Shown here: positions 1-64,000 of the stretch, in pieces | Layout: the number at the start of each line of letters is the position of its first letter | Position numbering within the stretch: the first letter of the stretch is position 1 | Assembly (NCBI GenBank): GCA_963728205.1 | Contig: CAVSIV010000006.1 | Coordinates: 830,831-894,830 of the forward strand | Source of the DNA: an uncultured Chloroflexia bacterium | GTDB lineage: Bacteria > Chloroflexota > Dehalococcoidia > UBA2979 | DNA: 64,000 bases | Reading direction: 5' to 3' | Notes under the pieces: generated by a model | What the model saw: only the letters and a program-made list of their open reading frames with translations | Told to the model about the DNA's origin: nothing | The model's database searches: none | Position numbers and translations under genes: made by a program

Positions 1-648
1 CCCGCCCTGCCAGATGGCCGCGTTCACGCCGGTCAGCGTCAGCGGCCGGTCGAACGTGCCGGGGCCGCCGGTCGGCGCCGGCGTCCCCGTGGCGGTCGCG
101 GTGGGCGTGGCCGTGGCGGTCGCCGACGGGGTCGGCGTGGCCGTCGCCACCGTCGACGGCAGCGTGATCGAGATCGTCGCGAAGTTCGAGGTCAGCCCGC
201 CGTTGGTGAACGTGAAGCCGAACGCGTCGGTGCCGATGGCGTTCGCCACCGGCGTGTACTTCACCTCGGCCGTGCAGGAGATCGACGTCGACGCGCCGCT
301 CTGCGGCACGTTCTGCGTGCACGTCACCGCCGCGATCGGCGCGAGCGTGCCCTTCGCCGGGAAGCTCGCGATCGCGAACGACGGGTCGTTCGCCGCCGCC
401 TGCTGCGACGCGTTCAGCACCACCGTGACCGGCGCCGGCGGATACGTCGACCCGATCGTGATCGACCCGTCCTGCGCGACCGGTGAGCCCGGCGCCGGCG
501 TCGCGGTCGGGGTCGCCGTCGGCGTCGCGGTGGCGGTGGCGGTCGGAGTCGGCGTGGGTGTCGGCGTCTGCGCGCCGGTCAGCGCGGGCAGCGCGACGAG
601 CAGCGCCAGCGCGACCACGGCGCCGGCGAACGGGATGCGATAGCGCAT
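1..648 (-). CDS. secreted Thr/Pro-rich surface protein, N-terminal part (gene runs off the left edge)
   Basis: ATG at 646-648 on the minus strand, then signal peptide MRYRIPFAGAVVALALLVALPALTGAQ and TP-rich linkers. It ends with the start of the shared C-terminal module (GTFDRPLTLTGVNAAIWQGG). The frame stays open to position 1. It is absent from the ORF track because there is no stop codon in the window. Confidence 0.8.
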   Translation of the reverse strand, partial: MRYRIPFAGAVVALALLVALPALTGAQTPTPTPTPTATATATPTATPTATPAPGSPVAQDGSITIGSTYPPAPVTVVLNASQQAAANDPSFAIASFPAKGTLAPIAAVTCTQNVPQSGASTSISCTAEVKYTPVANAIGTDAFGFTFTNGGLTSNFATISITLPSTVATATPTPSATATATPTATATGTPAPTGGPGTFDRPLTLTGVNAAIWQGG

Positions 649-694
649 GAGCGACTCCGAACGGCTGCCCCCGCCGAGGCAATCCTACACCCAC

Positions 695-720
695 AACGGA
701 TCAGGTTCCCGATCCGTTCC
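695..720 (-). promoter_or_regulatory. ECF-type promoter candidate (GGAAC-N17-CGTT)
   Basis: On the minus strand, GGAAC (716-720), a 17-nt spacer, then CGTT (695-698), 47 nt upstream of the ATG at 648. The same motif and spacing occur at 10311-10337 and 14047-14071. Confidence 0.45.
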
Positions 721-742
721 GCCTGGCGTGGCTCCGCGGCAG

Positions 743-873
743 CCACAGCGGCGTCAGACAGCCGCCACAGGCCGGCGCCCGCAAGGCGCCGCGGGTCGCG
801 GCCGCTCCCGTCGCCCATCTGTCGGTGCCCCTTCGGCTCCGCTCAGGGCAGGCTGAGTCTCACGCCGCTCTGG
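743..873. repeat. decayed copy of the double-hairpin palindromic (REPIN-like) element
   Basis: Left arm CCACAGCGGCGTCAGACAGCCGCC and right arm GGCTGAGTCTCACGCCGCTCTGG resemble the arms of the intact element at 2743-2913. Indels break the arm hairpins. Confidence 0.5.
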
Positions 874-1083
874 CGAATCAGGCGTCGACGGCTACCGCCG
901 ACCGCGATCGCGCAGTCCCTGAGATCAACCCCGCTGCGTCTGCCTGCTCGTGAAGGCGGTCGTGGCGGCGATCCGGACACCGAGCCGAGAAAGTCGTCCG
1001 GCCCCGGACGCGATGTGGCCAGAGGATGATCGAGCGCTTGCACAGGGCGCCCAGGTCTGACGCCTCGTTGGGCCGCGAGATGG

Positions 1084-1115
1084 TACACTGCGAGCGTGGC
1101 ACTGATGCCACGCTC
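1084..1115 (+). promoter_or_regulatory. -10-like hexamer plus palindromic operator of a TA operon
   Basis: TACACT (1084-1089) is followed by a perfect 10-4-10 palindrome GAGCGTGGCA-CTGA-TGCCACGCTC (1092-1115), 20 nt upstream of the antitoxin ATG. Confidence 0.5.
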
Positions 1116-1134
1116 CGATCGAAGGGCTCACAAG

Positions 1135-1473
1135 ATGCCGAAACGATCAGCCGCCAACTTCCACAAGCGCATGCTCGCCGCACGCATGCGGGATCCCGAG
1201 TTTCGCCAGGAGTACCAGCGTGCGCGGCGCGAGATCGACCAGGTCGATGCCGTGATCCGGCAACTTGACCGCCTTCGCGAAGAGGCCGGCATCTCGAAGG
1301 CCGCCCTCGCACGCAACATCGGCCGCGACCCGTCGAGCATCCGCCGGCTGTTCACCGCAAGCGGCAATCCCGAGCTGCTGCTCGTGGCCTCCATCGCCGA
1401 AGACCTCGACGCCGAGATCCGCGTGGTCCCACGCAAACGCGCTCGTGGGCAAGGCGATCCATCTGCGGCCTGA
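1135..1473 (+). CDS. XRE-family HTH antitoxin (HigA-like)
   Basis: 112 aa from ATG 1135 (RBS GAAGGG). HTH block ISKAALARNIGRDPSSIRRLF. It lies 33 nt upstream of a RelE/Gp49-like toxin ORF. Confidence 0.75.
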   Translation: MPKRSAANFHKRMLAARMRDPEFRQEYQRARREIDQVDAVIRQLDRLREEAGISKAALARNIGRDPSSIRRLFTASGNPELLLVASIAEDLDAEIRVVPRKRARGQGDPSAA

Positions 1474-1505
1474 CCTGCCTGCAATCAACGAACGGCCGCG
1501 CTCCG

Positions 1506-1925
1506 TTGACATGGGACACCGTCTACTACGCAGCAAGCGACGGCAGCGTGCCCGCGGCGGACTTCCTCGACCGCTGCCCGTCCCGGGTTGCTGCGACGAT
1601 CCTGGCGGTACTCGACGCCGTCGCCACCGCACCGCCGCCCCAATTCTCCGGCGGCGGCAGGTGGGAAGCCATGCACGGCGAGATGCACGGCTACTACGAA
1701 GTGCGCACGACCCGTCCCGGCCGCGAGCACTTCCGGCTGTTCTGCCTCCTCGAGAATGGCACTCCAACGGAGCTGGCTCGACGCGGACTCGACGGACCGG
1801 CGATCGCCGTGCTTACGGGAATGCGCAAGCCCTCGCGCACGACGTTCAGCGCCCACGACTACGCGGCCGTGCACCGGATCGGCGAAGACCACCGGTCGAA
1901 GTTCCCGCGTCGCCTCGCCGTCTAG
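1506..1925 (+). CDS. RelE/ParE-superfamily toxin, phage Gp49/HigB-like
   Basis: TTG start, 139 aa. WDTVYYAASDGSVPAADFL ... YYEVRTTRPGREHFRLFCLL ... AIAVLTGMRKPSRTT fits the Gp49-like toxin pattern. It is paired with the HTH gene upstream. Confidence 0.7.
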   Translation: MTWDTVYYAASDGSVPAADFLDRCPSRVAATILAVLDAVATAPPPQFSGGGRWEAMHGEMHGYYEVRTTRPGREHFRLFCLLENGTPTELARRGLDGPAIAVLTGMRKPSRTTFSAHDYAAVHRIGEDHRSKFPRRLAV

Positions 1926-2104
1926 CCGAACGGCCGGCGGTGTGAAAGTGAACCGCTGCCACCCGGCCGCCGCCCGCGGGCCAGCGGCGCCTGCGGGCGC
2001 CGACATGCGGCATCACGCGCGACATGGGTGCGCCGATCGCTCCCCTGGAGGCTTGCCGAACGAGCAAACAGCCCTCGCGGTGCGCGGGGCCAGGGTCCGC
2101 GAGT

Positions 2105-2110
2105 TATACT
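2105..2110 (+). promoter_or_regulatory. -10 hexamer positioned for a leaderless mazEF transcript
   Basis: TATACT ends 6 nt before the ATG at 2117, which leaves no room for an RBS. Confidence 0.4.
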
Positions 2111-2116
2111 GGCGGT

Positions 2117-2356
2117 ATGAAGACCGCCATCTCCCTGCCCGACGAGCTCTTCGAGGCCATGGAACAACTCGTTCGCCGCTCCGGTGGCAGCCGGAGCGAG
2201 CTGTACGCCTCCGCCCTCCGCGAGTACGTGCAGCGCCACTCGCCGGATGCGGTCACAGAGGCGATGAACGAGACCCTCCGCCAGCTGAACGGCGAGTCCG
2301 GCTACGACTTCAGCAGTACGGCAGCGCAACGCATCCTGGCGGACAGCGAGTGGTGA
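2117..2356 (+). CDS. mazE: ribbon-helix-helix antitoxin (MazE/CopG-like)
   Basis: 79 aa with N-terminus MKTAISLPDELFEAMEQLVRRSGGSRSELYASALREY. Its TGA stop overlaps the GTG of the next gene (GTGA). Confidence 0.75.
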   Translation: MKTAISLPDELFEAMEQLVRRSGGSRSELYASALREYVQRHSPDAVTEAMNETLRQLNGESGYDFSSTAAQRILADSEW

Positions 2357-2700
2357 TCTCGCAGGGCGAGATCTGGTGGGCGGACCTTCCCGCACCATCC
2401 GGGTCAGCGCCCGGCTTCCGTCGCCCCGTGCTGGTCGTCCAGGGCGACGACCTCAATCGCAGCGACCTCCGGACGGTGATCTGCGTCGCCCTCACCAGCA
2501 ACCTGCGGTGGGCAGGAGCACCGGGCAACGTCGTCCTTCCCGCCAGTACGTCCCGCCTCCCCAGGGATTCCGTGGTCAACGTCTCGCAGATCGTCACGCT
2601 CGATCGCGAGGCATTGACGGACCGGGTTGCGCGGATTCCACGACCAACGCTCGCGGTCGTGCTCGCGGGGATCGACGTCGCACTCGGAAAGCCGCGCTGA
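2353..2700 (+). CDS. mazF: PemK/MazF-family endoribonuclease toxin
   Basis: 115 aa from GTG 2353. ISQGEIWWADLP ... GFRRPVLVVQGD ... VICVALTSN ... VVNVSQIVTLD is the MazF fold signature. Confidence 0.85.
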   Translation: MISQGEIWWADLPAPSGSAPGFRRPVLVVQGDDLNRSDLRTVICVALTSNLRWAGAPGNVVLPASTSRLPRDSVVNVSQIVTLDREALTDRVARIPRPTLAVVLAGIDVALGKPR

Positions 2701-2742
2701 CCGGGGAGGTTGCCGGTCCCCCCGGCTGCCCGCCGCCGCGCG

Positions 2743-2913
2743 CCAAAGCGGCGTCAGACATGACGCCGACGGACCCGGCGGCGCGAGCCGCCTGGCGGGC
2801 CGCGATGACGCCGAGCGTCGCCTTCGGGGGAGGCGCGGGATGGTCCCCGCACCCGGGTTGGCGGCGGCCGAAGCGCCGCCGACCTGTCGGCGTCATGTCT
2901 GACGCCGCTTTGG
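2743..2913. repeat. double-hairpin palindromic element, subfamily B (REPIN-like)
   Basis: Arm CCAAAGCGGCGTCAGACATGACGCCGACGG (2743-2772) and its reverse complement (ending 2913) flank a spacer of about 110 nt. Each arm contains the hairpin CGGCGTCA-GACA-TGACGCCG. Confidence 0.85.
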
Positions 2914-3297
2914 TCGCGGGGGTATCGCCCTACTTCACGAGCACGACGACGATGTCGCCGTGGTTCGGCTCCCGCAGGCTCGAGGGGAGGCGCGGGATGG
3001 TCCCCGCACCCGGGTTGGCGGCGGCCGAAGCGCCGCCGACCTGTCGGCGTCATGTCTGACGCCGCTTTGGTCGCGGGGGTATCGCCCTACTTCGCGAGCA
3101 CGACGACGATGTCGCCGTGGTTCAGCTCCCGCAGGCTCGAGGGGAGGCGCGGGATGGTCCCCGCACCCGGGTTGGCGGCGGCCGAAGCGCCGCCGACCTG
3201 TCGGCGTCATGTCTGACGCCGCTTTGGGCGCGGGGTATCGCCCTACTTCACGAGCACGACGACGATGTCGCCGTGGTTCAGCTCCCGCAGGCTCGAG
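2828..3297. repeat. tandem triplication of a 157-bp unit (half palindromic element plus gene 3' end)
   Basis: Units start at 2828, 2985 and 3142 (157/157/156 bp, a few substitutions). Each unit contains the distal spacer, the right arm of the element, a 13-nt gap, the stop codon and the last 18 codons (SSLRE[L/P]NHGDIVVVLVK) of CDS 3243-3947. Only the third copy is joined to the gene. Confidence 0.9.
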
Positions 3298-3947
3298 ACG
3301 AAGTCCGGCGCCCCGGCGACGTACTGCCGCACCATCCCGCCCGAGACCCGGAACACGAGCTGCACCTGCCGCGGGATCGTCGCGACCGCATCCGCGATCG
3401 GCGTCGCGTCCGCGCCGTCCCACGTGAGGAGGCCGTAGCCGGACCCCGGCGGGAGCGCGCCGGTGAAGCCGCCGACCGCCACGACGTCGGTCGCCGCGGT
3501 GAGGTTCACCTGCTGCGGGGTCGTGCTCCACGTCGCGACCTGCGTCGCGGCGAGCCCCGGGTCCACCGCGCCGTACATCAGCAGGAAGCGCACGTCGTCG
3601 CCCGGCGCCGGGCAGCCGGCGTGGGTCTCCGACGACGCCACCGAGAGCATGTAGAACCCGCTGCCGGCGCCGGTCTTCGTGACGTCCGCGGTGCCGCAGA
3701 CGGCGGGCTCATGCCCCGGCGCGGCCGGACCCAGCGCGCGCACCTTCGACGGCAGCGCGCCCGACTGATCCGCGTAGACGAAACCGAAGATCGTCGACGC
3801 GCCCCCATCGGCCCGCGCGCGTCCCGCCGTCGCCGGCAGGAGCGCGCCGGCGACGAGCACCGCGGTCATGATTACCAGGATCGCCAGCGCGCGCGGACTG
3901 CGCGCAGCGCTACCGAGCCGACCGGTCCCGGCTCTCGAATCCATCAC
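3243..3947 (-). CDS. secreted hypothetical protein with the shared C-terminal module
   Basis: 234 aa with a signal peptide (ALAILVIMTAVLVAGALLPATAGRARA). The C-terminus YVAGAPDFVSSLRELNHGDIVVVLVK is related to the IPGAPAFVNA...VLVVK module of neighbouring surface proteins. Confidence 0.75.
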   Translation of the reverse strand: MMDSRAGTGRLGSAARSPRALAILVIMTAVLVAGALLPATAGRARADGGASTIFGFVYADQSGALPSKVRALGPAAPGHEPAVCGTADVTKTGAGSGFYMLSVASSETHAGCPAPGDDVRFLLMYGAVDPGLAATQVATWSTTPQQVNLTAATDVVAVGGFTGALPPGSGYGLLTWDGADATPIADAVATIPRQVQLVFRVSGGMVRQYVAGAPDFVSSLRELNHGDIVVVLVK

Positions 3948-4062
3948 ACCCGACCCCCGTCCGCCCCGGCGCAGTCGCGCGCGGAACGAGAAGATTGCGG
4001 AACCGGCCCCGCCGGCTCCCTTCCGCGTTCGACCCGTGGTCGTGTCGAGCGGGGAAGGGAGT

Positions 4063-4130
4063 CCCCGTCCCCTCCGAGGAGAGGACGGGGGTCCCGTTCA
4101 CGAACGTGCGCCGCTCGCGAGGAGCGGCGC
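4063..4130 (-). terminator. two GC-rich hairpins downstream of CDS 4148-4660
   Basis: GCGCCGCTC-GCGAG-GAGCGGCGC (4108-4130) and CCCCGTCC-N12-GGACGGGG (4063-4090) follow the stop codon on the minus strand. There is no U tract. Confidence 0.5.
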
Positions 4131-4147
4131 GCGCTCGAGCTGCGTGC

Positions 4148-4660
4148 CTAGCGGCGGCGCGTGGCGGCGCGAGCGCCACCGACCGCGATCACCGCGAAGG
4201 CGGCCAGCGCCAGCATCGAGGCGAGCCCCGTGCTGTGGCCGACCAGGAAGCCCGCGTTGCCGGTGCCGGCCGGGGCCGGAGCCGTGCTCGTGGCCGTCGG
4301 GGTCGCCGTGGCCGAGGCCGTCAGCGTGACACCGTTGGCAACGTTCGCCGGCGCGCCGCCGGCCTTGTAGGTCTCCTTGGCCGTGGTCGGGGCGCCGTTC
4401 AGCGTGAAGGTGAGCGTGTCACCGTCCGCCGGGCTGCAGGTCGCGTTGGACGCGATCTGGAGCTGCCACTGGCCGCTGGCGTCGGCCGTAGCCGTGCCGC
4501 AGGACTTGGCGCCGTCGAAGACCTCGACCTTGTCGCCGGCCTTGAGGCCGACGCCGTAGACCGTCATCGGGGGCACCTGCGCCGAGGCGATCGTCGCGAA
4601 CATCATGAGCGCGACGGCCGCGACGCCGAACGGCACCGCCATTTTCCGGAGAAGACTCAT
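4148..4660 (-). CDS. secreted protein with a C-terminal anchor-like or sorting-signal-like tail
   Basis: 170 aa from ATG 4658-4660 (RBS AAAGGAG). Signal peptide MSLLRKMAVPFGVAAVALMMFATIASAQ, then a T/P/A linker. The tail is GNAGFLVGHSTGLASMLALAAFAVIAVGGARAATRRR. Confidence 0.75.
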   Translation of the reverse strand: MSLLRKMAVPFGVAAVALMMFATIASAQVPPMTVYGVGLKAGDKVEVFDGAKSCGTATADASGQWQLQIASNATCSPADGDTLTFTLNGAPTTAKETYKAGGAPANVANGVTLTASATATPTATSTAPAPAGTGNAGFLVGHSTGLASMLALAAFAVIAVGGARAATRRR

Positions 4661-4796
4661 CTGCAAGAACTCCTTTGAGTTCTGACCCGCCCCTGGGTGG
4701 TTAGCCATCCGTCCCCCTCACGCTCGTGAGCGTCCGGCGGAGCTGGGTGGGTACGCGTGCCTCCCTCATCGCGAGATGGCCGGGAGGCGGAGACAA

Positions 4797-4833
4797 GGTT
4801 CACCCCCCGCCCCGAGAGGACGGGGGGTGAACC
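4797..4833 (-). terminator. hairpin terminator of the large surface-protein gene
   Basis: Perfect 13-bp stem GGTTCACCCCCCG / CGGGGGGTGAACC with an 11-nt loop, starting 10 nt after the TAA stop (4843-4845) on the minus strand. Confidence 0.6.
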
Positions 4834-4842
4834 GCTAGTCGC

Positions 4843-6660
4843 TTACTTGACGACGAGGACGATCGTGCCCGCCGGGACCTCGTTCGGGAAGGCGGCGTTG
4901 AACGCCGCGTTCACGAACGCCGGGGCGCCCGGGATGAGCACAACGGCCTGGCCGTTGACGAAGACCGTCACCGAGATGCCGCCCGCCGCGGAGACCGCGG
5001 ACGAGAGCTGGGCAACCGTGCCGCCGTTCCAGACCGCGGTGTTGACACCGACGTTCGGGATTGCGCGGTCAAAGGTGCCCGCGCCGGTCGTGCCGGTCGG
5101 GGTCGCCGTCGGCGTGGCCGCCGGGGCACCGACAGTGGCAACCGTCGAGTCAACGACGGAACCGGATGCGCTCGGGCACGTCGGGGCCGCAGAGGAACCG
5201 GTCTGAGCGGCGACCAAGACACTGCCCGAGGTACCGGTCAGTGCAGCCGTCGTGTTCGCCGTCCCGCTCGACGTGGTGCCGCACGCGACCGAAACAACAC
5301 CCTGGGTCGAGGGGATGTTAAAGGTCACGACGGTGCCGTTTGCGGCCATGTTGCCAGAGGCATCCACAACCGTCGCCGTCACCTTGTTGGCCGTCACTGC
5401 AGCAGTAACAGTTGCCGGCTTGCCAGCCGCCGTCACCGTCGCCGTCGCGGCCGGAACCGACGACGTCGTGATGTCAGTCGCGGTGATCGTCGCCGTGCCA
5501 AGCTGGGTGGCGGATGCGCAGTACGTGACGTACGCGTAGCCCGGCGTCCCGCTCAGCGAGGCCGTTGTCGCCGTGACCGCCTTGGCCGTAGTCGAGGTGG
5601 CCGGGGTTGCCAGACAAGCCGCGCTGGCGCCGCTCGCCAGGAAGCCCTTGTCCACCGAAACCTGCAGGAGCTGACCGTTGACGCCAGCACCCGTCGCGTC
5701 AGTGACGCGGAAAAGCACGTTCGTACCCGTGGTCGGCGACGTGTAGGACGCCGACGAGCTGCTGGCCGCAACGTTCGCGTCAGTGACCTTCACCGTCGTG
5801 AGGGTCGTCGGCGTCGTGCCGGTCGCAGCCTGCAGCGTCAGCGTCGTCGTGTCGACAGCGCTGAGCGACGGAACGGAGGCAACGATGGTGTCGCTACCCG
5901 ACGTCCCATTGCCCTTGTATGCGACCGACGCACAGCCGGTCGTCGCGTCCGTGAAGGAGCTCGCCGAGTTGGTGCCGGTCGCAACGAAGAGACCCAGGCT
6001 GCCAGTGAAGTTCACCTGCGTGGGAGCAGTGGGAACGGGCGAGACACAAGCCTTGATGGTCGACGCCTGCGCGCCGCTCGCAGCGATCGTTGCCGGGGTC
6101 GCGATGACTGAAACGGCGTTTGAGGTCGAAACAGTCAGCGCACCCGCAACCGGCGTACCGAAGGTACCAGCCGCACCGCCGCCGAGTGCGGACGTGATAT
6201 TGCCAGTGGCAGCAGTGGTGCTAATGGGCCGCACCTGAATGCCGGAGATGGTGACCGTGTCACCAGCGACATTCGCGGTAGTGGCCGTGCCGGTGGTAAT
6301 CGTGGCGGCCGCAACCGTAGCCGTTCCAGCGACGCCCGCGACTGTGCCGGTCGTGGTAACCGTCACGGTAGCCGCTGTATTGAACTCCCAGTCCGCGCTC
6401 GGCCGGGAAAGCACGATCGAGTCGCCAATCGCGATATCTCCGGTCGCACCGGTCGTGAACTTAGCGTCCGGCAGAGTCGTCCAGGCACCAGTCCCAGTCG
6501 TCGCGTTCGTTGCCAGCGAGATGGTGGCGCTGGCGGAGCTTGTCGTCGTCGCCGCCGCACTCGCCGTCCGCGCCGTTCCCGAAACGAGCAGCGCTACAGC
6601 GAGCACCAACGACGCGGCAACAGCAGAGCCGTACCACGCGTACTTCTTGAAAAGACTCAA
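4843..6660 (-). CDS. large secreted surface protein with Ig-like (Big_1-type) repeats and the shared C-terminal module
   Basis: TTG start at 6658-6660, 8 nt after GGAGGA; there is no in-frame ATG near the signal peptide LSLFKKYAWYGSAVAASLVLAVALLVSGTARTASA. 605 aa, T/A/S/G-rich, with invasin-like repeats such as VTATVVDASGNMAANGTVVTFNIPS. It ends VLIPGAPAFVNAAFNAAFPNEVPAGTIVLVVK. Confidence 0.8.
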   Translation of the reverse strand: MSLFKKYAWYGSAVAASLVLAVALLVSGTARTASAAATTTSSASATISLATNATTGTGAWTTLPDAKFTTGATGDIAIGDSIVLSRPSADWEFNTAATVTVTTTGTVAGVAGTATVAAATITTGTATTANVAGDTVTISGIQVRPISTTAATGNITSALGGGAAGTFGTPVAGALTVSTSNAVSVIATPATIAASGAQASTIKACVSPVPTAPTQVNFTGSLGLFVATGTNSASSFTDATTGCASVAYKGNGTSGSDTIVASVPSLSAVDTTTLTLQAATGTTPTTLTTVKVTDANVAASSSSASYTSPTTGTNVLFRVTDATGAGVNGQLLQVSVDKGFLASGASAACLATPATSTTAKAVTATTASLSGTPGYAYVTYCASATQLGTATITATDITTSSVPAATATVTAAGKPATVTAAVTANKVTATVVDASGNMAANGTVVTFNIPSTQGVVSVACGTTSSGTANTTAALTGTSGSVLVAAQTGSSAAPTCPSASGSVVDSTVATVGAPAATPTATPTGTTGAGTFDRAIPNVGVNTAVWNGGTVAQLSSAVSAAGGISVTVFVNGQAVVLIPGAPAFVNAAFNAAFPNEVPAGTIVLVVK

Positions 6661-7142
6661 AGCAGTTGTCCTCCAATTGAGAACGTTGTCACTCGATAAC
6701 ACGCACTTCGATTCTCTGCGATGCCTCCTCTCGCCGCGTCCGGCTCCTCCGTGAGGGGGAGCGCCCCGTTCCTGGCAGAACGGCGGCCGGCGAGCCTTCT
6801 TTCCAAGCGGTGCTGATACCGCCGCTCGAGCAAAACGCCACCAGCGCCGCTCGAAATCACGCTCGCTGCGAACCTTCGAAATCCGCGACGGGCGGCGTGG
6901 TCCAAGACACACACCTCACGCCACGAGACTTAGAACGCCCCCGGGCAAGACTGAGTTAACAGCGGGGGTGGGCCTGATACGCAGTAAAGAGGTAACCGGG
7001 CAAGACGAGTGGCGCGACCTGACGAACGCCCGCAGGTCGATCCCCTATCGGGAGCGCGCTAGCCGGTGACCGCGCGATCGGCGACGATCGTCCAAGCATT
7101 GATCTCAGCACGACGCCGGCGCACCTGAAGGAAGCGGCTGCC

Positions 7143-7748
7143 ATGACGAACTCAAACCACCGACGCGCCGAGTCAGACGCGACCGCCGCGTTCGGCGGCA
7201 ACGGTCAGCCGGACGGACCGCGTCGCTGGTTTCGTGGACCATGGGGCGTGGTCGCGGCCGGTGGACTGATTACGGCAGTGCTTGCCGCCACGCTCGTGAT
7301 CCTGCTTCCGCGGGGCGATCACTCCCGCGAACCCGCGAAGACGACCACCCCAGTCGCGCATGTCGTTACCGGTGGCATTGGGGACCCACTTCGCGTCGGA
7401 TCGCTCGCCCTGAGGGTGATCGAAGTCAACGCGGCCTTCGATGGTAGCCACTATGCACCCGCGAACACCGCTACCTCCGCCGTCCATATCGCAGTGACTA
7501 ACGCAGGAGATACCGGCAATCCCATTCAGCTGGCGACAAAGGACTTTCGCCTGATCGACGAAGATGCAGGCGGCCATGGAACCGTGGGTTGCGCGCAATG
7601 TCCCGCGGTGATCGGCAACGTCAATCAGCTCGTTCCTAACGGCGGGATCGACGGGTGGTTGTACTTCGCGTTGCCCGCGGGAACGACAGCCAGCCAACTC
7701 GTCTACACCGGAGCTACCGGGATCACGGCCACGATCACGCTCCGCTAG
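7143..7748 (+). CDS. membrane-anchored hypothetical protein (DUF4352-like beta domain, tentative)
   Basis: 201 aa with one TM helix (WGVVAAGGLITAVLAATLVILL) followed by a beta-rich domain. Third-position GC is visibly lower than in neighbouring genes. Confidence 0.65.
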   Translation: MTNSNHRRAESDATAAFGGNGQPDGPRRWFRGPWGVVAAGGLITAVLAATLVILLPRGDHSREPAKTTTPVAHVVTGGIGDPLRVGSLALRVIEVNAAFDGSHYAPANTATSAVHIAVTNAGDTGNPIQLATKDFRLIDEDAGGHGTVGCAQCPAVIGNVNQLVPNGGIDGWLYFALPAGTTASQLVYTGATGITATITLR

Positions 7749-7759
7749 GCGAAGCGAAC

Positions 7760-8878
7760 CTACGGGGCCACGGCGTCGGGCGGGACAGTACCAACCGCCC
7801 GCGTCGCCGAGGGCACCACCGTCGCGGGCGCCGTCGAACTCGATGCCGCGGTTCCTCTCCCGTTCGGGGTCCCCGACGGACTCGCCGCTGGGGTGAGAGC
7901 ATCGGTTGTGGCCGGTATGGCGGTCCCCGTCGCCTGTACCGTCGCCGTCACCGTGCTTGTCGGCGTTTCGGTGGTGTCGGCCGTCGGCGTCTCCGTCGCA
8001 GTTACCTCGGACGTCGGCGTCGCCGTCTCCGTCGCCTCGGGCGTCGCCGTCGCCGTCTCCGTCGCCACAGGCGTCCCGGCGTCCCCGTGCGACTCGAGGT
8101 AGCGCGCCGCGGTCACGACGCCCTGGTCGGCCGTCACCTGCGCGGCGCTCAGCGCACCCTCGGCGCCCGCCTCGGGCTTCGCCGTCTGCAGCACCTGCCG
8201 GCTCTGGTTCGCGGCGCGCGCGTACTGCGCGACGGTGCCGGGGTCGACGCGCTCGGGCTGCGCGGCGATCTGCTGCTGCACCGAGGCGTTGTCCTCGGTC
8301 ACGCGGCGGAGGAGGTCGGTCTGCACGGGCACGCCGCGCTGCGTGTTGCTCGCGATCTCGGCGAGCGTGGTCTGCAGCCGTGCGAGCTGCGCGTCGAGCG
8401 AGCGCGGGGTCTGGTTCTCGACGGTCGGGCCGGTCGCCAGCTGCGGCGTGCCGGAAAGGCCGCCGCCGGCGAAGGCGGTGAAGGTGATCGCCGCGGCGGC
8501 GGCCGCGGCGGCCATCGGCGCGAACACCGAGACGACGCGGGTGCGCAGGCGGCGCCGGCGCTCGGCCGCGAGCGACACGGGCGCGCGCTCCATGCGGTGC
8601 AGGATCGCGGCGCGCGAGCGGGCGCGGTAGGAGTCGAAGGCGGGGCCATCGGTGGCGTCGGCGAAGAGGTGCTGGAGGACGGCGGCGGTCTGGACGAGGC
8701 CGGCGAGCGCGGGGTCTTCGCGCGGATCGACGTCGGGCTCGCGACCGGACGCGAGCTCCTCGAGCGCCTCGTCCAGGCGCTGGGCCTCGGCCAGGTCGGC
8801 GGCGTCCCCGGTGAAGAGGGGGTCCCCCCGCCGGGTATCCCCGGCGTCGAAGGAGTGCAGCGGCTGGTCTGCCGACAT
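7760..8878 (-). CDS. anti-sigma-factor-like membrane protein
   Basis: 372 aa from ATG 8876-8878 with a single TM helix (VVSVFAPMAAAAAAAAITFTAFAGG) and a T/E/A/P-rich extracytoplasmic tail. It lies downstream of the ECF sigma gene on the same strand. No zf-HC2 motif was seen. Confidence 0.65.
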   Translation of the reverse strand: MSADQPLHSFDAGDTRRGDPLFTGDAADLAEAQRLDEALEELASGREPDVDPREDPALAGLVQTAAVLQHLFADATDGPAFDSYRARSRAAILHRMERAPVSLAAERRRRLRTRVVSVFAPMAAAAAAAAITFTAFAGGGLSGTPQLATGPTVENQTPRSLDAQLARLQTTLAEIASNTQRGVPVQTDLLRRVTEDNASVQQQIAAQPERVDPGTVAQYARAANQSRQVLQTAKPEAGAEGALSAAQVTADQGVVTAARYLESHGDAGTPVATETATATPEATETATPTSEVTATETPTADTTETPTSTVTATVQATGTAIPATTDALTPAASPSGTPNGRGTAASSSTAPATVVPSATRAVGTVPPDAVAP

Positions 8879-9112
8879 CTCCGACCCGTTCCGGGCCGCC
8901 CACGCGTGGGGCGGCCACACTGTGCCGGTGAGTCGCCGGGCGGCTTGCGCCGGCCGCGCGCCATCGGGGCTGGCGGAGCATCGTCGGTGGCGCCGTGCCG
9001 TGGGTTCGCCCTGCGGCGACTGGCCCCCGCCAGGCTCGGCGGTCCGCGATGATCCTCTCGTGGTCTGCGCGACCGGCGGGCGTTAGGCCCGGGGGTCGCC
9101 TGCTGGTGGCGT

Positions 9113-9330
9113 CAGCAGCGGGCGGTACGCCCGCTGTGCGCCTGTGTGCGGCGGGCCGTGGCCCGCTGTGCGCCTGGCAGCGGGCGGGACGCCCGCTGTG
9201 CGCCTGTGTGCGGCGGGCCGTGGCCCGCTGTGCGCCTGGCAGCGGGCGGGACGCCCGCTGTGCGCCTGGGCAGCGGGCCTACCGCCCGCTGTGCGCCTGG
9301 CAGCGGGCGATACGCCCGCTGTGCGCCTGG
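9113..9330. repeat. tandem array of seven hairpin units between the sigma and anti-sigma genes
   Basis: Units of 29-33 bp. Each is a hairpin, either CAGCGGGCG-NNN-CGCCCGCTG or GCGGGCC-GT-GGCCCGC, followed by TGCGCCTGG. The first four units form two 62-bp higher-order repeats. There are no spacers. Confidence 0.9.
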
Positions 9331-9356
9331 GTCGCGGACGGACGTCCGCGGCGTTC

Positions 9357-10232
9357 CTACTGGTCCGCGCTCCGCACCCAACTGGGCTCGGGGCGCGTGT
9401 CGCGGAGGATCTGCTTCAGGCGCTGCACGCCCTTGTGCTGCAGCACCTTGACGTTGCCCTGCTGCTTCCCGAGCGCCTCGGCCGTTTCCGCGACGGAGAG
9501 GCCGGCGCCGAATCGCAGGCGAATCACGTCGCGCTGCGCTTCGGGGAGCAGTTCGACCGCGTCAAAGACCTCCTCGATCGTCAACTGCGTCTCGGCGAGG
9601 TCCTGCGGGCCGCGGCGCTCGTCCGCGATCCAGTCCGGGACCTCGGCGCCCGGGTCGTCCTTCACCACGCGGCGATGGACGGTGGCCCGGCGGTGGAACG
9701 AGACGACGTGGTTGTGAGCGATGCGGAACAGCCAGGCCGCGAAGGGGCTGCGCTCCCCCGCGCCGATGTCCCGCCACTCGAACCCGTCGACCGCCCCCAG
9801 GACCTTGAGGAAGATCTCTTCCGCGAGGTCCTCCGCGTCCGTCTCGTTGCCGACGCGCGCCAGGCAGTAGCGATACAGCCTGGTGACGTACGCGTCGTAC
9901 AGGAGGCCTACCGCCTCCAGGTCTCCGTGAGCGGCACGCTGCACGTACTCGCGCTCGACGGCGACGGACAGCTGGTTCGGATTCGACGGCGCTGGTCTCG
10001 CGGGATCCCCCGTTCGTCGCGGGGAGTCGGCAGCGGGATCGGCGCCCTCGGCGTGTGGCGAGATGTCTGCCACCGGGCTTCCCTTCGCGCCGGCCCCCGC
10101 TGCGACCGGCCCCGGTGGGCCGTCCAGTGCATCGGGATCGCGGGACGGGCTCCCCGCACCGGCATGACCGGGGAGGTGCGCGTCCGCACGAGTATAGGTG
10201 GCCTGCGCCAAGGGGAGAGGTGTGTCGGACAT
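9357..10232 (-). CDS. ECF (sigma-70 family) RNA polymerase sigma factor
   Basis: 291 aa from ATG 10230-10232. Region 2 (LYRYCLARVGNETDAEDLAEEIFLKV, FAAWLFRIAHNHVVSFHRR) and region 4 (LPEAQRDVIRLRFGAGLSVAETAEALGKQQGNVKVLQHKGVQRLK) are present. It has a P/A/G-rich N-terminal extension of about 95 aa. Confidence 0.9.
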   Translation of the reverse strand: MSDTPLPLAQATYTRADAHLPGHAGAGSPSRDPDALDGPPGPVAAGAGAKGSPVADISPHAEGADPAADSPRRTGDPARPAPSNPNQLSVAVEREYVQRAAHGDLEAVGLLYDAYVTRLYRYCLARVGNETDAEDLAEEIFLKVLGAVDGFEWRDIGAGERSPFAAWLFRIAHNHVVSFHRRATVHRRVVKDDPGAEVPDWIADERRGPQDLAETQLTIEEVFDAVELLPEAQRDVIRLRFGAGLSVAETAEALGKQQGNVKVLQHKGVQRLKQILRDTRPEPSWVRSADQ

Positions 10233-10310
10233 CTCCCACCGCACTATCAACAACGGTACGGACCGTGACCGGGTTAACGGGGGGCGCAGGCGCGGGGGCC
10301 GCATGAGGTG

Positions 10311-10337
10311 TAACGAAGGCGGAGGGGGATTCGTTCC
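10311..10337 (-). promoter_or_regulatory. ECF-type promoter candidate upstream of the sigma gene (autoregulation)
   Basis: On the minus strand, GGAAC (10333-10337), spacer GAATCCCCCTCCGCCTT (17 nt), then CGTTA (10311-10315). It sits between the NYN stop codon and the sigma ATG. Confidence 0.5.
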
Positions 10338-10370
10338 GGGGCGGTTTGCATGGCGCGCGGTCACGCGCCT

Positions 10371-10982
10371 TTACCAGCTCGCTGGCTTCGAGAAGGTCCC
10401 CGTGGCGTCCGTGAGTGTGGTCGGGAACTGACTTGCGGAGAGGACCCCCGCGCGAATCGGTTTGTAGAAGGTCGAGACGTTCCGCAGATCGTACGCCTGC
10501 TTCTTGTGGGGGTTCAGCAGTCCCACCGGCAGCCGCAGGTCATTCATCACGAGCTCAATCGGCGTCTTGAGGTCGGAGTCGTTGGAGATGACGACCGCCT
10601 GTTCGAACCCTCCACGATGCGCATCGTGGAGCGGGTGGCTGGCCAGATTCACGTCGGAGCCCTTCTCCTCGGTGTCATGGACCCACACGTATCCGCCTCC
10701 GTTCACGAGGGGGCGGGACTTCTGCTTTGCGAGGAAGCGCCCGAGGTAGACCGTGACGCACGGAATGTCGCAAGGGCCCGCAGGTCGATCTGTTGTCGCT
10801 GGGCCGCCTGCGGGTCCGACGGGCGGCTGGTCACGGGTGCTGTGAAGTAGCGGATGCGCTGAACTTGATGGCCGGGGAAGCAGGTGCCGGCACAGCGTCT
10901 CGATGTCGATCCACTTGTACACGGTGCCCTTCAGGGCGCCGTAGTACAGGTTGAAACCGTCCACGTACACATTCGTGCGCAT
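10371..10982 (-). CDS. NYN (LabA/PIN-like) domain protein with an internally frame-swapped segment
   Basis: The 203-aa frame is open. MRTNVYVDGFNLYYGALKG and EEKGSDVNLA ... VVISNDSDL ... LLNPHK are NYN-like. About 37 codons (10765-10877) are read in a non-conserved frame. The +1 frame over that stretch encodes the expected GHQVQRIRYFTAPVTSRPSDPQAAQRQQIDLRALAT. Confidence 0.7.
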   Translation of the reverse strand: MRTNVYVDGFNLYYGALKGTVYKWIDIETLCRHLLPRPSSSAHPLLHSTRDQPPVGPAGGPATTDRPAGPCDIPCVTVYLGRFLAKQKSRPLVNGGGYVWVHDTEEKGSDVNLASHPLHDAHRGGFEQAVVISNDSDLKTPIELVMNDLRLPVGLLNPHKKQAYDLRNVSTFYKPIRAGVLSASQFPTTLTDATGTFSKPASW

Positions 10983-11306
10983 AGGCAGAGACCCCCGTCA
11001 CCGGGGGTCTCGCGCCCAGCGGCCGAGGCCACTGGGGGGATATCGGGATCGATCCTGACCCGCCCCGGTCAACATGTCACGCGAGAACGGCCAACAACTA
11101 CCCGCAAATGTGGTGGCCGGGTCCGCCCGCAGCGAAAGCTACCAGCGTTCCTCGCGCGACCGGCACGACACCTGCGGATTTGCAGGGGCGTGCCCGCAAT
11201 CCAGACGGTGCTAGGAAGGGGCCGGCGAGCGAGGATCGCATGCGAACCGCCGTCGGGCCGACCGGCGGCGCGCAGAGCCAACGGGCGGCCACGGGAGTGT
11301 GCGTGT

Positions 11307-11328
11307 TACGATGTATTGCGCTGCAATA
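11307..11328 (+). promoter_or_regulatory. -10-like hexamer plus AT-rich palindromic operator
   Basis: TACGAT (11307-11312), then TATTGC-GCT-GCAATA (11314-11328), just upstream of RBS GCGAGG and the ATG at 11341. Confidence 0.45.
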
Positions 11329-11340
11329 AGCGAGGCCGCG

Positions 11341-11763
11341 ATGCCCCAATCGACCATGAGCCTCCGTCTCGACGACGAGCTGCGCACCCGCCTCGCCGAT
11401 GCCGCCACGCAGGCGGGGACGACCGTCACGGCGCTGGTCGACCGCTTCGTGCGCGAGGGCCTCGCCCTGGACGGCCACCCCGGCATCACGTTCAAGCCCG
11501 GGCCGTCCGGGCGGCGCGCGGCGCTCGCCGGCGGGCCCGACGTCTGGGAGGTGGTAGCCGCGCTGCGCGACGTCGCGGGGACCGGGTCGCAGCGGGTCGC
11601 CGCGCTGGCGGCGCAGTTCGGCATCCACGAGCGCCAGGTCGTCGCGGCGCTCGACTACGCAGCCGCGCACCGCGACGAAGTGGAGGCACGGGTCCGCGCG
11701 AACGACCGTGCGCTCGAGGAGGCGGAGCGCGTGGCCCTCGAACGGGGGCGCCTGCTCGCGTGA
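11341..11763 (+). CDS. antitoxin-like protein (RHH N-terminus plus DUF433-like domain)
   Basis: 140 aa. MSLRLDDELRTRLADAA is RHH-like. ITFKPGPSGRRAALAGGPDVWEVV ... VAALDYAAAHRDEV is DUF433-like. Its stop codon overlaps the GTG of the next gene. Confidence 0.7.
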   Translation: MPQSTMSLRLDDELRTRLADAATQAGTTVTALVDRFVREGLALDGHPGITFKPGPSGRRAALAGGPDVWEVVAALRDVAGTGSQRVAALAAQFGIHERQVVAALDYAAAHRDEVEARVRANDRALEEAERVALERGRLLA

Positions 11764-12092
11764 AGTTCCTCGTCGACGGGATGCTCCCGCCGGCGGTCGC
11801 GGACCTCCTGAACGCCTCCGGGCACGACGCGGTCACCCCGGCCGACCTGGGCGCCCACAGCCTTCCCGACGACGTGCTGGTCCGGCTGGCGACGGCGGAG
11901 GCGCGCGTGATCGTCACCGAGAACGCAAGCGACTTCGCCCGCGTCGCGACGTGCCCGGTGCTGTTCGTCCGCAAGTCATGGTGGCCGACGGGCGCGCTCG
12001 CGGAGGGGCTGGCGCGCTCGCTCGACCGATGGGCGACGGCGCATCCCGACCCCGGGCCGTGGCCGCACTGGCTCGAGTCGACGGAGCGCTGA
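11760..12092 (+). CDS. DUF5615 / Mut7-C PIN-like putative toxin
   Basis: 110 aa from GTG 11760 (GTGA overlap). VKFLVDGMLPPAVADLLNASGHDAV ... VIVTENASDFARV is typical of DUF5615 partners of DUF433 proteins. Confidence 0.7.
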   Translation: MKFLVDGMLPPAVADLLNASGHDAVTPADLGAHSLPDDVLVRLATAEARVIVTENASDFARVATCPVLFVRKSWWPTGALAEGLARSLDRWATAHPDPGPWPHWLESTER

Positions 12093-12117
12093 CCGATCGC
12101 CCGGGGAAGGTGGGCGG

Positions 12118-12213
12118 CGGCGTGGTCACGGGGCGGCGTGGTCGCCAGGGTCGTGGGGTCACGGGGTCGTGGCGTCACGGGGGTCACGGGGTCGTGGGGT
12201 CACGGGGTCGCGC
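12118..12213. repeat. short tandem repeat (about 16-bp unit CGTGGGGTCACGGGGT, about 5.5 copies)
   Basis: Read directly from the sequence. It is intergenic, between the DUF5615 stop codon and the vapB promoter region. Confidence 0.8.
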
Positions 12214-12288
12214 GTTGATCCTCAGCCCGCTCACGCGGCGGCCGTTCGCCGTGGCGTAACTCGAGTCGGTCCGCGGCCACGCGCCTGA

Positions 12289-12317
12289 ATGGTAGAATCG
12301 CCATACGCGATGGTAGA
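12289..12317 (+). promoter_or_regulatory. vapBC promoter/operator candidate
   Basis: TAGAAT (12293-12298) is embedded in a direct repeat of ATGGTAGA (12289-12296 and 12310-12317, 21 nt apart), upstream of RBS GAGGTG and the ATG at 12343. Confidence 0.4.
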
Positions 12318-12342
12318 CGCGGACCCGAGGTGCGACGTGAGC

Positions 12343-12594
12343 ATGAACATCAAGAGCGAGGACGCACACCGACTCGCCCGCGAGTTGGCGTCGCTGACAG
12401 GCGAGAGCGTCACCGCTGCCGTGACGGAGGCCCTGCGCGAGCGCCTCGAGCGCGTTCGCCGCGAGCGGGGCGAAGAGACGCTCGCCGACCGGTTGGCCGC
12501 TATCTGCCGAGCATCCGCGCCACACTTCCGGGAGGGGTTCCGGTCCGCCAATCATGCCGACCTCCTGTACGACCAGCGCGGCCTGCCGCGGTGA
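12343..12594 (+). CDS. vapB: VapB-family antitoxin
   Basis: 83 aa. MNIKSEDAHRLARELASLTGESVTAAVTEALRERLERV is the typical VapB N-terminus. Its TGA stop overlaps the GTG of vapC. Confidence 0.85.
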   Translation: MNIKSEDAHRLARELASLTGESVTAAVTEALRERLERVRRERGEETLADRLAAICRASAPHFREGFRSANHADLLYDQRGLPR

Positions 12595-12986
12595 TCCTCG
12601 AGACCTCCGCGCTTCTCGCGATGCTGCTCGACGAGCCGGACGCCGAGGCGTATCAGCGGGCGATCGACGCTGCGTCGACGCGGCGGATATCCGCGGGCAC
12701 GCTGCTCGAGACGTGCATCGTGGTGGACGGCAACGGCGATGCGGTCGCCGGTCGCCTCCTCGACAATCTCCTCGCCGCAGCGGGGGTCGCGGTTGAGCCG
12801 GTCACGGTGGAGCAGGTGCGCATCGCGCGCGCCGCCTACCGCGACTTCGGCCGGGGAAGCGGTCATCCGGCGCGCCTGAACTTCGGTGACTGCTTCGCGT
12901 ATGCGCTCGCCAGGGCCACCGGCGAGCCGCTGCTGTTCAAGGGCGAGGACTTCGCGCAAACCGACCTCCGCTCCGCGCTGACCTAG
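12591..12986 (+). CDS. vapC: PIN-domain ribonuclease toxin VapC
   Basis: 131 aa from GTG 12591. VILETSALLAMLLDEPD ... ISAGTLLETCIVV ... LNFGDCFAYALA carries the PIN acidic residues. Confidence 0.9.
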   Translation: MILETSALLAMLLDEPDAEAYQRAIDAASTRRISAGTLLETCIVVDGNGDAVAGRLLDNLLAAAGVAVEPVTVEQVRIARAAYRDFGRGSGHPARLNFGDCFAYALARATGEPLLFKGEDFAQTDLRSALT

Positions 12987-12993
12987 CGCGCAA

Positions 12994-13091
12994 CCACAGC
13001 GGCGGCAGACATGCCGCCGACAGAACGCGGACGCCAGTCTGCGCGGCCGGCGCCGGGGCGCCTGTCGGCGGCATGTCTGCCGCCGCTGTGG
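12994..13091. repeat. double-hairpin palindromic element, subfamily A (REPIN-like)
   Basis: Arm CCACAGCGGCGGCAGACATGCCGCCGACAG and its reverse complement flank a 38-nt near-palindromic spacer. It lies 8 nt after the vapC stop and about 105 nt after the convergent stop at 13196. Confidence 0.9.
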
Positions 13092-13195
13092 TTCATGGGG
13101 TGGCCCGCGCACAGAAAGTGGGCGGGCCGCCCCGGGAGAGGCGGCCCGCCTGCGAAGCGGTCGGACGGCGGGCCGGTCCGCCCGCGCGCGCTTCG

Positions 13196-13999
13196 CTACT
13201 TGACGACCAGCACGATCGTGCCGGCGGGAACGGTCGAGGGATACGTCGCGTTGAACTCGGCGTTCACGAACGCCGGGGCGCCGGGGATCAGCACCTGGGC
13301 CTTGCCGTTGACGAAGACCGTCACCGAGATGCCCTGCGCCGCGAGCGTCGCGGACGCCATCTGCTGCACGGTGCCGCCCTGCCAGATCACGGGGTTGACG
13401 CCGACCGTGTCGATCGGGCGGTCGAACTTGCCGAGCAGGTTGACCGCAAGCGCGCTCAGGCTCGTGACGTCGGCGACGTCGTTCGTGCCGTTGGAGACCG
13501 TCGCGTCGCCGTCGAGCGAGATGCCGATCGTGCCGGAGGCGGTGTCGGCGGTGTCGGGCTGCACCTTGATGCCGGACAGCATGAGCGTGTCACCGGCGGC
13601 GGAGCCGGTGGTCACGTTCAGCACGATCTCGTGCTGCGTCGGGGTGACGGTGCCGGTGGCGGCGCCGCCGATCTGGAGCGTGCCGGTGCCGCCGACGGTG
13701 TAGGTGACCGGGGCGGAGGTGTCGAACGACCAGCCGGTCGGGGCCTCGATCTTGATGCCGTTGGCGGTGGTCATCTCGTTGCCGGTCGCCGTGATCGTGA
13801 TCGGCGTGAGCGCCGTGAAGGTGTTGGCGCCGGTCGCGGCGTTGGTCGTCGGCTGGATCACGGCGTCGGCGCGCGTGGTCACCGTCGGCGCCGCGGCCTG
13901 CGCGAGGCCGGGCGCGGCCGCGAGGAGCATGCCGGCCGAGGCCGCGAGTGCAGCGATGGCGGCGCCTCCGCGCCAGGTCCAGGTGCGCAGTCTGCTCAT
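13196..13999 (-). CDS. secreted surface protein with the shared C-terminal module
   Basis: 267 aa from ATG 13997-13999 (RBS GGAGAGGA). Signal peptide GGAAIAALAASAGMLLAAAPGLAQA. It ends GKFDRPIDTVGVNPVIWQGG ... VLIPGAPAFVNAEFNATYPSTVPAGTIVLVVK. Confidence 0.85.
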   Translation of the reverse strand: MSRLRTWTWRGGAAIAALAASAGMLLAAAPGLAQAAAPTVTTRADAVIQPTTNAATGANTFTALTPITITATGNEMTTANGIKIEAPTGWSFDTSAPVTYTVGGTGTLQIGGAATGTVTPTQHEIVLNVTTGSAAGDTLMLSGIKVQPDTADTASGTIGISLDGDATVSNGTNDVADVTSLSALAVNLLGKFDRPIDTVGVNPVIWQGGTVQQMASATLAAQGISVTVFVNGKAQVLIPGAPAFVNAEFNATYPSTVPAGTIVLVVK

Positions 14000-14046
14000 A
14001 GGTGCGTGGTTCCTCTCCTGTGGGTGGTTGCGCTGTCGAGGGTTCC

Positions 14047-14071
14047 AACGACGGCGGGAACGGGAGGGTTC
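14047..14071 (-). promoter_or_regulatory. ECF-type promoter candidate (GAAC-N17-CGTT)
   Basis: On the minus strand, GCGAAC (GAAC at 14068-14071), a 17-nt spacer, then CGTT (14047-14050), 48 nt upstream of the ATG at 13999. The leader length is nearly the same as at 695-720. Confidence 0.4.
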
Positions 14072-14127
14072 GCGCGAGATCGCGCGATCGTGCGGATCGA
14101 TAGGGAATCGATAGGGGCGCATCGCCG

Positions 14128-14224
14128 CCACAGCGGCGGCAGACATGCCGCCGACAGGGACGCGGCGCCAGCCGCGCGGACCGGCGTCCGCGTGCTGTCG
14201 GCGGCATGTCTGCCGCCGCTGTGG
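14128..14224. repeat. double-hairpin palindromic element, subfamily A
   Basis: Both 30-nt arms are intact. It lies 79 nt upstream of the transposase-like ORF. Confidence 0.9.
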
Positions 14225-14302
14225 TTCGCGCAGGTCACCTTGCGGGCGGTGGCCGTCAAGCCTGACGGCGACGGGAATGCGCTCGGCCGCCACCCTGTGC
14301 AC

Positions 14303-14857
14303 ATGGACCGGTACTGGCTGCTCACCTGGACGACGTATGGCACGTGGCTCCCCGGCGATCCCCGCGGCTCCACGCTGCGCGTCCCCGACGTGGACGGCGA
14401 CGGACGCTCGCGGACGTTCCTTCGGCTGAAGGGCGAGGGCGGCCGCGCCCGCGGGCTCGCCCGCAGCGCGGCGCGGCGGATGACGGGGCCGCCGGCGCGG
14501 CTCACGGCGGACGAGGCGCGGGTCGTCCTGGACGAGATCCGCTCGCAGGCGCGCTTCCGGCGATGGGCGCTGCCGGCATGCGCGGTGATGGCGAATCACG
14601 TCCACGCCGTCGTGGGACTCGGCCCGGATGAGGAGCCGTCGCGCGCGCTGCACGCGTTCAAGGCGTACGCGAGCCGCGCGCTGAACGACCGCCGCGGACG
14701 ACCGGCGGGAGGCACGTGGTGGACGCAGTCGGGATCCACGCAGCGGCTGCGATGGGAGGCGAACGGCGTCGCCGCCGTGCGCTACGTGCGCGAGCAGCCC
14801 TACCCGCTCGCGGTCTGGATCGCACCGGGCGTCGACCCAACCGGCGGCGGTGGCTGA
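14303..14857 (+). CDS. Y1 (HUH) tyrosine transposase-like protein, REP-associated (RAYT-like)
   Basis: 184 aa. MDRYWLLTWTTYGTWLPGDPRG, the HUH motif in VMANHVHAVVG, and the C-terminal Tyr motif AVRYVREQPYP. These are the layout of IS200/IS605-type TnpA and RAYT proteins. Confidence 0.75.
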   Translation: MDRYWLLTWTTYGTWLPGDPRGSTLRVPDVDGDGRSRTFLRLKGEGGRARGLARSAARRMTGPPARLTADEARVVLDEIRSQARFRRWALPACAVMANHVHAVVGLGPDEEPSRALHAFKAYASRALNDRRGRPAGGTWWTQSGSTQRLRWEANGVAAVRYVREQPYPLAVWIAPGVDPTGGGG

Positions 14858-14893
14858 CGGGGCGCCGGGCGGCGATCGCCGACACGCCGCCAC

Positions 14894-15010
14894 CCACAGT
14901 CGCCACCCACAGTCGCCAGCCACAGTCGGTACCCACAGTCGCCACCCACAGTCGCCACCCACAGTCGCCACCCACAGTCGCCAGCCACAGTCGCCACCCA
15001 CAGTCGCGAA
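14894..15010. repeat. 9 tandem copies of a 13-bp unit CCACAGTCGCCA(C/G) abutting a palindromic element
   Basis: CACAGT recurs every 13 nt from 14895 to 14999. The next period lands on the first bases (CCACAGCGGCGGC) of the element at 15011. A period of 13 is not compatible with coding. Confidence 0.9.
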
Positions 15011-15107
15011 CCACAGCGGCGGCAGATATGCCGCCGACAGCCCGCGGACGCCAGTCCGCGCGGCTAGCGCCGCGCATCTGTCGGCGGCATATCTGCCGCC
15101 GCTGTGG
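15011..15107. repeat. double-hairpin palindromic element, subfamily A, GATA-loop variant
   Basis: The arms read CCACAGCGGCGGCAGATATGCCGCCGACAG. Both carry the same C-to-T loop change, so the two arms remain complementary. Confidence 0.9.
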
Positions 15108-15214
15108 TTCGCGGTTGCCCCCGGCCCGCGCGGTGGTCCGCGGTGCCGGCCCGCGCGGTTGCCCCCGGGCCGCGCGGGGGTTCGCGGTTGCCCCCGGCCC
15201 GCGCGGTGGTCCGC
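15106..15214. repeat. imperfect direct repeats (about 35 bp, GTTCGCGGTTGCCCCCGGCCCGCGCGGTGGTCCGC)
   Basis: Two near-identical copies start at about 15106 and 15180, with a related fragment between them. They lie between the palindromic element and the CoA-transferase start. Confidence 0.6.
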
Positions 15215-15285
15215 AGCGCCGGCCGCGCGAACCCGCGTTACCCACCCGCGCGCTATCGTTCGCGCCGCAGCAGAGGGGGACGCGC

Positions 15286-17848
15286 GTGACGCTACGGCTG
15301 GTCGGGCAGGACGACGGCGACGCGCCGGGGGCGGGCATCTTCGACGGCGTGCGCGTCGTCGACACGACGACCGGCATCGCGGGCCCGTACGCGACGATGT
15401 TCCTCGCCGATCACGGCGCCGACGTGATCAAGGTCGAGCCGCCGGGCGGCGATCCGTTTCGCGCGAGCCTCGCGTTCCAGACGCTGAACCGCGGCAAGCG
15501 CTCCGCGGTGCTCGACCTCACGAGCGACAGCGGCCGCTCGCGCTTCGCGCTGCTCGCCGCCTCGGCGGACGTGGTCGTCGTCGACGAGCCGCAGCGCCGC
15601 GCGGCGACGCTGGGCATCGACTACGCGACGCTGGCGGCGGCGAACCGCGCGCTCGTCTACCTCGCCGTGCCGCCGTTCGGCGAGCGCGGGCCGTTCGTGG
15701 ACCGGCCGGCGTCGCCGGCACTGGTGGCCGCGGTGAGCGGGCTGCTCGCGTCGCAGATGTCGTACTCCGGCGACCCGGTGCACCTCGTGCTGCCGCTGGC
15801 GTCGTACGGCACGGGCGCGATGGGCGCGGCGGCGGTGGCGGGGGCGCTGTACGCGCGCGAACGGTGGGGGCGCGGGCAGTTCGTCGAGGTCTCGGAGCTG
15901 GCGGGCGCGCTCGCGCTGCAGGTCGGCGGCGTGCGGTCGGACCAGGTGCCGGGCGCGCCGGACCGCGCGCCGAGCCCGTTCGGCGCGAAGGGCCGGCTGC
16001 CGGCATACCGCCTCTACCAGGCCGCCGACGGGAAGTGGTTCTTCCTCGCGTGCGGCTCGGCGCAGTTCTTCCATCGCATGCTGATCGCCATCGACCACCC
16101 GGAGCTGGCGGCGGACCCGCGGCTCGAGAACGCGCCGTGGGGGCTGTTCACGCCCGAGGCGATCGAGGCCCTCGTCCCGATGCTGGAGTCGCTCTTCGCG
16201 ACGCAGCCGCGCGACCACTGGCTGCGCCTCTTCCACGACGCCGACGTCCCGGCGCAGCCGGTGCAGACGCGCGACGAGTACTTCGCGAGCGACGTGGTGG
16301 CCGCGAACGCGATGCGGCAGTCGGTGCACGACGACGCGCTGGGCGAGGTCGAGATGATGGGCGTGCCGCTGGTGACGACGGCCGCGCCCGGCGCGATCCG
16401 CGGTCCCGCGCCGAAGCTCGGCGAGCACACCGACGTGGTGCTCGCGGAGGCGGCGACGGAGCGGCGCGCCGACGCGCGGCTGCGCGCGGTGCCGTCGCGC
16501 GGCCCGCTTCCGGCCGGCCGTGATCGTGAGGCGTCCACTGCACACGGCGGGCCGGAAGCCCGCCGCGCGCCCGGGCCGGGCGAGCGGGCCGGTTCGGGCG
16601 AGCAGCCCGCGATGCTCGAAGGGCTGCGCGTCCTCGAATCTCTCCTCGTTCATCGCGGGGCCCGTCCTGCCCCGCCATCTCGCGATGCTCGGCGCCGACG
16701 TGACGAAGGTGGAGGCGCCGACGGGCGACGCGTTCCGGCAGATGGGGCTCGGATTCCTCGGGTGGAACCAGGGCAAGCGCGACATCGCGCTCGACCTGCG
16801 CCTGCCGGCGGCGCGCGAGGTCGCCTACCGCATCGTGCGCGAGGCCGACGTCGTGGTGCAGAACTTCCGGCCGGGCGTGGCCGAGCGGCTGGGGGTCGAC
16901 GTCGCGACGCTGCGGGCGATCAACCCGCGGGTCGTCTACCTCGAGTCGCCCGGCTGGGGCGACGACGAGTCGCTGCGCGCGGCGCCGGGCTTCGACCCGC
17001 TCGTGCAGGCGGTGTCGGGCGCGATGGCCGCGCAGGGCGGCGCCGCCGAGCCGGTCTTCCACACGGTCGCGCTGAACGACGTGATGACGCCGGCGATCGG
17101 CACCTTCGGCGTGCTCGCCGCGCTGTACCACCGCGAGCGCACCGGCGACGGCCAGCTGGTGAAGACCGCGCTCGCCCGCACGGGCCTCGCGATCCAGGCG
17201 GGCGAGTTCACGCGCGTGGTCCGCGCGCGGCGGCCTGCAGGCCCGCCGTGGAGCGAGTCGGCGCTGGATGCCCGCCCGCCCGCGCCCCCTCGCGCTTCGG
17301 ACCTCGGCACCGGCGAGTTCCCCGCCGGCGGGCGCGACTACCCCGGCCCGAGCGCCGGACGCCGCTGGTACCGCTGCGGCGACGACCGCGACCTCTACGT
17401 CGAGGCGGGCGCGCCCGACCAGCGCCGCGCGCTGGTCGCCACCGCCGGCGCGGCGCTCGACGCGGACGCGCTCGCGGCGCCCCTCGGCACGCACGTCTGC
17501 GAGACGGCGACGGACGCGCTGGCGTCGGCGTTCCAGACGCGGGCGCGCGACGAGTGGGTCGCGGCGCTCGACGCCGCCGGCGTGCCGTGCGCGCCGATCG
17601 TCGCGCGGTCGGAGCTGCTGGACGCCGCGCACATCCGCGCGAACGGCCTGGTGGTCGACCAGGACGACCCGCAGTGGGGGCGCACCACCAACACCGGCAT
17701 GCTGATCCGCGCCGCGGGCACGCCCGGCCGCATCGTGCTGCGCGCGCCGGCGCTCTCCGAGCACGCGACCGAGATCCTCGACGAGCTCGGCTACTCGGCG
17801 GAGGAGCAGCGCGCGCTGGTCGCAGCCGGCGCGGTCAAGCTGCCGTAG
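15286..17848 (+). pseudogene. tandem-fused family III (CaiB/BaiF) CoA-transferase, interrupted by a +1 frameshift near 16639
   Basis: Domain 1 runs from GTG 15286 (RBS GAGGGGGA) and contains FDGVRVVDTTTGIAGPYATMFLADHGADVIKVE. That frame has no stop codon and runs into MLEGLRVLE. The rest of domain 2 (SSFIAGPVLPRHLAMLGADVTKVE ... to 17848) is in the next frame, which is ORF 16520-17848. Removing one base near 16636-16645 restores RVLELSSFIAGP. Confidence 0.7.
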
Positions 17849-17858
17849 CCGCGCGTCA

Positions 17859-17982
17859 CCTCGGCGGCGGCAGACATGCCGCCGACAGCGGCGGGGCGCC
17901 AGCCGGGCGGACCTGGCTTCCGCGGACCCTGTCGCGGACGGGCGTCCGCGTCCTGTCGGCGGCATGTCTGCCGCCGCTGAGG
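17859..17982. repeat. double-hairpin palindromic element, long-spacer variant
   Basis: Arms CCTCGGCGGCGGCAGACATGCCGCCGACAG and its complement flank a 64-nt spacer. It starts 11 nt after the CoA-transferase TAG stop. Confidence 0.85.
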
Positions 17983-18078
17983 GGCAGCATCGCCGTCCGC
18001 GCGGGCGGCGCCGCGGGTGTCCGCGGCCGGCTTTGTGACCCCGGATGCACAACGCGACCCTTCGGATAGACTGCGCCG

Positions 18079-18426
18079 ATGGAAATTGTGCAGGCCAAGT
18101 ACGTGCTGCGCGCGCAGGAGATGTGGCGCGCGGTCGCCTTCTGGCGCGACGCGCTCGGCCTGCAGGTGCGCTTCGGCGACGACGAGTGGACGGAGATGCC
18201 GTTCACCGCGGGCGCGCTGCTCGTGCTCCAGGCCGGCCACGACGGCTCGCGGCGCCGCAGCGGCCTGAGTCTCGAGGTCGCGGACATCGCGGTCGCGATC
18301 GCGGCGGCGCAGAGAGCGGGCGGCCGCGTGCTGCACGCGCCGCACCGACCGGCCGGTCAGACCTTCCAGCTCGCCGAGCTCATCGACACCGAGGGCAACG
18401 TCTTCCGCCTGACCGAGGGCGCCTGA
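18079..18426 (+). CDS. VOC/glyoxalase-family protein
   Basis: 115 aa. RDALGLQVRF ... ELIDTEGNVFRL has the beta-alpha-beta-beta-beta pattern of the glyoxalase/bleomycin-resistance fold. Confidence 0.7.
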   Translation: MEIVQAKYVLRAQEMWRAVAFWRDALGLQVRFGDDEWTEMPFTAGALLVLQAGHDGSRRRSGLSLEVADIAVAIAAAQRAGGRVLHAPHRPAGQTFQLAELIDTEGNVFRLTEGA

Positions 18427-18460
18427 GGGCCGACGCCCGGCCGCGACGCCGCGCGGGCGC

Positions 18461-18805
18461 TCAGCGCGTCGCCGGCCCCGATTGCGGACGGCCTTCGTGG
18501 GCGATCTCCTGCTCGAGCAGGTGCAGTCGCAGCGCGTCCCAGAGCGCGCGCAGGCTGGCCGCGTCGTGCTCGCCGCCGGGCGCCCCGGCGGCGTCGCGCA
18601 GGGCGGCGGCGTCCTTCGCGAGCAACCCCGCCGTGGCGGACGGATGCACAATCAGCGGTCCGCGCCACACGGTGATGCGGCGGCAGGCACTGCAGATCGA
18701 CCAGCGGACGTCGGGTAAGGGACGGTCGGTGGAGAGCCACCACTGCTCGCCGTGCGTGCCGCAGCGCGGACAGGCGAACCAGTCACGCCGGGTGGTGCGC
18801 TCCAC
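18461..18805 (-). CDS. small zinc-ribbon hypothetical protein
   Basis: 114 aa with CPRCG ... CSAC cysteine pairs. Codon bias is consistent with the local GC3 level. Confidence 0.55.
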   Translation of the reverse strand: MERTTRRDWFACPRCGTHGEQWWLSTDRPLPDVRWSICSACRRITVWRGPLIVHPSATAGLLAKDAAALRDAAGAPGGEHDAASLRALWDALRLHLLEQEIAHEGRPQSGPATR

Positions 18806-18835
18806 GCGCAGCTCCTTCCCGGCCTGGAGTGTTCG

Positions 18836-18883
18836 GGGGGCGGTCCGCCTGACGGCCGGGCGGGACCCTGGCGGACCGCCCCC
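18836..18883. other. perfect 14-bp inverted repeat in a divergent intergenic region
   Basis: GGGGGCGGTCCGCC (18836-18849), a 20-nt loop, then GGCGGACCGCCCCC (18870-18883). It lies between the divergent starts at 18805 and 19121. Confidence 0.8.
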
Positions 18884-19120
18884 TATAGCGAACAGACCGA
18901 CGGCGCTCGCCGTTCTTACACTCGGTCGCGGCGAACTTTCCGAGAGCTTGAAGATTTAGCAAGGTTTTCCCCGCGGAACGTGGCTTCTCGGTCGAAATCG
19001 GGGTTCTCCCGACGTTGGGGCGGGCGGATACCCGCTATTTTTCCGGGGACGGTCGGGCGACCTTCAGGGGCTGGCTTTGGGCGCGCATGGACTCGCGTGC
19101 CCGGAACGCACCGGGACAAG

Positions 19121-21760
<2,640 letters not shown>

Positions 21761-21951
21761 TCGGACGCCCGTCCGCCCGTTCGCCCGGCCACCGTCCCCG
21801 CCCTACCGGATCCCCGGCACTCCGGAACCGCGCCTGCCACCTGTCCGTCCCGCCGCCTTGCGCCGGCTTGCGCCGCGCGGGCGCGCTCGCGCCTGACGTG
21901 CCGTAGGCTGTCGCACCGACTGCAGCAGGCATCGCGAGCGCGGAGGCACGC

Positions 21952-23115
21952 ATGGAGTTCGTCCTGTCCGAGGAGCACCAGCTCATCCAGCACACGGCCC
22001 GGCGCATCGCGCAGGACGTGATCGCACCGCGCGCGGCGGAAGTCGACGCGACCGGCGAGTACCCCGAGGACTACTTCCAGGCCTTCCGCGACGCCGGGCT
22101 CCTCGGCATCACACTCCCGAAGGAGGTCGGCGGCGCCGACGCGGGGACGCTCGCGCTCACGCTCGCGGTCGAGGAGGTCGCGAAGTACGACTGCTCGGCC
22201 GGGCTGATGCTGCTGCTGTCGTCGCTCTCCACGCACACGATCAAGTTCTTCGGCACCGACGCGCAGCGCCGCGACTACATCGGCCCGGTGGCGCGCGGCG
22301 AGAAGAAGGGCGCGTTCTGCCTCACCGAGCCGGACGCGGGCTCCGACGTGGCTGGCCTGCGCGCCCGTGCCGTGCGCGACGGAGACGACTACCTGATCAG
22401 CGGGCAGAAGTGCTTCATCTCGGGCGGGCCGCTGGCCGACCAGGTCGTCGTCTTCGCGAAGACCGACCCGAACGACCCGCGCTCGCTGAGCGCGTTCGTC
22501 GTCGACACCGACATGCCGGGCTTCGAGGTGACGTCGGTGGACCGCAAGATGGGCGTGCGCGGCGTGCCCACCGGGGTGCTGTCGTTCGACGACGTGCGCG
22601 TGCCGAAGTCGCGCCTCGTGGGCGAGCAGGAGGGCCTCGGCATGCGCGGCCCGCTGACGACGCTGAACTCGCTGCGGCCGGTGGTGGGCGCGCGCGGCGT
22701 GGGGCTGGCGGAGGGTGCGCTGACGTACGCGCTCGACTACGCGCGCGAGCGGCGGGCGTTCGGATCGCCGCTCACCGACCTGCAGGCGATCCAGATGAAG
22801 CTCGCGAACATGGCGATTGAGATCGAGGCGGCGCGGCTGCTCGTCTACCAGGGCTCGTGGCTGGTGGACCAGCCGGACTTCGGGCCGTCGAAGGCGCACT
22901 ACCTGTCGATGGCGAAGGCGTACGCGACGGAGATGGCGAACCGGGTGGCGTCGGAGGCGATCCAGGTGCTGGGCGGGCAGGGGTACATGATGGACCACCC
23001 GCTGGAGCGCCACTATCGCGACGCGCGACAGCTGATGATCGTGGAGGGGACGTCGGAGATTCAGCGCGTGATCATCGCGCGATCGCTGATCGACCGGAAC
23101 CTCGTGTATCCGTAG
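21952..23115 (+). CDS. acyl-CoA dehydrogenase
   Basis: 387 aa. LTEPDAGSDVAGL, GQKCFISGG and YMMDHPLERHYRDARQLMIVEGTSEIQR are ACAD family signatures. Confidence 0.93.
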   Translation: MEFVLSEEHQLIQHTARRIAQDVIAPRAAEVDATGEYPEDYFQAFRDAGLLGITLPKEVGGADAGTLALTLAVEEVAKYDCSAGLMLLLSSLSTHTIKFFGTDAQRRDYIGPVARGEKKGAFCLTEPDAGSDVAGLRARAVRDGDDYLISGQKCFISGGPLADQVVVFAKTDPNDPRSLSAFVVDTDMPGFEVTSVDRKMGVRGVPTGVLSFDDVRVPKSRLVGEQEGLGMRGPLTTLNSLRPVVGARGVGLAEGALTYALDYARERRAFGSPLTDLQAIQMKLANMAIEIEAARLLVYQGSWLVDQPDFGPSKAHYLSMAKAYATEMANRVASEAIQVLGGQGYMMDHPLERHYRDARQLMIVEGTSEIQRVIIARSLIDRNLVYP

Positions 23116-23147
23116 CAGCGCCGCGTTGGCGACGGCCGACTACGCGG

Positions 23148-23705
23148 TCAGGGCGCGTCGGCGGACCGGGCCGGCTCGGAGGGCCGCAGCGCTCCGCGCG
23201 TGCGTGGAGTGGTCTCGCGGTTCGGCGCCCGCCGCCGTGCTCGGCGTGCGCGAGCCGCGGTCTGGTCGACCCGCCCAAGGAACTCTCGCTCGCGGTGCTC
23301 CTCGTAGAGATTGACCGTCGTGGCCCCCCCGTCCGACGCGACATCCTCGGCGATGCGCTCGAGCTTCTGCTCCATCTGGAACTCGAACTGCTCGCGCTCC
23401 TCGGCGCTGGGAATCGCCGCCGGACCGGACTTCCGATAGGTCAGCTCGGGGTGCTCGCCGGGGAGCGCCGTGCCGGCGATCGGCGCGGACACCTCCTGCT
23501 CGAGATGCCAGTACGTCCCGCGATCGGGGATCCGCCGCGGCGAGCCCTCGCGGAAGACGAACGCCTGGAAATCGCGCGAGACGACCCGCTTCGCATCTTC
23601 GTCGCACGCCGGGCATGCGGCCGGCTCCGCTGCGCGGCGCGCGGATCGCGCGAGCGCCTCGAACACGGCGTCGCAGCCCTCGCAGTAGTACTCGTACAGC
23701 GGCAT
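23148..23705 (-). CDS. FmdB-family zinc-ribbon protein with a long C-terminal extension
   Basis: 185 aa with N-terminus MPLYEYYCEGCDAVFEAL ... CPACDE. Confidence 0.75.
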   Translation of the reverse strand: MPLYEYYCEGCDAVFEALARSARRAAEPAACPACDEDAKRVVSRDFQAFVFREGSPRRIPDRGTYWHLEQEVSAPIAGTALPGEHPELTYRKSGPAAIPSAEEREQFEFQMEQKLERIAEDVASDGGATTVNLYEEHREREFLGRVDQTAARARRARRRAPNRETTPRTRGALRPSEPARSADAP

Positions 23706-23727
23706 GGTGGGCGGCTCCTTCCGGGAC

Positions 23728-26172
23728 TCAGGCCGGTTCCGAGCTCACGACGCGCTCGGCGAACAGCGCGTCAATCGCGCGGGCGTCGTAACCGAGCTCT
23801 CCGAGCAGCGCGCGGGTGTGCTCGCCCGCGAGCACGCCCGGGCCGAGACGCAGCGCGCTCTCCGAGAAGTGGGTGAGCCCGCCATGGCGCAGGTAGGGGC
23901 CCCAGCGGGTGTGCTCGGCGGGTGACACGAACCCGTTCTCGCGGGCGTGGTCGCTCTCGAGGAAGAACTCCGCGGGCGTCGCGGCGTCCGCGCGGACGCA
24001 CGCCACGCCGGCTGTCGCGAGCACGCGCTCCCACTCGTCCGCCGGGCAGCCCGCGAAAGCGCCGGTGAGCGCCTCGACCAGATCGGCGTCGTGCCGGCGA
24101 CGCGCGTCCGCGTCGCGAAAGCGGGGATCCTCGGCGAGACCGCGATCTCCCAGGGCACGCGTCAGGGCGGTCCAGTCCGCGGGCTCGGGGCAGGCGAGGA
24201 AGAGCCAGGTGTCGTCGCGCGCGGGATACAGCCGGTAGAGGGCGTGCAGACCGCGCAAGCCCGCGTCGGGAGCGGGGCGCGGCGGCTTGCCCTCGTACCA
24301 GACGAAGTCGTCGCTGTTCGCGTAGGCGTTGGCGCTCATCATGTTGCACTGCACGTGCTGCCCGGTGCCCTGGGTCGCGCGGACGTACAGCGCGAGCAGC
24401 ACGGCGCTGGCGATGACGAGCGACGTGTTCGGGTCCGGGTTGACCTCGTTCGCTCGCATCAGCTGCCGCGCGGTCTCGCGCAGCTCTTCGACGTCGTCGG
24501 AGACACGCAAGGCCGCCGCCCCACCCGCCTGCATGTAGGCGCCGCCCAGGGATGCGCCGGGCACGGGGTGGGCGTTCGGCCGGTGCGCGTACGGCCCGTC
24601 GGAGCCGTACCCGGTCGCCGAGACGTACACGATGTCGGGGCGCACGGCGCGCGCCTGCTCGTACCCGATGCCGAGGCGCTCGGGGACGCCCGGGCGGAAG
24701 TTGTGCACGAGCACGTCGGCGCGCGCCATGAGCGCACGGGCGATCGCGCGACCGCGCGGGTCCTTGAGGTCGAGGCAGAGGCTCTCCTTGCTGGCGGTGG
24801 TCTTCGTCGCACCGACGCCGCTGAGCATGCCGCGCATCGGGTCCCCGTCGATGCTCTCGACCTTGATCACGCGTGCGCCGAGATCGCCGAGGATCGAGCA
24901 GGCGTAGGGCGTCGCGATGATCGTCGCGAACTCGAGAACCGTGATCCCGCGCAGGGGCGCCTCCCCGGGTGCGCGGAGCGGCGGCGTGTCCGGCGGGACG
25001 TGCTCCACGCGCGGTCGCCAGTTCGCGTCCTGGTGCTCGCCGGGATCGGGGATCGTGAGCGCGGGCCTGGCCGGGGTGCGCGACATGTGCGCGAGCGGGC
25101 CGATCTGCTGCATGCGGCCGAACCGGCGCGTCTGCACCTCGATCACGTCACCGTTGTGCACGAGTTGCGGGTGGGAGAGAGCCGACTGCGTGTCGCCGAA
25201 CCGCTCCGCCGCCACGTTCCCGTCGGCGATGAAGTCGGCCATCCAGTCGTCCGCCGGTCGCTCGCGCACCCGGCGCAGGATGCGGTCCCGCAGCTCCTCG
25301 CGCGCGGCCTCGGAGTAGGCGTTCGGCGGGACCTGGTAGCGCGAGTCTGCGTAGATCTCGTCGAGGCCGGCGACGCGGATGAAGGAGTGGAAGAGGTGCT
25401 CGACGAGGTTGCCGAGCTGGATCCACGTGCCGTCGGCGGCAAGCACCGGGTGGTACTGCAGGGTCGGCATCCGCCCGAACTGCTCGTTCGGATCCGTGGG
25501 GAATGCCTCGGGGCGGCTGCGACGGAGCTGGAGCGTGAGCAGGCCGCCGAGGTCGTACGGCATCATGCCCTGGAGCAGGCTCGTCTCGACGTGTTGCCCG
25601 CTGCCGGTCGACCGGCGGACGAGCAGCGCGGCGACGATGCCCTGCAGCGCCGCCTGGGCGGCGACGTGCTGCCCAACGGGCACGTACGCGTAGACGGGGC
25701 CCGGCCGGGAAAGCTGCCCGGCGAAGGTCATCATGCGCCCCGCCTTCGCCGCGACGATTCCCTCGTGTCCGCGGTACTCGGCGAGGGGGCCGTGCGCGCC
25801 GAAGCCGGTGATGGCGCACGAGATCAGCCGCGCGTTGAGCGCAGCCAGCGACTCGCGATCGACGCCGAGCCGGCGGGCCGACGACGGGCGGCCCGAGAAG
25901 ACCAGGACATCCGCGTCGGCGGCGAGCGCATGGAGGCGCTCCCGGCCGTCCGCGGCACCGAGATCCAGCACGAGGCTGCGCGTCCCGCGGAGCCACATCG
26001 GCGCCGCCGGCTGACGCCGCAGCGGTTCGCCGCCCGGCCGCTCGATCGTGAGGACGTCCGCGCCGAAGTCGGCGAGCACCATCCCGGCGACGGCCGCGGG
26101 TGGGCGCGGCGACACGTTGAGCACCCGGAGGCCGTCGAGCGCCGGAGCGACGGCCCCGTCGGCGGGGGTCAC
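23728..26172 (-). CDS. tandem-fused family III (CaiB/BaiF) CoA-transferase, two domains in one polypeptide
   Basis: 814 aa from GTG 26170-26172 (GTGA overlap with the permease stop). Domain 1 contains LDGLRVLNVS ... VLADFGADVLTIERPGG. Domain 2 contains LRGITVLEFATIIATPYACSILGDLGARVIKVE. Both have the full CoA-transferase III length. Confidence 0.85.
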   Translation of the reverse strand: MTPADGAVAPALDGLRVLNVSPRPPAAVAGMVLADFGADVLTIERPGGEPLRRQPAAPMWLRGTRSLVLDLGAADGRERLHALAADADVLVFSGRPSSARRLGVDRESLAALNARLISCAITGFGAHGPLAEYRGHEGIVAAKAGRMMTFAGQLSRPGPVYAYVPVGQHVAAQAALQGIVAALLVRRSTGSGQHVETSLLQGMMPYDLGGLLTLQLRRSRPEAFPTDPNEQFGRMPTLQYHPVLAADGTWIQLGNLVEHLFHSFIRVAGLDEIYADSRYQVPPNAYSEAAREELRDRILRRVRERPADDWMADFIADGNVAAERFGDTQSALSHPQLVHNGDVIEVQTRRFGRMQQIGPLAHMSRTPARPALTIPDPGEHQDANWRPRVEHVPPDTPPLRAPGEAPLRGITVLEFATIIATPYACSILGDLGARVIKVESIDGDPMRGMLSGVGATKTTASKESLCLDLKDPRGRAIARALMARADVLVHNFRPGVPERLGIGYEQARAVRPDIVYVSATGYGSDGPYAHRPNAHPVPGASLGGAYMQAGGAAALRVSDDVEELRETARQLMRANEVNPDPNTSLVIASAVLLALYVRATQGTGQHVQCNMMSANAYANSDDFVWYEGKPPRPAPDAGLRGLHALYRLYPARDDTWLFLACPEPADWTALTRALGDRGLAEDPRFRDADARRRHDADLVEALTGAFAGCPADEWERVLATAGVACVRADAATPAEFFLESDHARENGFVSPAEHTRWGPYLRHGGLTHFSESALRLGPGVLAGEHTRALLGELGYDARAIDALFAERVVSSEPA

Positions 26173-27083
26173 GAGCTCCCCCGCAGGCGCGGGTCGAGGA
26201 CGTCGCGCAGCGCGTCGCCGAACATGTTGACGCCGAAGACCACAAGCGCCAGGGCGATGGTCGGAGCAACCAGCATCCACGGTGCGGCGAACATGTAGGC
26301 CCGGCCGTCCGCCGCGACCATCCCGCCCCACGAGGGGGTGGGCGGCGGCACGCCGTAGCCGAGGAAGCTGAGCGACGCCTCCGCGAGGATCACGCCGCTG
26401 AAGCCGATCGAGGCCATGATGATCGCGGTCGGCATGATGTTCGGGAGCAGATGGCGGAAGAGGATCCGCACGTGCCCGGCGCCGATCGCGCTGGCCGACT
26501 CGACGTAGGTGCTGTTGAGGATGGACATGGTCGCGCCGCGCATCACGCGGCTCTCGACGATCATGCGGCGGACCGACAGCGCGATGATGACGTTCAGGAG
26601 GCTGGGCCCCAGGACGACCATGATTGCGATCAGCATGATCAGGTACGGGATCGCCTGGACGGTGTCGACCAGGCGCTGGACGAAGTAGTCCACCCATCCA
26701 CCGAAGTACGCGCTCGCCATGCCGATGGCGATCTCGGGAATCATCGCGAAGACGGTCACCGCGACGCCGACCTCGAGCGAGGTGCGCGCGCCGAAGATCA
26801 CGCGGCTGAGGATGTCGCGGCCGAACTGATCGGTCCCCGCCAGGTGGCTGGCCGAGGGACCGACCAGTGCGGCGGTGGAATCGGTCGCGAGGGCTCCATA
26901 CGGAGCGATCACGTTCGCCAGCGCAGCCGTCAACACGAGTGCGACGAACACGATGGCGCCGAAGGCGCCGAGCGGCTTGTGCCGCGTGAACCGCCAGGCG
27001 CGCCGCCAGGCGGACGAAAGCGGCGTGCGCGCGCCGGGCAGCGCCGGCCCGCGCATCGCTTCCGTGGAGACTGAGGCGGTCAT
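26169..27083 (-). CDS. ABC transporter permease (DppC/OppC-like)
   Basis: 304 aa from ATG 27081-27083; an upstream ATG at 27143 is possible. It has the EAA-type loop SAIGAGHVRILFRHLLPN and six predicted TM helices. Confidence 0.88.
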   Translation of the reverse strand: MTASVSTEAMRGPALPGARTPLSSAWRRAWRFTRHKPLGAFGAIVFVALVLTAALANVIAPYGALATDSTAALVGPSASHLAGTDQFGRDILSRVIFGARTSLEVGVAVTVFAMIPEIAIGMASAYFGGWVDYFVQRLVDTVQAIPYLIMLIAIMVVLGPSLLNVIIALSVRRMIVESRVMRGATMSILNSTYVESASAIGAGHVRILFRHLLPNIMPTAIIMASIGFSGVILAEASLSFLGYGVPPPTPSWGGMVAADGRAYMFAAPWMLVAPTIALALVVFGVNMFGDALRDVLDPRLRGSS

Positions 27084-27117
27084 CGCACGCGTCCGTTCCC
27101 CGGCCGGTCGGCTGGAC

Positions 27118-28071
27118 CTATGAGTAGCGAATTCGCGGATCAAGCCAACCGTAGGAGAGGTCGATCAGGAGATTGATCACCATCACGAAGAAGCCCACGA
27201 TCACCACGACCCCCTGCACGATCGGGTAGTCCCGGTTGCCCAGCGCGCTCAGGAGCAGGCGTCCCACGCCCGGAATGGCGAAGACGGCCTCGATGATCAC
27301 CGAGCCGCCGATCAAGAACGCCACCTGCAGGCCCATCAGCGTGACGACCGGGATCAGCGCGTTCTTCATCGCGTGACGCAGGATCACCTGCTCGCCGCGC
27401 ATGCCCTTCGCCCGCGCGGTCCGGATGTAGTCCTCGCGCAACACGTCGAGCATCGTCGTCCTCATCAACCGCATGATGGTCGCGGACAACGCAAGGCCGA
27501 GCACGATCGCCGGCAGGAGAATGATCTTGATGTTCGCAAAGGGGTCCTCGGTGATCCCCACGTAGTGCAGACTCGGTGCCCACCCCCACCAGATCGCGGG
27601 AAACACGACGACGAAGGTCGCGACGGCAAACGTCGGCACGCTGATCCCCAGGATCGCGATGCTGCGGGATATGTAGTCGAGCGGTGTGTCCTGGTAGACG
27701 GCCGAGATCGTGCCGACCAGCACGCCAAACAGTGCGCCGACGATGATCGCGACGATTCCGATCTCGATCGTGGCGCCGGCGCGCTGGAGGATCATGGAAC
27801 CGACCGCCTGGTGGGTCCAGAGCGAGTGGCCGAAATCGCCGTGGAGCACGCCGCCGACGTAGTGCAGATAGCGGACGATCAGCGGTTGATCGAGCCCGAG
27901 CTGATGCTCGAGCAGGCGACGGCTCTGGTCGTCACGTCCGCCGAAGTTCGCCTCCAGCATCAGATCGACGATGTCGCCCGGGATGAGCCGGACGAGCAGG
28001 ACGACGGAGAACAGCAGCAGGAGGACCGTCGGAACGAGCCCAACGATGCGCCGCGCCGCGTACTTGGCCAT
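27118..28071 (-). CDS. ABC transporter permease (DppB/OppB-like)
   Basis: 317 aa from ATG 28069-28071 (RBS GAGGGGAAG). MAKYAARRIVGLVPTVLLL ... DYIRTARAKGMRGEQVILRHAMKNALIPVVT. Confidence 0.9.
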   Translation of the reverse strand: MAKYAARRIVGLVPTVLLLLFSVVLLVRLIPGDIVDLMLEANFGGRDDQSRRLLEHQLGLDQPLIVRYLHYVGGVLHGDFGHSLWTHQAVGSMILQRAGATIEIGIVAIIVGALFGVLVGTISAVYQDTPLDYISRSIAILGISVPTFAVATFVVVFPAIWWGWAPSLHYVGITEDPFANIKIILLPAIVLGLALSATIMRLMRTTMLDVLREDYIRTARAKGMRGEQVILRHAMKNALIPVVTLMGLQVAFLIGGSVIIEAVFAIPGVGRLLLSALGNRDYPIVQGVVVIVGFFVMVINLLIDLSYGWLDPRIRYS

Positions 28072-28133
28072 CGGACTTCCCCTCGGCACGCCACCCGGAC
28101 GCCGGGAGGCTAGCGATCCTCACCCCGCACGTA

Positions 28134-28149
28134 AATTACCTATGTAATT
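28134..28149. promoter_or_regulatory. AT-rich palindrome AATTAC-CTAT-GTAATT in the divergent ABC promoter region
   Basis: This is the only strongly AT-rich stretch in the 175-nt region between the divergent starts at 28071 and 28246. The half-sites are a perfect 6-4-6 inverted repeat. Confidence 0.5.
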
Positions 28150-28245
28150 GAAGTCTGGTTGCCGGCCCTCCATCGTTGCGGCTCGGGCGCCGTCCGCACG
28201 ATCGCTGGATGCCGCCCGTCGACGCCTCACGGATGGAGGGATGTC

Positions 28246-30063
28246 ATGCCAGAGGGGAGCTACTGGAAGCGGGCGAGGTTCAGCCGGCGCTCCGCGTTGC
28301 GTTATGCGACGGTCGGTGCCGGCGGGCTGCTGGGTGCCGCGCTCGTGGGGTGTGGCGGCGGCTCGAGCGCCTCGCCGACGGCCGGCACCGGCGGAGCCGG
28401 CGCGACGCAGGCAAGCGGCGGCACGAGCACCGGCGGCGGTGGAGGTGTGCCCAAGGACGTGAAGCGGGCCCCGGGCGCCGATCCAAAATTCGGCGACACG
28501 CCCGTCAACGCCAAGGACGTCAAGCAGGGCGGAACGTACACCTTCTACAAGACCGACACGACGCGCCAGCAGGACCCGGATATCTCGATCGCCGGGTCCG
28601 ATCACGAGTTTCTCAACGACCGGCTGTTCTACGCGAACGGCTTCACCATGGAGCTGACGCCGGATCTCCTGGCGTCGTACGAGCCGAAGAGCCCGCTCGA
28701 GACGATCCTGCACCTCCGGCCGGGCGTGAAGACGATCGCGCGCGCGCCGGTGAACGGCCGCGTCTTCACCGCCGAGGACGTCGCGTACAGCATCAACCGC
28801 AAGGCCGGCATTCTCGATCCCAAGGCGGCGGAGAAGTACGCGCGGCGGAGCCAGTTCGAGGGGCTCACCAAGGCCGAGGCCGTGGACGACGTCACCGTCC
28901 GCCTGGTGATGGAGAAGCCGAACGGAGCGCTGCTGGCCGCCTTCGCCGATCCGCGCGCGCAGATGATCCCGAAGGAGCAGGACTCCATCGGCTACTCGGA
29001 CCCGGTGAAGTTCGTCGGCACCGGCGCATGGATTGAGACGGACTTCGTCCAGGGCAACAAGCAGGTGTTCAAGGCGAATCCGGACTACTACCGGAAGTGG
29101 GACGAAGGGGGGAAGCCGGGCATCGACTCGGTCGAGATCATCGTGATCGGCGACCGGTCCTCGGCCCTCGCCGCGTTCATCAGCGGGCAGCTGAGCACCC
29201 TCGCCGGCGTGCAGCCGCACGAGGAGCCGCAGATCAAGGCGTCGCGTAAAGACGCACAGTGGTTCACGCAGCCGAGTTCCACGTGGGATCACTGGGCGGT
29301 GAACCTGAAGAACCCGCTCTTCCAGGACGACCGCGTCCGCCAGGCGATGCAGTTGTCCATCGACTACAAGGCGCTCGGCGACGGCGCGGGCCCCGGGTGG
29401 CTCTACAGCGGCCCGCTGCACAGCATGTTCCCCGAAGCCCTCACCTCCGACGAGGTGAAGGCGCTTCCCGGGTACAACCCGGACACGAAGGAGAAGGACC
29501 AGGCCGACGCGGCGAAGCTGATGGCCGCCGCCGGCTTCCCCGATGGCGCGGGCATGAAGTTCAACACGATCATGACGCAGTCCGCGGGACGAACGTTCGA
29601 CAACGGGGTCCGGATCAAAGACACGTGGTCCAAGGTGTTCCCGAAGCTCGAGATGCAGCTGACGCCCGTGACCGACTACGGGTCGTTCACGAACCTGCTC
29701 AACACCAAGCAGTTCGAGACGCGGAGCTACAACCACACCATGGTGCCCAATGCGACGCTCGATGGGCGCACGTACTACTACTCAACGGGAGGCCGCAACT
29801 ACCAGTCGTTCAACAAGCCATGGGCGGATGAAGCGCTCGACAAGATGATGCAGGCGCAGACGATGGAAGAGCGCAAGCAGGTGATTCGACCGTTCCAGTT
29901 GCAGTACATCAAGGAGGGGCCGCCGCTGCTCCAGTTGTACGTTCCGCATGACGTCAACGTGTTCCAGGCGAACTTCGCCGGCATGGACCTCGTTGCGGGC
30001 ACCTGGGCGTACGGCCTGCAGACGTACGGAGTCGGCGAGCGCTGGTACTGGCAGACCGCCTGA
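28246..30063 (+). CDS. ABC transporter substrate-binding lipoprotein (family 5, peptide/nickel/opine type)
   Basis: 605 aa from ATG 28246 (RBS GGAGGG). It has a twin-arginine plus lipobox signal (RFSRRSALRYATVGAGGLLGAALVGC) and an SBP_bac_5-like body. Confidence 0.9.
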   Translation: MPEGSYWKRARFSRRSALRYATVGAGGLLGAALVGCGGGSSASPTAGTGGAGATQASGGTSTGGGGGVPKDVKRAPGADPKFGDTPVNAKDVKQGGTYTFYKTDTTRQQDPDISIAGSDHEFLNDRLFYANGFTMELTPDLLASYEPKSPLETILHLRPGVKTIARAPVNGRVFTAEDVAYSINRKAGILDPKAAEKYARRSQFEGLTKAEAVDDVTVRLVMEKPNGALLAAFADPRAQMIPKEQDSIGYSDPVKFVGTGAWIETDFVQGNKQVFKANPDYYRKWDEGGKPGIDSVEIIVIGDRSSALAAFISGQLSTLAGVQPHEEPQIKASRKDAQWFTQPSSTWDHWAVNLKNPLFQDDRVRQAMQLSIDYKALGDGAGPGWLYSGPLHSMFPEALTSDEVKALPGYNPDTKEKDQADAAKLMAAAGFPDGAGMKFNTIMTQSAGRTFDNGVRIKDTWSKVFPKLEMQLTPVTDYGSFTNLLNTKQFETRSYNHTMVPNATLDGRTYYYSTGGRNYQSFNKPWADEALDKMMQAQTMEERKQVIRPFQLQYIKEGPPLLQLYVPHDVNVFQANFAGMDLVAGTWAYGLQTYGVGERWYWQTA

Positions 30064-30086
30064 GCGGCGCGATTCCAGTTCGACAC

Positions 30087-30120
30087 GAGCGAGCCGCGGA
30101 GCACCTTCCGCGGCTCGCTC
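30087..30120 (+). terminator. intrinsic-terminator-like hairpin after the SBP gene
   Basis: Perfect 13-bp stem GAGCGAGCCGCGG / CCGCGGCTCGCTC with an 8-nt loop, followed by GTTGTT, 24 nt after the stop codon. Confidence 0.7.
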
Positions 30121-30331
30121 GTTGTTCGGCACCGCAGCCGCGGCCGCACTGTCGCCTCGTGCGTGTCTCGCCGCTGCTGCACAGGTGGACTCACCCGATC
30201 GTCCGGATCGTCCGGGCGATCGCGTCCGGACCACACCCTCGCGTTGATGCCACGAACACACTTGTAGTTACAGCCGCCGCCGGCGTCGCTACCCTCCGCC
30301 TGGGCCGGGTGAGCGGGAGGGGGAGGGGCCC

Positions 30332-30586
30332 GTGTCGTCGCTACACCCGTTGCAATCGCGCTCGAGCTTCGGGGCGTGGATTCGCCGCTCGAGGCAGGAG
30401 TTGGGCTGGACGCAGGAGGAGCTCGCGTGGTGGTCGCACGTCGCGCAGGCATCGATCTCCAACTACGAGACCGGGCGGCACGACATCCCGCTGTCGATCT
30501 GGATCGACATGTGCCGGGCGCTCGGTAAGCGGCCCGACCTGGTGCTCGGAAGCCTCCTCGAGGCGGACGATTCGGCCGCGGGCTGA
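30332..30586 (+). CDS. XRE-family HTH transcriptional regulator
   Basis: 84 aa, GTG start. FGAWIRRSRQELGWTQEELAWWSHVAQASISNYETGRHDIP is a Cro/C1-type HTH. Confidence 0.75.
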   Translation: MSSLHPLQSRSSFGAWIRRSRQELGWTQEELAWWSHVAQASISNYETGRHDIPLSIWIDMCRALGKRPDLVLGSLLEADDSAAG

Positions 30587-30701
30587 GCCCGACCGCGGGC
30601 TGACCACGGGCCTTCGCCCGGCCGCGCGGCGCACCTGTCGCCGTCGACACGGATGGGCCGCGCGCCGGACGGCGCGCGGCCGTTCGCTTACATTTCCTCC
30701 C

Positions 30702-31985
30702 ATGGACAACGTCAGCCGCTATCCCCTCGACGCGCTGGCCGCGCAGGTCGGCACGCCCTTCTACCTCTACGACCTTGGCATCCTCCACGCGCGCATGGGC
30801 GACGTCGCGGCGACGACCGCGGGCGCCCGCCTGCAGGCCCGCTATGCGATGAAGGCGAACTCCGCGCGCGTCGTGCTCGACGCCGCGCGCGAGGCGGGGC
30901 TGTGGATCGACGCGGTCAGCGGCAACGAGGTGGAGCGCGCGCTCCGCGCCGGCTTCGCCGCCGGCCACGAGCCGCCGACGATCATGTACACGGCCGACGT
31001 CTTCCGCGACAACGCGCTCGCGACCATCGTGGAGGACGGCATCCTGCCGAACGTCGGCTCGCCCGGGATGGTGCGCCAGCTGCACGACGCCGGGTACGCC
31101 GGCCCGATCGCGCTGCGCGTGAACCCCGGCTTCGGGCACGGGCACGTCGCCGCGTGCGACACCGGCGGCCCGTCGTCCAAGCACGGCATCTGGCTCGACG
31201 CAGTGGGCGACGTCGCGGACGACGCCCGGCGCGCCGGCTTCCCCGTCGTCGCGCTGCACGCGCACGTCGGCACCGGTCCCGAGATCGCGGAGTTCGACCA
31301 CAACATGCGGCGGCTCGTCGACGTCTTCGCCGAGCTGCTGCCGCGCTTCCCGGACGCGGCGTCGGTGAACCTCGGCGGCGGCATCCCGCACGCGTACCGT
31401 CGCGAGGGCGCGACCTTCGACATGGCCGGCTATCGCGGCCTGCTGCTCGAGGCGGCGTCGACGCTGGCGGAATCGTCGGGGCGGCCGGTGCGCATGGAGA
31501 TCGAGCCGGGACGCTACCCCGTCGCCGGCATGGGCCTCCTCGTCGCGCGCGTGACCGACGTGAAGGACACGCAGGCGAACGAGCGCGGGCCGGGACATCG
31601 GTTCGTGATGGTCGACGCCGGCTTCAACGACCTGATCCGCCCGGCGATGTACGGCTCGTACCACGAGATCTCGATCGTCGGGCGGGGCGCGGGGCGCGCG
31701 CCGGAGCCGCTCGTCGTCGCCGGGCCGCTGTGCGAGAGCGGCGACGTCTTCACGCGCGACGACCACGAGCTGCTCGCGCCGCGCCGGCTGCCGCGGCCGG
31801 AGCCGGGCGACCTGCTGGTGCTGCACGACGCCGGCGCGTACGGCGCGGCGATGGCGTCGAACTACGTCTCGATGGGGCGCGCGCCGCAGGTGGCGTGGGA
31901 CGACGGGCGCGCGACGCTGGTTACGCGTCGCGAAACGCTCGACGACATCCTGCGGCTGGAGACGTCGGAGCCCGTGCGCGTGTAG
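30702..31985 (+). CDS. lysA: PLP-dependent decarboxylase, diaminopimelate decarboxylase-like
   Basis: 427 aa. YAMKANSARVVL (PLP lysine), HAHVGTG, GGGIP and the GPLCESGDVF motif match the Orn/DAP/Arg decarboxylase family 2. Confidence 0.85.
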   Translation: MDNVSRYPLDALAAQVGTPFYLYDLGILHARMGDVAATTAGARLQARYAMKANSARVVLDAAREAGLWIDAVSGNEVERALRAGFAAGHEPPTIMYTADVFRDNALATIVEDGILPNVGSPGMVRQLHDAGYAGPIALRVNPGFGHGHVAACDTGGPSSKHGIWLDAVGDVADDARRAGFPVVALHAHVGTGPEIAEFDHNMRRLVDVFAELLPRFPDAASVNLGGGIPHAYRREGATFDMAGYRGLLLEAASTLAESSGRPVRMEIEPGRYPVAGMGLLVARVTDVKDTQANERGPGHRFVMVDAGFNDLIRPAMYGSYHEISIVGRGAGRAPEPLVVAGPLCESGDVFTRDDHELLAPRRLPRPEPGDLLVLHDAGAYGAAMASNYVSMGRAPQVAWDDGRATLVTRRETLDDILRLETSEPVRV

Positions 31986-32031
31986 CGAGGTTCGCCCGCC
32001 TCGGCCTCCGCGAGCGCAGGATTGGGCGCGC

Positions 32032-32070
32032 CGCCCGCAGGGGTGCCATGGCGCAGCGGCCCTGCGGGCG
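32032..32070 (+). terminator. hairpin downstream of lysA
   Basis: 11-bp stem CGCCCGCAGGG / CCCTGCGGGCG with a 17-nt loop and no U tract. Confidence 0.4.
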
Positions 32071-32189
32071 CACGGCAGCGGTTCGCCCACGACGCGTCAC
32101 CAGAGTCATCGCAGTTTCGTAACAGTTGCCCTGGTAGCTGAGACAACAGTCTCACGCACAGGTCACCGGTCAGGTCTGACCCTGCTCCG

Positions 32190-33488
32190 TTGCCGATTCT
32201 GCGTGCTTGCCCGGCGCCCACGTGTCCCATTACCGTCGAGCTTCGGCGGGGTCAGAGGGACGGCGATCCGGTGCACACCCGCCACTGGCACCTGAACGGT
32301 GCCTCGACTCGCGTTCTCATCGGTCTGTTCCTGCTGCTCGTCGCCCTCGTCGGGGGACGGCCAGCGACGGCATCGGCGCAGACCCCCGCCTGGGTCGACA
32401 CGGGCGGGGACTGCCTGCGCATGCGTGCCGAGCCCGGACTGCAGGGAGCGGACCTGACCTGCCTTCCCCACGGCACCGCGATCACGCTCCTCGCCGGCTC
32501 CGAGCAGCGAGATGGATTCACATGGCGCCAGGTCGAGTACCAGGCGCGGGTGGGGTGGGTCGCAGCGCCGTACATCACGACCCAGCCGCAGGATGTCCAG
32601 CCGCTCACCGAGCGCCCGCACGGGGCGCCTCCCGGGCTCCTCGAGCCCCCTGTCGGCGGGATGACCATGGGACTCGTGTCGGGTGCCGATCCGGCGGCGA
32701 TCATCGCCGCTCTCCCTTACCCGGTCGTGAGCATGTGGCACCTCGATATCGCCTCGCAGCAGCTGCTGCGCTTCGTCCCGGGCGCACCTCCGTTCGTCAA
32801 CACGCTCATGACGCTTGACCCCGGCGACGTCGTCTCGGTGACGCGGGCGGGAGCGATTGCCGCCGTGGGCCCCCCGCCCGAGGCCTCGCTGACCGTCGCA
32901 GGAACGCCAGACGTCCTGATGGTCCCCCCGGTCGGCGGCGTGACACAGGGGCTCTCCGGGACGACCGATCCGAAGTTCCTCGCTCAGGCACAGCCCTTCA
33001 CGGTGGAGAGCGTCTCGTACTTCGACGTGGGATCGCAGCAGTGGCTGGTATACGTGCCCGGCGCTCCGGATGCGGCAAACACATTGCGGCAAGGTCAGCT
33101 TCGAGTCGACAGCGTTGTTTCGGTCATGCGCGGCCCGGACGCGGCACCCGTCCCGGGGTCCGCAACCGCCACTCGCTTCGAGACAACGATCACGTATTAC
33201 TACTGCGTTCCCGGTTCGAATCAGGCCGGGATCGGTGACGTCGGTGGGTACTGTGGTGCGATGGCAAACGGCGACCCCGTGCACGCGGGTGCTGCCGCAT
33301 GTGCGCCGCAGAACCTGGGCCAACGGTTCACCATCGAGGGGGATCCGACGGGCCGGACGTACACCTGTGCCGACACCGGTGGCTCGGTCCTCCAGGACCA
33401 CCGGGACGTCTGGTTCATGAACAGCGATGACGGGTACGCGTGGTGGGGCCGGGTCGGGCCCACGGCCATCATCGACATCGTGAACTAG
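32190..33488 (+). CDS. secreted cell-wall protein: SH3b-like domain, two copies of the PGAP-FVN module, C-terminal 3D (DPBB) domain
   Basis: 432 aa; the start is uncertain and an in-frame GTG downstream is possible. Signal peptide LIGLFLLLVALVGGRPATASA. SH3b-like CLRMRAEPG ... WRQVEYQARVGWVAAPYI. Two module copies (FVPGAPPFVNTL and YVPGAPDAANTL). The 3D-like end is GAMANGDPVHAGAAACA ... YTCADTGGSVLQDHRDVWF. Confidence 0.75.
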   Translation: MPILRACPAPTCPITVELRRGQRDGDPVHTRHWHLNGASTRVLIGLFLLLVALVGGRPATASAQTPAWVDTGGDCLRMRAEPGLQGADLTCLPHGTAITLLAGSEQRDGFTWRQVEYQARVGWVAAPYITTQPQDVQPLTERPHGAPPGLLEPPVGGMTMGLVSGADPAAIIAALPYPVVSMWHLDIASQQLLRFVPGAPPFVNTLMTLDPGDVVSVTRAGAIAAVGPPPEASLTVAGTPDVLMVPPVGGVTQGLSGTTDPKFLAQAQPFTVESVSYFDVGSQQWLVYVPGAPDAANTLRQGQLRVDSVVSVMRGPDAAPVPGSATATRFETTITYYYCVPGSNQAGIGDVGGYCGAMANGDPVHAGAAACAPQNLGQRFTIEGDPTGRTYTCADTGGSVLQDHRDVWFMNSDDGYAWWGRVGPTAIIDIVN

Positions 33489-33516
33489 CGTTCATCGCCA
33501 GGCGGCTCTCGCAGGG

Positions 33517-34758
33517 TCACGGCGTCTCCGTCGACGTCCCGGTGCCGCTCGCCGCCGGCGTGCCCGTGCCCTCCGGTGTCGGCGTGGCGCTCGCGGCCGC
33601 CTGGCGCGCAGCCTCCGCGGCCGCGGGGTCGTACGGGCGGCGCGACTCCTCCACCCAGGTGGCCCACGCCTCCTTCGGCTGGTCCTTCGTGTCGCGCAGG
33701 CCGATGTGCGCGAGCAGGTCGTACGGCGGCGCCGTCGCGAAGGAGAGATCCTGCGCGGCGAACCAGATCACCAGCGGCGAGCCCAGCCAGTTGGCGTCGT
33801 CGAACAACCGCTGCACGAAGCGGCGCTGCTCTGGCGGCGTCGACGAGTTGAAGCCCTCGCGCACCTGGCCGGACGAGTAACCGACCGAGGCAAATGCTAC
33901 CGGCAGCGACGAGTGATCGCGGATCTGCCGGTAATACAGCGGGGGGACCTTGCGCGCGACCTGGTACGCGAACGACGGGTACGTCGTGATCGCGACGAGG
34001 TCCATGCGGCCCTTGAACTGGTCGAGCAGCTCCCAGCGCGGCGCGTGCGGCGGCTCCCACGGGATCACGCCGAGCAGCTCCTCGTACTGGAACGTCGGGA
34101 ACACCTGGATGTCCGGCGCGATCTGCTTCACGGCGTCGTACGCCTGTGCGTACGCGGTGAGGAACTGCGCATAGGCGGCAGGGTTCCGCTCGAAGGTCGC
34201 GTTGACCTCGCTGCCGATCGCAAGGAACGCGGGATGTTCGTTGCGCGCGACGAACACGGCGTCGTCGACCAGCGCCTGGCGCAGGTGGGGGTCGTCGAGC
34301 TGCTTGCCCTGCTCGTCGGCAGGCAGCCCGTTGAGGCGGTCGCGCGATGCGGGGTCGAAGACGTCGAGCGCGACCATGAGCGTGAGCCCGCGCGCCTTCG
34401 CGGCCTCGCGGTCGCTCAGCGTCTGGTCGCGCAGGCCGGCGGCGATGCTCGCGCCCGGCAGGAACGACGACCACGCCGGCGCGCGCTGGATCAGCAGCAC
34501 CTCGCCGTAGTTGGCCGCGAGGTCGAACGTCTGCTGGTAGGCGGCATCGGTGAGCTCGCTCGGCGTCGCCGAGAAGCCCATCAGGTACGCGCGCGGCGGA
34601 CCGGCGGTGGCGCGCGGCGTGCGTGAGGGCGCGGTCGTGATCTGCTCGGTGCGGCAGGCGGCGCCGATCAGCGCCACGAAGAGCAGCGCCGCGAGGAGGG
34701 TGAGCCGGCGAGTCGGGGGCACGCATGGATTGTCCCCGGCGCCGGCGGGCAGGGTCAA
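33517..34758 (-). CDS. putative lipoprotein, TIM-barrel glycoside-hydrolase-like (uncharacterised)
   Basis: 413 aa from TTG 34758; an alternative GTG lies 12 codons in. Lipobox LLFVALIGAAC. It has a T/P/A-rich C-terminal tail. The product call is tentative. Confidence 0.6.
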   Translation of the reverse strand: MTLPAGAGDNPCVPPTRRLTLLAALLFVALIGAACRTEQITTAPSRTPRATAGPPRAYLMGFSATPSELTDAAYQQTFDLAANYGEVLLIQRAPAWSSFLPGASIAAGLRDQTLSDREAAKARGLTLMVALDVFDPASRDRLNGLPADEQGKQLDDPHLRQALVDDAVFVARNEHPAFLAIGSEVNATFERNPAAYAQFLTAYAQAYDAVKQIAPDIQVFPTFQYEELLGVIPWEPPHAPRWELLDQFKGRMDLVAITTYPSFAYQVARKVPPLYYRQIRDHSSLPVAFASVGYSSGQVREGFNSSTPPEQRRFVQRLFDDANWLGSPLVIWFAAQDLSFATAPPYDLLAHIGLRDTKDQPKEAWATWVEESRRPYDPAAAEAARQAAASATPTPEGTGTPAASGTGTSTETP

Positions 34759-34787
34759 CGACGGGCGAGTCCCGGCGAGGCGTCACG

Positions 34788-34990
34788 GCGTGGCCGGCTG
34801 CGGCGTGGCCGGCTGCGGCGTGGCCGGCTGCGGCGACCGGCTACCGCGACCGGCAGCGGCGGCCGGCAGCGGCGGCCGGCAGCGGCGGCCGGCAGCGGCG
34901 GCTGCAGCCGGACCTCGGCGGCGACCGGCTACCGCGACCGGCAGCGGGGGGCGGCACCGGCGGCTGCAGCCGGGACCTCGGCGGTCACGG
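34788..34990. repeat. compound short tandem repeats next to a palindromic element
   Basis: (GGCGTGGCCGGCTGC)x3, (GGCAGCGGCGGCC)x4, and a segment of about 85 bp (GGCGACCGGCTACCGCGACCGGCAGCGG ... GGCTGCAGCCGGACCTCGGCGG) present twice. Confidence 0.8.
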
Positions 34991-35000
34991 GCGGCCCCGG

Positions 35001-35058
35001 CCACAGCGGCGGCAGACATGCCGCCGACCTGTCGGCGGCATGTCTGCCGCCGCTGTGG
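35001..35058. repeat. minimal palindromic element: the two 28-nt arms joined by a 2-nt loop
   Basis: CCACAGCGGCGGCAGACATGCCGCCGAC-CT-GTCGGCGGCATGTCTGCCGCCGCTGTGG, a perfect 28-bp inverted repeat that lacks the usual spacer. Confidence 0.9.
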
Positions 35059-35159
35059 GACTGGCGGATCGGGGAAACCCCGACGTGGAGACGCTCCCCG
35101 CCTGTCGAACATCCCCACAACGGCAGGGCCCGCACCCACCCGTGGGGAGGATTCGCCTG

Positions 35160-35381
35160 ATGGTGATGTCAATCGACGACCTGCGAAGCGAGCTGCGCTC
35201 CGTCACGTCGCCCTCGGATGCTCGCGCGCTGTTGAGCCGCGCGGCACGGATCGCCGGGGTCCCGGCGAACCGACCGCTCGAGCTCCGTGAGCTGCTCCTG
35301 GTGTGCGAGGCGCTGGCCGCCGAGGGCGGCCTGATCCAGCGCATCGCCGAGTCGGTCGCGACCCGCGCACTGACCGACTGA
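35160..35381 (+). CDS. small hypothetical protein
   Basis: 73 aa from ATG 35160, preceded by RBS GGGGAGGA. It looks helical and has no recognisable motif. Confidence 0.55.
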   Translation: MVMSIDDLRSELRSVTSPSDARALLSRAARIAGVPANRPLELRELLLVCEALAAEGGLIQRIAESVATRALTD

Positions 35382-35652
35382 ACGCCGGCTCCCGCGCCAA
35401 TCGCGGCGCGCACCAGTCGTCGCAGCCGCCGCGCGCGGCCGGACCGCCGGCCGCGCGTCGTCGCGCCCACGCCGCTCGGGAACGCGCGTCTCGAATGGCG
35501 AACAGACCGCAGGCTCCGCTCCCCATCTCCCCTGTGCCGCCCGCAATCGGTGCCGATGATTGGCATGTCAGGGTTTCCCCTACGGGGCGCCTCCGGGACG
35601 ACACCCGACGACACGACGTCGCGGGCAGGCCGGGGACGAAGGGAGGCGGGCG

Positions 35653-36102
35653 TTGCTGAGCAGGCTGTTCGGACGGCTTCGTCGCGATCCGCTCCGCCGC
35701 CGGGTCGAGGCATCGATCAAGCGCGGCACGGGACTGTCGAAGAGCGAGTGGCTCCTCACCGAGCTTCCCTTCGACGACGACGACATCAATCAGCTCAACG
35801 ACGACATGGTCGGCTGGTGCCAGGAGCGCATCGCGGAGTCGCGGCGCCCGTACGGCATCGACCAGATGGCGCTCGCCGTGGCGTGCGCGGTGCCCGGCGG
35901 CCGGCCGCTGGCATCGGCGAGCTTCGGGGTCTTCCGCCCGGTCGAGTTCTACGCCGACGGCGGCGTGGCGGACCGGCTGGCGCACTTCCTGCACTCGATT
36001 CCCGTGGACGACCTCAACCGCCGCCACACCGGGGTACGCTTCGCCGCCGCGCTCTTCTCGTGGGGCGACATCGCGCGCGACACCGTGTTCGCCGACGAGT
36101 AG
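35653..36102 (+). CDS. hypothetical protein
   Basis: 149 aa from TTG 35653 (RBS GGGAGG 6 nt upstream). High GC3 in this frame. No recognisable motif. Confidence 0.55.
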   Translation: MLSRLFGRLRRDPLRRRVEASIKRGTGLSKSEWLLTELPFDDDDINQLNDDMVGWCQERIAESRRPYGIDQMALAVACAVPGGRPLASASFGVFRPVEFYADGGVADRLAHFLHSIPVDDLNRRHTGVRFAAALFSWGDIARDTVFADE

Positions 36103-36177
36103 CGCGCCGGCCGTCCCCGGAGCCTCGCGCAGCGGCAGTCCACGCGGGCTGCCGCTCGTCGGTACAGTGACCCCCAC

Positions 36178-36546
36178 ATGGAACGCGATCGCTTCCGCCG
36201 CCTCGTGCGCCGCGCCATCCGGTCGCTGCCTCCCGAGCTCGCCGCGCGTCTCGACAACGTCGACATCGTGATCGAACGCGAGCCCTCGCCATACGACCTG
36301 CAGTCAGCCCGCGAGGAGCCGGGCGCCGGCGACGTGCTGTTCGGGCTCTACATCGGCACGCCGCTCACGGAGCGCGAGCAGTACGGGATGACGCTGCCCG
36401 ATCGCATCGTGATCTTCCAGGGGCCGCTCGAGCGCGCGTTCCAGCCACGCGACATCCCGCGCGAGGTGCGCACCACCGTCGTGCACGAGCTCGCGCACCA
36501 CTTCGGCATCGACGACGAGCGGCTCGACGCGCTCGGGCTGGGCTAG
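36178..36546 (+). CDS. zincin-like metallopeptidase family protein (DUF1025-like)
   Basis: 122 aa. VVHELAHHFG is an HExxH zinc-binding motif, in a small protein with the typical LPPELAARLDNVDIVIE N-terminus. Confidence 0.75.
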   Translation: MERDRFRRLVRRAIRSLPPELAARLDNVDIVIEREPSPYDLQSAREEPGAGDVLFGLYIGTPLTEREQYGMTLPDRIVIFQGPLERAFQPRDIPREVRTTVVHELAHHFGIDDERLDALGLG

Positions 36547-36612
36547 GTGCGCGCGCGCACCGCGCGACCGCGCTAGTCTCGCCCACGGCCTGCAGCAGGA
36601 CGGGGAGAGCGC

Positions 36613-37350
36613 GTGATCAGCGAACGCTTCGTGATCGGCATCGACGACACCGACGCGCCGAGCGGCGACGGCGACGGCACGAGCGCGCTCGCGCGGCGCC
36701 TCGCGGCGAAGGCGGAGGCCGAGGGCTTCGCCACGTCGCTCGGCGTGACGCGGCACGCGCTCACCGACAGCGACAAGGTGCGGCGCACGGACCGCAACCT
36801 CTGCTACGCGGTGGAGATCGAGACCGACCGGGACGTGCTCGACGTGGAGGACTTCGTCGTGGCGTTCGTGCGCGGGGAGGCGTCGCGCGAGGCGAGCCCG
36901 GGCATGGCGCTGCTGTCGCGGCACTCCGACATGCCGCACGCGCTGGCGTTCGGGCGGCGCGCGCAGCAGGAGGTGATGAAGCTCGAGGAGGCGGAGCGCT
37001 ACGCCGCGGAGGCGAACGTGCTGCTGCGCGGGCTCGGCGGGTCGCGCGCGGGGATGATCGGCGCGCTGGCCGCCGCGGGGTTGCGCGGCGGCGGCAAGGA
37101 CGGGCGCTACACGGATCTGCGCGGCATCCGCGACCTCGCCGGCCGCGTCACCGCCGGCCAGATCCGCGCGACGAGCGACCTGCAGCGCATCCTCGACGCC
37201 GACGAGGGCGCGGAGCTCGACCGCGACGACCCAATCGAGACGCTCGACTGGATCCGGCCGCGCGTCGAGGAGGGGCAGCCCGTGCTGCGCGTGCGGCGGT
37301 CGCCGGAGGACCGGCACCTGTGGGTGCCGGTGGACCGCAAGCCGGCGTAA
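36613..37350 (+). CDS. hypothetical protein resembling the N-terminal kinase-like domain of archaeal TiaS (tentative)
   Basis: 245 aa, GTG start. FVIGIDDTDAPSG and GSRAGMIGALAAAGL recall the TiaS blocks GIDDTDS and KGRGLIGALAAVG. No OB fold or zinc ribbon follows. Confidence 0.6.
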   Translation: MISERFVIGIDDTDAPSGDGDGTSALARRLAAKAEAEGFATSLGVTRHALTDSDKVRRTDRNLCYAVEIETDRDVLDVEDFVVAFVRGEASREASPGMALLSRHSDMPHALAFGRRAQQEVMKLEEAERYAAEANVLLRGLGGSRAGMIGALAAAGLRGGGKDGRYTDLRGIRDLAGRVTAGQIRATSDLQRILDADEGAELDRDDPIETLDWIRPRVEEGQPVLRVRRSPEDRHLWVPVDRKPA

Positions 37351-37360
37351 GCCGGACCCC

Positions 37361-39274
37361 CTACCCGGCCGGCGGCACTCGCGGCACGGGATACGCGGCC
37401 GCGAGGTCGGTCCCGGTGCACGCGAACGGCTCGGCAACGACCGCGCCCCCGCCGGCCGTCACCTGGACGCCGCGCGTGCTCGACACGATGCCCATCCCGG
37501 GGAGATCGGACGCGATGTTCGCGTAGGCAATCCGCTTCGCGCCGGCGGATGCAACGTGCACGAGGTGCCGCGGGCTCGACGTGCTCGTGCGTGCGACGTA
37601 GACGTTTGCGACATCGAGCGCGGACTCCCCGCGCATCTTGAACGGCGTCGCCCGGTCCACGTAGGCGTTCACGACCCGCATGGCGGTCCCGTCCCCGAGG
37701 TCGGCGAAGGCGTCGGCGAGCGCGGACCCGTACCCGCCGAAGACGCTGACGCGGGAGCGGCAGCCTTCGACCAGCGAGACGCCGGTGTGCGCGCCGCGGA
37801 CCGAGAAGTTGCGCAGCACGATCTCGCCGCCCGCGCCGGCCGCCTCGCAGACGATGCCCGCCGAGGGCCGCCCGCCGTCCACCGCGACAAGGTCGGATGC
37901 GGTGCAGCCGTCGAGCTCGACGCGGAAGTCGCCGTCGCCGTTACGCGCGAGGATCTTCCACCCGGCGCTTGCGCCGCTCACGCTGCAGCCGACGTAGCGC
38001 GTCCCGGCGGCGCGGTCCTGGAAGCCGGTCGGAATGATGCCGCCGCCGGGCGGCGTCCGCGGCTCGCGAACCCGGCAGTTCACGAACGTCGTGTCAATCC
38101 CGGACTCGTGCGTGTCGAACGGCTCGCCTCGCGCGTTCACCGAGAGCGAGTCGTGGATCAGCGTCGCGATCGGCTCGCCGTAGAACGCCCAGCGGTCCGC
38201 CTCGAACGCCGCGTCCTTCGGATAGCCCGTCGTGAAGAGGTGGCGCGCCCCTTCGCCCTGGACGCGGATGGTGGCGGCGTAGTTGGCGCCGTACGCCTCG
38301 ACGCCGTAGCCGTAGGCGCCGATCGCGGGCGCGTTCACGATGTCGTCCGTGGTCACGTCGACGTCCGCCATCCAGCAATTGGCGAGCTTCAGCCCCGTGT
38401 CCCACGCGGAGTGGATGTGGCAATCGGCGACCTGCGGCCGCACGAGCGACTGGAGCGACACCGCGCCGGCGCCGTCCCGCGCGATCGCCTCGTCGTGCAC
38501 ATCGCCGTCGGCCTCGATCCAGAGCGAGCGCAGTGAGACCGGCTGGCGCTCGAGGACGCGGACGAGTGGCCGCCCCGCGTAGCGGAGACGAAGCAGGCCG
38601 TGCACCAGGACGTGTCGCTTCGAAGCGTCGACCGCACGAACCTCGAAGAGCTCGCCCGCATAGTTTCGCGCCCCGGCGGCGCCGTATGGGCGCGCGTCGT
38701 CCGAGTAAATCTTGCAGATGTCGTTGACGTGAAACGCCGACGCGTCGTCGACGGTCAGCCGAGTGACACGTGACTGCACGTCGAGATCGACCTCGTCGAT
38801 CGCGACGACGGGCCGGGGGTCCGAGGCGGCGCCGGCGAACGCAAAGGCGGGCGCTCCGGGGCCGTAGCGGATGCGGGTAGGCGGCCCCTGGCCCTCGATG
38901 CGCGTCGGCCGGTCCACCGGCACCGACACGCCGTGCGGGAAGATGAACGTGCCTTCGCTCAGCAGGACGCGCCCCCCGGCGGGCGGCAGGGCGGCGATCG
39001 CGCGCGCCACCTGCGCATCGTCGTTCGCGCCGTCGCAGCGGTAGTCCGCCGATGACCGGCTGCGCGCGCCGGCATCGTGCGCGGCGACGGTCACGGCGGC
39101 GCGAACGTCCTGCGAGCAGCCGTCGCCTGCGAGCGACGGATCGGGAACCACCGCTGCGCCGGCGGGGCCGGCAGCGAGCGCGGCGAGCGCCGGCGCGACC
39201 GCCGCGGCGGCGGCGGCGCGGCGAAGCAGCGCACGGCGCGTCACGGCGGTGCGGGGCTGCGGCCGGGATGGCAT
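37361..39274 (-). CDS. Tat-secreted right-handed beta-helix (pectate-lyase-fold) protein
   Basis: 637 aa from ATG 39272-39274 (RBS GGGGGAGGGAG). Twin-arginine signal TRRALLRRAAAAAAVAPALAALAAGPAGA. It has repetitive short beta-strand turns with many G/N/D/C positions. Confidence 0.75.
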   Translation of the reverse strand: MPSRPQPRTAVTRRALLRRAAAAAAVAPALAALAAGPAGAAVVPDPSLAGDGCSQDVRAAVTVAAHDAGARSRSSADYRCDGANDDAQVARAIAALPPAGGRVLLSEGTFIFPHGVSVPVDRPTRIEGQGPPTRIRYGPGAPAFAFAGAASDPRPVVAIDEVDLDVQSRVTRLTVDDASAFHVNDICKIYSDDARPYGAAGARNYAGELFEVRAVDASKRHVLVHGLLRLRYAGRPLVRVLERQPVSLRSLWIEADGDVHDEAIARDGAGAVSLQSLVRPQVADCHIHSAWDTGLKLANCWMADVDVTTDDIVNAPAIGAYGYGVEAYGANYAATIRVQGEGARHLFTTGYPKDAAFEADRWAFYGEPIATLIHDSLSVNARGEPFDTHESGIDTTFVNCRVREPRTPPGGGIIPTGFQDRAAGTRYVGCSVSGASAGWKILARNGDGDFRVELDGCTASDLVAVDGGRPSAGIVCEAAGAGGEIVLRNFSVRGAHTGVSLVEGCRSRVSVFGGYGSALADAFADLGDGTAMRVVNAYVDRATPFKMRGESALDVANVYVARTSTSSPRHLVHVASAGAKRIAYANIASDLPGMGIVSSTRGVQVTAGGGAVVAEPFACTGTDLAAAYPVPRVPPAG

Positions 39275-39438
39275 GACGGGTCGCTCCCTCCCCCGCGCCT
39301 TCCCCGGGCGCGGCGGGGCGCGGGGCGCGGTGCTCCTCGACGGTACGCGCCGGACAATCGTGCAGTCAGCGACGGGCTGCGGGGCAGTCGGGAAGACCCG
39401 CGTCGCGCGTCGCGCCGCGGCGGGCGCGCAGCCGCAGA

Positions 39439-41214
39439 TTACCGGAGCGCGACGAAGGCGCCGACCACACCCGACGCCACCCCCGAGACCCGCGCCCGTA
39501 CCCCGATCTGCCCGCCCACCGCGGACGGGGCCTCGCGCGGCGGCGGCTGCGCGCGCCGCTGCCGCGTCGTCGCAGCTGCTCGGTGCGGCGACGACGTCGT
39601 CGATCCCGTCCCACGCGGTTGGGGCGGCGAGGAGGGGGGCGACGAGGGATCCGCGCCGCGCGAGCCCGCGGAGGCGCGCCGCTGCGCCGCGGGGCGCGTG
39701 GCTTCCGAGGCGTTCGAGCCGCTCGAGGCGATCGAGCCGGTCGGCTTCGCTGCGCCCGCTGCGTGTCCGTGAGCGGCGGCTGCCTGCGGCGCGGGGGACG
39801 CGCCGGACCGGCTCGCGGAAGCGCCGCGCTCGCTCGCCGCGATGGCGCGGGAGCGGCCCGTGGCCGGCGAGCCGGCGGCCACGGGAGGCGCCCCGCTCTG
39901 CGGCGCGGGCGACACGGCGTGCGCGTACCGTCCTGCCGGGACCGACGTCCGGCTCGCCGTCGCGGGCGTCGCGGGGCTGGAGCGCCCTGCCGGCACCGCC
40001 GCGACGTCGCGGTCGGGCGTTGTGCGCGGGGCGTCGGAACCGCGCGCGCCCGGTGCCGACGGCGGCCACCAGGCCACCGGAGAGGCAGGCGATCCGAAGG
40101 AGCCGGGCCCCCGCACCGCCGGCGCAGCCTCGCCTCCAGGCGGTCCGGAGCGGGCAAGGCCGCCCGCCGTCACGGCCGCGCCGGCCGCGCCGGCCGCGCC
40201 GGCCGCGCCGGCCGCGGGCGTCGCTTCGTGGACGCGCGGGTGGCGCGGGCGTTCGCCGACCCACTCGCGACGCGCGGGACCGCCCAGCGCGACGAGCGTG
40301 AGGACGGCGAACGCCAGCATCCCGCCGAGCCCGGCCGCGTGCTTCGCGAACGAGCCGGCTCCGCGGGCGACGGCCGGCCGTCGCAACGCGGCATCGCGCC
40401 CCGACCGGCGCAGCGCGCGCAGCAGTCCGCCGGGCCGGCGGATCGCGCCGAGCAGCGCGCTCGCCGCGAGGCCCGTGCGGCGGCGGTCCTCCGGGGCGCG
40501 CATCAACGACAGCCAGCCGTCGCACGCCGCGCACTCCGCGGCGTGGCGCGCGAGCGTCGTGGACTCGCGCTCCGAGAGCGTGCCCGCCGCGAGCTCCGAG
40601 AGTCGGTGGAGCGCCTGCGTGCAGCCCACCTCGATTCCCTCGGCCCGGAGGTACGTGTCCGCGAGACGTCGGCGCGCGCGTGAGGTCAGCGTCTCCGCGG
40701 CGCCGCGCGAGACGCCGAGCGTCCGGCCAATCGCCTCGTAGGAGCGCCCCTCCAGCTCGCGCATCACGAGCGCGCGGCGCGAGCGCTCGGGCAGCAGGGA
40801 GAGCGCGACCCAGACCCGAGCGCGCTCGTCGAGCGAGAGCACCCGCTCGCCGGGGTCCGAGGCATGGATGTCGCGCGGCTGGTGCCGGGGTTGCCCGCCG
40901 TCGTCGCGATCGAGCGACACGAGCTGCGGACGGCGGCGGCGCTTGCGCAGGAAGTCGAACGCTGCGTTCAACGAGAGCCGGGACAGCCAGGATCGGAAGC
41001 GATCGGGATGCTCGAGGCCGTGCAGCGACAGCGCGACGAGGAGCCAGACCTCCTGGGCGACGTCGGCGGCGTCGTCGGGATTGCGCAGGGGACGCAGCAG
41101 GAGGTGTCGCACGTACTCGTCGTACTCGTCGACGAGTCGCTCGAAGGCGCCGGGCTCGCCATCCCGCGCGCGACGCACCCACGCACCCACATCGAACTCC
41201 ACGGGGTCGTGCAT
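39439..41214 (-). CDS. second ECF sigma factor fused to a zf-HC2 anti-sigma domain, TM helix and low-complexity tail (ECF52-like)
   Basis: 591 aa from ATG 41212-41214. Region 2 (LLLRPLRNPDDAADVAQEVWLLV) and region 4 (LPERSRRALVMRELEGRSYEAIGRTLGVSRGAAETLTSRARRRL) are followed by HAAECAACDGWLSLM, TM helix GGMLAFAVLTLVALGG, a P/A/S/G-rich tail, and a terminal hydrophobic stretch GVASGVVGAFVALR. Confidence 0.85.
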   Translation of the reverse strand: MHDPVEFDVGAWVRRARDGEPGAFERLVDEYDEYVRHLLLRPLRNPDDAADVAQEVWLLVALSLHGLEHPDRFRSWLSRLSLNAAFDFLRKRRRRPQLVSLDRDDGGQPRHQPRDIHASDPGERVLSLDERARVWVALSLLPERSRRALVMRELEGRSYEAIGRTLGVSRGAAETLTSRARRRLADTYLRAEGIEVGCTQALHRLSELAAGTLSERESTTLARHAAECAACDGWLSLMRAPEDRRRTGLAASALLGAIRRPGGLLRALRRSGRDAALRRPAVARGAGSFAKHAAGLGGMLAFAVLTLVALGGPARREWVGERPRHPRVHEATPAAGAAGAAGAAGAAVTAGGLARSGPPGGEAAPAVRGPGSFGSPASPVAWWPPSAPGARGSDAPRTTPDRDVAAVPAGRSSPATPATASRTSVPAGRYAHAVSPAPQSGAPPVAAGSPATGRSRAIAASERGASASRSGASPAPQAAAAHGHAAGAAKPTGSIASSGSNASEATRPAAQRRASAGSRGADPSSPPSSPPQPRGTGSTTSSPHRAAATTRQRRAQPPPREAPSAVGGQIGVRARVSGVASGVVGAFVALR

Positions 41215-41577
41215 CGCGCGCTGCTCTCTTCCCCCGGCAGCGCGGGAGGCTAGCACGCCCGCCCGGCCCCCGCGAGACCGCGGTGGGAGGTCGGTCGACG
41301 CGGCGGGACGCGCGTGAATCCGCGTGCCGGCGGGATGCGAGGGAACTGCAAGGCGCCGACCGGCGATGCGTGTAAGTCGGCCGAGCGACTTCACGTCTCA
41401 TTAAGCAGAGCGAATCGGCGCGGTTCGATCCGCTCGTCGCACCCCGGTCCCCGAGACGACGGCAACGACGTGGAGCCGGCGCGTGTTTCGCGCGCTCGGA
41501 GGGTTTCGCGTTCCCGACGCCGCCGGTGATCAAGCGGGGTGGGCAGCAAGCAGTGGGTCGGTGGAAAGGAGGTGAGG

Positions 41578-41805
41578 ATGCATCGTTGGCGACGGCTGCT
41601 TGCGATCGGTTCGGTACCGGTCGCGGGCCTGATCCTCGTCACGAGCGCGATCGCGGCGAGACCGCCGGACAACCAGAAGGTCTCTGTCTGCCACGTGACG
41701 GGACAGGGCACGTTCAGGGAGATCTCCGTCTCCGAGCGAGCCCTTCCCGCCCTCGAGGCGCACGGCGACGTCGTGGCGAACGAGTTCGGGTACTGCCCGA
41801 GCTAA
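41578..41805 (+). CDS. small secreted protein (two Cys)
   Basis: 75 aa from ATG 41578, preceded by the strongest RBS in the window (AAGGAGGTGA). Signal peptide MHRWRRLLAIGSVPVAGLILVTSAIAA. Confidence 0.7.
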   Translation: MHRWRRLLAIGSVPVAGLILVTSAIAARPPDNQKVSVCHVTGQGTFREISVSERALPALEAHGDVVANEFGYCPS

Positions 41806-41947
41806 GGCTCGGGTGAGATTCGCGAGCGACCGGCGCCGGTCCGCCCGCCCGATGGCGTGGCCCCATCATCGGCGGCCGGCGGCGACCGACCGACGGTGCC
41901 GGTCGCTCGCAGCCACCTGCAACGCAGGGCACAGGGAGGAGACGCGG

Positions 41948-43024
41948 GTGCGGCTTATCGTCACCATTCCCGCGAAGGACGAGAGCGAGAACATCGCGGA
42001 GGTGATCCGCGAGATCCCCCGCACCATCCCGGGCGTGTCGTCCGTGAGCGTGCTCGTCGTCGACGACGGCTCGGGAGACGGCACTGCCGACGTCGCGATG
42101 CGCGCCGGGGCAGACCGCGTCGTCCGCAACAAGCGGAACATGGGGCTCGCCTACAGCTTTCAGCGCGCGCTCGGCGAGGCGCTGGGCATGGGCGCCGACG
42201 TCATCGTCAACACCGACGGCGACAACCACTACGACCAGGCGGCGATCCCGCGGCTGGTTGCGCCCGTCGTGGCCGGCGAGGCCGACATCGTGATCGGCAG
42301 CCGCGTGCTCGACGACGTCGACATGCCGATGGCGAACCGCTACGGCAACCGCCTCGCAAACGCGGTGATGCAGCGCCTTCTCGCGCTGCCCGGGGTCGAC
42401 GTCTCGACGGGCTTCCGGGCGTACTCGCGCGAGGCGGCGCTGCGCCTCGTGGTGATGTCTCGCCACACGTACACCCACGAGTCGCTGCTCTCCGCGATCG
42501 ATCAGCAGCTCGTGATCGCGAACCTGCCGATTCCCGCGCGCACGGTCAGTCGCCCGTCGCGCCTGATCAGCAGCGTGCCCCGCCACATCTACCGCGCGGG
42601 CACCACGATCCTGCGCTCGTTCCTGCTGTACCGGCCGCTCGCGGTCTTCCTGCTCGTCGGCGCGCTGCTGGTTGGCGCGAGCGGGTTGCTCGGCCTGCGC
42701 TTCGCCGGGCACTGGCTTGCCGGCGACGGCAGCGGACATGTCCAGTCGCTGCTCCTCGCGCTCGGGCTGCTCTACACCGGGGGCCAGGTGATCCTCCTCG
42801 GGCTCCTGGCGGATGCGCTGCGCGCCAACCGCGTGGTCGCGCAGGAAGTGCTGCGCAATACCCGTCTCATGGTCGCGGGCGAGCACCGGACCGCCCTCCG
42901 GGCGCGGGCGAATGCCGCCCGCGCGAACGGCGCGTCCGCGAACGGCGCACCCGTCGCCGGTGAGGCGATTGCCGAGGCGGCCATCGCGCTCTCTGCGCGG
43001 AACCTTCGTGCGCCCCGACCGTAG
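41948..43024 (+). CDS. GT2-family glycosyltransferase, polyprenyl-phosphate sugar synthase-like (DPM1/GtrB type)
   Basis: 358 aa from GTG 41948 (RBS GGGAGGAG). VTIPAKDESENI, VLVVDDGSGDGT and NTDGDNHYD (DxD) are followed by two C-terminal TM helices. Confidence 0.88.
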   Translation: MRLIVTIPAKDESENIAEVIREIPRTIPGVSSVSVLVVDDGSGDGTADVAMRAGADRVVRNKRNMGLAYSFQRALGEALGMGADVIVNTDGDNHYDQAAIPRLVAPVVAGEADIVIGSRVLDDVDMPMANRYGNRLANAVMQRLLALPGVDVSTGFRAYSREAALRLVVMSRHTYTHESLLSAIDQQLVIANLPIPARTVSRPSRLISSVPRHIYRAGTTILRSFLLYRPLAVFLLVGALLVGASGLLGLRFAGHWLAGDGSGHVQSLLLALGLLYTGGQVILLGLLADALRANRVVAQEVLRNTRLMVAGEHRTALRARANAARANGASANGAPVAGEAIAEAAIALSARNLRAPRP

Positions 43025-43157
43025 CGTCGCGCCGGCGGACCGGCGCGACGCGCTCGGCGAAGCGGCGGGCGCGCCCGATGGTGCCCGCGCGCCGCGCGCC
43101 GCCGCGGCGGTGTGGGTCGACCGGCGCGTCTCGTTGATCGCGGCAGCGCGCGGCGGC

Positions 43158-45272
43158 ATGCCCGCCCCTGCCGGCGCACACGGGCGGGGCAAGCCGCCGT
43201 GGCACGTGCTCCGCGCGGCGCGGACGGGCACGACGGCGCCCGCCATCGGCGCGGCGGTGCTCGTCAGCGCCGCGCTCGCCGCCTGGATGGCTCCCGCCGC
43301 CGCCGCGAGGACCGGCGCGCTCGCCGCCGCGGCGGCCGGCGCGGGACTCGCCCTCCTGGGCGCAAGCGACGTCCGGCCACCGTCGGTGCTGACGGCCGGC
43401 GCGCTCGCCCTCGTGACCGCGGGCGCGACGCTCACGCTCGGCGCGCTCGCGCTCGCGATCGCGCGACTGCCGATCGCGCCCGCCACCGTGCTCGCGATCG
43501 CCGCGCTCCCGGTGGTCGCCGCCGTCGCCGTCCACCGGCGCGGCCGAGCGCATGCCGCCGATCGCGCGGCGCCCGCATCGCAGTCCGACACCGCGTCACC
43601 CGACGGCGGCGAGCTGCCATCCAGGGCTCAGCTCGTCGTCGCGACGGTCGTCACCGCCGCGGTGGCGCTGCTGGTCCTCGGGCCGGGACCGGAGGCACTG
43701 GCTCTCATCGGTTACGCCGGATTGTTCGCCTGGCGGCTCGGGTTCTCGGGCGGCTCGCTCCGGGGTCGCGGGTCGGGAGTGGCCGGGGAGCCGGCCACTC
43801 CCGACCCGCGCGAGACGCGTCTCCGGCGGCTCGCCGCGCACGCCGACGTGCTCCCCATCGCCCTCGTCGCGCTCGTGCTCGGGACGCGGCTCGTGCCGTT
43901 CCTGCGCTCGGCCGTGCCCCTGGGGTACGACACGGGCCTGTACCGCGCCGTGCAGCGCGACTTCGCCGCCGCCCTTCCGGCGCTGCCGGCCTTCCCGCCG
44001 CACGCGTGGGCCGCCGCGCAGCCCCCGGGGCTGTTCCTGCTCTCCGACCTCCTGCACCTGGCCGGGGTCCCGGCCGACGCCGCGCTGTGGGGCCTGCTGG
44101 TGCTCGCGCAACTCGTCGGCGGCGCCGGGATCTGGCTGCTCGCAAACGACACCGCCGGCCGGCGCGCCGCCCACTGGGCGCTCGTGCTCTTCGCGCTCTC
44201 CACCGTCCAGTACACGATCTTCTACGACGTCTACTTCAAGCAGGTCCTCGCACTGGCGCTGCTCCCATACGTCCTGTGGCTGTGGCGCCGCGAGTCCTGG
44301 CTCGCGGTGCCGGTCGGCGCGTTCCTCGCCGCCACGCACAACATGAGCTTCCTGCTGCTGGGGCTCGTCCTGCTCTCCGACACCCTCTGGCTCGAGCGCC
44401 ATCCCGGGGGGCCGCGCGCGGCCGTCCGGGCGCTGCTCGCCCGCCGCTACCAGCTGGTCGCGGGCGGCTGCGTGCTGGTGCTCGGACTCGCGGGCTACGC
44501 CTTCGCGCCCCGCGCGATCGGCGACTTTCTCTCACCCGACGTCGCAGCGACGCTCGCCCGCTTCGGCGTGGGCGCACAGGCGTCCGCCGGCAGCCTGCGC
44601 GTCGACCCCCGTTACTACGTCGCGCTCGTCCTGCCGCTCGTCCCGTTCGCCGCCCTCGCATGCGCCGCGCGCTGGCGAAACGCGCGGCTGCGACTCGTGC
44701 TGCTGTGGGCGGCGTGGGCCGGCGTGTTCGCGTTCGGCAACCTGATCTTCGCGCGCCGGTTCATCGCCTCGTTCGATCCGGCGTTCGTGATGCTCGCCGC
44801 GGTCGCCCTGGGCGCCCTCACCGCCGGGCCGCTCGCCGGTGCCGCACGGCCGTTCGCGGCGATCGCCGTGCTGAGCGCGGTGCTGCTGCTCGGCCGCACC
44901 ATGCGCGACCTGCGCCCGGCGATCGCGATCGACGACCTCCGCGACCTGCAGACGGCGAGCCATGCGATCCCGGCCGATGCCTACCTGATGTCGATCGAGG
45001 GATCTGATTCCGCGTGGGTGCGCGGGTACGGGGCGCACGACACGATCGCGCCCGGGCTCCTGGGCTACGACCGCTGGTCCGAGAGCCAGTGGGCCACCTT
45101 CTGGGCACCGCCATCGCCCGACGCGCGCTACGCGCTGCTCGCGATGTACGACCACCCGATCTACGTCTTCATGCGGGCCGACCGAACCAACCCCGGCATC
45201 GTCGAGGACCCGCGGTTCGAGCGCGTGACGCGGACTCTCTGGCGGTACGTCCCGCCGGTGGGACAGCGATGA
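43158..45272 (+). CDS. polytopic membrane protein, GT-C-like glycosyltransferase (tentative)
   Basis: About 704 aa; the start is uncertain and ATG 43158 was chosen. It has more than 10 hydrophobic helices and a soluble C-terminal domain. It lies directly after the GT2 gene. Confidence 0.65.
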   Translation: MPAPAGAHGRGKPPWHVLRAARTGTTAPAIGAAVLVSAALAAWMAPAAAARTGALAAAAAGAGLALLGASDVRPPSVLTAGALALVTAGATLTLGALALAIARLPIAPATVLAIAALPVVAAVAVHRRGRAHAADRAAPASQSDTASPDGGELPSRAQLVVATVVTAAVALLVLGPGPEALALIGYAGLFAWRLGFSGGSLRGRGSGVAGEPATPDPRETRLRRLAAHADVLPIALVALVLGTRLVPFLRSAVPLGYDTGLYRAVQRDFAAALPALPAFPPHAWAAAQPPGLFLLSDLLHLAGVPADAALWGLLVLAQLVGGAGIWLLANDTAGRRAAHWALVLFALSTVQYTIFYDVYFKQVLALALLPYVLWLWRRESWLAVPVGAFLAATHNMSFLLLGLVLLSDTLWLERHPGGPRAAVRALLARRYQLVAGGCVLVLGLAGYAFAPRAIGDFLSPDVAATLARFGVGAQASAGSLRVDPRYYVALVLPLVPFAALACAARWRNARLRLVLLWAAWAGVFAFGNLIFARRFIASFDPAFVMLAAVALGALTAGPLAGAARPFAAIAVLSAVLLLGRTMRDLRPAIAIDDLRDLQTASHAIPADAYLMSIEGSDSAWVRGYGAHDTIAPGLLGYDRWSESQWATFWAPPSPDARYALLAMYDHPIYVFMRADRTNPGIVEDPRFERVTRTLWRYVPPVGQR

Positions 45273-45333
45273 CACGCGCACGCAAGGGCCGGTGCAGCGG
45301 GCGCGACCCCGTCGTCGCGTGCGAAGGAGCAGC

Positions 45334-46722
45334 ATGATGCGCATCGCCGTCGTGGGACAGGGATACGTGGGCGTAACCGCCGCCGCGTGCCTCGCCGAGG
45401 CAGGGCACCACGTGGTCGGGATCGAGAGCGATCTCGGTCGCCTGCGGCTGCTCCGGCACGGGCGGCCGCCGGTGTACGAGCCGGGGCTCGCGGAGCTGCT
45501 CGGCGCTACGATGCGCTCCGGGCGCCTGACCTTCCGGGCGTCGCTCTCCGGCATCGCCGTTCCCATGGACGCCGCGATCATCGCGGTCGGCTCGCCGCCG
45601 CTGCCCTCGGGCGGCGCCGACCTGCGCCAGGTGACCACCGCCATCGCGGACGTGGCCGCGATGCGCCCGGCACCCCGACTGATCCTCGTGAAGAGCACGG
45701 TGCCGCCCGGGACGAGCGAACGGCTGCTCGCGGAAGCGGACCCCGCGCTGGACCTCGCGCGACGGTACGTCGTCAGTCCCGAGTTCCTCGCCCTCGGGTC
45801 CGCGCTACGCGACTGGCGCACGCCCAGCCGCATCGTGGTCGGGCTGCACGAGCAAGCGCTGATGCCTGAGCTGCGTGAGCTGTACCGCGGCATCGATGCC
45901 CCGTGGGTGGTGACCGACCCGACCACGGCAGAGATGGCGAAGTACGCCAGCAACGCCTTTCTTGCGACCAAGATCAGCTTCATGAACGAGATCGCGAACC
46001 TCTGCGAGGAGGTAGGCGGGAACGTCGACGACGTCGCGTTCGGGATGTCGCTCGACCCCCGCATCGGCCGCGGCTACCTGCGGCCGGGCGTCGGCTACGG
46101 AGGGTCGTGCTTCCCCAAGGACACACGGGCGCTCGCGCACCTCTCGAACCTCGCCGGCCACGCGATGCCGCTGCTCGACGCGGTGATCACGGTGAACAAC
46201 GCGCAGCGCCTGCGGGTCGTGCGCGCGGTGCGCGCGGGTCTGCGCGAGCCGGGGGGCGTGGTCGCCGTGCTGGGCCTCGCCTTCAAGCCGGGGACCGACG
46301 ACGTGCGCGAAGCGCCGAGCCTCACGGTCATCCCGGAGCTCGCCTCGCTCGGCTTCGACGTGCGCGCGTGGGATCCGGTGGTGGACCCGAGGGCGGCGGC
46401 ACGCGCCCTCCCCGGCATCGCACGCGCCGAGACGCTCGAGGCGGCGCTCGCCGGGGCCTCCGCGGCGGTCGTGCTCACCGAGTGGCAGGAGATCCGGGAC
46501 GCTCCATGGGAACAGCTGGTCCCGACCATGCGGCCGCCCCGCCTGGTCGTCGACGGGCGCAATTGCCTGGACGCCGCGCGGCTGCGCGCGCTGACCGATG
46601 CGTATCGCGGCGTCGGCCGGTCCGCGCCGCACCCCGTGCGCGCGACGGACCGCGCCGCTCGCGCCGGCACGCAGGCACGCGGGCGCACGGCAAACGCCCT
46701 CGTCGCGGCGCTCGGCGACTGA
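45334..46722 (+). CDS. ugd: UDP-glucose/GDP-mannose 6-dehydrogenase family protein
   Basis: 462 aa from ATG 45334 (RBS AAGGAG). MMRIAVVGQGYVGVTAAACLA is the Rossmann motif. GYGGSCFPKD contains the catalytic Cys. Confidence 0.92.
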   Translation: MMRIAVVGQGYVGVTAAACLAEAGHHVVGIESDLGRLRLLRHGRPPVYEPGLAELLGATMRSGRLTFRASLSGIAVPMDAAIIAVGSPPLPSGGADLRQVTTAIADVAAMRPAPRLILVKSTVPPGTSERLLAEADPALDLARRYVVSPEFLALGSALRDWRTPSRIVVGLHEQALMPELRELYRGIDAPWVVTDPTTAEMAKYASNAFLATKISFMNEIANLCEEVGGNVDDVAFGMSLDPRIGRGYLRPGVGYGGSCFPKDTRALAHLSNLAGHAMPLLDAVITVNNAQRLRVVRAVRAGLREPGGVVAVLGLAFKPGTDDVREAPSLTVIPELASLGFDVRAWDPVVDPRAAARALPGIARAETLEAALAGASAAVVLTEWQEIRDAPWEQLVPTMRPPRLVVDGRNCLDAARLRALTDAYRGVGRSAPHPVRATDRAARAGTQARGRTANALVAALGD

Positions 46723-46742
46723 CGAGCGACGTGGAGCACGCC

Positions 46743-48932
46743 ATGACGAGCAAGCCGGTCGCCAATCGCCGAGCGTCCGCACCGGCGTCCACGCCGGTCG
46801 GTGTGACGCTGCTCGGCCCGCTGCCTCCGCTGCGGGCAATCAGCGCCTACACGGGGGCGCTGGTCGCCGCCCTGGCCGCGCATCCCGACGTCGCCCTCGA
46901 CGTGGTCTCGTTCGGGGATCTCTACCCCACCGCGCTCTATCCGGGCGGAGAGCCCGTCAATCGGGACGCGCGCCCCTATGCGCCTCCTCCCGGTGTCCGG
47001 CTGCGGCGCCGGCTCCACTGGTGGAACCCGCTGGGCTGGATTCTGTCCGGCTGCACGGCGCGCGGGAGCATCCTCCATGCGCAGTGGTGGACGTACGCGC
47101 TCGCCCCGCTCTACCTCGTCGTGCTGGCCCTCGCGCGACTGCGCGGGAAGCGCGTGATCCTCACCGTGCACAACGTGAAGCCGCACGAAGGTGGACGGCT
47201 CCGTGCGTGGCTGCACCGCTGCGTCCTGCCGCTCGCACACGTCGTGATCGTGCACTCGGAGGCGAATCGCGCGGCGATGGCGCGGCTCACCCGCGCCCCG
47301 GTGTGCGTCGTGCCGCACGGATCGCTGACGCTGCGCTCCGACCTCGCGGGCTATGTGCGCGACCAGCGCGCGGCCGCGCGCGGGCGGCTGGGGCTCCCGG
47401 CCGACGCCGAGGTCGTGCTGCTCTTCGGCCACCTCCGCCCCTACAAGGGGCTGGACGTGCTCCTCGACGCGTTCTGCGGCGTGCGGGCGCGCCGGCCGCA
47501 TGCGCGGCTGCTCGTCGTCGGGCAGGACTGGGGGACCGCCGGAGCCGCCGAAGCGCACATCGCGGCGCTCGGGCTCGCGGACGCGGTGACGCTTCGGCTC
47601 GGCTTCGCAAGCGACAATCGGCTCGCCGACGCACTGGCGGCCAGCGACGTCGTCGCCTTCCCGTACACGCACTTCGACGGCCAGAGCGGCGCCGCGAGCC
47701 TGGCGATCGCGGCGGGCCTGCCGCTGGTCGTATCCCGGCTCGGGGGCCTGCCCGACCTCGTCGACGAGCCCGCGGTCGTGGTCGAGCCCGGGTCGGATCG
47801 CGACCTCGCGCGCGCCCTCGTCCGGGTGCTCGCGGACGACGCGCTGCGCGAACGGCTGCGCGCGGCCGCGCTCACCCGCGCCGCGGCGCTCGGCTGGGAC
47901 GGCGTCGCGGAGCGCACGGTCGCGGTCTACGCGGAGGCCGTCGCGCCGCGAGCCGGCCGCGCCCGCCGCTTCCCGGTGCGGTTGCAGCTGCGCGCGCTGA
48001 TCCCGCTGCTGGTCAGCGCCGTCGCGTTCGCGGCCATCGCGATCGGCGGCGTGGACGTGGCGCGGAGCGCGCACTACCTGGTCGCCGCGAATCCGTCCCT
48101 CCTGGTCGCGGCGGGCCTGGCCGTGATCGCGATGCGGGTGCTGCGCGCGTGGCGATGGGGGTTGCTCTTCCCGGTCGGCGGCCTGCCGCGTCCGCCGCTC
48201 GGCCGGCAGATCGGCCTCGTGCTCGTATCGGACTCCGTCAACAGCGTGCTGCCGCGCGCGGCCACGACGGCCGGCCGCGCGTGGCTGGGCAGCTACGTGC
48301 ATGCCGCGCCGCTCGCCCGCGTGGCGGTGACGATCGCGGTCGAGCTCGCGCTGGACCTGGCGACCGCCGTCGCGCTGCTCGGCGTCGTGCTGCCGTTCCT
48401 GGTCATCGACGGCCGCGCGCCGGCGGCGGCGATCGCGGTCTGTGGGAGCGCCGCCGCGATCGCCCTCATCCGGATGGTCGCGCGCACCCGTCCGCGGCTG
48501 CCCGCCAGGCTCCCCGGCCCGGTGGCGCCCGTCGCTCACCGCCTCCGCGCGGCGCTGACGCCGGCGCCTCAATCGGGCGCGAGCATGCGCGCGGCGATGG
48601 TCGCGAGCGTCGCCGTCCACCTGGCGCGCGTGGCGGCGTTTCTCCTCGTCGCCGCCGCGCTCGGCGGATTGCCCCGATCCGGCGTGGCGCTGGCGGCCAT
48701 CGCGTCCGCACCGAGCCAGCTGGTGCCGTTCACGTTCGGCGGCCTGGGCGTGCGCGAGGCGATCCTGATTGCCGTGCTCTCCCGCTTCGGAGTGGCGCCG
48801 GAGGTAAGCGTCGCGCTCGGCCTCACCGTGTTTCTCGTCTCATCGGGCTCGGCGCTCCTCGGGATCGTCGCCGTGCCGTTCATGTGGAAGGCACGCGTCC
48901 GCGAGCCCGGGCTCGAAAGCGAGGCGGCATGA
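46743..48932 (+). CDS. GT4-type glycosyltransferase fused to a flippase-like (LPG_synthase_TM/UPF0104) membrane domain
   Basis: 729 aa. The GT-B part ends with the DVVAFPYTHFDGQSGAASLAIAAGLPLVVS (EX7E-like) region. About 330 aa with 8 or more TM helices follow. Confidence 0.8.
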   Translation: MTSKPVANRRASAPASTPVGVTLLGPLPPLRAISAYTGALVAALAAHPDVALDVVSFGDLYPTALYPGGEPVNRDARPYAPPPGVRLRRRLHWWNPLGWILSGCTARGSILHAQWWTYALAPLYLVVLALARLRGKRVILTVHNVKPHEGGRLRAWLHRCVLPLAHVVIVHSEANRAAMARLTRAPVCVVPHGSLTLRSDLAGYVRDQRAAARGRLGLPADAEVVLLFGHLRPYKGLDVLLDAFCGVRARRPHARLLVVGQDWGTAGAAEAHIAALGLADAVTLRLGFASDNRLADALAASDVVAFPYTHFDGQSGAASLAIAAGLPLVVSRLGGLPDLVDEPAVVVEPGSDRDLARALVRVLADDALRERLRAAALTRAAALGWDGVAERTVAVYAEAVAPRAGRARRFPVRLQLRALIPLLVSAVAFAAIAIGGVDVARSAHYLVAANPSLLVAAGLAVIAMRVLRAWRWGLLFPVGGLPRPPLGRQIGLVLVSDSVNSVLPRAATTAGRAWLGSYVHAAPLARVAVTIAVELALDLATAVALLGVVLPFLVIDGRAPAAAIAVCGSAAAIALIRMVARTRPRLPARLPGPVAPVAHRLRAALTPAPQSGASMRAAMVASVAVHLARVAAFLLVAAALGGLPRSGVALAAIASAPSQLVPFTFGGLGVREAILIAVLSRFGVAPEVSVALGLTVFLVSSGSALLGIVAVPFMWKARVREPGLESEAA

Positions 48933-51794
48933 CCGCCGTTCTCGGTCGCGCCGCGGAGCCGGCGGCCGCGACAACGCCGTGGTCGTCGCGGCCGCTCGCG
49001 GTCGCGCGGCAACGCCCGCGCGCGATCCTGGCAGGCGCGTGCATCGTCCTCGGCCTCGGCGCGCTCCTGCTCTACGCCTGGGCGATGGCGTACGGATCGG
49101 ACGCGGGTGCGCCGACGTTCAACTCCCCGCGCGCGAACAGCAACTTCGTGATCGCGCAGCACGTCGCCGCCGGCGGCGGCTTCGGGGTCCCGCTGGCCCA
49201 CTACGGCGAGCTGCCCCCGGAGATCGCGCCCGCGCTCACCCCTCGCGACTCGGCTCGCCTCGGCGATCGCGTGGTGCCCAAGACGTTCCTCTCCGAGGTG
49301 GTGCTCCTCGCCGGCGCGCTGCGCGTCGGGGACTGGGCTGCGCTGCTGCTCACCCCGGTGCTCGGCGCCGCGGCGGTCGTCGGCGTCTGCGTGCTCGGCT
49401 GGTCCGTGGCCGGGCGACGCGGCGTAGGCGCCGCGATCGTCGGCGGCGGCTCGGCGGCGATCTTCGCGGTCTGGCCGGCGCAGTGGATCGTAGAGAGCCG
49501 CGCGTACGAGCCGGGCGACGCGCTCGCCCTGTGCGCGTTCGTCCTCGGCGTCGTCGCGCTGTGGCCGGTGCTCGCGGGCGAGCGCGTCTCGCCGCGGCGG
49601 GCGGCGGCGGTGGGGGCGCTGTTCGGGCTCTCGATCGCGACCCGCTATCCGAACCTGCTGATCACCGCCATCCCCCTGTTGCTCCTCCTCCTGTCGCCGG
49701 GCACCGCGAGACGGGCGATCGTCTTCGTGGCGGCGTTCGTGCCGCTCGCGGTGCTCGGCCTGCTCGTGCTGGCGGGCAACCTCGTCGTCTACGGATCGCC
49801 GCTGACCACCGGATACGCGCTGGCCGTCGACGAGCTCCGGCAGTCGGTTCCCATCGACTCGGCGGGGTTCTTCGGCTTCAACCTGCAGGCGTTCGGCCAG
49901 TACATGCACGCCTACCTGCTCAACCCGGTGCTGGGCGGCCCGCTCCTCGCCGGCGTCGCCGTGGCCCTGGTGCTGCTCGTGCGCCGGTGGCGCGAGCCCG
50001 ACGGCGAGGCCCTCTACGCCGCGATCGCCGTCTGGACGCTGCTGGTGCTGACCGTCGTATACGGCGGCCAGGAGGCACACGGCGTGGATGGGTTCGTCGT
50101 GAACAGCTCGTTCATGCGGTACCTGCTCCCGGCGGCGGCGCTGCTCATCCCGCCGGTCGTCCTCGCGGTCACCCGGATGGTGGCGGGCGCGCTGCGGTCG
50201 GGACGCGGGCGCGGGATGCTCGCCGCGACGGCGGCGCTCGCCCTGCTCGCGAGCGTCCTGGTGGGGAGCGTCGAGGTCGCGGTCGGCCAGGCGGGGGGCA
50301 TCCGGGACCGCCGCGGCGTGGTGAGCCGGCTCGAGCAGGCGCGAACCGAGAATCGTCGCCGCGACCGACGACCGCTCGCTCATCATCACCCGCACCTACG
50401 ACAAGGTGCTCTACCCGCAGCGCGCCGCGCTCGTCGCGACCGCGCTGATCCGCTCCGACACGGCCATCGAAAAGGGCGCCTCCGTCACGTGGAGGCTCGT
50501 CCCCGACGACGAGCAGCTCGCGCTGGACGCCCAGATGATCGACGCGCGGAAGTACCGGCTGTTCCTGCTCAACGACGGCATCGTCTCCGACGTCGACGCG
50601 CTCCAGTCCCGGCTCGCCGCCGAGGGCCTCGTGCTCGAGCGCGTCTCCAGCGCGCCGTCCGTCCACCTCTATGAGCTGCGGCCCGCGGCGCTCGCCGGAC
50701 CCGTCGCAACCGGGACGCTGCCGGGGGACGGCCGCTCTCTCGACACGTGGGAAGCGCCCGACGGCACGCGCGTCATGGTCGTCGGCCACGACGCATCGCC
50801 GCACCTGACCGTGGTTGCGCGCCGGGGAGCCCGGCTCGTCCACGAGGCCGACTACGGGCTGCCGGGCGTCGCGCGCGGCGTGCAGTCGTGGGTGGCCCCC
50901 GACGGCGGACGGCTGGTTGCCGTCGCGCACGTCGGCAGCCCCGACTTCACGCTGCTGCACTGGGACGGGACGGCCCTCTCGGAGGTCGCGGCGTTCAACC
51001 TGCCCGGCGACGGGCGTGCCGTGGAGACGTGGGAACAGGGGGGCGCCCGCCTGATCGCCGTGGGCCACTACCGCAGCCCGGGTCTCACGCTGCTGCGATG
51101 GGACGGCCACGCGCTGACGGCCGCCGGAAGCGCAGCGATGCCCGGCATCGTGATCGGCATCGACTCGTGGGACGCGCGGGACGGCACGCGCCGCCTCGCG
51201 GTCACGCACGACGGCGCCCCCTACCTCAGCCTGCTGAGCTGGGATGGGGCGGCCTTTACGCAGCAGCCGTCCGTCGATCCGCTGCCGGGACCGGGCCGCG
51301 GCGTGACGAGCTGGGCGGACGGCGACGCGCGCCTCGTCGCGGTCGGATCCATGGGCGACCCGGCGTTCACCCTGCTGCGATGGCGGGGCTCGCAGGCGAC
51401 GACCCTGGGGACGTTCGCGCTTCCCGGCACCGCGTGGGTGGTCCGCAGCTGGGCGGACGCCGGCGATCGTGTGATCGCCGTCGGCCACGACGGCAGCCCG
51501 CACCTCACGCTGCTGCGATGGGACGGCTCCCGGCTCAGCAGCGACGGCAGCTTCGCGCTGCCGGGCACCGCGCTGGGGATGCGGACCTGGACCGCGCCGG
51601 TGGGTCGGCTGATCGCCGTCGCGCACGAGCGGCCGCCCTACCTCACGCTGGTGCGCGCCGTCGGACCGAACGGGCCGGCCGCGCACGCGCAGTCGCCGAC
51701 CGGGTGCGCGCGCGACGGCCCCTGCGCCCCGATTCCGGCGACGCCGTCGCCGTCCGCATCGATCCAGACCCGCCCGCAGGAGGAGCCCCGATGA
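48929..51794 (+). pseudogene. ArnT/PMT-like GT-C membrane glycosyltransferase continuous with a 7-repeat beta-propeller domain, interrupted by a +1 frameshift near 50350
   Basis: ATG 48929 (ATGA overlap). The membrane part stays in frame to about 50350, after which that frame becomes Arg-rich nonsense up to 50674. The next frame (ORF 50406-51794) already encodes IVAATDDRSLIITRTYDK with no start codon upstream of its GTG. It then has seven repeats of about 45 aa (50718-51665), such as LPGDGRAVETWEQGGARLIAVGHYRSPGLTLLRWDG. Confidence 0.65.
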
Positions 51795-52549
51795 TGGAAC
51801 TGACCGCGCCGCCCCGCGTCGCCGCCCTGAGCAACGAGGACTACGATGCCAGCGCCACCGTGCGCGACATGCGCAGCCTCGAGCGCTGCCTCGACTACAT
51901 CCGCGACCACGCGGACCACCCGCTGAATAGCCTCCTCGACCTCGGCTGCGGCCGCGGCTGGCTGACGCTGCACGTCGCCTCGCGCCTCGGCATCGAGGCC
52001 ATGGCCGGCATCGACCGGGACGCCGAGCGGCTGGCCGTCGCCAGCGAGCGGGGCATCCGCGCCTGGAAGCTCGACCTCGAGCACCACGCCTACCCGGTCG
52101 AGATGTGCTCGCAGGACGTCGTCTGCACCTTCGGAATGTTCGAGCACATCGTGTACTACGACCACGTGCTCAGCGAGGTGCGCCGCGTACTCCGCCCGGG
52201 GGGCTGGCTGCTGATCGCGATGCCGAACCTGGGCAGCTACCTGAACCGGCTCTCGTTGCTCGTCGGGGCGCAGCCACGGAACGTCGAGATCTCGAAGGAA
52301 GTCCCGGCCGGCATCATGCGCGCGTACAAGGGCCGGCTGAACGACGACGGCAGACCGATCGGGCACATCCACACCGCCACGCTGTCGGCAATGCGCGAGG
52401 TGCTCGCCCACCACGGCTTCGACACGCAGGTCGTGCAGAGCTCCAGCCCGGACTTCGGCAGCCGGCTCGTCCGGATCGCCAATCAGACGCTCGGCCGGTT
52501 CCCATCGCTCGCGCGCCGCTACATCATCGTCGCCCGGCGGCGGGACTAG
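51791..52549 (+). CDS. class I SAM-dependent methyltransferase
   Basis: 252 aa (ATGA overlap, RBS AGGAGGAG). LLDLGCGRGWLT is SAM motif I. VLRPGGWLLIAMPN is motif III. Confidence 0.88.
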   Translation: MMELTAPPRVAALSNEDYDASATVRDMRSLERCLDYIRDHADHPLNSLLDLGCGRGWLTLHVASRLGIEAMAGIDRDAERLAVASERGIRAWKLDLEHHAYPVEMCSQDVVCTFGMFEHIVYYDHVLSEVRRVLRPGGWLLIAMPNLGSYLNRLSLLVGAQPRNVEISKEVPAGIMRAYKGRLNDDGRPIGHIHTATLSAMREVLAHHGFDTQVVQSSSPDFGSRLVRIANQTLGRFPSLARRYIIVARRRD

Positions 52550-52594
52550 CGGGGAGGGGCGGCGGCGCTGCCGGGACGGGTCTGTCCGACGGGG

Positions 52595-53152
52595 TCAGTC
52601 GAGCAGGTGGAGGATCTCCGCTGCCTCCTCGAGCGCGGAGACGACGCGCAGCGCGTCCCACACGTCGGCGCCGCGCGCGTACGCGCCGTGGCCGCGCACG
52701 ACCACCACCGGCACGTCGGCGAGCGCCGCCGCGACCGGCTCGGCGGAGCGCTCCCACTCCGTCTCCACGACCGGCACGCGCGGGATGAAGAGCCGCCCCT
52801 CGAGGTTGCGCGGCTCGATGGCGTCGCGGTGGAAGCCGAGCGCGATCGCGTGCACCGGGTGCGCGTGGACGACCGCGCCGGCGTCGGGGCACGCCGCGTA
52901 GACGGCGAGGTGGATGCGCGTGTCGGACGACGGCGCCGGCGCGCCGGCGTCCCGCGCGCGACCGTCCGCGTCCACCTCCACGAGGCGCTCCCGCGTGAGC
53001 CGGCCGAGCATCGCGCCCGTGGCGCTGATCAGCGCGCCGCCGCCCGGCGCACGCACGGAGACGTTCCCCCCGTGCGACGTCACGAGCCGCGCGGTCCACA
53101 GGTCGCGCCCGACCGCAACGAGGTTCTCCCAGTCGAGCATGGCGTCTGGCAT
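52595..53152 (-). CDS. class II aldolase/adducin-family protein
   Basis: 185 aa from ATG 53150-53152 (RBS GGAGG). SHGGNVSVR ... HLAVYAACPDAGAVVHAHPVHAIAL ... VVVRGHGAYA carries the zinc-binding His residues. Confidence 0.88.
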   Translation of the reverse strand: MPDAMLDWENLVAVGRDLWTARLVTSHGGNVSVRAPGGGALISATGAMLGRLTRERLVEVDADGRARDAGAPAPSSDTRIHLAVYAACPDAGAVVHAHPVHAIALGFHRDAIEPRNLEGRLFIPRVPVVETEWERSAEPVAAALADVPVVVVRGHGAYARGADVWDALRVVSALEEAAEILHLLD

Positions 53153-53173
53153 CGGAGCCTCCGTCGCAACCCC

Positions 53174-53271
53174 CCACAGCGGCGGCAAATATGCCGCCGA
53201 CCGGTGCGCGGCGTCGGCCGCGCGGGCAGGAAGCCCGCGTGCTGTCGGCGGCATGTCTGCCGCCGCCGTGG
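53174..53271. repeat. double-hairpin palindromic element, asymmetric (decaying) copy
   Basis: The left arm has an AATA loop and the right arm has the canonical GACA loop. It lies between an SDR stop (53276) and the aldolase start (53152), both on the same strand. Confidence 0.85.
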
Positions 53272-53275
53272 GCCG

Positions 53276-54049
53276 CTAGAACCCGCCGCCGTTCACGGTC
53301 AGCCGCTGGTTTGTCACGTAGCGCCCGCTGTCGCCGACGAAGTACAGCACCGCGTTCGCGATGTCCTCCGGCTGGCACACGTGTCCGAATGGCATGTTGG
53401 CGTCGAGCTCGCGCATGTCCTTGATGCCCCGCGTCGCGCGGGCCAGCCGGAAGCCCATGTCGCTCTCGACGAGCCCCGGCGCGACGACGTTCACGCGGAT
53501 GCCGTGCTTGCGCTCTTCCTTCGCCAGCGTGTAGGCCACCGCCTCCATGCCGGCCTTCCCCATGTTGTACGGCGCCCCGCGCGCCCCGAACGACTGCGCC
53601 GCGCCCGACGAGATCATCACGACGTCGCCGCGCTCCAGCTCGCGCATCTGCGGCACGAGCAGCTTCGACACGTAGAACGCGCCGTAGGTGTGCGTCGCGA
53701 TCACGCGCTCGAGCTCGGCCGGGTCGGTGTCGACCACGGAGTTGCCGCGCGACGCGATCCCCGCGTTGTTCACGAGGATGCCGACTGAGCCGAAGTCGGC
53801 GAGCACGCGCTGCGTCATCGCCTCGACCTGCGCGTAGTCGGAGACGTCCGCCTGGTAGACCTCGGCGCGACGGCCGAGCGCGCGCACCTGCTCCGCCGTC
53901 TCGTTTGCGGCGTCCGGCGTGCGCGTGTAGTTGATCGCGACGTCGGCGCCGGCGCGCGCCAGCGCGAGCGACGATGCCCCGGCCGATGCCGCGCCCGCCG
54001 CCGGTGACGAGGGCGTTGCGGCCGCTGAGAGGTCGATGGTGACGGCCAT
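53276..54049 (-). CDS. short-chain dehydrogenase/reductase paralogue with a frame-swapped cofactor-binding motif
   Basis: The 257-aa frame is open. NNAG and the YxxxK region (YNMGKAG) are intact. The N-terminus reads LSAAATPSSPAAGAASAGASSLALARAG, while another frame over 53969-54025 encodes LSGRNALVTGGGRGIGRGIV, which is nearly identical to the paralogue at 54052-54822. Confidence 0.75.
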   Translation of the reverse strand: MAVTIDLSAAATPSSPAAGAASAGASSLALARAGADVAINYTRTPDAANETAEQVRALGRRAEVYQADVSDYAQVEAMTQRVLADFGSVGILVNNAGIASRGNSVVDTDPAELERVIATHTYGAFYVSKLLVPQMRELERGDVVMISSGAAQSFGARGAPYNMGKAGMEAVAYTLAKEERKHGIRVNVVAPGLVESDMGFRLARATRGIKDMRELDANMPFGHVCQPEDIANAVLYFVGDSGRYVTNQRLTVNGGGF

Positions 54050-54051
54050 CG

Positions 54052-54822
54052 CTAGAACCCTCCGCCGCTGACGGTGATGCGCTGGTTGGTGATGTAGCGG
54101 GCCTCGTCGCTCGCCAGGAAGACGACGGCGTTCGCGATGTCGGCAGGCTGGCAGAGGAAGCCGAACGGCTGGCTCGCCTCGAGCTCGTGGATGTCCTGCA
54201 CGCCGCGCGTGAACTTCACGAGCGCCTCGCCCATGTCGGTCTCGACGAGCCCCGGCGCCACGACGTTGACGTGGATGCCGTGCTGCCGCTCCTCCTTCGC
54301 CAGCGTGTACGCCAGCGCCTCCATCGCCGACTTGGCGGCGCTGTACGTGCCGCCCGTCGGCCCGAAGCTCTGCGCGCCCACCGACGAGATCATCACGACG
54401 TCGCCGCGGGGCCGCTCGCGCATCTGCGGGACGAGGAGCTGGCACATGTGGAACGACCCGATGGCGTGGGTCTCCATCAGCCAGCGGAAGTCCTCGGGCT
54501 TCGTGTCGGCGATGAACGGCCGGCCGATGGCGGTCGCGCCGACGCCCGCGTTGTTCACGAGGATGTCGACGTAGCCGAACTCGTCGAGCGCGCGCTGCGT
54601 CATTGCCTCGCACTGCGCGCGGTCGGCGACGTCGCCCTGCACGGCGAGCGCGCGGCGGCCGAGGCCGCGCACGGCGGCCGCCACCTCGTCGGCGGCGGCG
54701 GAGTTCTTCGCGTAGTTGATGGCGACGTCGGCGCCGGCTTCGGCGAGCTTGAGGCAGATGCCGCGGCCGATGCCGCGCCCGCCGCCGGTCACGAACGCGA
54801 CGCGCCCCTCCAGGCTGGGCAT
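54052..54822 (-). CDS. short-chain dehydrogenase/reductase (SDR)
   Basis: 256 aa. VAFVTGGGRGIGRGI, LVNNAG and YSAAKSA are present, and it has the same C-terminus (ITVSGGGF) as its neighbour. Confidence 0.92.
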   Translation of the reverse strand: MPSLEGRVAFVTGGGRGIGRGICLKLAEAGADVAINYAKNSAAADEVAAAVRGLGRRALAVQGDVADRAQCEAMTQRALDEFGYVDILVNNAGVGATAIGRPFIADTKPEDFRWLMETHAIGSFHMCQLLVPQMRERPRGDVVMISSVGAQSFGPTGGTYSAAKSAMEALAYTLAKEERQHGIHVNVVAPGLVETDMGEALVKFTRGVQDIHELEASQPFGFLCQPADIANAVVFLASDEARYITNQRITVSGGGF

Positions 54823-54947
54823 GTGCTGTCGTCCCTCCCCGTGGGATGACCGGCGGTGCCGGCCCGCTTCCCGGCGCGGAGTCTAGGGGCGCGCCCGGGG
54901 GCCGTCGAACGGATGCGGAACGGGACCGGGTGAACGCCGGATGGCGG

Positions 54948-55137
54948 GCGACGCCGGCGCCGGACGGCTGGCGCGCCGGCGCTGGACGGCAGACGCGCCG
55001 GCGCCGGACGGTGGGCGATGCCAGCGCCGGACCGCTGGCGACGCCAGCGCCGGACGGCTGGCGCGCCGGCGCCGGACGACGGGCGATGCCAGCGCCGGAC
55101 CGCTGGCGACGCCAGCGCCGGACGGCCGGCGCGCCGA
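54948..55137. repeat. tandem repeats of about 21 bp (GCGMYGCCRGCGCCGGACSGSTGG) with a 63-bp higher order, abutting a palindromic element
   Basis: About 9 units read directly from the sequence. They run into the left arm of the element at 55138. Confidence 0.8.
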
Positions 55138-55226
55138 CCGCGGCGGCAGACATGCCGCCGACAGGTGCGCGCCAGCCGCGCGGCTGGCGCCGCAATCTGT
55201 CGGCGGCATGTCTGCCGCCGCTGTGG
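55138..55226. repeat. double-hairpin palindromic element (left end truncated by 3 nt)
   Basis: CCGCGGCGGCAGACATGCCGCCGACAG ... CTGTCGGCGGCATGTCTGCCGCCGCTGTGG. It lies 18 nt after the Crp-family stop codon on the minus strand. Confidence 0.85.
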
Positions 55227-55243
55227 GCCGAGGGGCACACCGG

Positions 55244-55993
55244 TCAGCGATCCAGCGTGATGCGATCGGAGCGGCCGTCCGCGCGTGCGTAGCACTCGCA
55301 CGCCGCCGCCTCCAGCCCGGCGCGGTCGCAGACCGTGACCACGCCGCGCGAGTGCGCAATCAGTCCCATCTGCGAGAGCGCGTTCACCGTGATCGAGATC
55401 GTGGGACGGTGCGTGCCGACCATGTCGGCGAGGTCCTGCTGGGTGAGCGGAAACGAGTCCTCGGCCGACCGATCCTGCAGCCCGAGCAGCCAGCGCGCCG
55501 TCCGCTCGCGCACCGAGTGGAAGCGGCTGCACAGCGCCGACTGCGCGAGCTGCGCGACGATGGCGCCGGCGTAGACGTGCACGAGGGAGAGCAGCGGGGC
55601 ATTCCCGGCGGCACGCGCGCGGAAGCGATCCGCGCCCATCACGAGCGCGGAGCCCCCCAGCAGCACGGTCGCATGCCATGGCGCGCCACGCTCGCTGAAG
55701 ATCGTTGTCGGATCGATCATCCCCTCGTGCCCGACGATGGTCGCCTGCACGCTGCTGCCTTCGCGACTCTCGGGGGTCAGCGAGATGGCGCCGGCAAGAG
55801 GGAACCAGACCGAGGACGCCACCTCGCCCTGTGCGACGAGCACCTGCCCCGCATCGAGCGGCCGTTCCACAAGCTCGGAGGCGAGCGCCTCGAGCGTCGC
55901 GCGGGGAAGCCTGGCGAGCAGCCGATTCTTCCCGAGCGCATCGTCCACGAGACCTCCCGACCGTGCCAAACGCGTTGGTCGAACGTCGAGCAA
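55244..55993 (-). CDS. Crp/Fnr-family transcriptional regulator
   Basis: Up to 249 aa (TTG at 55993; a GTG at 55948 is equally plausible). It has a cNMP-binding-like N-domain and the C-terminal HTH LTQQDLADMVGTHRPTISITVNAL. Confidence 0.85.
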   Translation of the reverse strand: MLDVRPTRLARSGGLVDDALGKNRLLARLPRATLEALASELVERPLDAGQVLVAQGEVASSVWFPLAGAISLTPESREGSSVQATIVGHEGMIDPTTIFSERGAPWHATVLLGGSALVMGADRFRARAAGNAPLLSLVHVYAGAIVAQLAQSALCSRFHSVRERTARWLLGLQDRSAEDSFPLTQQDLADMVGTHRPTISITVNALSQMGLIAHSRGVVTVCDRAGLEAAACECYARADGRSDRITLDR

Positions 55994-56275
55994 GCGCCCT
56001 GCCCGCGGGATGCGAGACCCCGTCGTCGCGGACTACGCAGGGCGAGTTGTGGCGACACTATGAATCGCCTGCGTCGCTGTCGGTCAGCAATCAAACACTT
56101 GCGCAGAGCGCGTCCCCAAACGGGCTCGCGCGAGCGGCCACACGCGCGCTGTGGCGGCCGTTGGAGGTCGGTCCAATCGACGTCCGCACGTCCCCGCCGG
56201 GGGCGCGGCGCATCGGCCCGGCGCACGGCGGCGCACACGGCCGCTCGCGCGGAGACCAGGAGGGGGCGTCGCGGC

Positions 56276-57487
56276 CTAGTCGAGGGCCGCCGTGCGCGGA
56301 GTGGGCGCCACGCCGCGCACCTCGGGGCGTCCCCGCGTCATCCAGAGGAAGGTCGGCGTCCCGAGCAGCAGCACGACCGCGCCGAAGTAGAAGGCGGCCG
56401 TCGGCGCGCCGAACACCCCGACCACCAATCCTCCCGCCACGGAGCCGATGAGCACGCCCACGCCGTTGCCCGCGGCGCCGAGCCCCAGCACGGTGCCCAT
56501 CCCCACGCGCCGCCCCACGGCAACCTGCATCGCGCCGGCACCGACCAGCGCCGCGCTGGACCCGAGCCCGACGCCGAACAGCAGCACGAAGATCAGCGCC
56601 AGGTGCGACACGACGCCGAGCAGGAAGAGCGTCACCGCGGAGAACAGCAGCCCGAAGATGACCACGCCCCGGCGGCTGCTCGCGTCGGCGAGGTAGCCGG
56701 CCACCGGCTGCGCGAACGCGCTCGCGACGCTCTCCATCGAGAACGCCACGCCGATCAGCAGCGGGTCGACGCCGAGGTTCTCGAGCCGCACGCCCAGGAA
56801 GCTCAGCGTCGCGCCGAACGTGAGCGAGCTGAGCGCCATGAGGAACGTCAGCGCGAGCACCATGCGATCGCCCAGCGCGCGCATCGATGCCATGCCGCCG
56901 CCCGCGCGCCCGACGATGCCACCGGCGCGCTCCGCCGCGCTGTGGCGCGGCAGCAGCAGCGCGACGATCACCGCCGCCGATCCCATCAGCAGGGCCATCC
57001 CCACGAAGACGCTGGAGAACCCGAACGCCTGCCGGATGGCGCCGGCGAAGATTGGACCGGTGCCGTAGCCCAGGACGTCGGCCGTCGCGAAGACGCCGAA
57101 CCAGCGACCCTCGCGACCCTCGGGCACGATGTCGCCGATGTACGCGCGGGCGACGGCGAAGATCAGGCTGGTGCCGCAGCCGCTGAGCAGGCGGAAGGCG
57201 AGCACCTGCGCGAGCGACGTCGCGGTGAGGTAGCCGAACGCCGCGACGAAGTACGCGAGCAGCCCGAGGACGATGAAGGGCTTCCGGCCGTAGCGGTCGG
57301 ACCAGCCGCCGGCGAACGGCGAGACCGCCGTCTGGCTGACCGCGAAGATCGAGAACGTCAGGCCGATCCAGATGCCGCTCGCGCCGAGGTCCTTCGCGTA
57401 GACCGGCAGCAGGGGGCTGACCATGGAGATGCCCATGTTCGCGACGAGATCGGCCAGGAAGAGAACGACGAACGGTCGCGAGCGCAT
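56276..57487 (-). CDS. MFS transporter (DHA1-like efflux type)
   Basis: 403 aa with 12 hydrophobic helices and the motif A-like GGWSDRYGRKP. Confidence 0.9.
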   Translation of the reverse strand: MRSRPFVVLFLADLVANMGISMVSPLLPVYAKDLGASGIWIGLTFSIFAVSQTAVSPFAGGWSDRYGRKPFIVLGLLAYFVAAFGYLTATSLAQVLAFRLLSGCGTSLIFAVARAYIGDIVPEGREGRWFGVFATADVLGYGTGPIFAGAIRQAFGFSSVFVGMALLMGSAAVIVALLLPRHSAAERAGGIVGRAGGGMASMRALGDRMVLALTFLMALSSLTFGATLSFLGVRLENLGVDPLLIGVAFSMESVASAFAQPVAGYLADASSRRGVVIFGLLFSAVTLFLLGVVSHLALIFVLLFGVGLGSSAALVGAGAMQVAVGRRVGMGTVLGLGAAGNGVGVLIGSVAGGLVVGVFGAPTAAFYFGAVVLLLGTPTFLWMTRGRPEVRGVAPTPRTAALD

Positions 57488-57562
57488 CGGGCCACGCTAG
57501 CATCGGATCGCGTCAGGGCCGACCGGTGGAACGCGGCGGCCACCACGAGCGTTGAGATCCGC

Positions 57563-58204
57563 ATGAGACGCCTGCGACCGAACCTGTTGGCGGGCCTCGC
57601 GGCCCTCGCAGGCGCGTGCCTGCTCGCGGCGTGCGCGAGCGGCGCGGGCGGGTCGGCGACGCCGGCCGGCCGGGCAACAGCGGGCGCGACGGGCACGACG
57701 ATCCCCAGCGCGACGCCGGCGCCGTCTGTCGTGGCGACGGCGTCGGGCGGCGGCAGCGCGACCGCCGTGAGCGCGACGGCGCTGCCCGGCCGCACCGTCA
57801 CGCCGCAGCCGCCGGGTACGACAGCGACGCCCGCGCCCACGCCCACGCTCCCGCCCGTCACGCCGACACCGCTGGCGACGCCGACACCGCCCGCGACCGG
57901 CGCCGGCGTCTACGGGCTGATCACGGTGGGGCCGACCTGCCCGGTCGAGCGCGCCGACCAGCCGTGCCCCCCGCGCGCCTACGACGGCACGCTGTCGTTC
58001 CAGGACGCGTCGGGGCACGAGGCCGCGCGCGTGACCGCGGGGTCCGACGGGCAGTACGCGGTGAAGCTCGCCGCCGGCACGTACCACGTCGTCCCGATGA
58101 CGACGGGCGGCGGCATGCTGCCGCATGGCAACCCCACGGACGTCACGGTGACGAGCGGCCAGTGGACGCGACTCGACGTCATCTACGACAGCGGAATCCG
58201 GTAG
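57563..58204 (+). CDS. lipoprotein with T/P-rich linker and C-terminal beta-sandwich (carboxypeptidase-regulatory-like) domain
   Basis: 213 aa. Lipobox LAGACLLAAC, a TP-rich linker, then GVYGLITVGPTCP ... GTYHVVP. Confidence 0.75.
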   Translation: MRRLRPNLLAGLAALAGACLLAACASGAGGSATPAGRATAGATGTTIPSATPAPSVVATASGGGSATAVSATALPGRTVTPQPPGTTATPAPTPTLPPVTPTPLATPTPPATGAGVYGLITVGPTCPVERADQPCPPRAYDGTLSFQDASGHEAARVTAGSDGQYAVKLAAGTYHVVPMTTGGGMLPHGNPTDVTVTSGQWTRLDVIYDSGIR

Positions 58205-58233
58205 CGAGCGCCCCCGTGCCGCGCCCCGCGGCG

Positions 58234-58256
58234 AGCCGCCGGCAGCCTCGGCGGCT
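58234..58256 (+). terminator. hairpin plus short T run after the lipoprotein gene
   Basis: AGCCGCCG-GCAGCCT-CGGCGGCT followed by TTCC, 30 nt after the stop codon. Confidence 0.45.
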
Positions 58257-58289
58257 TTCCGATCGGAACACCGCCACCGCCCGCCGGGC

Positions 58290-58922
58290 CTACCGGCCCG
58301 CGACGAACGCGACCGTCTCGGCGATCGCCTCCGCCAGGTTCTCGGCCTCGGTGCGGCCCGACGCCTTGCGCGGCTTCAGCGAGTGGTCGCCGTCGGGCAG
58401 CCAGTGCACGCGAATGGCGGGCGACAACTCGTAGCCCGCGACTTCCCCGCGCGCGCCCATCGGGTCGCGCTCACCCTGCAGGATGAGCGCCGGCGTGCGG
58501 AGGTGCTCGAGGTGAGCCGTGCGCAGCACGCGCGGCCGGCCGGCGGGATGGAATGGGTAGCCGAGGCACACGAGACCGTCGACGCCGGCCTCGTCGGCGA
58601 CCATCGACGCGATGCGCCCGCCCATCGACTTCCCACCGATCACGAGCACTCCGCCGGCGGCGGGGCGCGCCGCGGCGATGGCCGCGCGATAGGCGTCGAG
58701 CAGCACCGGCTGACGGTCGGGCGCCCCGCCACGGCCGGTCGTCCGGCGCGCCGCCATGTACGGGAACTCGAAGCGCACGACCCGGATGCCGGCCTCCCCC
58801 ACGCCGCGCGCGACCGTCGTCATGAAGGGGTGGTCCATCGGCGCGCCGGCGCCGTGCGCGCAGAGGAAGAGGCGCGGCGCGTCCGCGGGGCCGTCGACGA
58901 GGAACCGGGGCGCGTCCGCCAT
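58290..58922 (-). CDS. alpha/beta hydrolase (COG3571/KANL3-like)
   Basis: 210 aa. LCAHGAGAPMDHPFM, the nucleophile elbow GGKSMGG, and the C-terminal DGDHSL. Its start overlaps the glycerate kinase stop (TGATG). Confidence 0.85.
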   Translation of the reverse strand: MADAPRFLVDGPADAPRLFLCAHGAGAPMDHPFMTTVARGVGEAGIRVVRFEFPYMAARRTTGRGGAPDRQPVLLDAYRAAIAAARPAAGGVLVIGGKSMGGRIASMVADEAGVDGLVCLGYPFHPAGRPRVLRTAHLEHLRTPALILQGERDPMGARGEVAGYELSPAIRVHWLPDGDHSLKPRKASGRTEAENLAEAIAETVAFVAGR

Positions 58923-60079
58923 CAGGTCACCTCCGCCGCGTGCCGCGCGACCAGGCGCGCCGCCGCCGCCGCCACGAGCTCCGGCGCGCGGCGCATCGCC
59001 TCCGCCTCGTCGAGCGCGCCGTCCGCGTCGACCAGGGACTCCGTATCGACGATGTCCGCCGGCACGCCGTCGACGCGCCCGGCCACGGCCATGCACGGCC
59101 GGCCGGCGGCGTGCGCGATCGCCGCGACGCTCGCGACCGTCTTGCCGAAGCCCGTCTGCGCGTCGAGCCGGCCCTCGCCCGTCACGACGAGGTCGGCGGC
59201 GACGACGGCGGCCCGCAGCCCGACGGCGTCGCCGACGAGCGCCGCGCCCGACTCGATCGACGCGCTCCCGCCGGCGGCGCGCGCCGCGGCGAGCAGCCCC
59301 ACCGGCAGCCCGCCACCCGCGCCCGCGCCCGCCAGCCCGCGCACGTCGAGGTCGAGCGTCGCCGCGAGCACCTCGGCCCATCGCGCGAGCGCCTGCTCGA
59401 GCGCCGGCGCCATCCAGTCGGCGACGCCCTTCTGCGGGCCGTAGATCGCGGTCGCGCCCGTCGCGCCGAGCAGCGGGTTGGTGACGTCGACCGCGACGCG
59501 CAGCGCGACGTCGCGCAGCGCCGGCTCGACGCCGCTCGCGTCGACCCGCGCGAGCCGCACGAGCGCCAGGCCGCCCGGCGGCAGCGGGTCGTCGTTGGCG
59601 TCGAGCAGCCGCAGCCCGAGCGCGCGCGCCGCGCCGGAGCCGCCGTCGTTCGTCCCGGTCCCGCCGACGCCGACGACGATCCGTCGCGCGCCGCGCCGCA
59701 GCGCGTCGCGCAGCTGGTCGCCCACGCCCTCGGTGGAGGCGAGCGCCGGGCGGCGCTCGGCCGCCGGCAGCAGGACGAGCCCCGCGGTCGCCGCCGCCTC
59801 GATCACGGCCGCCGGCGGGTCGCCGGCGAGGAGCGCGTACGCGGCGTCCTCGACCGGCGCGCCGAGCGGGCCGCGCGCCGCCGCGCGCACGAGCGTCGCG
59901 CCCGACGCCTGCGCCACGATCGCGGCGGTGCCGGGCCCACCATCGGCGAGCGGCAGCTCGCGCACGTCGGCGCCGGGCAGCGCGCGACGCACCCCGTCGG
60001 CGATGGCGCGCGCGGCCGCGACCGCCGTCAGCGACCCTTTGAACTCCTGCGGACAGACGAGGACGCGCGGCGCGGACAT
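58922..60079 (-). CDS. glycerate kinase
   Basis: 385 aa. VLVCPQEFKGSLTA, LPLADGGPGT, VVGVGGTGTNDGGSGAA and VVTGEGRLDAQTGFGK are glycerate kinase family blocks. Confidence 0.92.
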   Translation of the reverse strand: MSAPRVLVCPQEFKGSLTAVAAARAIADGVRRALPGADVRELPLADGGPGTAAIVAQASGATLVRAAARGPLGAPVEDAAYALLAGDPPAAVIEAAATAGLVLLPAAERRPALASTEGVGDQLRDALRRGARRIVVGVGGTGTNDGGSGAARALGLRLLDANDDPLPPGGLALVRLARVDASGVEPALRDVALRVAVDVTNPLLGATGATAIYGPQKGVADWMAPALEQALARWAEVLAATLDLDVRGLAGAGAGGGLPVGLLAAARAAGGSASIESGAALVGDAVGLRAAVVAADLVVTGEGRLDAQTGFGKTVASVAAIAHAAGRPCMAVAGRVDGVPADIVDTESLVDADGALDEAEAMRRAPELVAAAAARLVARHAAEVT

Positions 60080-60092
60080 CCGCCGGCCGCGC

Positions 60093-60254
60093 TCAGATGC
60101 CCCAGCGCAGCCGGATGACCGCGGCGATCAGGATCGCGAGCACGTAGGCGTAGCCGACGACGCGCAGCTTGCGTCCGAAGCGCCCGACCCACCTCGGACG
60201 GAACAGGTAGTAATAGGCACCGAACACGATGCCGAGCAGGATCAGCGGGAGCAT
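60093..60254 (-). CDS. small membrane protein (53 aa, two hydrophobic helices), below the ORF-track size cut-off
   Basis: ATG 60252-60254 is preceded by GGAGGGG. It reads MLPLILLGIVFGAYYYLFRPRWVGRFGRKLRVVGYAYVLAILIAAVIRLRWGI. High GC3. Confidence 0.6.
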   Translation of the reverse strand: MLPLILLGIVFGAYYYLFRPRWVGRFGRKLRVVGYAYVLAILIAAVIRLRWGI

Positions 60255-60296
60255 GGACCCCTCCACGCCCCATCGTAAACGACCGCCGCCGCAGGG

Positions 60297-60325
60297 TTGA
60301 CTCGAACACCCGTTCTGATTATCGT
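60297..60325 (+). promoter_or_regulatory. sigma-70-like promoter TTGACT-N17-TATCGT
   Basis: -35 at 60297-60302 and -10 at 60320-60325, with an exact 17-nt spacer, about 45 nt upstream of the ATG at 60371. Confidence 0.6.
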
Positions 60326-60351
60326 GAGCACCTACTCGAACGCCCGTTCGG
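60302..60351. promoter_or_regulatory. two LexA (Cheo/SOS) box candidates
   Basis: TCGAACACCCGTTCTG (60302-60317, inside the promoter spacer) and TCGAACGCCCGTTCGG (60336-60351). Compare the Gram-positive/actinobacterial consensus TCGAAC-N4-GTTCGA. They sit within a 21-nt direct repeat spaced 34 nt apart. Confidence 0.6.
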
Positions 60352-60370
60352 ATTCCACGGGAGCCGTGCC

Positions 60371-60577
60371 ATGCCGCTCATTGCACCCCTTCGCCCCGCC
60401 GCCCCTCCGGTGGCGCCCGCAGTTGCGACGCCCGCGCCGAGCGCCGTCGCGCCCGCCGCGCCGCGGTTGCGTCGCATGCTCGCGGTCGGCCCGCGTTGCC
60501 CGGACTGCGGCGGGCCGCTGGCGTACGGCGAAGGCTGCCGGCTCTGCCCGGTCTGCGGTCACTCCTCGTGCGCCTGA
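60371..60577 (+). CDS. small Pro/Ala-rich zinc-ribbon protein
   Basis: 68 aa with CPDCG ... CRLCPVCG. It lies downstream of the promoter and LexA-box candidates. Confidence 0.6.
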   Translation: MPLIAPLRPAAPPVAPAVATPAPSAVAPAAPRLRRMLAVGPRCPDCGGPLAYGEGCRLCPVCGHSSCA

Positions 60578-60581
60578 TCGG

Positions 60582-61217
60582 CTAGCGCACGCCGAGCAGC
60601 GCGGGCAGCTCCTCGAGCGACGCGATTCGTGCGTCGACCGCGTGGGGCAGACCGAAGAACCCATCGCCGCGGTCGAGCCAGACCGCCGCCATGCCCGCGC
60701 CGCGCGCGCCGACGACGTCGTGCTCGGGGTTGTCGCCGACGTAGAGCGCCGTCTCCGGGCGCCCACCGACGGCCTCGAGCGCGAGCGCGAAGATCGCCGG
60801 GTCGGGCTTGCGCAGGTCGACCTCCTCGGAGACAACGACCGCGTCGACCCGCGTCGCGATCCCGAGCGCGTCCAGCTTCCGGTGCTGGTCGCGGGCGAGG
60901 CCGTTGCTGATGACCGCGAGGCGCAGTCGGCCGGCCAGCCGCTCGAGCGCCGGCAGCGCGTCCGGGTAGAGCCGTGCGCGGTCGACCGAGATCGCGATGT
61001 AGCGATCGGCGATCGCCTCGGCGGCATGCGCATGCCCGGCGCTGCGATCCGCGACGAGGCGGCGGAAGCCTTCGCGGACGAAGTCGTCGCTCCACTCACC
61101 GCCGCCGGCGCGCACCTGCGCGTCGTGCATGTAGCGGCGCACGTAGTCGTCGTACACGAGCCGGCTGTTGCCGAGCCGCGCCAGCGCCGGCGCGATCTCG
61201 AGCAGCGACGGCCACAC
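60582..61217 (-). CDS. HAD-superfamily hydrolase; conserved motif I lies upstream of the first canonical start codon
   Basis: The ORF-track frame starts at GTG 61217, but the same frame continues upstream as FAYVETVCLDLDGTLVDTLSGWHAGFAA (DLDGT at 61260-61274). There is no ATG, GTG or TTG in any frame between that motif and the upstream gene stop at 61330. Motifs II-IV (VISNG, K, GDNPEHDV) are intact. Confidence 0.75.
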   Translation of the reverse strand: MWPSLLEIAPALARLGNSRLVYDDYVRRYMHDAQVRAGGGEWSDDFVREGFRRLVADRSAGHAHAAEAIADRYIAISVDRARLYPDALPALERLAGRLRLAVISNGLARDQHRKLDALGIATRVDAVVVSEEVDLRKPDPAIFALALEAVGGRPETALYVGDNPEHDVVGARGAGMAAVWLDRGDGFFGLPHAVDARIASLEELPALLGVR

Positions 61218-61329
61218 GGCGGCGAAGCCGGCGTGCCAGCCGCTCAGCGTGTCGACCAGGGTGCCGTCGAGGTCGAGACAGACCGTCTCGACGTACGCGA
61301 ACGGCGCGCCGGAGGCGCGCCCGCGGTCG

Positions 61330-61662
61330 CTAGTCCTCGTCGTCTTGGTCGTCCTCGTCTTCGCCGTCTTCGTCGTCCTCGAGGTCGTCCTCCGCGAAGA
61401 CGCCCACGCGCTCGCCGCGCCACACCGTCACCACGAAGTCCTCGCGGTACGGGTCCGCGGTCGTGACGATGCGGTCGTCGATCTCGGCGATCAGGTCCTC
61501 GACGCCCTCGTCGTCGACGCTCGCGTCGACCGCGAGCGTCGCGAACGCGACGGACGACGTGAAGTGCACGTCCACCCGGCCGATCGGCGCGCCGCCGTCC
61601 TCGATCACCCACTGCTCGGAATACGGCGTCCGCGCTTCGCGCTCGAACCGGTAGTCCGCCAT
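61330..61662 (-). CDS. small acidic hypothetical protein with a poly-D/E tail
   Basis: 110 aa from ATG 61660-61662. It ends FAEDDLEDDEDGEDEDDQDDED. Confidence 0.6.
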   Translation of the reverse strand: MADYRFEREARTPYSEQWVIEDGGAPIGRVDVHFTSSVAFATLAVDASVDDEGVEDLIAEIDDRIVTTADPYREDFVVTVWRGERVGVFAEDDLEDDEDGEDEDDQDDED

Positions 61663-61711
61663 CGCTGCCCCCTGCCGTCGATTGCGTTCGCTGCTTGCGG
61701 TCGATGCCGCG

Positions 61712-62980
61712 TCAGTCGCGGGTCTGGCCGTTGCCCAGCACCACCCACTTGTAGGACGTGAGCTCGCGCAGCCCCATCGGGCCGCGCGCGTGCATCTTCT
61801 GCGTCGAGATGCCGACCTCGACGCCGAGCCCGAACTGGCCCCCGTCATGGAAGTACGTCGAAGCGTTCACGAACACGCCCGCCGCGTCGACCTCGCGGAT
61901 AAACCGCTGCGACGCCGCGTAGGAGTCCGTCACGATCGCCTCGGAGTGGCCGCTGCCGTGCGCGTCGATGTGCGCGAGGGCATCGTCGAAGGAGTCGACG
62001 ACGCGGACGGAGCAGTCGAGCGAGAGCCACTCGCGGTCGTAGTCGTCGGGCTGCACCGGGGCGGTCGCCGCGCCGCCGGCCAGCGGCGCGGCGCGCTCGT
62101 CGACGTGGAGCGTCACACCGTGGTCGCCGAGCGCGCCCGCGAGCATCGGCACGAACGCGCTCGCGACGCCCGCGTGCACGAGGATCGTGTCGATGGCGTT
62201 GCACACCGACGGGCGCTTCGTCTTCGCGTTGACCGCGATGTCGCGCGCCATCGCGAGGTCCGCGCGGTCGTCGATGTAGAGGTGGCAGACGCCGATGCCG
62301 CCCGCGACCACCGGCATCGTCGCCTCGTCGCGCACGCGCCGGATCAGGCCGGCGCCGCCGCGCGGGATCATCAGGTCGATCGACTCCGCCGCGCGGAGCA
62401 TCGCGCCGACCTCGTCGCGGTCGGTGGAGTCGATGAACTGCACGATGCCGGCGGGCAACCCCGCCGCCGCCGCCGCGTCCACGACGATCTGCGCGAGCAC
62501 CGCCGAGCTGTCGTGCGCGTCGGTGCCGGAGCGCAGCACCACGCCGTTGCCGGACTTCAGGCAGATCGCCGCGATGTCGACGGTGACGTTCGGACGCGAC
62601 TCGTAGATGGCGCCGATCACGCCGAGCGGGACGCGCATGCGACCGATCTGCAGGCCATTCGGCCGCATCGCGAGCTCTTCGATCTGGCCGACCGGGTCCG
62701 GCAGCGCCGCCACCGCGCGCACGTCGCGCGCGATGCCGTGGATCCGCTCGGGCGTGAGGTCCATGCGGTCGAGGAACGAGCCGGCGACGCCGTTCGCGCG
62801 GGCGCGCTCGAGCTCGGGGCCGTTGACGTCGAGGATGCGCCGCTCGTCCGCCTCGATCGCGTCGGCGATCGCGAGCAGCGCGCGGTCCTTCTGGAGCGTG
62901 GACACCGCGCCCATCGCGCGGCTCGCCCTGCGGGCGAGCGCTGCCTTCGTGGCGGCTTCGGAGCGCGCGGTGATCGTCAT
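61712..62980 (-). CDS. proA: gamma-glutamyl phosphate reductase
   Basis: 422 aa from ATG 62978-62980. ESRPNVTVD, CNAIDTILVH (catalytic Cys) and GHSEAIVT ... FVNASTYFHDGGQFGLG are ProA blocks. Confidence 0.95.
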   Translation of the reverse strand: MTITARSEAATKAALARRASRAMGAVSTLQKDRALLAIADAIEADERRILDVNGPELERARANGVAGSFLDRMDLTPERIHGIARDVRAVAALPDPVGQIEELAMRPNGLQIGRMRVPLGVIGAIYESRPNVTVDIAAICLKSGNGVVLRSGTDAHDSSAVLAQIVVDAAAAAGLPAGIVQFIDSTDRDEVGAMLRAAESIDLMIPRGGAGLIRRVRDEATMPVVAGGIGVCHLYIDDRADLAMARDIAVNAKTKRPSVCNAIDTILVHAGVASAFVPMLAGALGDHGVTLHVDERAAPLAGGAATAPVQPDDYDREWLSLDCSVRVVDSFDDALAHIDAHGSGHSEAIVTDSYAASQRFIREVDAAGVFVNASTYFHDGGQFGLGVEVGISTQKMHARGPMGLRELTSYKWVVLGNGQTRD

Positions 62981-63131
62981 GCAGCGAGTGTACGGGGCGG
63001 GCGCCGGAGCGTCAGCGACGCGAACCCGGCACCGTCGTCGCAGGCGAGCCGGACGCCCGCGGATTGCCGGGAACGAAACGGGGGCCCCGCCCGGGGCCCC
63101 CGTCGTCCGCATCGCTCGGCCGCGCGCGCGA

Positions 63132-64000
63132 CTAGACCGTCGCCTCCTCCGCCACCTCGGCGTCCTCCGGCTCCGCGACGTGCGCGGCGCCCGCGTGCCG
63201 CGTGAACGTGAACTCGCCGTGCTCGTCGACGTCCACCGCGATCGAGTCGCCGGGCTCGAACTCGCCGAGCAGCACGCGCTTCGCCAGCGGGTTCTCGACC
63301 CGCCGCTCCACCGTGCGGCGCAGCGGCCGCGCCCCGAAGTTCGGGTCGAAGCCCTCCTTCACGAGCGCCGCCAGCGCGGCGTCGCTCACCGTGAACTCCA
63401 CGTGCCGCTCGCCCAGCCGCTCGCGGACCTCCGCGATCTCCAGCCGCGCGATCTGCGCGATCTCCGGCTCCGTCAGCGGCTCGAAGACGATGATGTCGTC
63501 GACGCGGTTGAGGAACTCCGGCCGGAACCCGCGCCGCAGCGCGTTCTCCACGGACTTCCGCAGCGAGTCGGCCTCCGCCTCGCTCTTCGCGCGCACGAAG
63601 CCGATCGGCTGCGTCTTCTCCCCGGTGCCGAGGTTCGACGTCATGATGATCACGGTGTTGCGGAAGTCCACCGTGCGGCCGTGCGTGTCGGTCAGCCGGC
63701 CGTCGTCCATCACCTGCAGCAGCGTGTTGAAGACGTCCGGGTGCGCCTTCTCGATCTCGTCGAACAGGATCACCCGGTACGGCCGGCGGCGGACCTGCTC
63801 GGTGAGCTCGCCCGCCTGGTCGTAGCCGATGTAGCCCGGCGGCGCGCCGACCAGCCGCGACACCGTGTGCCGCTCCTGGTACTCCGACATGTCGAGCCGG
63901 ATCAGCGCGTCCGCGTCGTCGAACAGGTACTCCGCGAGCGCCTTCGCCAGGTACGTCTTCCCGACGCCGGTGGGCCCGACGAAGATGAACGACCCGATCG
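63132..64000 (-). CDS. clpC: Clp/Hsp100 AAA+ ATPase, C-terminal part (ClpC-like); gene continues beyond the right edge
   Basis: [12 protein letters not shown] (Walker A of D2), [36 protein letters not shown], the sensor region GARPLRR, and the PIGF stretch typical of ClpC. Confidence 0.9.

Follow-up and report, generated by a model that had tools for sequence, protein, structure and literature searches.

A head-to-tail array of probable REP-type hairpins lies between an ECF sigma gene and its putative anti-sigma gene in a high-G+C Chloroflexota genome

Genes for ECF sigma factors and their anti-sigma factors normally stand next to each other. At the locus studied here, a gap of 478 nt separates the two, and a preliminary description had placed in it a tandem array of seven hairpins. 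This raises the questions of what the array is, how it came to lie between a regulator and its presumed inhibitor, and whether it is kept there for the ratio of the two proteins. We analysed the locus within a stretch of 64,000 nt (the window; 73% G+C) and against the whole genome to which it belongs, which comprises 4.13 Mb in six contigs with 72% G+C. Judging from this analysis, the array is probably a lineage-specific palindromic repeat of the REP type that was amplified in place into a head-to-tail cluster and is tolerated as a passenger.

Both genes are encoded on the minus strand, and the array therefore follows the stop codon of the sigma gene and precedes the ATG of the partner gene at 8878. 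The features of the locus are listed below in window coordinates; the plus label of the array denotes the strand on which each hairpin is followed by its TGCGCCTG tail.

7760..8878, minus strand: putative anti-sigma factor gene (the partner gene), with homologues next to orthologous sigma genes
8879..9063, minus strand: spacer without other copies in the genome, 185 nt of unique DNA before the partner ATG
8894-8916: hairpin GGCCGCCC-N7-GGGCGGCC, 16-38 nt upstream of the partner ATG
9064..9099, no strand assigned: degenerate family-like hairpin, folding at about -22 kcal/mol
9100..9118, no strand assigned: small hairpin CTGCTG-N7-CAGCAG beside U1, -7.3 to -7.7 kcal/mol
9113..9330, plus strand: array of units U1-U7
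9113-9144: U1, type A
9145-9176: U2, type B
9177-9206: U3, type A
9207-9238: U4, type B
9239-9269: U5, type A
9270-9299: U6, type A (A'), loop reversed
9300-9330: U7, type A
9331..9356, no strand assigned: degenerate eighth hairpin CGCGGAC-N4-GTCCGCG, -13.5 kcal/mol on the transcript strand and -17.7 kcal/mol on the plus strand
9357..10232, minus strand: ECF-type sigma factor gene, stop codon TAG at 9359-9357, frame open to 10364

The assignment of the upstream gene to the ECF sigma factors was confirmed by Pfam matches to Sigma70_r2 (7e-13), Sigma70_r4 (8e-12) and Sigma70_ECF (5e-5), and its start is probably the ATG at 10232, as judged from a GGGAG just upstream. The partner gene gave no Pfam or NCBIfam match and thus contains no recognised anti-sigma domain. 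In its product, a conserved cytoplasmic N-domain is joined by a single alanine-rich membrane segment to an outer domain that is likewise conserved, and the protein ends in a Thr/Pro-rich tail; the topology of the two domains and the membrane segment fits that of an anti-sigma factor. At 11 other loci, a homologue of 31-54% identity directly follows the orthologous sigma gene. Because these homologues begin with MTDQPI.., compared with MSADQPL.. here, the partner start at 8878 is supported, and the length of the gap (478 nt, 8879-9356) is confirmed with it. As in an ECF sigma/anti-sigma operon, the sigma factor contains regions 2 and 4 and the partner is conserved directly downstream.

The ECF sigma factor BldN of Streptomyces is paired with the membrane anti-sigma factor RsbN, a single-pass protein with no recognisable anti-sigma domain. 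Our pair resembles it in that the best NCBIfam model for the sigma factor is that of the BldN-family ECF factors (6.6e-40) and that a single-pass membrane protein without a recognised anti-sigma domain is encoded downstream. Unlike BldN, however, the sigma factor scores below the cut-off of that model, and the partner is an anti-sigma factor only putatively, as judged from its sequence. We know of no hairpin array at the BldN-RsbN locus of Streptomyces.

The related loci show that the gap is not the ancestral arrangement. In the 11 loci, ten from other genera of the same family and one on a metagenome contig, the partner start ranges from a 35-nt overlap with the sigma gene to +60 nt from its stop codon, and five of them display the 4-nt ATGA/GTGA overlap that is a typical signature of translational coupling. 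The adjacency of sigma and anti-sigma genes assumed in the preliminary description is thus borne out for this family, and the 478-nt gap is therefore derived. The closest relative, a sister species of the same genus (identity of 83% in the sigma DNA and of 54% in the partner protein), also has a spacer at this site. It measures 149 nt (JGI metagenome contig Ga0194121_10024059, hereafter L029, 2852-3000) and contains one 10-bp GC hairpin and then about 45 G. The G run could be a genuine homopolymer, or sequencing may have produced it as an artefact that hides further repeats. Three other assemblies of the sister species break at the G run in the spacer. Among the same-genus genomes, the orthologous sigma gene was found only in G001, which belongs to the same species as L029; its contig ends within a poly-C run, 75 nt beyond the sigma stop codon. 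The assemblies of G001-G003 lack the partner gene.

No homology was detected between our spacer and that of the sister species (score 25, below shuffles). Since the sister species also has a spacer, with no spacer sequence in common, a spacer at this site is older than the array, while the array itself is specific to the present genome. Upstream of the sigma gene, by comparison, a block is kept in the sister species with a score of 30, as compared with at most 25 in 200 shuffles, and probably represents the leader or promoter of that gene. The block reads CGTTAACC..CCGTTnTT.AT.A.TGCGGTGGGAG and extends over 10233-10290 in the window and 1929-1975 in L029. A pattern search with the 3' end of the sigma gene matched only one unrelated sigma gene.

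These comparisons bear on a further reading. The preliminary description had suggested that the stem-loops could uncouple the stoichiometry of the two genes through partial termination, RNase protection or processing; in this reading, the array is a selected intercistronic attenuator, kept for an excess of sigma factor by these routes, with the number of units tuning the ECF response. The array does sit where dosage between the two partners matters, the ancestral coupling has been lost, and the spacer of the sister species is structured as well, which suggests that such spacers may be tolerated or favoured in the genus. The content of the spacer, however, is not conserved between the two species, and the composition of the array and the distribution of its repeat, given below, also speak against this reading.

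The array itself was found as described, with a unit length of 30-32 nt. Seven units follow each other head-to-tail over 9113-9330 with a higher order of 62 nt: Tandem Repeats Finder returned a period of 30 with 7.0 copies and 79% matches at 9115-9330 and a period of 62 with 3.6 copies and 91% matches at 9115-9337, and a separate repeat search confirmed the register of the units. Every unit is formed by a GC hairpin and a tail TGCGCCTG(G), always on the same side of the hairpin. Seven exact copies of the 16-mer GCCCGCTGTGCGCCTG are found in the array, as compared with one in the rest of the 4.1-Mb genome, and the units are thus not a product of chance. Two types can be distinguished. Type A (n=5) reads CAGCGGGCG-NNN-CGCCCGCTG and has a stem of 9 bp, or 8 bp in U6, while type B (n=2) reads (TGTG)CGGCGGGCC-GTG-GCCCGCTG and is followed by the same tail; they are arranged in the order A B A B A A' A. 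Across the array, the stems comprise 7-9 bp of GC and the loops 3-5 nt, and single units fold at -16 to -21 kcal/mol on either strand. The sigma transcript bears the complement, i.e., GGCGCAC and then the hairpin, with CCAGGCGC after each unit. The two 62-nt A-B dimers are 98% identical, which points to a recent local duplication.

The units abut with linkers of 0-4 nt and no spacers, and the array is thus not CRISPR-like. Its units are single hairpins in direct tandem and show neither the alternation of REP and inverted REP known from BIMEs of Escherichia coli nor the inverted REP pair that defines a REPIN. No Rfam family was found at E<=1 in 7000-11000, and none reached its gathering score in the whole window.

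We also considered that the array might result from misassembly of a region rich in repeats, or might be a repeat that codes for protein. Long-read assemblies are prone to errors at high-GC hairpin repeats, and open frames cross the array on both strands. The array, however, lies inside a contig of 1.87 Mb with intact genes on either side, and its units differ at defined positions (loops GTA, GGA, TAC and ATA), which argues against collapse or stutter. As to coding, a codon-bias gene caller found no gene in the gap, and the open frames are the usual spurious frames of a genome with 72% G+C. Both possibilities are therefore extremely improbable.

Further hairpins flank the array. The degenerate eighth hairpin, whose stem starts 6 nt past the sigma stop codon on the transcript, is the fifth copy, at 65% identity, of repeat family D1. 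For the degenerate hairpin on the other side, at 9064-9099, a blastn-short search returned look-alikes at C6:492475 (97% over 29 nt), C4:211185, C1:444295 and C1:1089533 (here and below, C1 to C6 are contigs of the genome).

To which family, then, do the array units belong? The preliminary description had suspected a second REP-type family. A pattern search located the hairpin together with its tail at further places in the genome, and a covariance model built from 18 copies (R1; up to 150 candidates scored per genome) bears out the suspicion. With 150 candidates scored, R1 yielded 63 matches at E<=1e-3 in the own genome, corresponding to 61 distinct sites spread over four of the six contigs. 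The family is restricted to this genome: R1 gave one weak match in 40 relatives, most of which are fragmented assemblies in which repeats assemble poorly, with three single-contig genomes at family level; a search of 185,579 species, each represented by one genome, gave no match to the exact consensus of either subfamily, and metagenome contigs gave none to the consensus of the array unit.

The sites fall into two subfamilies. Subfamily II, the array type, follows (A)GCAGCGGGCG-NNN-CGCCCGCTGTGCGCC with variants like CCGCGGGCG../..CGCCCGCGG and accounts for about 30 of the 61 sites, of which over half belong to arrays. Subfamily I follows GCACACGGC(G/A)GGCCTGAAGCC(C/T)GCCGCGCGCC with about 30 copies; as flank alignment showed, these copies pair up in inverted orientation as the arms of doublets about 130 nt long, similar to REPINs. 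An example is found in the window at 16540-16575 (C6:847370-847405), in addition to about 30 further sites in the genome. The doublet arms are GGCGCGCGGC(G/A)GGCTTCAGGCC(C/T)GCCGTGTGC and its complement; the hairpins between them, GGCCRCCTC..GAGGTGGCC(ACCTC), look like Shine-Dalgarno and anti-Shine-Dalgarno sequences, and these doublets constitute a second REPIN-like family without an adjoining RAYT gene.

In an alignment of 32 distinct members, 94% of the cells of the 9-bp stem are paired. Double changes were counted in 28 cells as compared with 8 +/- 2.2 in shuffles, none of 500 shuffles being as high, although this count is biased, as the members had been selected with a structure-aware model. 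The stem thus appears to be preserved by paired changes among the copies. It is followed by a conserved flank (T/C)G(C/T)GCC, which corresponds to GGCGCA(C) before the stem on the other strand.

The likeness of the unit to the arm of the REPIN present in the window, which had also been proposed, turned out to be weak. The shared CACAGCGG occurs in 355 copies against a median of 324 for 8-mers of the same composition, and stems and loops differ. A shared origin with the REPIN arm was rejected, as CACAGCGG is not over-represented.

We then related the sites to a gene set from our own rough codon-bias caller (3,307 genes, about 78% coding). Outside the called genes lie 54 of the 61 sites, and five of the seven 'inside' sites belong to one array with a doubtful gene call. 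Regions between convergent genes hold 22 of the 54 sites (background 17%) and those between divergent genes two (background 19%); these counts are descriptive, as sites within one array are not independent. Like REP elements, the family is thus found preferentially at gene 3' ends and seldom in the promoter regions of divergent genes. All 16 copies of subfamily I within 60 nt of a stop codon share one orientation. This bias was rejected as a sign of a role in RNA, because the outer arms of inverted doublets produce it by geometry. For subfamily II, the orientation near stop codons is uninformative (5 versus 2).

REP singletons and head-tail dimers are tandemly reiterated in Pseudomonas and other bacteria (Di Nocera et al. 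2013, PMC3733652). BIME-2 elements stand in tandem, with good conservation among the copies of one locus but differing copy numbers from strain to strain, and the Y1 enzyme associated with REPs is able to build such tandem copies in vitro (Ton-Hoang et al. 2012, PMC3333891). Known functions of REPs include termination or attenuation of transcription, stabilisation of mRNA and topological insulation (PMC3333891). The array resembles the tandem REP clusters and BIME-2 of E. coli in several respects. Its unit is a short, stem-loop-forming palindrome of the 20-40 nt class with many dispersed extragenic copies, the stem appears to be kept by paired substitutions, and a conserved unpaired flank is found at one end. 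The preference for 3' UTRs and spacers within operons, the near-identical local tandem copies and the alternation of two unit types (A/B here, y/z2 in BIME-2) are likewise shared. Like hosts of REP/RAYT systems, the genome also encodes RAYT-like Y1 enzymes.

There are, however, clear differences. Unlike E. coli BIMEs, the array units are all oriented head-to-tail. Unlike the GTAG and CGTC super-families of REPs (Di Nocera et al. 2013), the flank reads G(T/C)GCGCC, and GTAG is found in only 2-3 copies of subfamily I. In contrast to REP/RAYT systems, no RAYT gene is flanked by the R1 family. Given the lack of a GTAG or CGTC tag, the head-to-tail arrangement and the lack of a cognate RAYT, the family therefore falls outside these super-families. 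The host, a member of the Chloroflexota with 72% G+C, also sets it apart from these REPs and BIMEs, as does the restriction of the family to a single one of the searched species genomes. With REPIN/RAYT systems (Bertels and Rainey 2011, PMC3116915) the genome shares the inverted doublets of subfamily I and another REPIN family that brackets a RAYT-like gene 5 kb from the array; the array units, single hairpins in direct tandem, are unlike REPINs in this respect.

The array is one of many in this genome. At a minimum length of 120 nt and a minimum period of 18, Tandem Repeats Finder reported 86 arrays, and 55 of these, about 16 kb in total, are intergenic with strongly self-folding units; 23 of the 55 lie between co-directional and 13 between divergent genes. 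The largest, at C6:821783-822660 and 8 kb upstream of the window, extends over 878 nt and contains 32.5 direct tandem copies of the 27-nt hairpin GTCGGCGGCGTGTCTGCCGCCGCTTTG, which is the hairpin of the REPIN arm. A 427-nt array at C6:1638515-1638941 consists of 7.9 copies of a 55-nt unit (Tandem Repeats Finder), CCGCCCGCC-GCAG-GGCGGGCGG plus TGCGCC, and is flanked by PII (glnB-like) and glnD-like genes on the same strand, as identified by eye from their translations; this may be another regulator pair split by hairpins. At C6:1737626-1738154, a higher-order array with three exact units of subfamily II lies 133 nt upstream of a dnaN-like gene (by eye) and could overlap the replication origin region.

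The genome contains seven matches to Y1_Tnp, six of which are RAYT-like, and several of the RAYT-like genes are bracketed by hairpin repeats of their own. One of them, bracketed by REPIN copies, is found in the window at about 14.3-14.9 kb. Between its stop codon and the next REPIN copy, a 13-nt tandem repeat, CGCCACCCACAGT, extends over 14875-15042 with about 12 copies, in register with the REPIN end. The best Y1_Tnp match, C6:175252-176416 (62 bits, full-length), is IS200-like rather than RAYT-like; behind it lies a tandem array of 693 nt with units of 81-114 nt. None of the six RAYT-like genes is flanked by R1 matches; their flanks carry other hairpins. The gene at C1:1108762-1109330 is flanked by inverted GGCGAGC and the hairpin GG(A/G)GGCG-NNN-CGCC(C/T)TCC. 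Its product may be the nearest candidate for a cognate enzyme, as the 7-nt flank and the GGCG-topped stem resemble the array unit. Class 3 Y1 enzymes with atypical hairpins have reportedly been described.

The distribution of the arrays also bears on the argument, made in the preliminary description, that a genome-wide repeat with no positional preference would count against a regulatory role. The first part applies here, with 63 model matches and an array that is one of 55. The second part does not, given the bias towards gene 3' ends.

Hairpins may have a more general role at transcript ends in this genome. Hairpin-plus-T terminators follow 38 of 3,302 genes, as compared with 15-17 in controls, and the genome seems to be without ordinary intrinsic terminators. 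Perfect GC hairpins of at least 8 bp, in turn, were found 595 times after stop codons versus 295 times before start codons, and it is plausible that tail-less hairpins form RNA 3' ends. One alternative builds on this point: the hairpins would end the sigma RNA, and the partner would use a separate promoter in the 185-nt spacer, making the locus two transcription units. The scarcity of hairpin-plus-T terminators, by which tail-less hairpins may mark RNA 3' ends, fits this alternative, as do the preference of the family for gene 3' ends and the unique DNA upstream of the partner ATG. However, no T-run follows any array unit and a terminator scan found no terminator-like site in the gap. A promoter scan detected no sigma-70-like promoter in 7500-10600, and inspection by eye revealed no ECF-type GGAAC-N15-18-CGT with usable spacing in the gap. 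Moreover, the spacer shares no block with that of the sister species, whereas the region upstream of the sigma gene keeps one. We thus consider two transcription units unlikely. A candidate of the same ECF-type motif upstream of the sigma gene was rejected, since it is not conserved in relatives.

The excess of tail-less GC hairpins after stop codons, together with the rarity of hairpin-plus-T terminators, would also suit the selected attenuator introduced above. Against it stands that the unit is a dispersed repeat, with 54 other intergenic arrays in all kinds of spacers, 13 of them divergent, and that the 98% identity of the dimers indicates a recent expansion and not a long-kept structure. 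Selection for the sigma/partner ratio has left no sign that we could see, and we regard the attenuator as distinctly unlikely. As one of 55 similar intergenic arrays, the array at this locus is most simply a tolerated passenger.

The passenger reading suggests the following course of events. One unit of the dispersed family would have come into a short spacer after the sigma stop codon and would then have been amplified in place, the 62-nt A-B dimer being the latest step. Slippage, unequal recombination between hairpin units or possibly a RAYT-like single-strand transposase could account for the amplification. We infer that the repeat has been mobile; no RAYT-like gene is flanked by the R1 family. 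The insertion would have ended the ancestral translational coupling of the two genes.

Co-transcription of the two genes is the simplest assumption, because no promoter-like site was found in the region and the 185-nt spacer holds no conserved block. Transcription through the array would place about ten stem-loops of -13 to -22 kcal/mol each between the two cistrons, the first of them within reach of a ribosome at the sigma stop codon. RNA polymerase would pause at these stem-loops or in part terminate there, and 3'-to-5' exonucleases would be blocked by them. RNA comprising only the sigma gene would then outlast or outnumber the full-length transcript, leaving the partner protein in deficit relative to the sigma factor. 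These effects on RNA are a prediction by analogy with the behaviour of REPs and BIMEs in E. coli. In the malE-malF operon of that bacterium, REPs inside the operon reportedly act as stabilisers, and transcription attenuation is said to be associated with BIMEs. As at malE-malF, the stem-loops here stand between two co-directional cistrons and more of the upstream product would be expected. Unlike there, the effect at our locus is predicted and would involve about ten hairpins instead of two. The partners also differ, being a regulator and its putative inhibitor, so that a skew would alter signalling and not only the yield of transporter subunits.

A more far-reaching scheme, which we consider very unlikely, would make tail-less GC hairpins of the REP type a general signal for RNA 3' ends in this genome and the arrays attenuators of variable copy number. 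Slippage of units would then provide a heritable dial for the sigma/anti-sigma ratio, i.e., a contingency-type switch for an envelope-stress regulator.

The locus constitutes a natural experiment, in which a regulator and its putative inhibitor, presumably coupled in translation in every more distant relative covered here, are set 478 nt apart through about ten stem-loops. If the predicted skew towards the sigma factor is true, selfish repeats can rewire the stoichiometry of signalling; equal expression of both genes, by contrast, would mark such arrays as passengers that are silent in transcription. In both cases the repeat as such belongs to a familiar kind, and the family takes REP-type elements and their tandem amplification into a high-G+C lineage of the Chloroflexota, with a flank motif that is new and an arrangement that is head-to-tail throughout.

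Follow-up and report, generated by a model that had tools for sequence, protein, structure and literature searches.

Within the window, a 64-kb stretch of DNA (64,000 nt) from a high-GC Chloroflexota bacterium, a single gene for a Y1 transposase-like protein lies between two mutually inverted hairpin repeats (Table 1). The neighbouring genes encode CoA-transferases and a secreted protein, and no tnpB is present next to the Y1 gene. Further copies of the repeat are scattered through the window, which holds nine repeat loci in total.

Table 1 Coordinates of the Y1 gene, the hairpin repeats and the adjoining tandem arrays in the window
Feature	Position	Strand	Evidence or context
Gene assigned to class 3 TnpA_Y1, predicted HUH/Y1 ssDNA endonuclease/ligase, 184 aa	14303..14857	+	Pfam, homologue alignment, AF2, Foldseek
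Upstream REP doublet (REPIN-like), 97 nt	14128..14224	.	Two inverted 30-nt arms, 37-nt spacer
Downstream REP doublet, 97 nt, inverted relative to the upstream one	15011..15107	.	Two inverted 30-nt arms
13-nt tandem array (TCGCnAnCCACAG, about 10 copies)	14888..15016	+	TRF score 216, 91% matches
19/25/44-nt tandem array (GGTTCGCGGTTGCC...) beginning at the right flank of the downstream doublet	15110..15229	+	Tandem-repeat scan
Full doublet, both arms identical to consensus	12994..13091	.	104 nt downstream of the stop (13196) of the minus-strand gene 13196-13990
Doublet with longer spacer (64 nt)	17859..17982	.	11 nt past the stop (17848) of the second CoA-transferase gene
Spacer-free doublet, 58-nt perfect hairpin	35001..35058	.	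Preceded by a 13-nt tandem array, 34792-35013
Decaying doublet, arm mismatches 3 and 1	53174..53271	.	5 nt from stop 53276
Doublet	55135..55226	.	18 nt downstream of the stop (55244) of a Crp-like gene; a 23-nt hairpin array (54935-55136) precedes the doublet
Variant arms: single arm 2743-2772 and doublet variants 2864-2913, 3021-3070, 3178-3227	2743..3227	.	Arm search, repeat scan
Degenerate doublet remnant (CCACAGCGGCGTCAGACAGCCGCC ... CTGTCGGTGCC)	743..830	.	Sequence inspection

The Y1 gene and its product

The open reading frame contains all the elements that an earlier sequence-only reading had assigned to it, namely ANHVHAVV, AVRYVREQP and the N-terminal block YWLLTWTTYGTWLPGDPRG. H99-V-H101 forms the HUH motif, and Y161 and Q165 form the Tyr motif. 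Homologue alignment places the start codon at ATG 14303; the database call for this gene (P0001, 221 aa) starts within the upstream repeat. The GC contents of the three codon positions (0.74/0.62/0.90) follow a pattern typical of coding sequence.

The protein passes the Pfam Y1_Tnp profile (26.1 bits; cut-off 23), in accordance with its earlier description as a Y1 transposase, and scores below the cut-offs of the NCBIfam profiles REP_Tyr_transpos (38.6 bits; cut-off 80) and transpos_IS200 (24.3 bits; cut-off 55). In an alignment of 30 homologues (A1), residues H99, H101, Y161, Q165, W140, and T141 are invariant, as is N98; the corresponding stretches of the protein read ANHVHAV and TWWTQ. Residues W5, T8, Y12, G13, G18, D19, R21, and G22 at the N-terminus are invariant in the same alignment.

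The AF2 model of the protein has a pLDDT of 90.9. Its best Foldseek match is E. coli TnpAREP in complex with a REP hairpin (PDB 4er8; rmsd of 2.8 Å over 162 columns), and matches 2–30, including 2xm3 and 2vih, are all IS608, ISDra2 or IS200 TnpA. A PDB profile search by sequence reaches 2f4f, 2ec2, 2fyx, 2xm3, and 2a6m and does not reach 4er8. Designed SAKe proteins, the top matches of that search, are spurious and reflect a repeat match to the 'NHvHvvvGvpGdp' stretch.

Hairpin doublets in the window

The arm search confirms that each of the two flanking elements is built from two inverted 30-nt arms, as previously described. The arm reads CCACAG-CGGCGGCA-GACA-TGCCGCCG-ACAG, and its predicted fold (−11.9 kcal/mol, z −5.9) bears out the 8-bp stem and 4-nt loop that had been read from the letters. 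The doublets fold with z of about −11, and the spacer of the upstream doublet itself contains two small hairpins. The inversion of the flanking doublets relative to each other includes the spacer (92% complementary over 103 nt). Both arms of the downstream doublet carry the same loop variant (GATA/TATC), the sole hint that the doublet is the replicating unit. The 13-nt array that runs into this doublet amplifies the doublet's own 13 nt on the 5′ side of the stem, so that each unit ends in ACAG.

In the whole window, 17 arm matches are found at ≤3 mismatches, whereas 0.00 are expected from 100 shuffles. Of the 14 canonical arms, eight match the consensus exactly, and among the copies the arms are invariant while the spacers vary. 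Seven doublets, with spacers of 0–64 nt, fold into long hairpins of −42 to −67 kcal/mol. All further copies listed in the sequence-only reading (743, 2743, 12994, 17859, 35001, 53174, and 55138) are recovered, except that the last begins at 55135 and not at 55138. The proximity to stop codons noted there is also found, with distances of 104, 11, 5, 18, and 16 nt, the last separating the variant-arm cluster from stop 3243.

The variant arms of this cluster share a compensatory stem change (CGGCGTCA/TGACGCCG). Three extra variant arms (2884, 3041, and 3198) sit within a 157-bp triplication, whose 98% identity indicates that it is recent. A compensatory change (CGCGGGC/GCCCGCG) likewise preserves the spacer hairpin of the decaying doublet at 53174. 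Of the six strongest tandem arrays between genes in the window, five touch a doublet. Rfam and tRNA scans of the window give no matches.

REPINs, as Bertels and Rainey are said to have defined them in 2011, consist of two inverted REPs with a short spacer that form one long hairpin and are repeated in the genome. The seven doublets match this description in their inverted arms, their short spacers, their folding into long hairpins and their repetition within 64 kb.

Relatives and a common hairpin grammar

About 50 of 72 related loci have the bracketed layout. In the two closest relatives, L001 (68% identity to the window protein) and L002 (61% identity), the gene has a single pair of inverted sister hairpins around it, of the form CCACAG-CGGCGG..CCGCCG-AC at L001 and GCAAG-CGGCGGCA-GGTA-TGCCGCCG-AC at L002, and at both loci the two hairpins lie on opposite strands.

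We align 47 REP arms (43 from genome-contig loci and L003, two variants from the window, and one each from L002 and L006). Their common pattern is nnAG|C-stem-G, in which the foot ends in AG, the stem opens with a C:G pair and the loop is GNNA. The stems co-vary: 94.2% of cells are paired, a percentage inflated by anchoring on the best hairpin, compared with 63.9% in shuffles and 37–49% with the partners slid; 88 cells are changed on both sides, compared with 22. The hairpin type and the protein sub-clade change together.

At L034, L040, and L081, homologues that are 40–45% identical to the window protein have flanking hairpins of exactly the type published for class 3 (GAGCCGnnAnCGTnAG). The L040 homologue has a Y-x4-Q motif (YVLHKQ), and Y-x3-Q (YVREQ) is the form in the window protein and in most A1 sequences, indicating that both spacings occur inside one homologous family.

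At 50% identity (E <= 1e-30), the family falls into 197 clusters, and species-representative genomes contain at least 348 of its loci. Paralogues from the same genome share 41–65% identity in six MAGs, an assembly type that tends to collapse identical repeats and may undercount them; the family member P0014, a candidate paralogue, is 57% identical. No family member is found on 72,556 plasmids or in 50,697 phage records. The exact arm has no match in 185,579 species-representative genomes. An arm search of JGI metagenomes gives 24 matches, which we attribute to chance since all are single arms with other loops and without the CCACAG foot.

Arms are also absent from seven Chloroflexota loci (L085–L091) found via the acyl-CoA dehydrogenase gene (82–90% identity). 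Their neighbourhoods differ, so conserved synteny through this gene is rejected. A conserved locus defined by the downstream CoA-transferase gene, which the window has in common with L001, is likewise rejected, the identity of just 40% being too weak. An orientation of the arm in which its 3′ CTGTGG tail is matched with the TGTTG tails of Planctomycetes is abandoned, as the opposite one agrees with the AG foot, the first C:G pair and the GNNA loop too.

Relationship to known systems

Class 3 TnpA_Y1 was defined by Quentin, Siguier, Chandler & Fichant in 2018, mainly from Planctomycetes, with hosts among Planctomycetes, Acidobacteria, and Proteobacteria (PMC6006769). It has been described once, on 14–24 sequences, with ADG69454.1, ABJ83664.1, and ABQ56422.1 among the published proteins, and the same paper reports that no class 3 enzyme has yet been assayed for activity (PMC6006769). 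The members have about 178 aa, with a 155-aa core extending into the N-terminus and the motifs NHVH, W[TA] and Y----Q (YV[VI][AENY]EQ), and their genes are flanked by 'atypical' hairpins with a CnGA foot that are repeated in the genome (PMC6006769).

Judged by its homologues that are flanked by the published hairpin type, the window protein probably belongs to class 3. The sequence-only reading had not recognised the family; it is not an unknown one, since both the class and the hairpin type were described in 2018. The window protein matches class 3 in its NHVH HUH motif, W-T motif and Tyr..Gln motif, and in its size of 184 aa with a long conserved N-terminal block. As in class 3, several hairpins flank the gene in a REPtron-like manner and are dispersed, and the paralogues are low-copy and diverged. 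The differences from published class 3 lie in the host phylum, Chloroflexota; in the foot, CACAG in the window (GCAAG in relatives), which departs from class 3 CnGAG at one position; in the stem, a perfect 8-bp G+C stem as opposed to a weak, interrupted one; in the loop, GACA as opposed to GTNA; and in the Tyr motif, Y-x3-Q as opposed to Y-x4-Q. In addition, the N-terminal insert is shorter in the window sub-clade than in class 3, and the window repeats are regular inverted doublets with a nested inner hairpin pair.

The locus also resembles the RAYT/TnpAREP systems (class 2) with their REP, BIME or REPIN repeats, among them the REPINs of Pseudomonas; these systems provide the best fold match. 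An HUH/Y1 gene, one copy within the window, lies between inverted REPs, and the doublets are intergenic and mostly past gene ends. Paralogues differ in REP type, each having its own, and the mode of working is presumed to be the same. However, the protein lacks Y---NP, with YVREQP having Q at the N position, and the repeats lack a GT[AG]G foot, the window foot reading CCACAG or, on the complementary strand, CTGT. Together with the NCBIfam RAYT score below the cut-off, these differences lead us to reject a classical RAYT. Hence the part of the earlier REPIN/RAYT reading that stands is the bracketed Y1 gene with dispersed doublets, and the part that does not is a RAYT of the classical kind.

IS200/IS605 TnpA proteins (IS608, ISDra2, and IS200), the closest solved relatives by sequence, have the HUH/Y1 fold, Y-x3-Q and DNA hairpins in common with the window protein, whereas a 60-residue N-terminal extension sets the window protein apart. 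Within the window, the locus has no tnpB, no asymmetric left and right ends and no multiple identical copies.

CGTC-tagged REPs have no dedicated transposase reported, and TGTC is a common variant of their tag (Di Nocera et al. 2013, PMC3733652). On the strand complementary to the one with the GACA loop, the window arm reads (C)TGTC-stem-loop-stem, and the relative L001 carries CGTC proper; stem length (8 bp), loop length (4 nt) and the mostly head-to-head dimers are alike as well. Membership of the CGTC families is rejected, as their A/T first stem pairs and CCA tail are missing here, and we treat the resemblance as a lead only.

Interpretation of the locus

We consider it likely that the locus is a REPtron-like unit, in which a chromosomal, low-copy class 3 HUH/Y1 gene is flanked by its cognate hairpin repeat in inverted orientation, the repeat being scattered intergenically nearby as REPIN-like doublets. 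The evidence supports an arrangement that resembles a REPIN/RAYT system and not an ordinary insertion sequence.

An ordinary autonomous IS200/IS605-type insertion sequence, with the flanking hairpins as its ends and the dispersed doublets as MITE-like deletion derivatives, is an improbable alternative. The protein sequence is nearer to IS200 TnpA than to RAYT, and the PDB profile search misses 4er8; Y-x3-Q is the class 1 spacing; and the doublets supply a same-strand hairpin at both gene ends. As the window flanks are symmetric doublets, geometry alone would allow an IS-like unit here. At L001 and L002, however, the single flanking hairpins lie on opposite strands, so a Y1 enzyme that excises a single strand carrying the gene plus its ends could not use them as IS200-type left and right ends. 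The copy numbers also argue against an insertion sequence: the window has one gene for nine repeat loci, and the paralogues within genomes are 41–65% identical, compared with about 99% for IS200 copies. Neither a nearby tnpB nor plasmid or phage copies are found.

It is very improbable that the doublets serve the host as regulatory or structural elements (transcript 3′-end stabilisers, terminators or protein-binding sites), that recombination or slippage spread them and that the Y1 gene took no part. Most copies do lie 5–105 nt past stop codons, and the tandem arrays that touch doublets point to slippage-type processes at these sites. Against this, about 50 independent loci across phyla are bracketed by lineage-specific versions of one grammar, and a chance neighbourhood does not explain why hairpin type and protein sub-clade change together. 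A regulatory role of the repeats is compatible with their mobilisation by the enzyme. A further alternative, in which the gene has decayed or become inactive and the doublets are immobile fossils, has hardly any chance of being right. In its favour, decay is visible in the copy at 53174 and in the remnant at 743, and the related loci L085–L091 lack the exact arm. Against it, the reading frame is intact with coding-type codon-position GC, all catalytic residues are kept, eight of the 14 canonical arms equal the consensus, and the arm-bearing 157-bp triplication, at 98% identity, is recent.

For the REPtron-like unit, we propose the following mechanism. In transient ssDNA, most likely at the replication fork, the arm would fold into its 8-bp G+C stem with a GNNA loop (GACA). 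The enzyme would bind the folded hairpin and read the unpaired AG foot (ACAG here). The DNA would be cut beside the foot, with Tyr161 forming a 5′-phosphotyrosyl link and His99 and His101 holding the metal; our guess for the cut site is 3′ of ACAG. Rejoining of the DNA could then excise or copy hairpins or whole doublets, or insert them elsewhere. That the doublet moves as one, or that the host benefits in any way, is conjectural.

Implications

The system is of a known, little-studied type, and what is new is the host phylum and its own repeat sequence. Nothing in current views of REPs and RAYTs is overturned. The class 3 lineage may span several phyla with one DNA grammar of AG foot, C:G first pair and GNNA loop. 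The 13-nt arrays, whose units end in ACAG, could be traces left by repeated cutting and resealing at this sequence and, if so, would reveal the cut site. It is possible that class 3 enzymes are connected to the 'orphan' CGTC REP superfamily through the TGTC/CGTC-tagged hairpins. If the Chloroflexota sub-clade is a natural specificity swap, the foot would have changed from CGAG to CA(C/A)AG along with a shortened N-terminal beta-hairpin region. That all of this holds jointly, with class 3 Y1 as a third independent lineage of domesticated transposases that mobilise repeats, the specificity swap in Chloroflexota, the ACAG-cleavage arrays and the CGTC-REP link, seems doubtful to us.

Class 3 is far larger than reported and extends into Chloroflexota. 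Its hairpins follow a simple common grammar, with stems and foot that vary along with the protein. The window repeat offers a very clean predicted substrate: its 8-bp stem is perfect, its loop is GACA, and ACAG forms the foot on either side. Together with the two sister systems, in which foot and loop are altered, it makes a handy set for studying how Y1 enzymes read hairpins.

The transposase gene and its protein

Translation of the ORF at 14303–14857 (plus strand) yields a 184-residue protein carrying YWLLTWTTYGTWLPGDPRG, ANHVHAVV, and AVRYVREQP, and the G+C contents of its codon positions (0.74/0.62/0.90; window G+C 73%) follow a coding pattern, confirming the HUH ORF proposed in a sequence-only reading of this DNA. 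The true start is ATG 14303 according to homologues; the public call for this ORF (P0001, 221 residues) begins within the upstream doublet (MLSAACLPPLWF…; 14193–14302). In the relative P0099, the called gene extends into tandem REPs, so that its repetitive C-terminus is spurious.

The protein passes the Pfam Y1_Tnp cut-off, as anticipated (26.1 bits vs 23), and does not pass those of the curated models NCBIfam REP_Tyr_transpos (38.6 bits vs 80) and NCBIfam transpos_IS200 (24.3 bits vs 55). A word-indexed search retrieves 537 homologues, many of them labelled ‘REP element-mobilizing transposase RayT’ by JGI. In a 30-sequence alignment, the catalytic and motif residues H99, H101, Y161, Q165, W140, and T141 are invariant, as are W5, T8, Y12, G13, G18, D19, R21, and G22 of the N-terminal block. 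Among PDB sequences, a profile search finds only TnpA of IS200/IS605 (2f4f, 3e-6; then 2ec2, 2fyx, 2xm3, and 2a6m) and misses TnpAREP. The top structural match of the confident AlphaFold model (pLDDT 90.9) is E. coli TnpAREP bound to a REP hairpin (4er8; rmsd 2.8 Å, 162 columns); after it come 29 matches, every one a TnpA of IS608, ISDra2, or IS200, and nothing else is close. Therefore, sequence profiles, PDB search, and fold matches place the protein as a Y1 HUH enzyme between the IS200 and RAYT families.

TnpA_Y1 proteins have been divided into three classes (Quentin et al. 2018, PMC6006769). Class 1 is IS200; class 2, RAYT/TnpAREP, is marked by a Y---NP motif and by REPs with a GT[AG]G foot; class 3 is a small group of 14–24 sequences from Planctomycetes, Acidobacteria, and Proteobacteria, which according to the same work was undetected by Bertels et al. 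2017. Class 3 proteins have NHVH, W[TA], and a Tyr..Gln motif, and are ~178 residues long, with a 155-residue core extended N-terminally (PMC6006769). The window protein fits this class. At least 348 relatives are confirmed by scanning species-representative genomes with the 30-sequence alignment; nearly all of the best 80 come from Planctomycetota MAGs, alongside single records from Dehalococcoidia, Competibacter, Alcaligenaceae, and Kuenenia. An exhaustive profile search gives 197 clusters at 50% identity (E ≤ 1e-30). At three related loci (L034, L040, and L081; proteins 40–45% identical to the window protein), the flanking hairpins are exactly of the published class 3 type, GAGCCGnnAnCGTnAG. 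The spacing in the L040 protein is the published Y-x4-Q (YVLHKQ), and that in the window protein and in most relatives is Y-x3-Q; therefore, both spacings occur within one homologous family.

The hairpin repeat in the window

At ≤3 mismatches, the window contains 17 matches to the 30-nt arm CCACAGCGGCGGCAGACATGCCGCCGACAG, vs none expected from 100 dinucleotide-preserving shuffles, in accordance with the repeats noticed in the sequence-only reading. A single arm folds into an 8-bp stem with a 4-nt loop, and doublets fold into long hairpins (z near −11). In a census of the perfect 8-bp hairpins of the window, the arm stem is by far the commonest (14 + 4 of 75). As had also been claimed, two 97-bp doublets bracket the gene and most copies follow stop codons, lying 5–105 nt downstream. 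The two gene-flanking doublets are mutually inverted over 103 nt that include the spacer (92% complementarity).

Repeat copies and adjoining arrays in the window
Feature	Position	Remarks
Doublet	12994–13091	
Doublet	14128–14224	Upstream of gene
Doublet	15011–15107	Downstream of gene
Doublet	17859–17982	Longer spacer
Doublet	35001–35058	Without spacer
Doublet	53174–53271	Decaying; 5 nt past stop of 53274–53968 copy
Doublet	55135–55226	
Variant arms	2743, 2884, 3041, 3198	Compensatory stem change CGGCGTCA/TGACGCCG
Repeat remnant	743	
13-nt array	14888–15016	Directly 5' of doublet; doublet's outer 13 nt (…CCACAG) ten times, every unit ending ACAG
13-nt array	34792–35013	Directly 5' of doublet; unit from doublet's foot/stem junction (CAGCGGCGG)
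44-nt array	15110–15229	Adjoins doublet
23-nt hairpin array	54935–55136	Nine tandem 22/23-nt units CGCCAGCG-CCGGAC-CGCTGGCG, abutting doublet 55135
157-bp x3 duplication	2827–3297	98% identity between units

In an alignment of the seven doublets, the arms are nearly invariant and the 37-nt spacer is variable. The spacer forms an imperfect palindrome inside the outer one and contains the small hairpins CGCGGAC-GCCA-GTCCGCG and GCGGC-TGGC-GCCGC; the first of these is preserved in copy 53174 by a two-sided change (CGCGGGC...GCCCGCG). Copy 15011 has the same loop variant (GATA/TATC) in both arms. The doublets show no target-site duplication or conserved flank, except AA/CC ahead of CCACAG.

Five of the six strongest intergenic tandem arrays of the window adjoin a doublet. 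In particular, the 23-nt hairpin array and the doublet that it abuts form a BIME-like mosaic. Each 157-bp unit comprises the final ~55 nt of the minus-strand gene 3243–4097 (stop included) and a variant REP doublet, apparently through recent tandem duplication of gene end plus repeat. Slippage of replication at stable hairpins could have produced the arrays at doublets, as could aberrant cleavage and rejoining.

A separate array at 9115–9337 consists of ~7 hairpins CAGCGGGCG-GNA-CGCCCGCTG, each followed by TGCGCCTG, with a 31/62-nt period; its foot (CAG) and tail (CTGTG) are similar to those of the REP arm. This array is a candidate second REP family, possibly the one cognate to P0014, a transposase family member 57% identical to the window protein. 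P0014 is nearer P0003; the hairpin of the latter combines a GCAAG foot with a GGTA loop.

Genomic context

The surrounding genes are chromosomal metabolic and regulatory genes, encoding two CoA-transferase III proteins, an acyl-CoA dehydrogenase, sigma-70 factors, an ABC solute-binding protein, a class II aldolase, and a Crp-like regulator. The best named relatives of the acyl-CoA dehydrogenase (76–90% identity) are in Chloroflexota/Dehalococcoidia MAGs, and the arm is absent from the related Chloroflexota loci fetched via this gene. In addition, the exact arm occurs in none of 185,579 species-representative genomes, and in JGI metagenomes as chance singletons only. Therefore, the repeat family is lineage-restricted, as usual for REP families.

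Other repeats were observed elsewhere in the window. Segments 53274–53968 and 54050–54753 form a ~700–776-nt tandem duplication (73–76% identity); the second copy is an intact gene (54052–54882), and the first, which failed the coding filter, may be a decaying paralogue. ORF 50325–51794 contains six to seven internal repeats of ~138–141 nt (50740–51664) with the recurring peptide ‘…SP.LTLLRWDG’, which suggests a repeat-domain protein. ORF 18719–21760, sigma-70-like in its N-terminal part, carries the hexanucleotide repeats CAACGG x9 and CGCCAA x7 at 21482–21589.

Association of gene and hairpins across relatives

For 72 related loci, the best inverted repeat was sought between 600 nt upstream and 600 nt downstream of the gene, and inverted hairpin copies bracket the gene in ~50 of them. 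The REPIN/RAYT architecture of the sequence-only reading is essentially right, with the enzyme being of class 3 TnpA_Y1 and not a classical RAYT. Once oriented and loop-anchored, 47 arms share a common grammar: nnAG, an 8-bp stem starting with C and ending with G, and a GNNA loop (GTCA 21, GTAA 9, GTTA 4, and GTGA 3). So oriented, the window arm is ACAG-CGGCGGCA-GACA-TGCCGCCG-ACAG and aligns with, for example, CGAG-CGGCGGGC-GTCA-GCCCGCCG (L041 and L060). The stems covary strongly, with 94.2% of cells paired vs 63.9% in shuffles and 37–49% with partners slid, a comparison in which anchoring on the best hairpin per arm favors pairing; two-sided stem changes number 88 vs 22.

At the loci of the closest relatives, on contigs of 72–74% G+C, sister hairpins bracket the gene. 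L001 (68% identity) has one inverted pair CCACAG-CGGCGG..CCGCCG-AC, L002 (61%) has one inverted pair GCAAG-CGGCGGCA-GGTA-TGCCGCCG-AC, and L006, from a Dehalococcoidia MAG (52%), has the hairpin GCAAG-CCTCGGCT-GACA-AGCCGGGG. Therefore, a protein sub-clade accompanies the CA(C/A)AG foot in place of CGAG; in the 30-sequence alignment, its insert following the N-terminal block is shorter. Relatives from planctomycetes and other hosts have tandem arrays or inverted doublets of their respective hairpins on their flanks (L037, 2869–2995; L045, 2841–2904; L003, 9768–9968; L065, 2840–2942), indicating that BIME/REPIN-like organisation is common in class 3.

Insertion sequence or domesticated system

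The window contains a single class 3-type gene. Six MAGs have two family members each, and these paralogues are 41–65% identical and have different hairpins, matching the values published for class 3 (mean 1.2 copies, 60.7% identity) and contrasting with the ~99% of IS200 (PMC6006769). No tnpB adjoins the window gene, and no family member was found in plasmids and phages, where the sole match is one distant IS200/IS605 tnpA. At L001 and L002, the GNNA-loop strands of the two flanking hairpins are on opposite strands; therefore, these hairpins are unusable for IS200-type single-strand excision of gene plus ends. The single gene copy in the window, diverged paralogues, lack of tnpB, lack of plasmid or phage members, and hairpin strands favor a REPtron-like, RAYT-like way of life, in which the Y1 gene is bracketed by its own dispersed repeats, over that of an insertion sequence.

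Proposed mechanism

The structures of IS608 TnpA and E. coli TnpAREP (2vjv and 4er8) provide an established model for hairpin binding, cleavage, and rejoining. By analogy, the enzyme would bind the arm folded on single-stranded DNA, read the unpaired foot, and cut beside it; Tyr161 would make the covalent 5' link, the two histidines would hold a metal, and the ends would then be rejoined. ACAG is present on both sides of the window hairpin and also closes every unit of the 13-nt array at 14888–15016; cleavage on the 3' side of ACAG is plausible but no more than a guess. GNNA and GNA loops have a sheared G.A closing pair and form DNA hairpins of unusual stability. The stability of the GNNA loop would define the active strand, and each doublet would then present one active hairpin per strand.

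The locus belongs to the little-studied class 3 TnpA_Y1/hairpin-repeat systems and is not a new kind of system. Its host phylum is new for class 3, its hairpin is distinct and unusually clean, and its doublets are regular and REPIN-like.

Follow-up and report, generated by a model that had tools for sequence, protein, structure and literature searches.

Organization of the Seven-Gene Operon

The analyzed window comprises 64,000 nucleotides of a Chloroflexota genome (class Dehalococcoidia-like). Third-position GC frame plots, together with the translations, confirmed a cluster of seven + strand genes at 41578–52549, as outlined in a preliminary description of the same DNA. The genes encode a small secreted protein, a GT2 glycosyltransferase, the polytopic protein GTC1, the dehydrogenase Ugd, a GT4-flippase fusion, the GTC2-propeller protein, and a methyltransferase. 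The short gaps and ATGA overlaps described earlier were borne out by the spacing measured along the cluster. The genes for the small protein and GT2 are 142 nt apart, GT2 and GTC1 either overlap by 17 nt or leave a gap of 1 nt, and gaps of 61 nt and 20 nt separate GTC1 from Ugd and Ugd from the GT4 fusion, respectively. ATGA overlaps with the preceding stop codon are present at the GT4 fusion/GTC2 junction and again at the GTC2/methyltransferase junction. Downstream lie convergent, unrelated genes (class II aldolase, two SDRs, Crp, and MFS). Based on the common strand, the close spacing, and the convergent genes downstream, the seven genes form one operon. The presumed promoter region is the divergent intergenic region at 41215–41577, between an ECF sigma gene on the − strand and the operon, in which we found no sigma-70-like, terminator-like, or GGAAC-N15-19-CGTT site. 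The adjoining divergent gene codes for a sigma/anti-sigma protein whose long outer tail is rich in Ser, Pro, and Ala.

Small Secreted Protein, GT2, Ugd, and Methyltransferase

The first gene (41578–41805, +) encodes a protein of 75 aa with a signal peptide, a mature part of about 48 aa, and two Cys residues; AAGGAGGTGA lies directly 5' of its ATG. Searches against Pfam and NCBIfam gave no match, and homologs share the pattern CH...VS...PAH..HGD...CP. We propose that this conserved protein at the head of the operon is a dedicated partner of the system.

For GT2, Ugd, the GT4 fusion with its LPG_synthase_TM domain, and the methyltransferase, Pfam/NCBIfam matches above cut-off support the identities given in the preliminary description. 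GT2 (41948–43024, +) starts with GTG preceded by GGGAGGAG, with longer starts possible at 41813 and 41852. It matches Pfam Glycos_transf_2 (2.9e-16, 60 bits; cut-off 23.3), and its translation contains the acidic motifs VVDDGSGDG and TDGD. Its top NCBIfam match is AglJ (2.5e-30), which, like all NCBIfam equivalogs, scores under its cut-off. In the PDB, it resembles the Pyrococcus Dol-P-Man synthase (5mlz, 3e-9) and ArnC (9hwj, 1.7e-7), the latter aligned across residues 3–291. The GT-A domain, a hairpin of two C-terminal membrane helices, and full-length similarity place GT2 in the polyprenyl-phosphate GT2 class (DPMS/GtrB/ArnC/AglJ type). Ugd (45334–46722, +) carries all three UDPG_MGDP_dh Pfam domains and the catalytic-Cys motif GGSCFPKD, and reaches 377.7 bits against the subfamily model TIGR03026 (cut-off 189.8). 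It is most likely a UDP-glucose 6-dehydrogenase, for which the nucleotide-sugar substrate is a prediction because the equivalogs TuaD (356 bits, cut-off 700) and AglM (320 bits, cut-off 670) fall under their cut-offs. The last gene (51791–52549, +) encodes a class I SAM-dependent methyltransferase of 252 aa (Methyltransf_11, _23, and _25 above cut-off); inspection of its translation by eye revealed no signal peptide or membrane helix.

The Orphan Membrane Protein GTC1

GTC1 (43008–45272, +; 754 aa) is an orphan polytopic membrane protein with a divergent, PTPS_related/YfhO-like GT-C core. Its sequence gave no match in Pfam (E ≤ 10), NCBIfam (E ≤ 1), or the PDB, and a single homolog was detected among 5.8 billion proteins. 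The conserved stretch PLGYDTGLYR is followed by the core at residues ~344–501 and by a soluble C-terminal domain of ~120 aa. Profile comparisons by hhalign gave probabilities of 93.8% (E 1.8e-7) and 95.7% (E 9e-9) against PTPS_related proteins, the better alignment spanning 148 columns and thus ~150 of the 754 residues, and 67% against the GTC2 family. When the GTC1 profile was searched across 400 genomes, matches were limited to PTPS_related/YfhO/PMT_2 proteins (E ~1e-5). By this profile evidence, GTC1 belongs to the GT-C superfamily, the Pfam clan that includes PMT, PMT_2, STT3, YfhO, and PTPS_related, with a putative transferase activity. The AlphaFold model (pLDDT 36) was unusable.

The GT4-Flippase Fusion

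The fifth gene (46743–48932, +) is an in-frame fusion of a GT4 (GT-B) domain at residues ~1–400 and an MprF-type LPG_synthase_TM/PplT domain at residues ~412–715. Both domains lie above the Pfam cut-offs (Glycos_transf_1, 6.3e-21; LPG_synthase_TM, 4.4e-18). The match to LPG_synthase_TM (PF03706) scores 66.2 bits (cut-off 33.4) and covers model positions 3–294 of 302. Together with the membrane helices seen in this domain, the profile assigns it to the MprF-type flippase class, with flippase activity as the prediction. The junction between the domains is unbroken, with a third-position GC of ~1.0, and the PDB neighbours of the GT4 domain are MshA, PimB', and PimA. Fusions of GT-B and PplT have been catalogued for Chloroflexi as a class, without being characterised (bioRxiv 10.1101/2022.03.11.483950), and the protein described here has the same architecture. 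None was seen among 300 sampled genomes of the phylum.

Membrane Core, Outer Domain, and Propeller of GTC2

The first frame of GTC2 (48929–50345, +) encodes the membrane core with ~11 membrane helices (residues 21–453). The helices of the AlphaFold model and the alternating Arg-rich loops in the sequence place its C-terminus outside. GTC2 itself has no match in Pfam (E ≤ 10) or NCBIfam (E ≤ 1). Among 41 aligned relatives, 29 match PMT_2 (best 4.4e-13), three match PMT, two GT22, and one GT87. The family profile matches STT3A/B (STT3B, 1.5e-5) and PIG-M, and weakly the O-mannosyltransferase TMEM260 (E 0.054; default 0.001); ArnT is absent among its PDB matches. By profile evidence, GTC2 thus belongs to the GT-C superfamily, with a putative transferase activity. 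Its earlier designation as ArnT/PMT-like was not supported: assignment of either membrane protein to GT39 or GT83, the check named in the preliminary description, fails since GTC1 and GTC2 match no Pfam or NCBIfam model directly. Regarding GT39, neither matches PMT (PF02366) or MIR at E ≤ 10, and the DE position of GTC2 reads R-A; regarding GT83, neither matches PMT_2 on its own sequence. GTC2 reads SPRANSNF in loop 1; here and in its nearest relatives, the classical 'DE' position behind Ser-Pro has lost its acidic residue, which distant relatives keep (SPDE in L012). As this residue is lost, catalysis would have to rest on D107 (49247–49249), part of the P105-R106-D107 motif in the first outer loop that is invariant in 41 sequences. 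The stretch YGSPLTTGY sits in a later outer loop.

The second frame (50346–51794, +) encodes an alpha/beta domain, a seven-blade propeller, and a P/S/T-rich tail. The alpha/beta domain is extracytoplasmic and conserved (50376–50684, +; residues 483–585), and GTC2 aligns with a 545-aa homolog up to residue 585. The propeller follows at 50718–51665 (+; residues 597–912). That it has seven blades, as first described, agrees with seven sequence repeats of 36–48 aa (six of 46–48 aa, the last one shortened) and with the AlphaFold model (7 blades, 28 strands, pLDDT 70–85). When the full-length model was submitted to Foldseek, the top 50 matches were all propellers, so that the membrane part is not represented among them. 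For the propeller, Foldseek returned the LGI1 EPTP domain (TM 0.70) and the Ralstonia lectin RSL (21–25% identity, E ~3e-7), which is six-bladed, whereas the GTC2 propeller is seven-bladed. Membership in the RSL-like fucose lectins was not supported (E-value of 0.32 against NF052355; differing blade number), and we treat the resemblance to RSL as a lead only.

Conservation of the Cluster and Related Gene Arrangements

Conservation of the cluster gave a divided picture: the module recurs as an operon in another Chloroflexota family, but a search of 30 close relatives did not detect the cluster. It is therefore accessory and could be decaying. Homologs of the small protein (41–50% identity; 39–48% by tblastn) occur in four genomes of that other family, each directly 5' of a GT2 gene. 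The operon in these genomes encodes the small protein, GT2, GT4, a polytopic protein of 730–790 aa (with a PMT_2 match in one genome), a pyruvyl transferase, and LPG_synthase_TM. Furthermore, an ENA metagenome contig (L002) carries a related cluster with GT4, Ugd, GT2 (76% identity), GTC1, an unfused flippase gene, and GTC2. Coupling of GT4 to the GTC2 family was seen in two further cases, i.e., a GT4 gene overlapping the start of a GTC2-family gene (L011) and a GT-B domain fused to a GTC2-family domain (P0051).

Frame Break in the GTC2-Propeller Gene

The preliminary description presented GTC2 as a GT-C joined to a propeller. Both domains are indeed present, but the deposited sequence is not one ORF; it contains a +1 frame break that the description lacked. 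The break, one extra base in GCGCGAACCGAGA, lies at 50339–50351 (+), where the coding signal moves to the +1 frame (near 50342–50350). The frame from 48929 stays open until 50674; in the new frame, a stop (TGA) lies at 50322–50324 and no start codon precedes 50406. The GTC2 profile matches in two frames (G000), and all of the ~100 relatives encode the region of the break in one frame.

We consider an assembly error the most likely cause, because atpA and groEL are interrupted in this assembly by +1 breaks of the same type. Across 4.1 Mb, at least 97 frame-switch junctions occur: 77 are +1 and 20 run in the other direction. Those inspected cut atpA, groEL, aceE, the phosphoketolase gene, and a trehalose-synthase-like gene; the four cases in which the DNA was read are +1 shifts, with the extra base located in atpA only. 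A genuine frameshift would make the GTC2-propeller gene a pseudogene in a decaying accessory cluster, with a product of at most 581 aa that ends in a nonsense tail and lacks the outer domain and the propeller. The break does stand in the deposited sequence, where the public gene call is a 581-aa ORF. Moreover, the cluster was not found among the 30 relatives, and the only related cluster, on the metagenome contig, is itself riddled with frame breaks and contains an IS element. We nevertheless regard a genuine frameshift as unlikely, given that third-position GC stays at 0.92–0.95 past the break without any sign of decay, that all remaining genes of the cluster are intact, and that +1 breaks, outnumbering the other direction by 77:20, also interrupt the essential genes atpA and groEL. 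Programmed +1 ribosomal frameshifting, in which the shift would decide between a short GT-C and the complete GT-C-propeller protein, fits the direction of the break and the 330 nt over which the upstream frame remains open beyond the site. It is very improbable, as the site contains neither a stop codon nor a known slippery/hungry-codon motif, no Shine-Dalgarno-like stimulator was noticed, all of the ~100 relatives are single-frame across the region, and identical +1 breaks abound in the assembly. If the split is an assembly artefact, as we think, the gene most likely yields a single GTC2-propeller protein of 954 aa.

Proposed Pathway and Acceptor

The earlier view that a lipid-linked donor synthase is combined here with GT-C enzymes acting outside is supported by the matches of GT2, the GT-C profiles, and the recurring operon, and the cluster adds uronic-acid and methyl steps. 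Its actinobacterial framing is not supported, the genome being that of a Chloroflexota member. We think it probable that the operon serves extracytoplasmic glycosylation with lipid-linked sugars in a single-membrane Chloroflexota bacterium, following the synthase-flippase-GT-C type, and that the split of GTC2 is an assembly error. Ugd, whose enzyme family is established, would provide UDP-glucuronic acid. On the inner side of the membrane, GT2 would attach a sugar, possibly the uronic acid, to polyprenyl phosphate. On the same side, the GT4 domain may make or extend a lipid-anchored primer, and the fused MprF-type domain, judging from its identity and from precedent, would flip the lipid-linked sugar to the outer leaflet. 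There, GTC1 and GTC2 are predicted to move sugars from the polyprenyl-phosphate donor to an outside acceptor, the alpha/beta domain and lectin-like propeller of GTC2 probably holding the growing glycan or the acceptor. The methyltransferase may add a methyl group to a sugar, either elsewhere or on the carboxyl group. As the product, we consider most likely an acidic and methylated glycan that is either anchored on a glycolipid (lipoglycan) or a wall glycopolymer.

A protein acceptor is the less likely option. In such a case, the GT-C enzymes would move the polyprenyl-phosphate sugar to Ser/Thr of secreted proteins in a Ppm1/Pmt-like manner, with T/P-rich surface proteins, the Ser/Pro-rich tail of the anti-sigma protein, and the operon's own small secreted protein as candidate acceptors. 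Consistent with this, the GTC2 family is part of the PMT_2 clan, with a weak match of its profile to TMEM260, the small secreted protein with its conserved Val-Ser is always at the operon head, and the adjoining divergent sigma/anti-sigma gene has a long Ser/Pro/Ala-rich outer tail. We rate protein O-glycosylation as rather doubtful, however, as neither a PMT (GT39) match nor a MIR domain is present and enzymes of the PMT_2 clan act mostly on lipids and glycans. The preliminary description had called the window rich in proteins with T/P linkers and had suggested that the cluster serves them. By the cut-off used, only two genes in the window carry clearly T/P-rich linkers (7760–9082, −; ~57563–58204, +), both are distant from the cluster, and nothing links them to it. 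A glycolipid or lipoglycan acceptor is favoured over protein O-mannosylation because the GT4-flippase fusion and the repeated coupling of GT4 to the GTC2 family suit a lipid acceptor better.

Comparison with Known Systems

Three-component bactoprenol-linked systems are represented by GtrB/GtrA/Gtr(type) of enterobacterial phages and by CsbB/GtcA/YfhO, which acts in teichoic-acid glycosylation in Firmicutes. In these and, as predicted, here, a GT2 loads the lipid carrier polyprenyl phosphate, the product is moved by a flippase, and a GT-C transfers the sugar outside; moreover, the sole detectable GTC1 relatives match the YfhO and PTPS_related families. Unlike these systems, the operon described here has its MprF-type flippase (PF03706) on a GT4 in place of a small GtrA/GtcA protein, encodes two GT-C proteins, Ugd, a methyltransferase, and a conserved small secreted protein, and belongs to a Chloroflexota host. 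The Haloferax Agl pathway includes AglJ, AglM, and AglP, and its glycan has a uronic acid and a methyl step. These steps have predicted counterparts here. AglJ is the top NCBIfam match of GT2, and Ugd matches AglM; however, all Agl equivalog scores fall far under the cut-offs, and the cluster contains no AglB/STT3 ortholog. Archaeal AglD joins a GT2 to an MprF-like flippase domain and has PMT/STT3-like GT-C neighbours (Makarova et al. 2015, PMC5898192). Our operon likewise combines an MprF-type domain on a glycosyltransferase with adjoining GT-C genes, but the fused partner is a GT-B (GT4) instead of a GT-A enzyme, and the host is bacterial.

In the lipomannan/lipoarabinomannan pathway of Corynebacterineae, PimA and PimB' (GT4) act inside, Ppm1 is the donor synthase, and GT-C mannosyl-/arabinosyltransferases act outside; the GT-C enzyme EmbC ends in a C-terminal module that is lectin-like (PMC3485146, PMC3044687). 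Shared features are a GT4 whose closest solved structures include PimA and PimB', a polyprenyl-phosphate sugar synthase, several GT-C proteins, and a GT-C (GTC2) that, like EmbC, carries a carbohydrate-binding-like domain on its outer C-terminus. In contrast, the appended domain of GTC2 is a seven-blade propeller and not a CBM, orthology to Mpt, Emb, and Aft enzymes is lacking, the phylum differs, one operon holds all genes, and the flippase is fused to GT4. C. glutamicum also has a lipomannan anchored on a glucuronic-acid-glycerolipid. According to the account in PMC7663294, Rhizobium RgtE makes bactoprenyl-phosphate GalA, the donor for the ArnT-like GT-C enzymes RgtA-D/F. Common to both would be a Ugd-dependent uronic acid on polyprenyl phosphate, here a predicted donor, and several GT-C proteins, whereas the Rgt acceptors (lipid A and LPS core) are absent from single-membrane Chloroflexota and the cluster lacks a 4-epimerase. 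In Clostridioides difficile, HexSDF produces a glycolipid and includes a flippase of MprF-like type (PMC10128005). HexSDF resembles the operon in pairing a glycolipid-forming glycosyltransferase with such a flippase, but is devoid of a GT-C and a polyprenyl-phosphate synthase. Most likely, the route via a lipid carrier, from synthase to flippase to GT-C, is one already known, and the operon represents a new variant of it with very unusual enzymes.

Organization of the Operon and Its Flanking Genes

Because the window has a G+C content of about 73%, genes were called from third-position G+C and translations. This bore out both the extent of the seven-gene operon (41578–52549) and the gene list in the preliminary description, and Pfam and NCBIfam confirmed the GT2, the dehydrogenase, the GT4, the flippase-like domain, and the methyltransferase. 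All genes lie on the plus strand. The first (41578–41805), which is preceded by AAGGAGGTGA, encodes a small secreted protein of 75 aa with a signal peptide and two Cys residues. It is followed by genes for the GT2 (41948–43024), the polytopic protein GTC1 (43008–45272, 754 aa; frame plots and translation), the NDP-sugar dehydrogenase Ugd (45334–46722), a 729-aa protein combining GT4 and LPG_synthase_TM (46743–48932), the second polytopic protein GTC2 (starting at 48929; frame plots and translation), and the methyltransferase (51791–52549). The junctions comprise, in order, 142 nt, a 17-nt overlap or 1-nt gap, 61 nt, 20 nt, and two ATGA overlaps. Genes 3′ of the operon are convergent and unrelated, and scans of the cluster for promoters, terminators, and ECF motifs returned no match. 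The GT2 is similar to Dol-P-Man synthase and, along its entire length, to ArnC, and carries two C-terminal helices, as in polyprenyl-phosphate glycosyltransferases. The closest solved relatives of the GT4 are MshA, PimB′, and PimA, and the domain fused to it is the MprF flippase domain.

Divergent from the operon, on the minus strand, a single ORF (39439–41214) combines regions 2 and 4 of an ECF sigma factor with a zf-HC2 anti-sigma domain, a single membrane helix, and an extended outer tail rich in Ala, Pro, Ser, and Gly. The sigma/anti-sigma fusion may be genuine, or an assembly insertion may have merged two genes; the product is a candidate for regulating the cluster. Downstream of it, on the same strand (37361–39277), lies the gene for a protein of 638 aa that carries a twin-arginine signal (RRALLRRAAAAAA) and matches no Pfam model. 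A mechanical listing had joined 37361–41533 into one ORF of 1390 aa; this is not one gene.

Frame Break in the GTC2-Propeller Gene

The frame starting at 48929 is open to 50674, with a coding signal that ends near 50345 and resumes in the +1 frame. The latter carries a TGA at 50322–50324 and its first start codon comes no earlier than 50406. Reading the gene with one four-base step (CGAA at 50342) yielded P0001, a protein of 954 aa comprising GTC2 and a propeller. A homolog of 545 aa, encoded on an ENA metagenome contig, aligns without gaps to residues 66–585 of P0001 (41% identity), crossing the break site, and about 100 proteins of 540–640 aa identified in an exhaustive HMMER search span the site as well. 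The break therefore falls within one conserved protein.

To place this break, we scanned the entire 4.1 Mb of the host genome assembly for frame switches in third-position GC, which revealed at least 97 such junctions, 77 of the 97 being +1. Among the inspected junctions, split genes were atpA (C6:1578960–1579040), groEL (C4:150990–151070), aceE (C4:214890–214960), phosphoketolase (C1:992150–992270), and a trehalose-synthase-like gene, and all four inspected junctions whose DNA was read had a +1 shift. In atpA, one extra G splits the gene at GKDVLI | IYDDLSKHA. Since no organism lives with a broken atpA, these breaks must be assembly errors of the insertion type; the GTC2 break, being of the same type as those in atpA and groEL, is very probably an assembly artefact too. 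A real pseudogene would take the interrupted frame at face value and is quite improbable beside so many breaks of this kind, and programmed frameshifting at the site is so improbable that we give it hardly any weight. The dozens of one-base insertions, which may explain the 89% completeness estimate of the assembly, are a caveat for calling any gene of this genome split, fused, or a pseudogene. The GT4-flippase fusion is unlikely to be such an artefact: an insertion would have to fall within the roughly 60-nt linker, and third-position GC runs on unbroken over the junction. The scan also pointed to a possible +1 frame switch at 19132–20244 of the window, inside an ORF at 19097–21760 (+).

GTC1 and GTC2 Are Divergent Members of the GT-C Superfamily by Profile Evidence

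The sequences of GTC1 and GTC2 themselves had no match in Pfam (E ≤ 10), NCBIfam (E ≤ 1), or PDB sequences (phmmer). The preliminary description had put forward GT39 and GT83 profiles as the test of its GT-C assignment; as stated, this test failed for both proteins, and neither belongs to GT39 or GT83. Relatives and profiles were more informative. Of 41 aligned relatives of GTC2, 29 match PMT_2 (best E-value 4.4e-13), three PMT, two GT22, and one GT87, and the family profile matches STT3B and STT3A (1.5e-5), PIG-M, and, weakly, TMEM260 (E 0.054). The first outer loop of the family contains an invariant Pro-Arg-Asp (D107) and a later loop a conserved YGSPLTTGY; the acidic pair that follows Ser-Pro in distant relatives (SPDE) is replaced by SPRANSNF in GTC2. 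The AlphaFold model of GTC2 (pLDDT 70) has about 11 membrane helices with Arg-rich loops alternating on one side, which in this model would place the C-terminal alpha/beta domain (483–585) and the propeller outside.

Apart from proteins encoded in the window, word-indexed protein searches returned a single GTC1 homolog, the only one among 5.8 billion proteins, and two distant PMT_2 proteins. Pattern scans of genome and metagenome contigs gave no GTC1 relatives and just three plus six GTC2 relatives. Against 400 genomes of the phylum, the GTC1 profile matched PTPS_related/YfhO/PMT_2 proteins only, and hhalign over residues 344–501 gave probabilities of 93.8% and 95.7% (E-values 1.8e-7 and 9e-9). 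An AlphaFold model built from two sequences (pLDDT 36) was unusable. Based on the profile, relative, and hhalign evidence, we assign GTC1 and GTC2 to the GT-C superfamily as divergent members.

The Operon Genes Form a Conserved Module with Exchangeable Parts

The sole other cluster with both GTC1 and GTC2, on the ENA metagenome contig L002, comprises GT4, dehydrogenase, GT2 (76% identity), GTC1 (47%), an IS element, a stand-alone LPG_synthase_TM gene, and GTC2 (40%). The gene order differs, and small protein, methyltransferase, and propeller are missing. The IS element (rve, HTH_Tnp_1; 12137–13303) lies between GTC1 and the flippase gene, and the Ugd, GT4, and flippase genes of this contig contain frame breaks. 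Homologs of the small secreted protein (41–50% identity) occur in four genomes of another Chloroflexota family (loci L046–L049), in each of which a GT2 (about 30% identity) and then a GT4 directly follow. In L046 (3998–10791; G135:C7) and L047 (7559–14187; G039:C2), the two loci analysed with Pfam, the GT4 is followed by a polytopic protein of 730–790 aa, a polysaccharide pyruvyl transferase, and LPG_synthase_TM; L046 additionally has a HAD hydrolase. The polytopic protein, which matches PMT_2 in L046 alone, is an ortholog of neither GTC1 nor GTC2; the module thus persists although its components change. The soil metagenome contig L011 (1716–3506 (−) and 4091–5991 (+), which include the propeller gene described below) has a GT4 gene that runs into the start of a GTC2-family gene, and P0051 is a fusion of a GT-B domain with a GTC2-family domain. 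Together, the L002 cluster, the small-protein operons, and the coupling of GT4/GT-B to the GTC2 family indicate that the operon genes work together.

The acid-adding enzyme is swapped between the two operon versions, Ugd in the window versus pyruvyl transferase in the related operon, which suggests an anionic glycan as the common product. We dropped the idea that SLH domains anchor on a pyruvylated polymer: none of the five carrier genomes encodes an SLH domain, and the host genome lacks a pyruvyl transferase.

Searches of 30 close relatives of the host, three of the same genus included, recovered neither GTC1 nor GTC2 nor the propeller. Among 400 sampled genomes of the phylum there were neither GTC1 orthologs nor full-length GTC2 orthologs, and among 300 there was no GT4-flippase fusion. 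The cluster is thus an accessory island.

A Seven-Bladed Propeller at the Outer End of GTC2

Residues 597–912 of the GTC2 protein consist of seven repeats of 36–48 aa, six of them 46–48 aa long and the last one shortened, with the pattern LPG..G..sW...g.RliAVgH..sP.lTLLrWDG. AlphaFold predicted 28 strands in seven blades. The top 50 Foldseek matches of the full-length GTC2 model were all propellers, seven-bladed ones such as the LGI1 EPTP domain (TM 0.70) among them; top sequence identity (21–25%) was to the six-bladed fucose lectin RSL. NCBIfam gave a faint RSL match (E 0.32), and the sequence itself matched nothing in Pfam (E ≤ 10) or by phmmer in the PDB. Large surface proteins that contain Laminin_G_3 or GLUG domains carry the repeat as well. 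In the representative proteins P0005 and P0007, N-terminal propellers of the repeat ..HTWE.G.DR.IAV.H..SP.FTLL.WDG.., for which Pfam has no model, accompany such domains. None of the best 150 relatives combines the GT-C core with this propeller, and searches of 30 related genomes did not recover the propeller; the fusion seems peculiar to this genome. On L011, a PQQ/BamB-like propeller protein is encoded on the opposite strand beside the GT4 and GTC2-family genes.

Proposed Pathway and Comparison with Known Systems

The analysis shows the identities of the domains, the operon itself, that the module is conserved, and that GTC1 and GTC2 belong to the GT-C superfamily. From the relatives of the GT2 and GT4 and from described systems, we infer sugars, acceptor, flipping direction, and all enzyme activities as follows. 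Ugd would make UDP-GlcA and the GT2 a polyprenyl-phosphate sugar; the GT4 would make a lipid-anchored primer, which its flippase domain would move outward; GTC1 and GTC2 would extend the chain outside, the propeller of GTC2 would hold the glycan, and the methyltransferase would add methyl groups. Precedents are AglD, a GT2 with an MprF-like flippase domain adjoining PMT/STT3-like genes (PMC5898192), the HexSDF glycolipid system for the pairing of glycosyltransferase and MprF-like flippase (PMC10128005), GT-B–PplT fusions catalogued in Chloroflexi (bioRxiv 10.1101/2022.03.11.483950), and Rhizobium RgtE with RgtD and RgtF, where a polyprenyl-phosphate uronic acid donor serves several GT-C enzymes (PMC7663294).

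The preliminary description had likened the cluster to actinobacterial protein O-mannosylation and to lipoglycan assembly. Its logic held in part: the operon is real and is a variant of the known synthase–flippase–GT-C scheme. The actinobacterial O-mannosylation frame found no support. The host belongs to the Chloroflexota, within a class for which genome kinship tables list several complete genomes of 1.4–1.9 Mb, and is not an actinobacterium. We favour a glycolipid or wall glycan as acceptor over a protein, which we consider unlikely.

To our knowledge, there is almost no experimental work on envelope glycoconjugates of Chloroflexota, and the cluster offers a compact, testable parts list: donor synthase, GT4-fused flippase, two GT-Cs, and uronic-acid and methyl steps. 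The conserved small two-Cys protein heads the operon in two Chloroflexota lineages. Our most far-reaching reading, which is tentative and on the whole doubtful, is that single-membrane Chloroflexota make an undescribed lipoglycan or wall-linked glycan containing uronic acid, primed by the GT4-flippase and elongated outside by two orphan GT-Cs, one of which would hold the chain by a lectin-like propeller, with the small disulfide protein as dedicated extracytoplasmic partner or carrier. If true, this would be a new family of envelope-glycan systems and perhaps a ligand source for the surface-protein anchoring modules of the phylum.

Compared with known systems, the operon follows the synthase–flippase–GT-C scheme with unusually divergent parts, and EmbC, in which a GT-C carries a lectin-like module at its C-terminus, offers a functional precedent for the GTC2-propeller protein (PMC3044687). 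Not yet described are a GT-C family in which an invariant Pro-Arg-Asp loop motif replaces the usual acidic pair, a GT-C bearing a propeller at its outer end, and a small secreted protein accompanying a GT2–GT4–GT-C–flippase module in two lineages.
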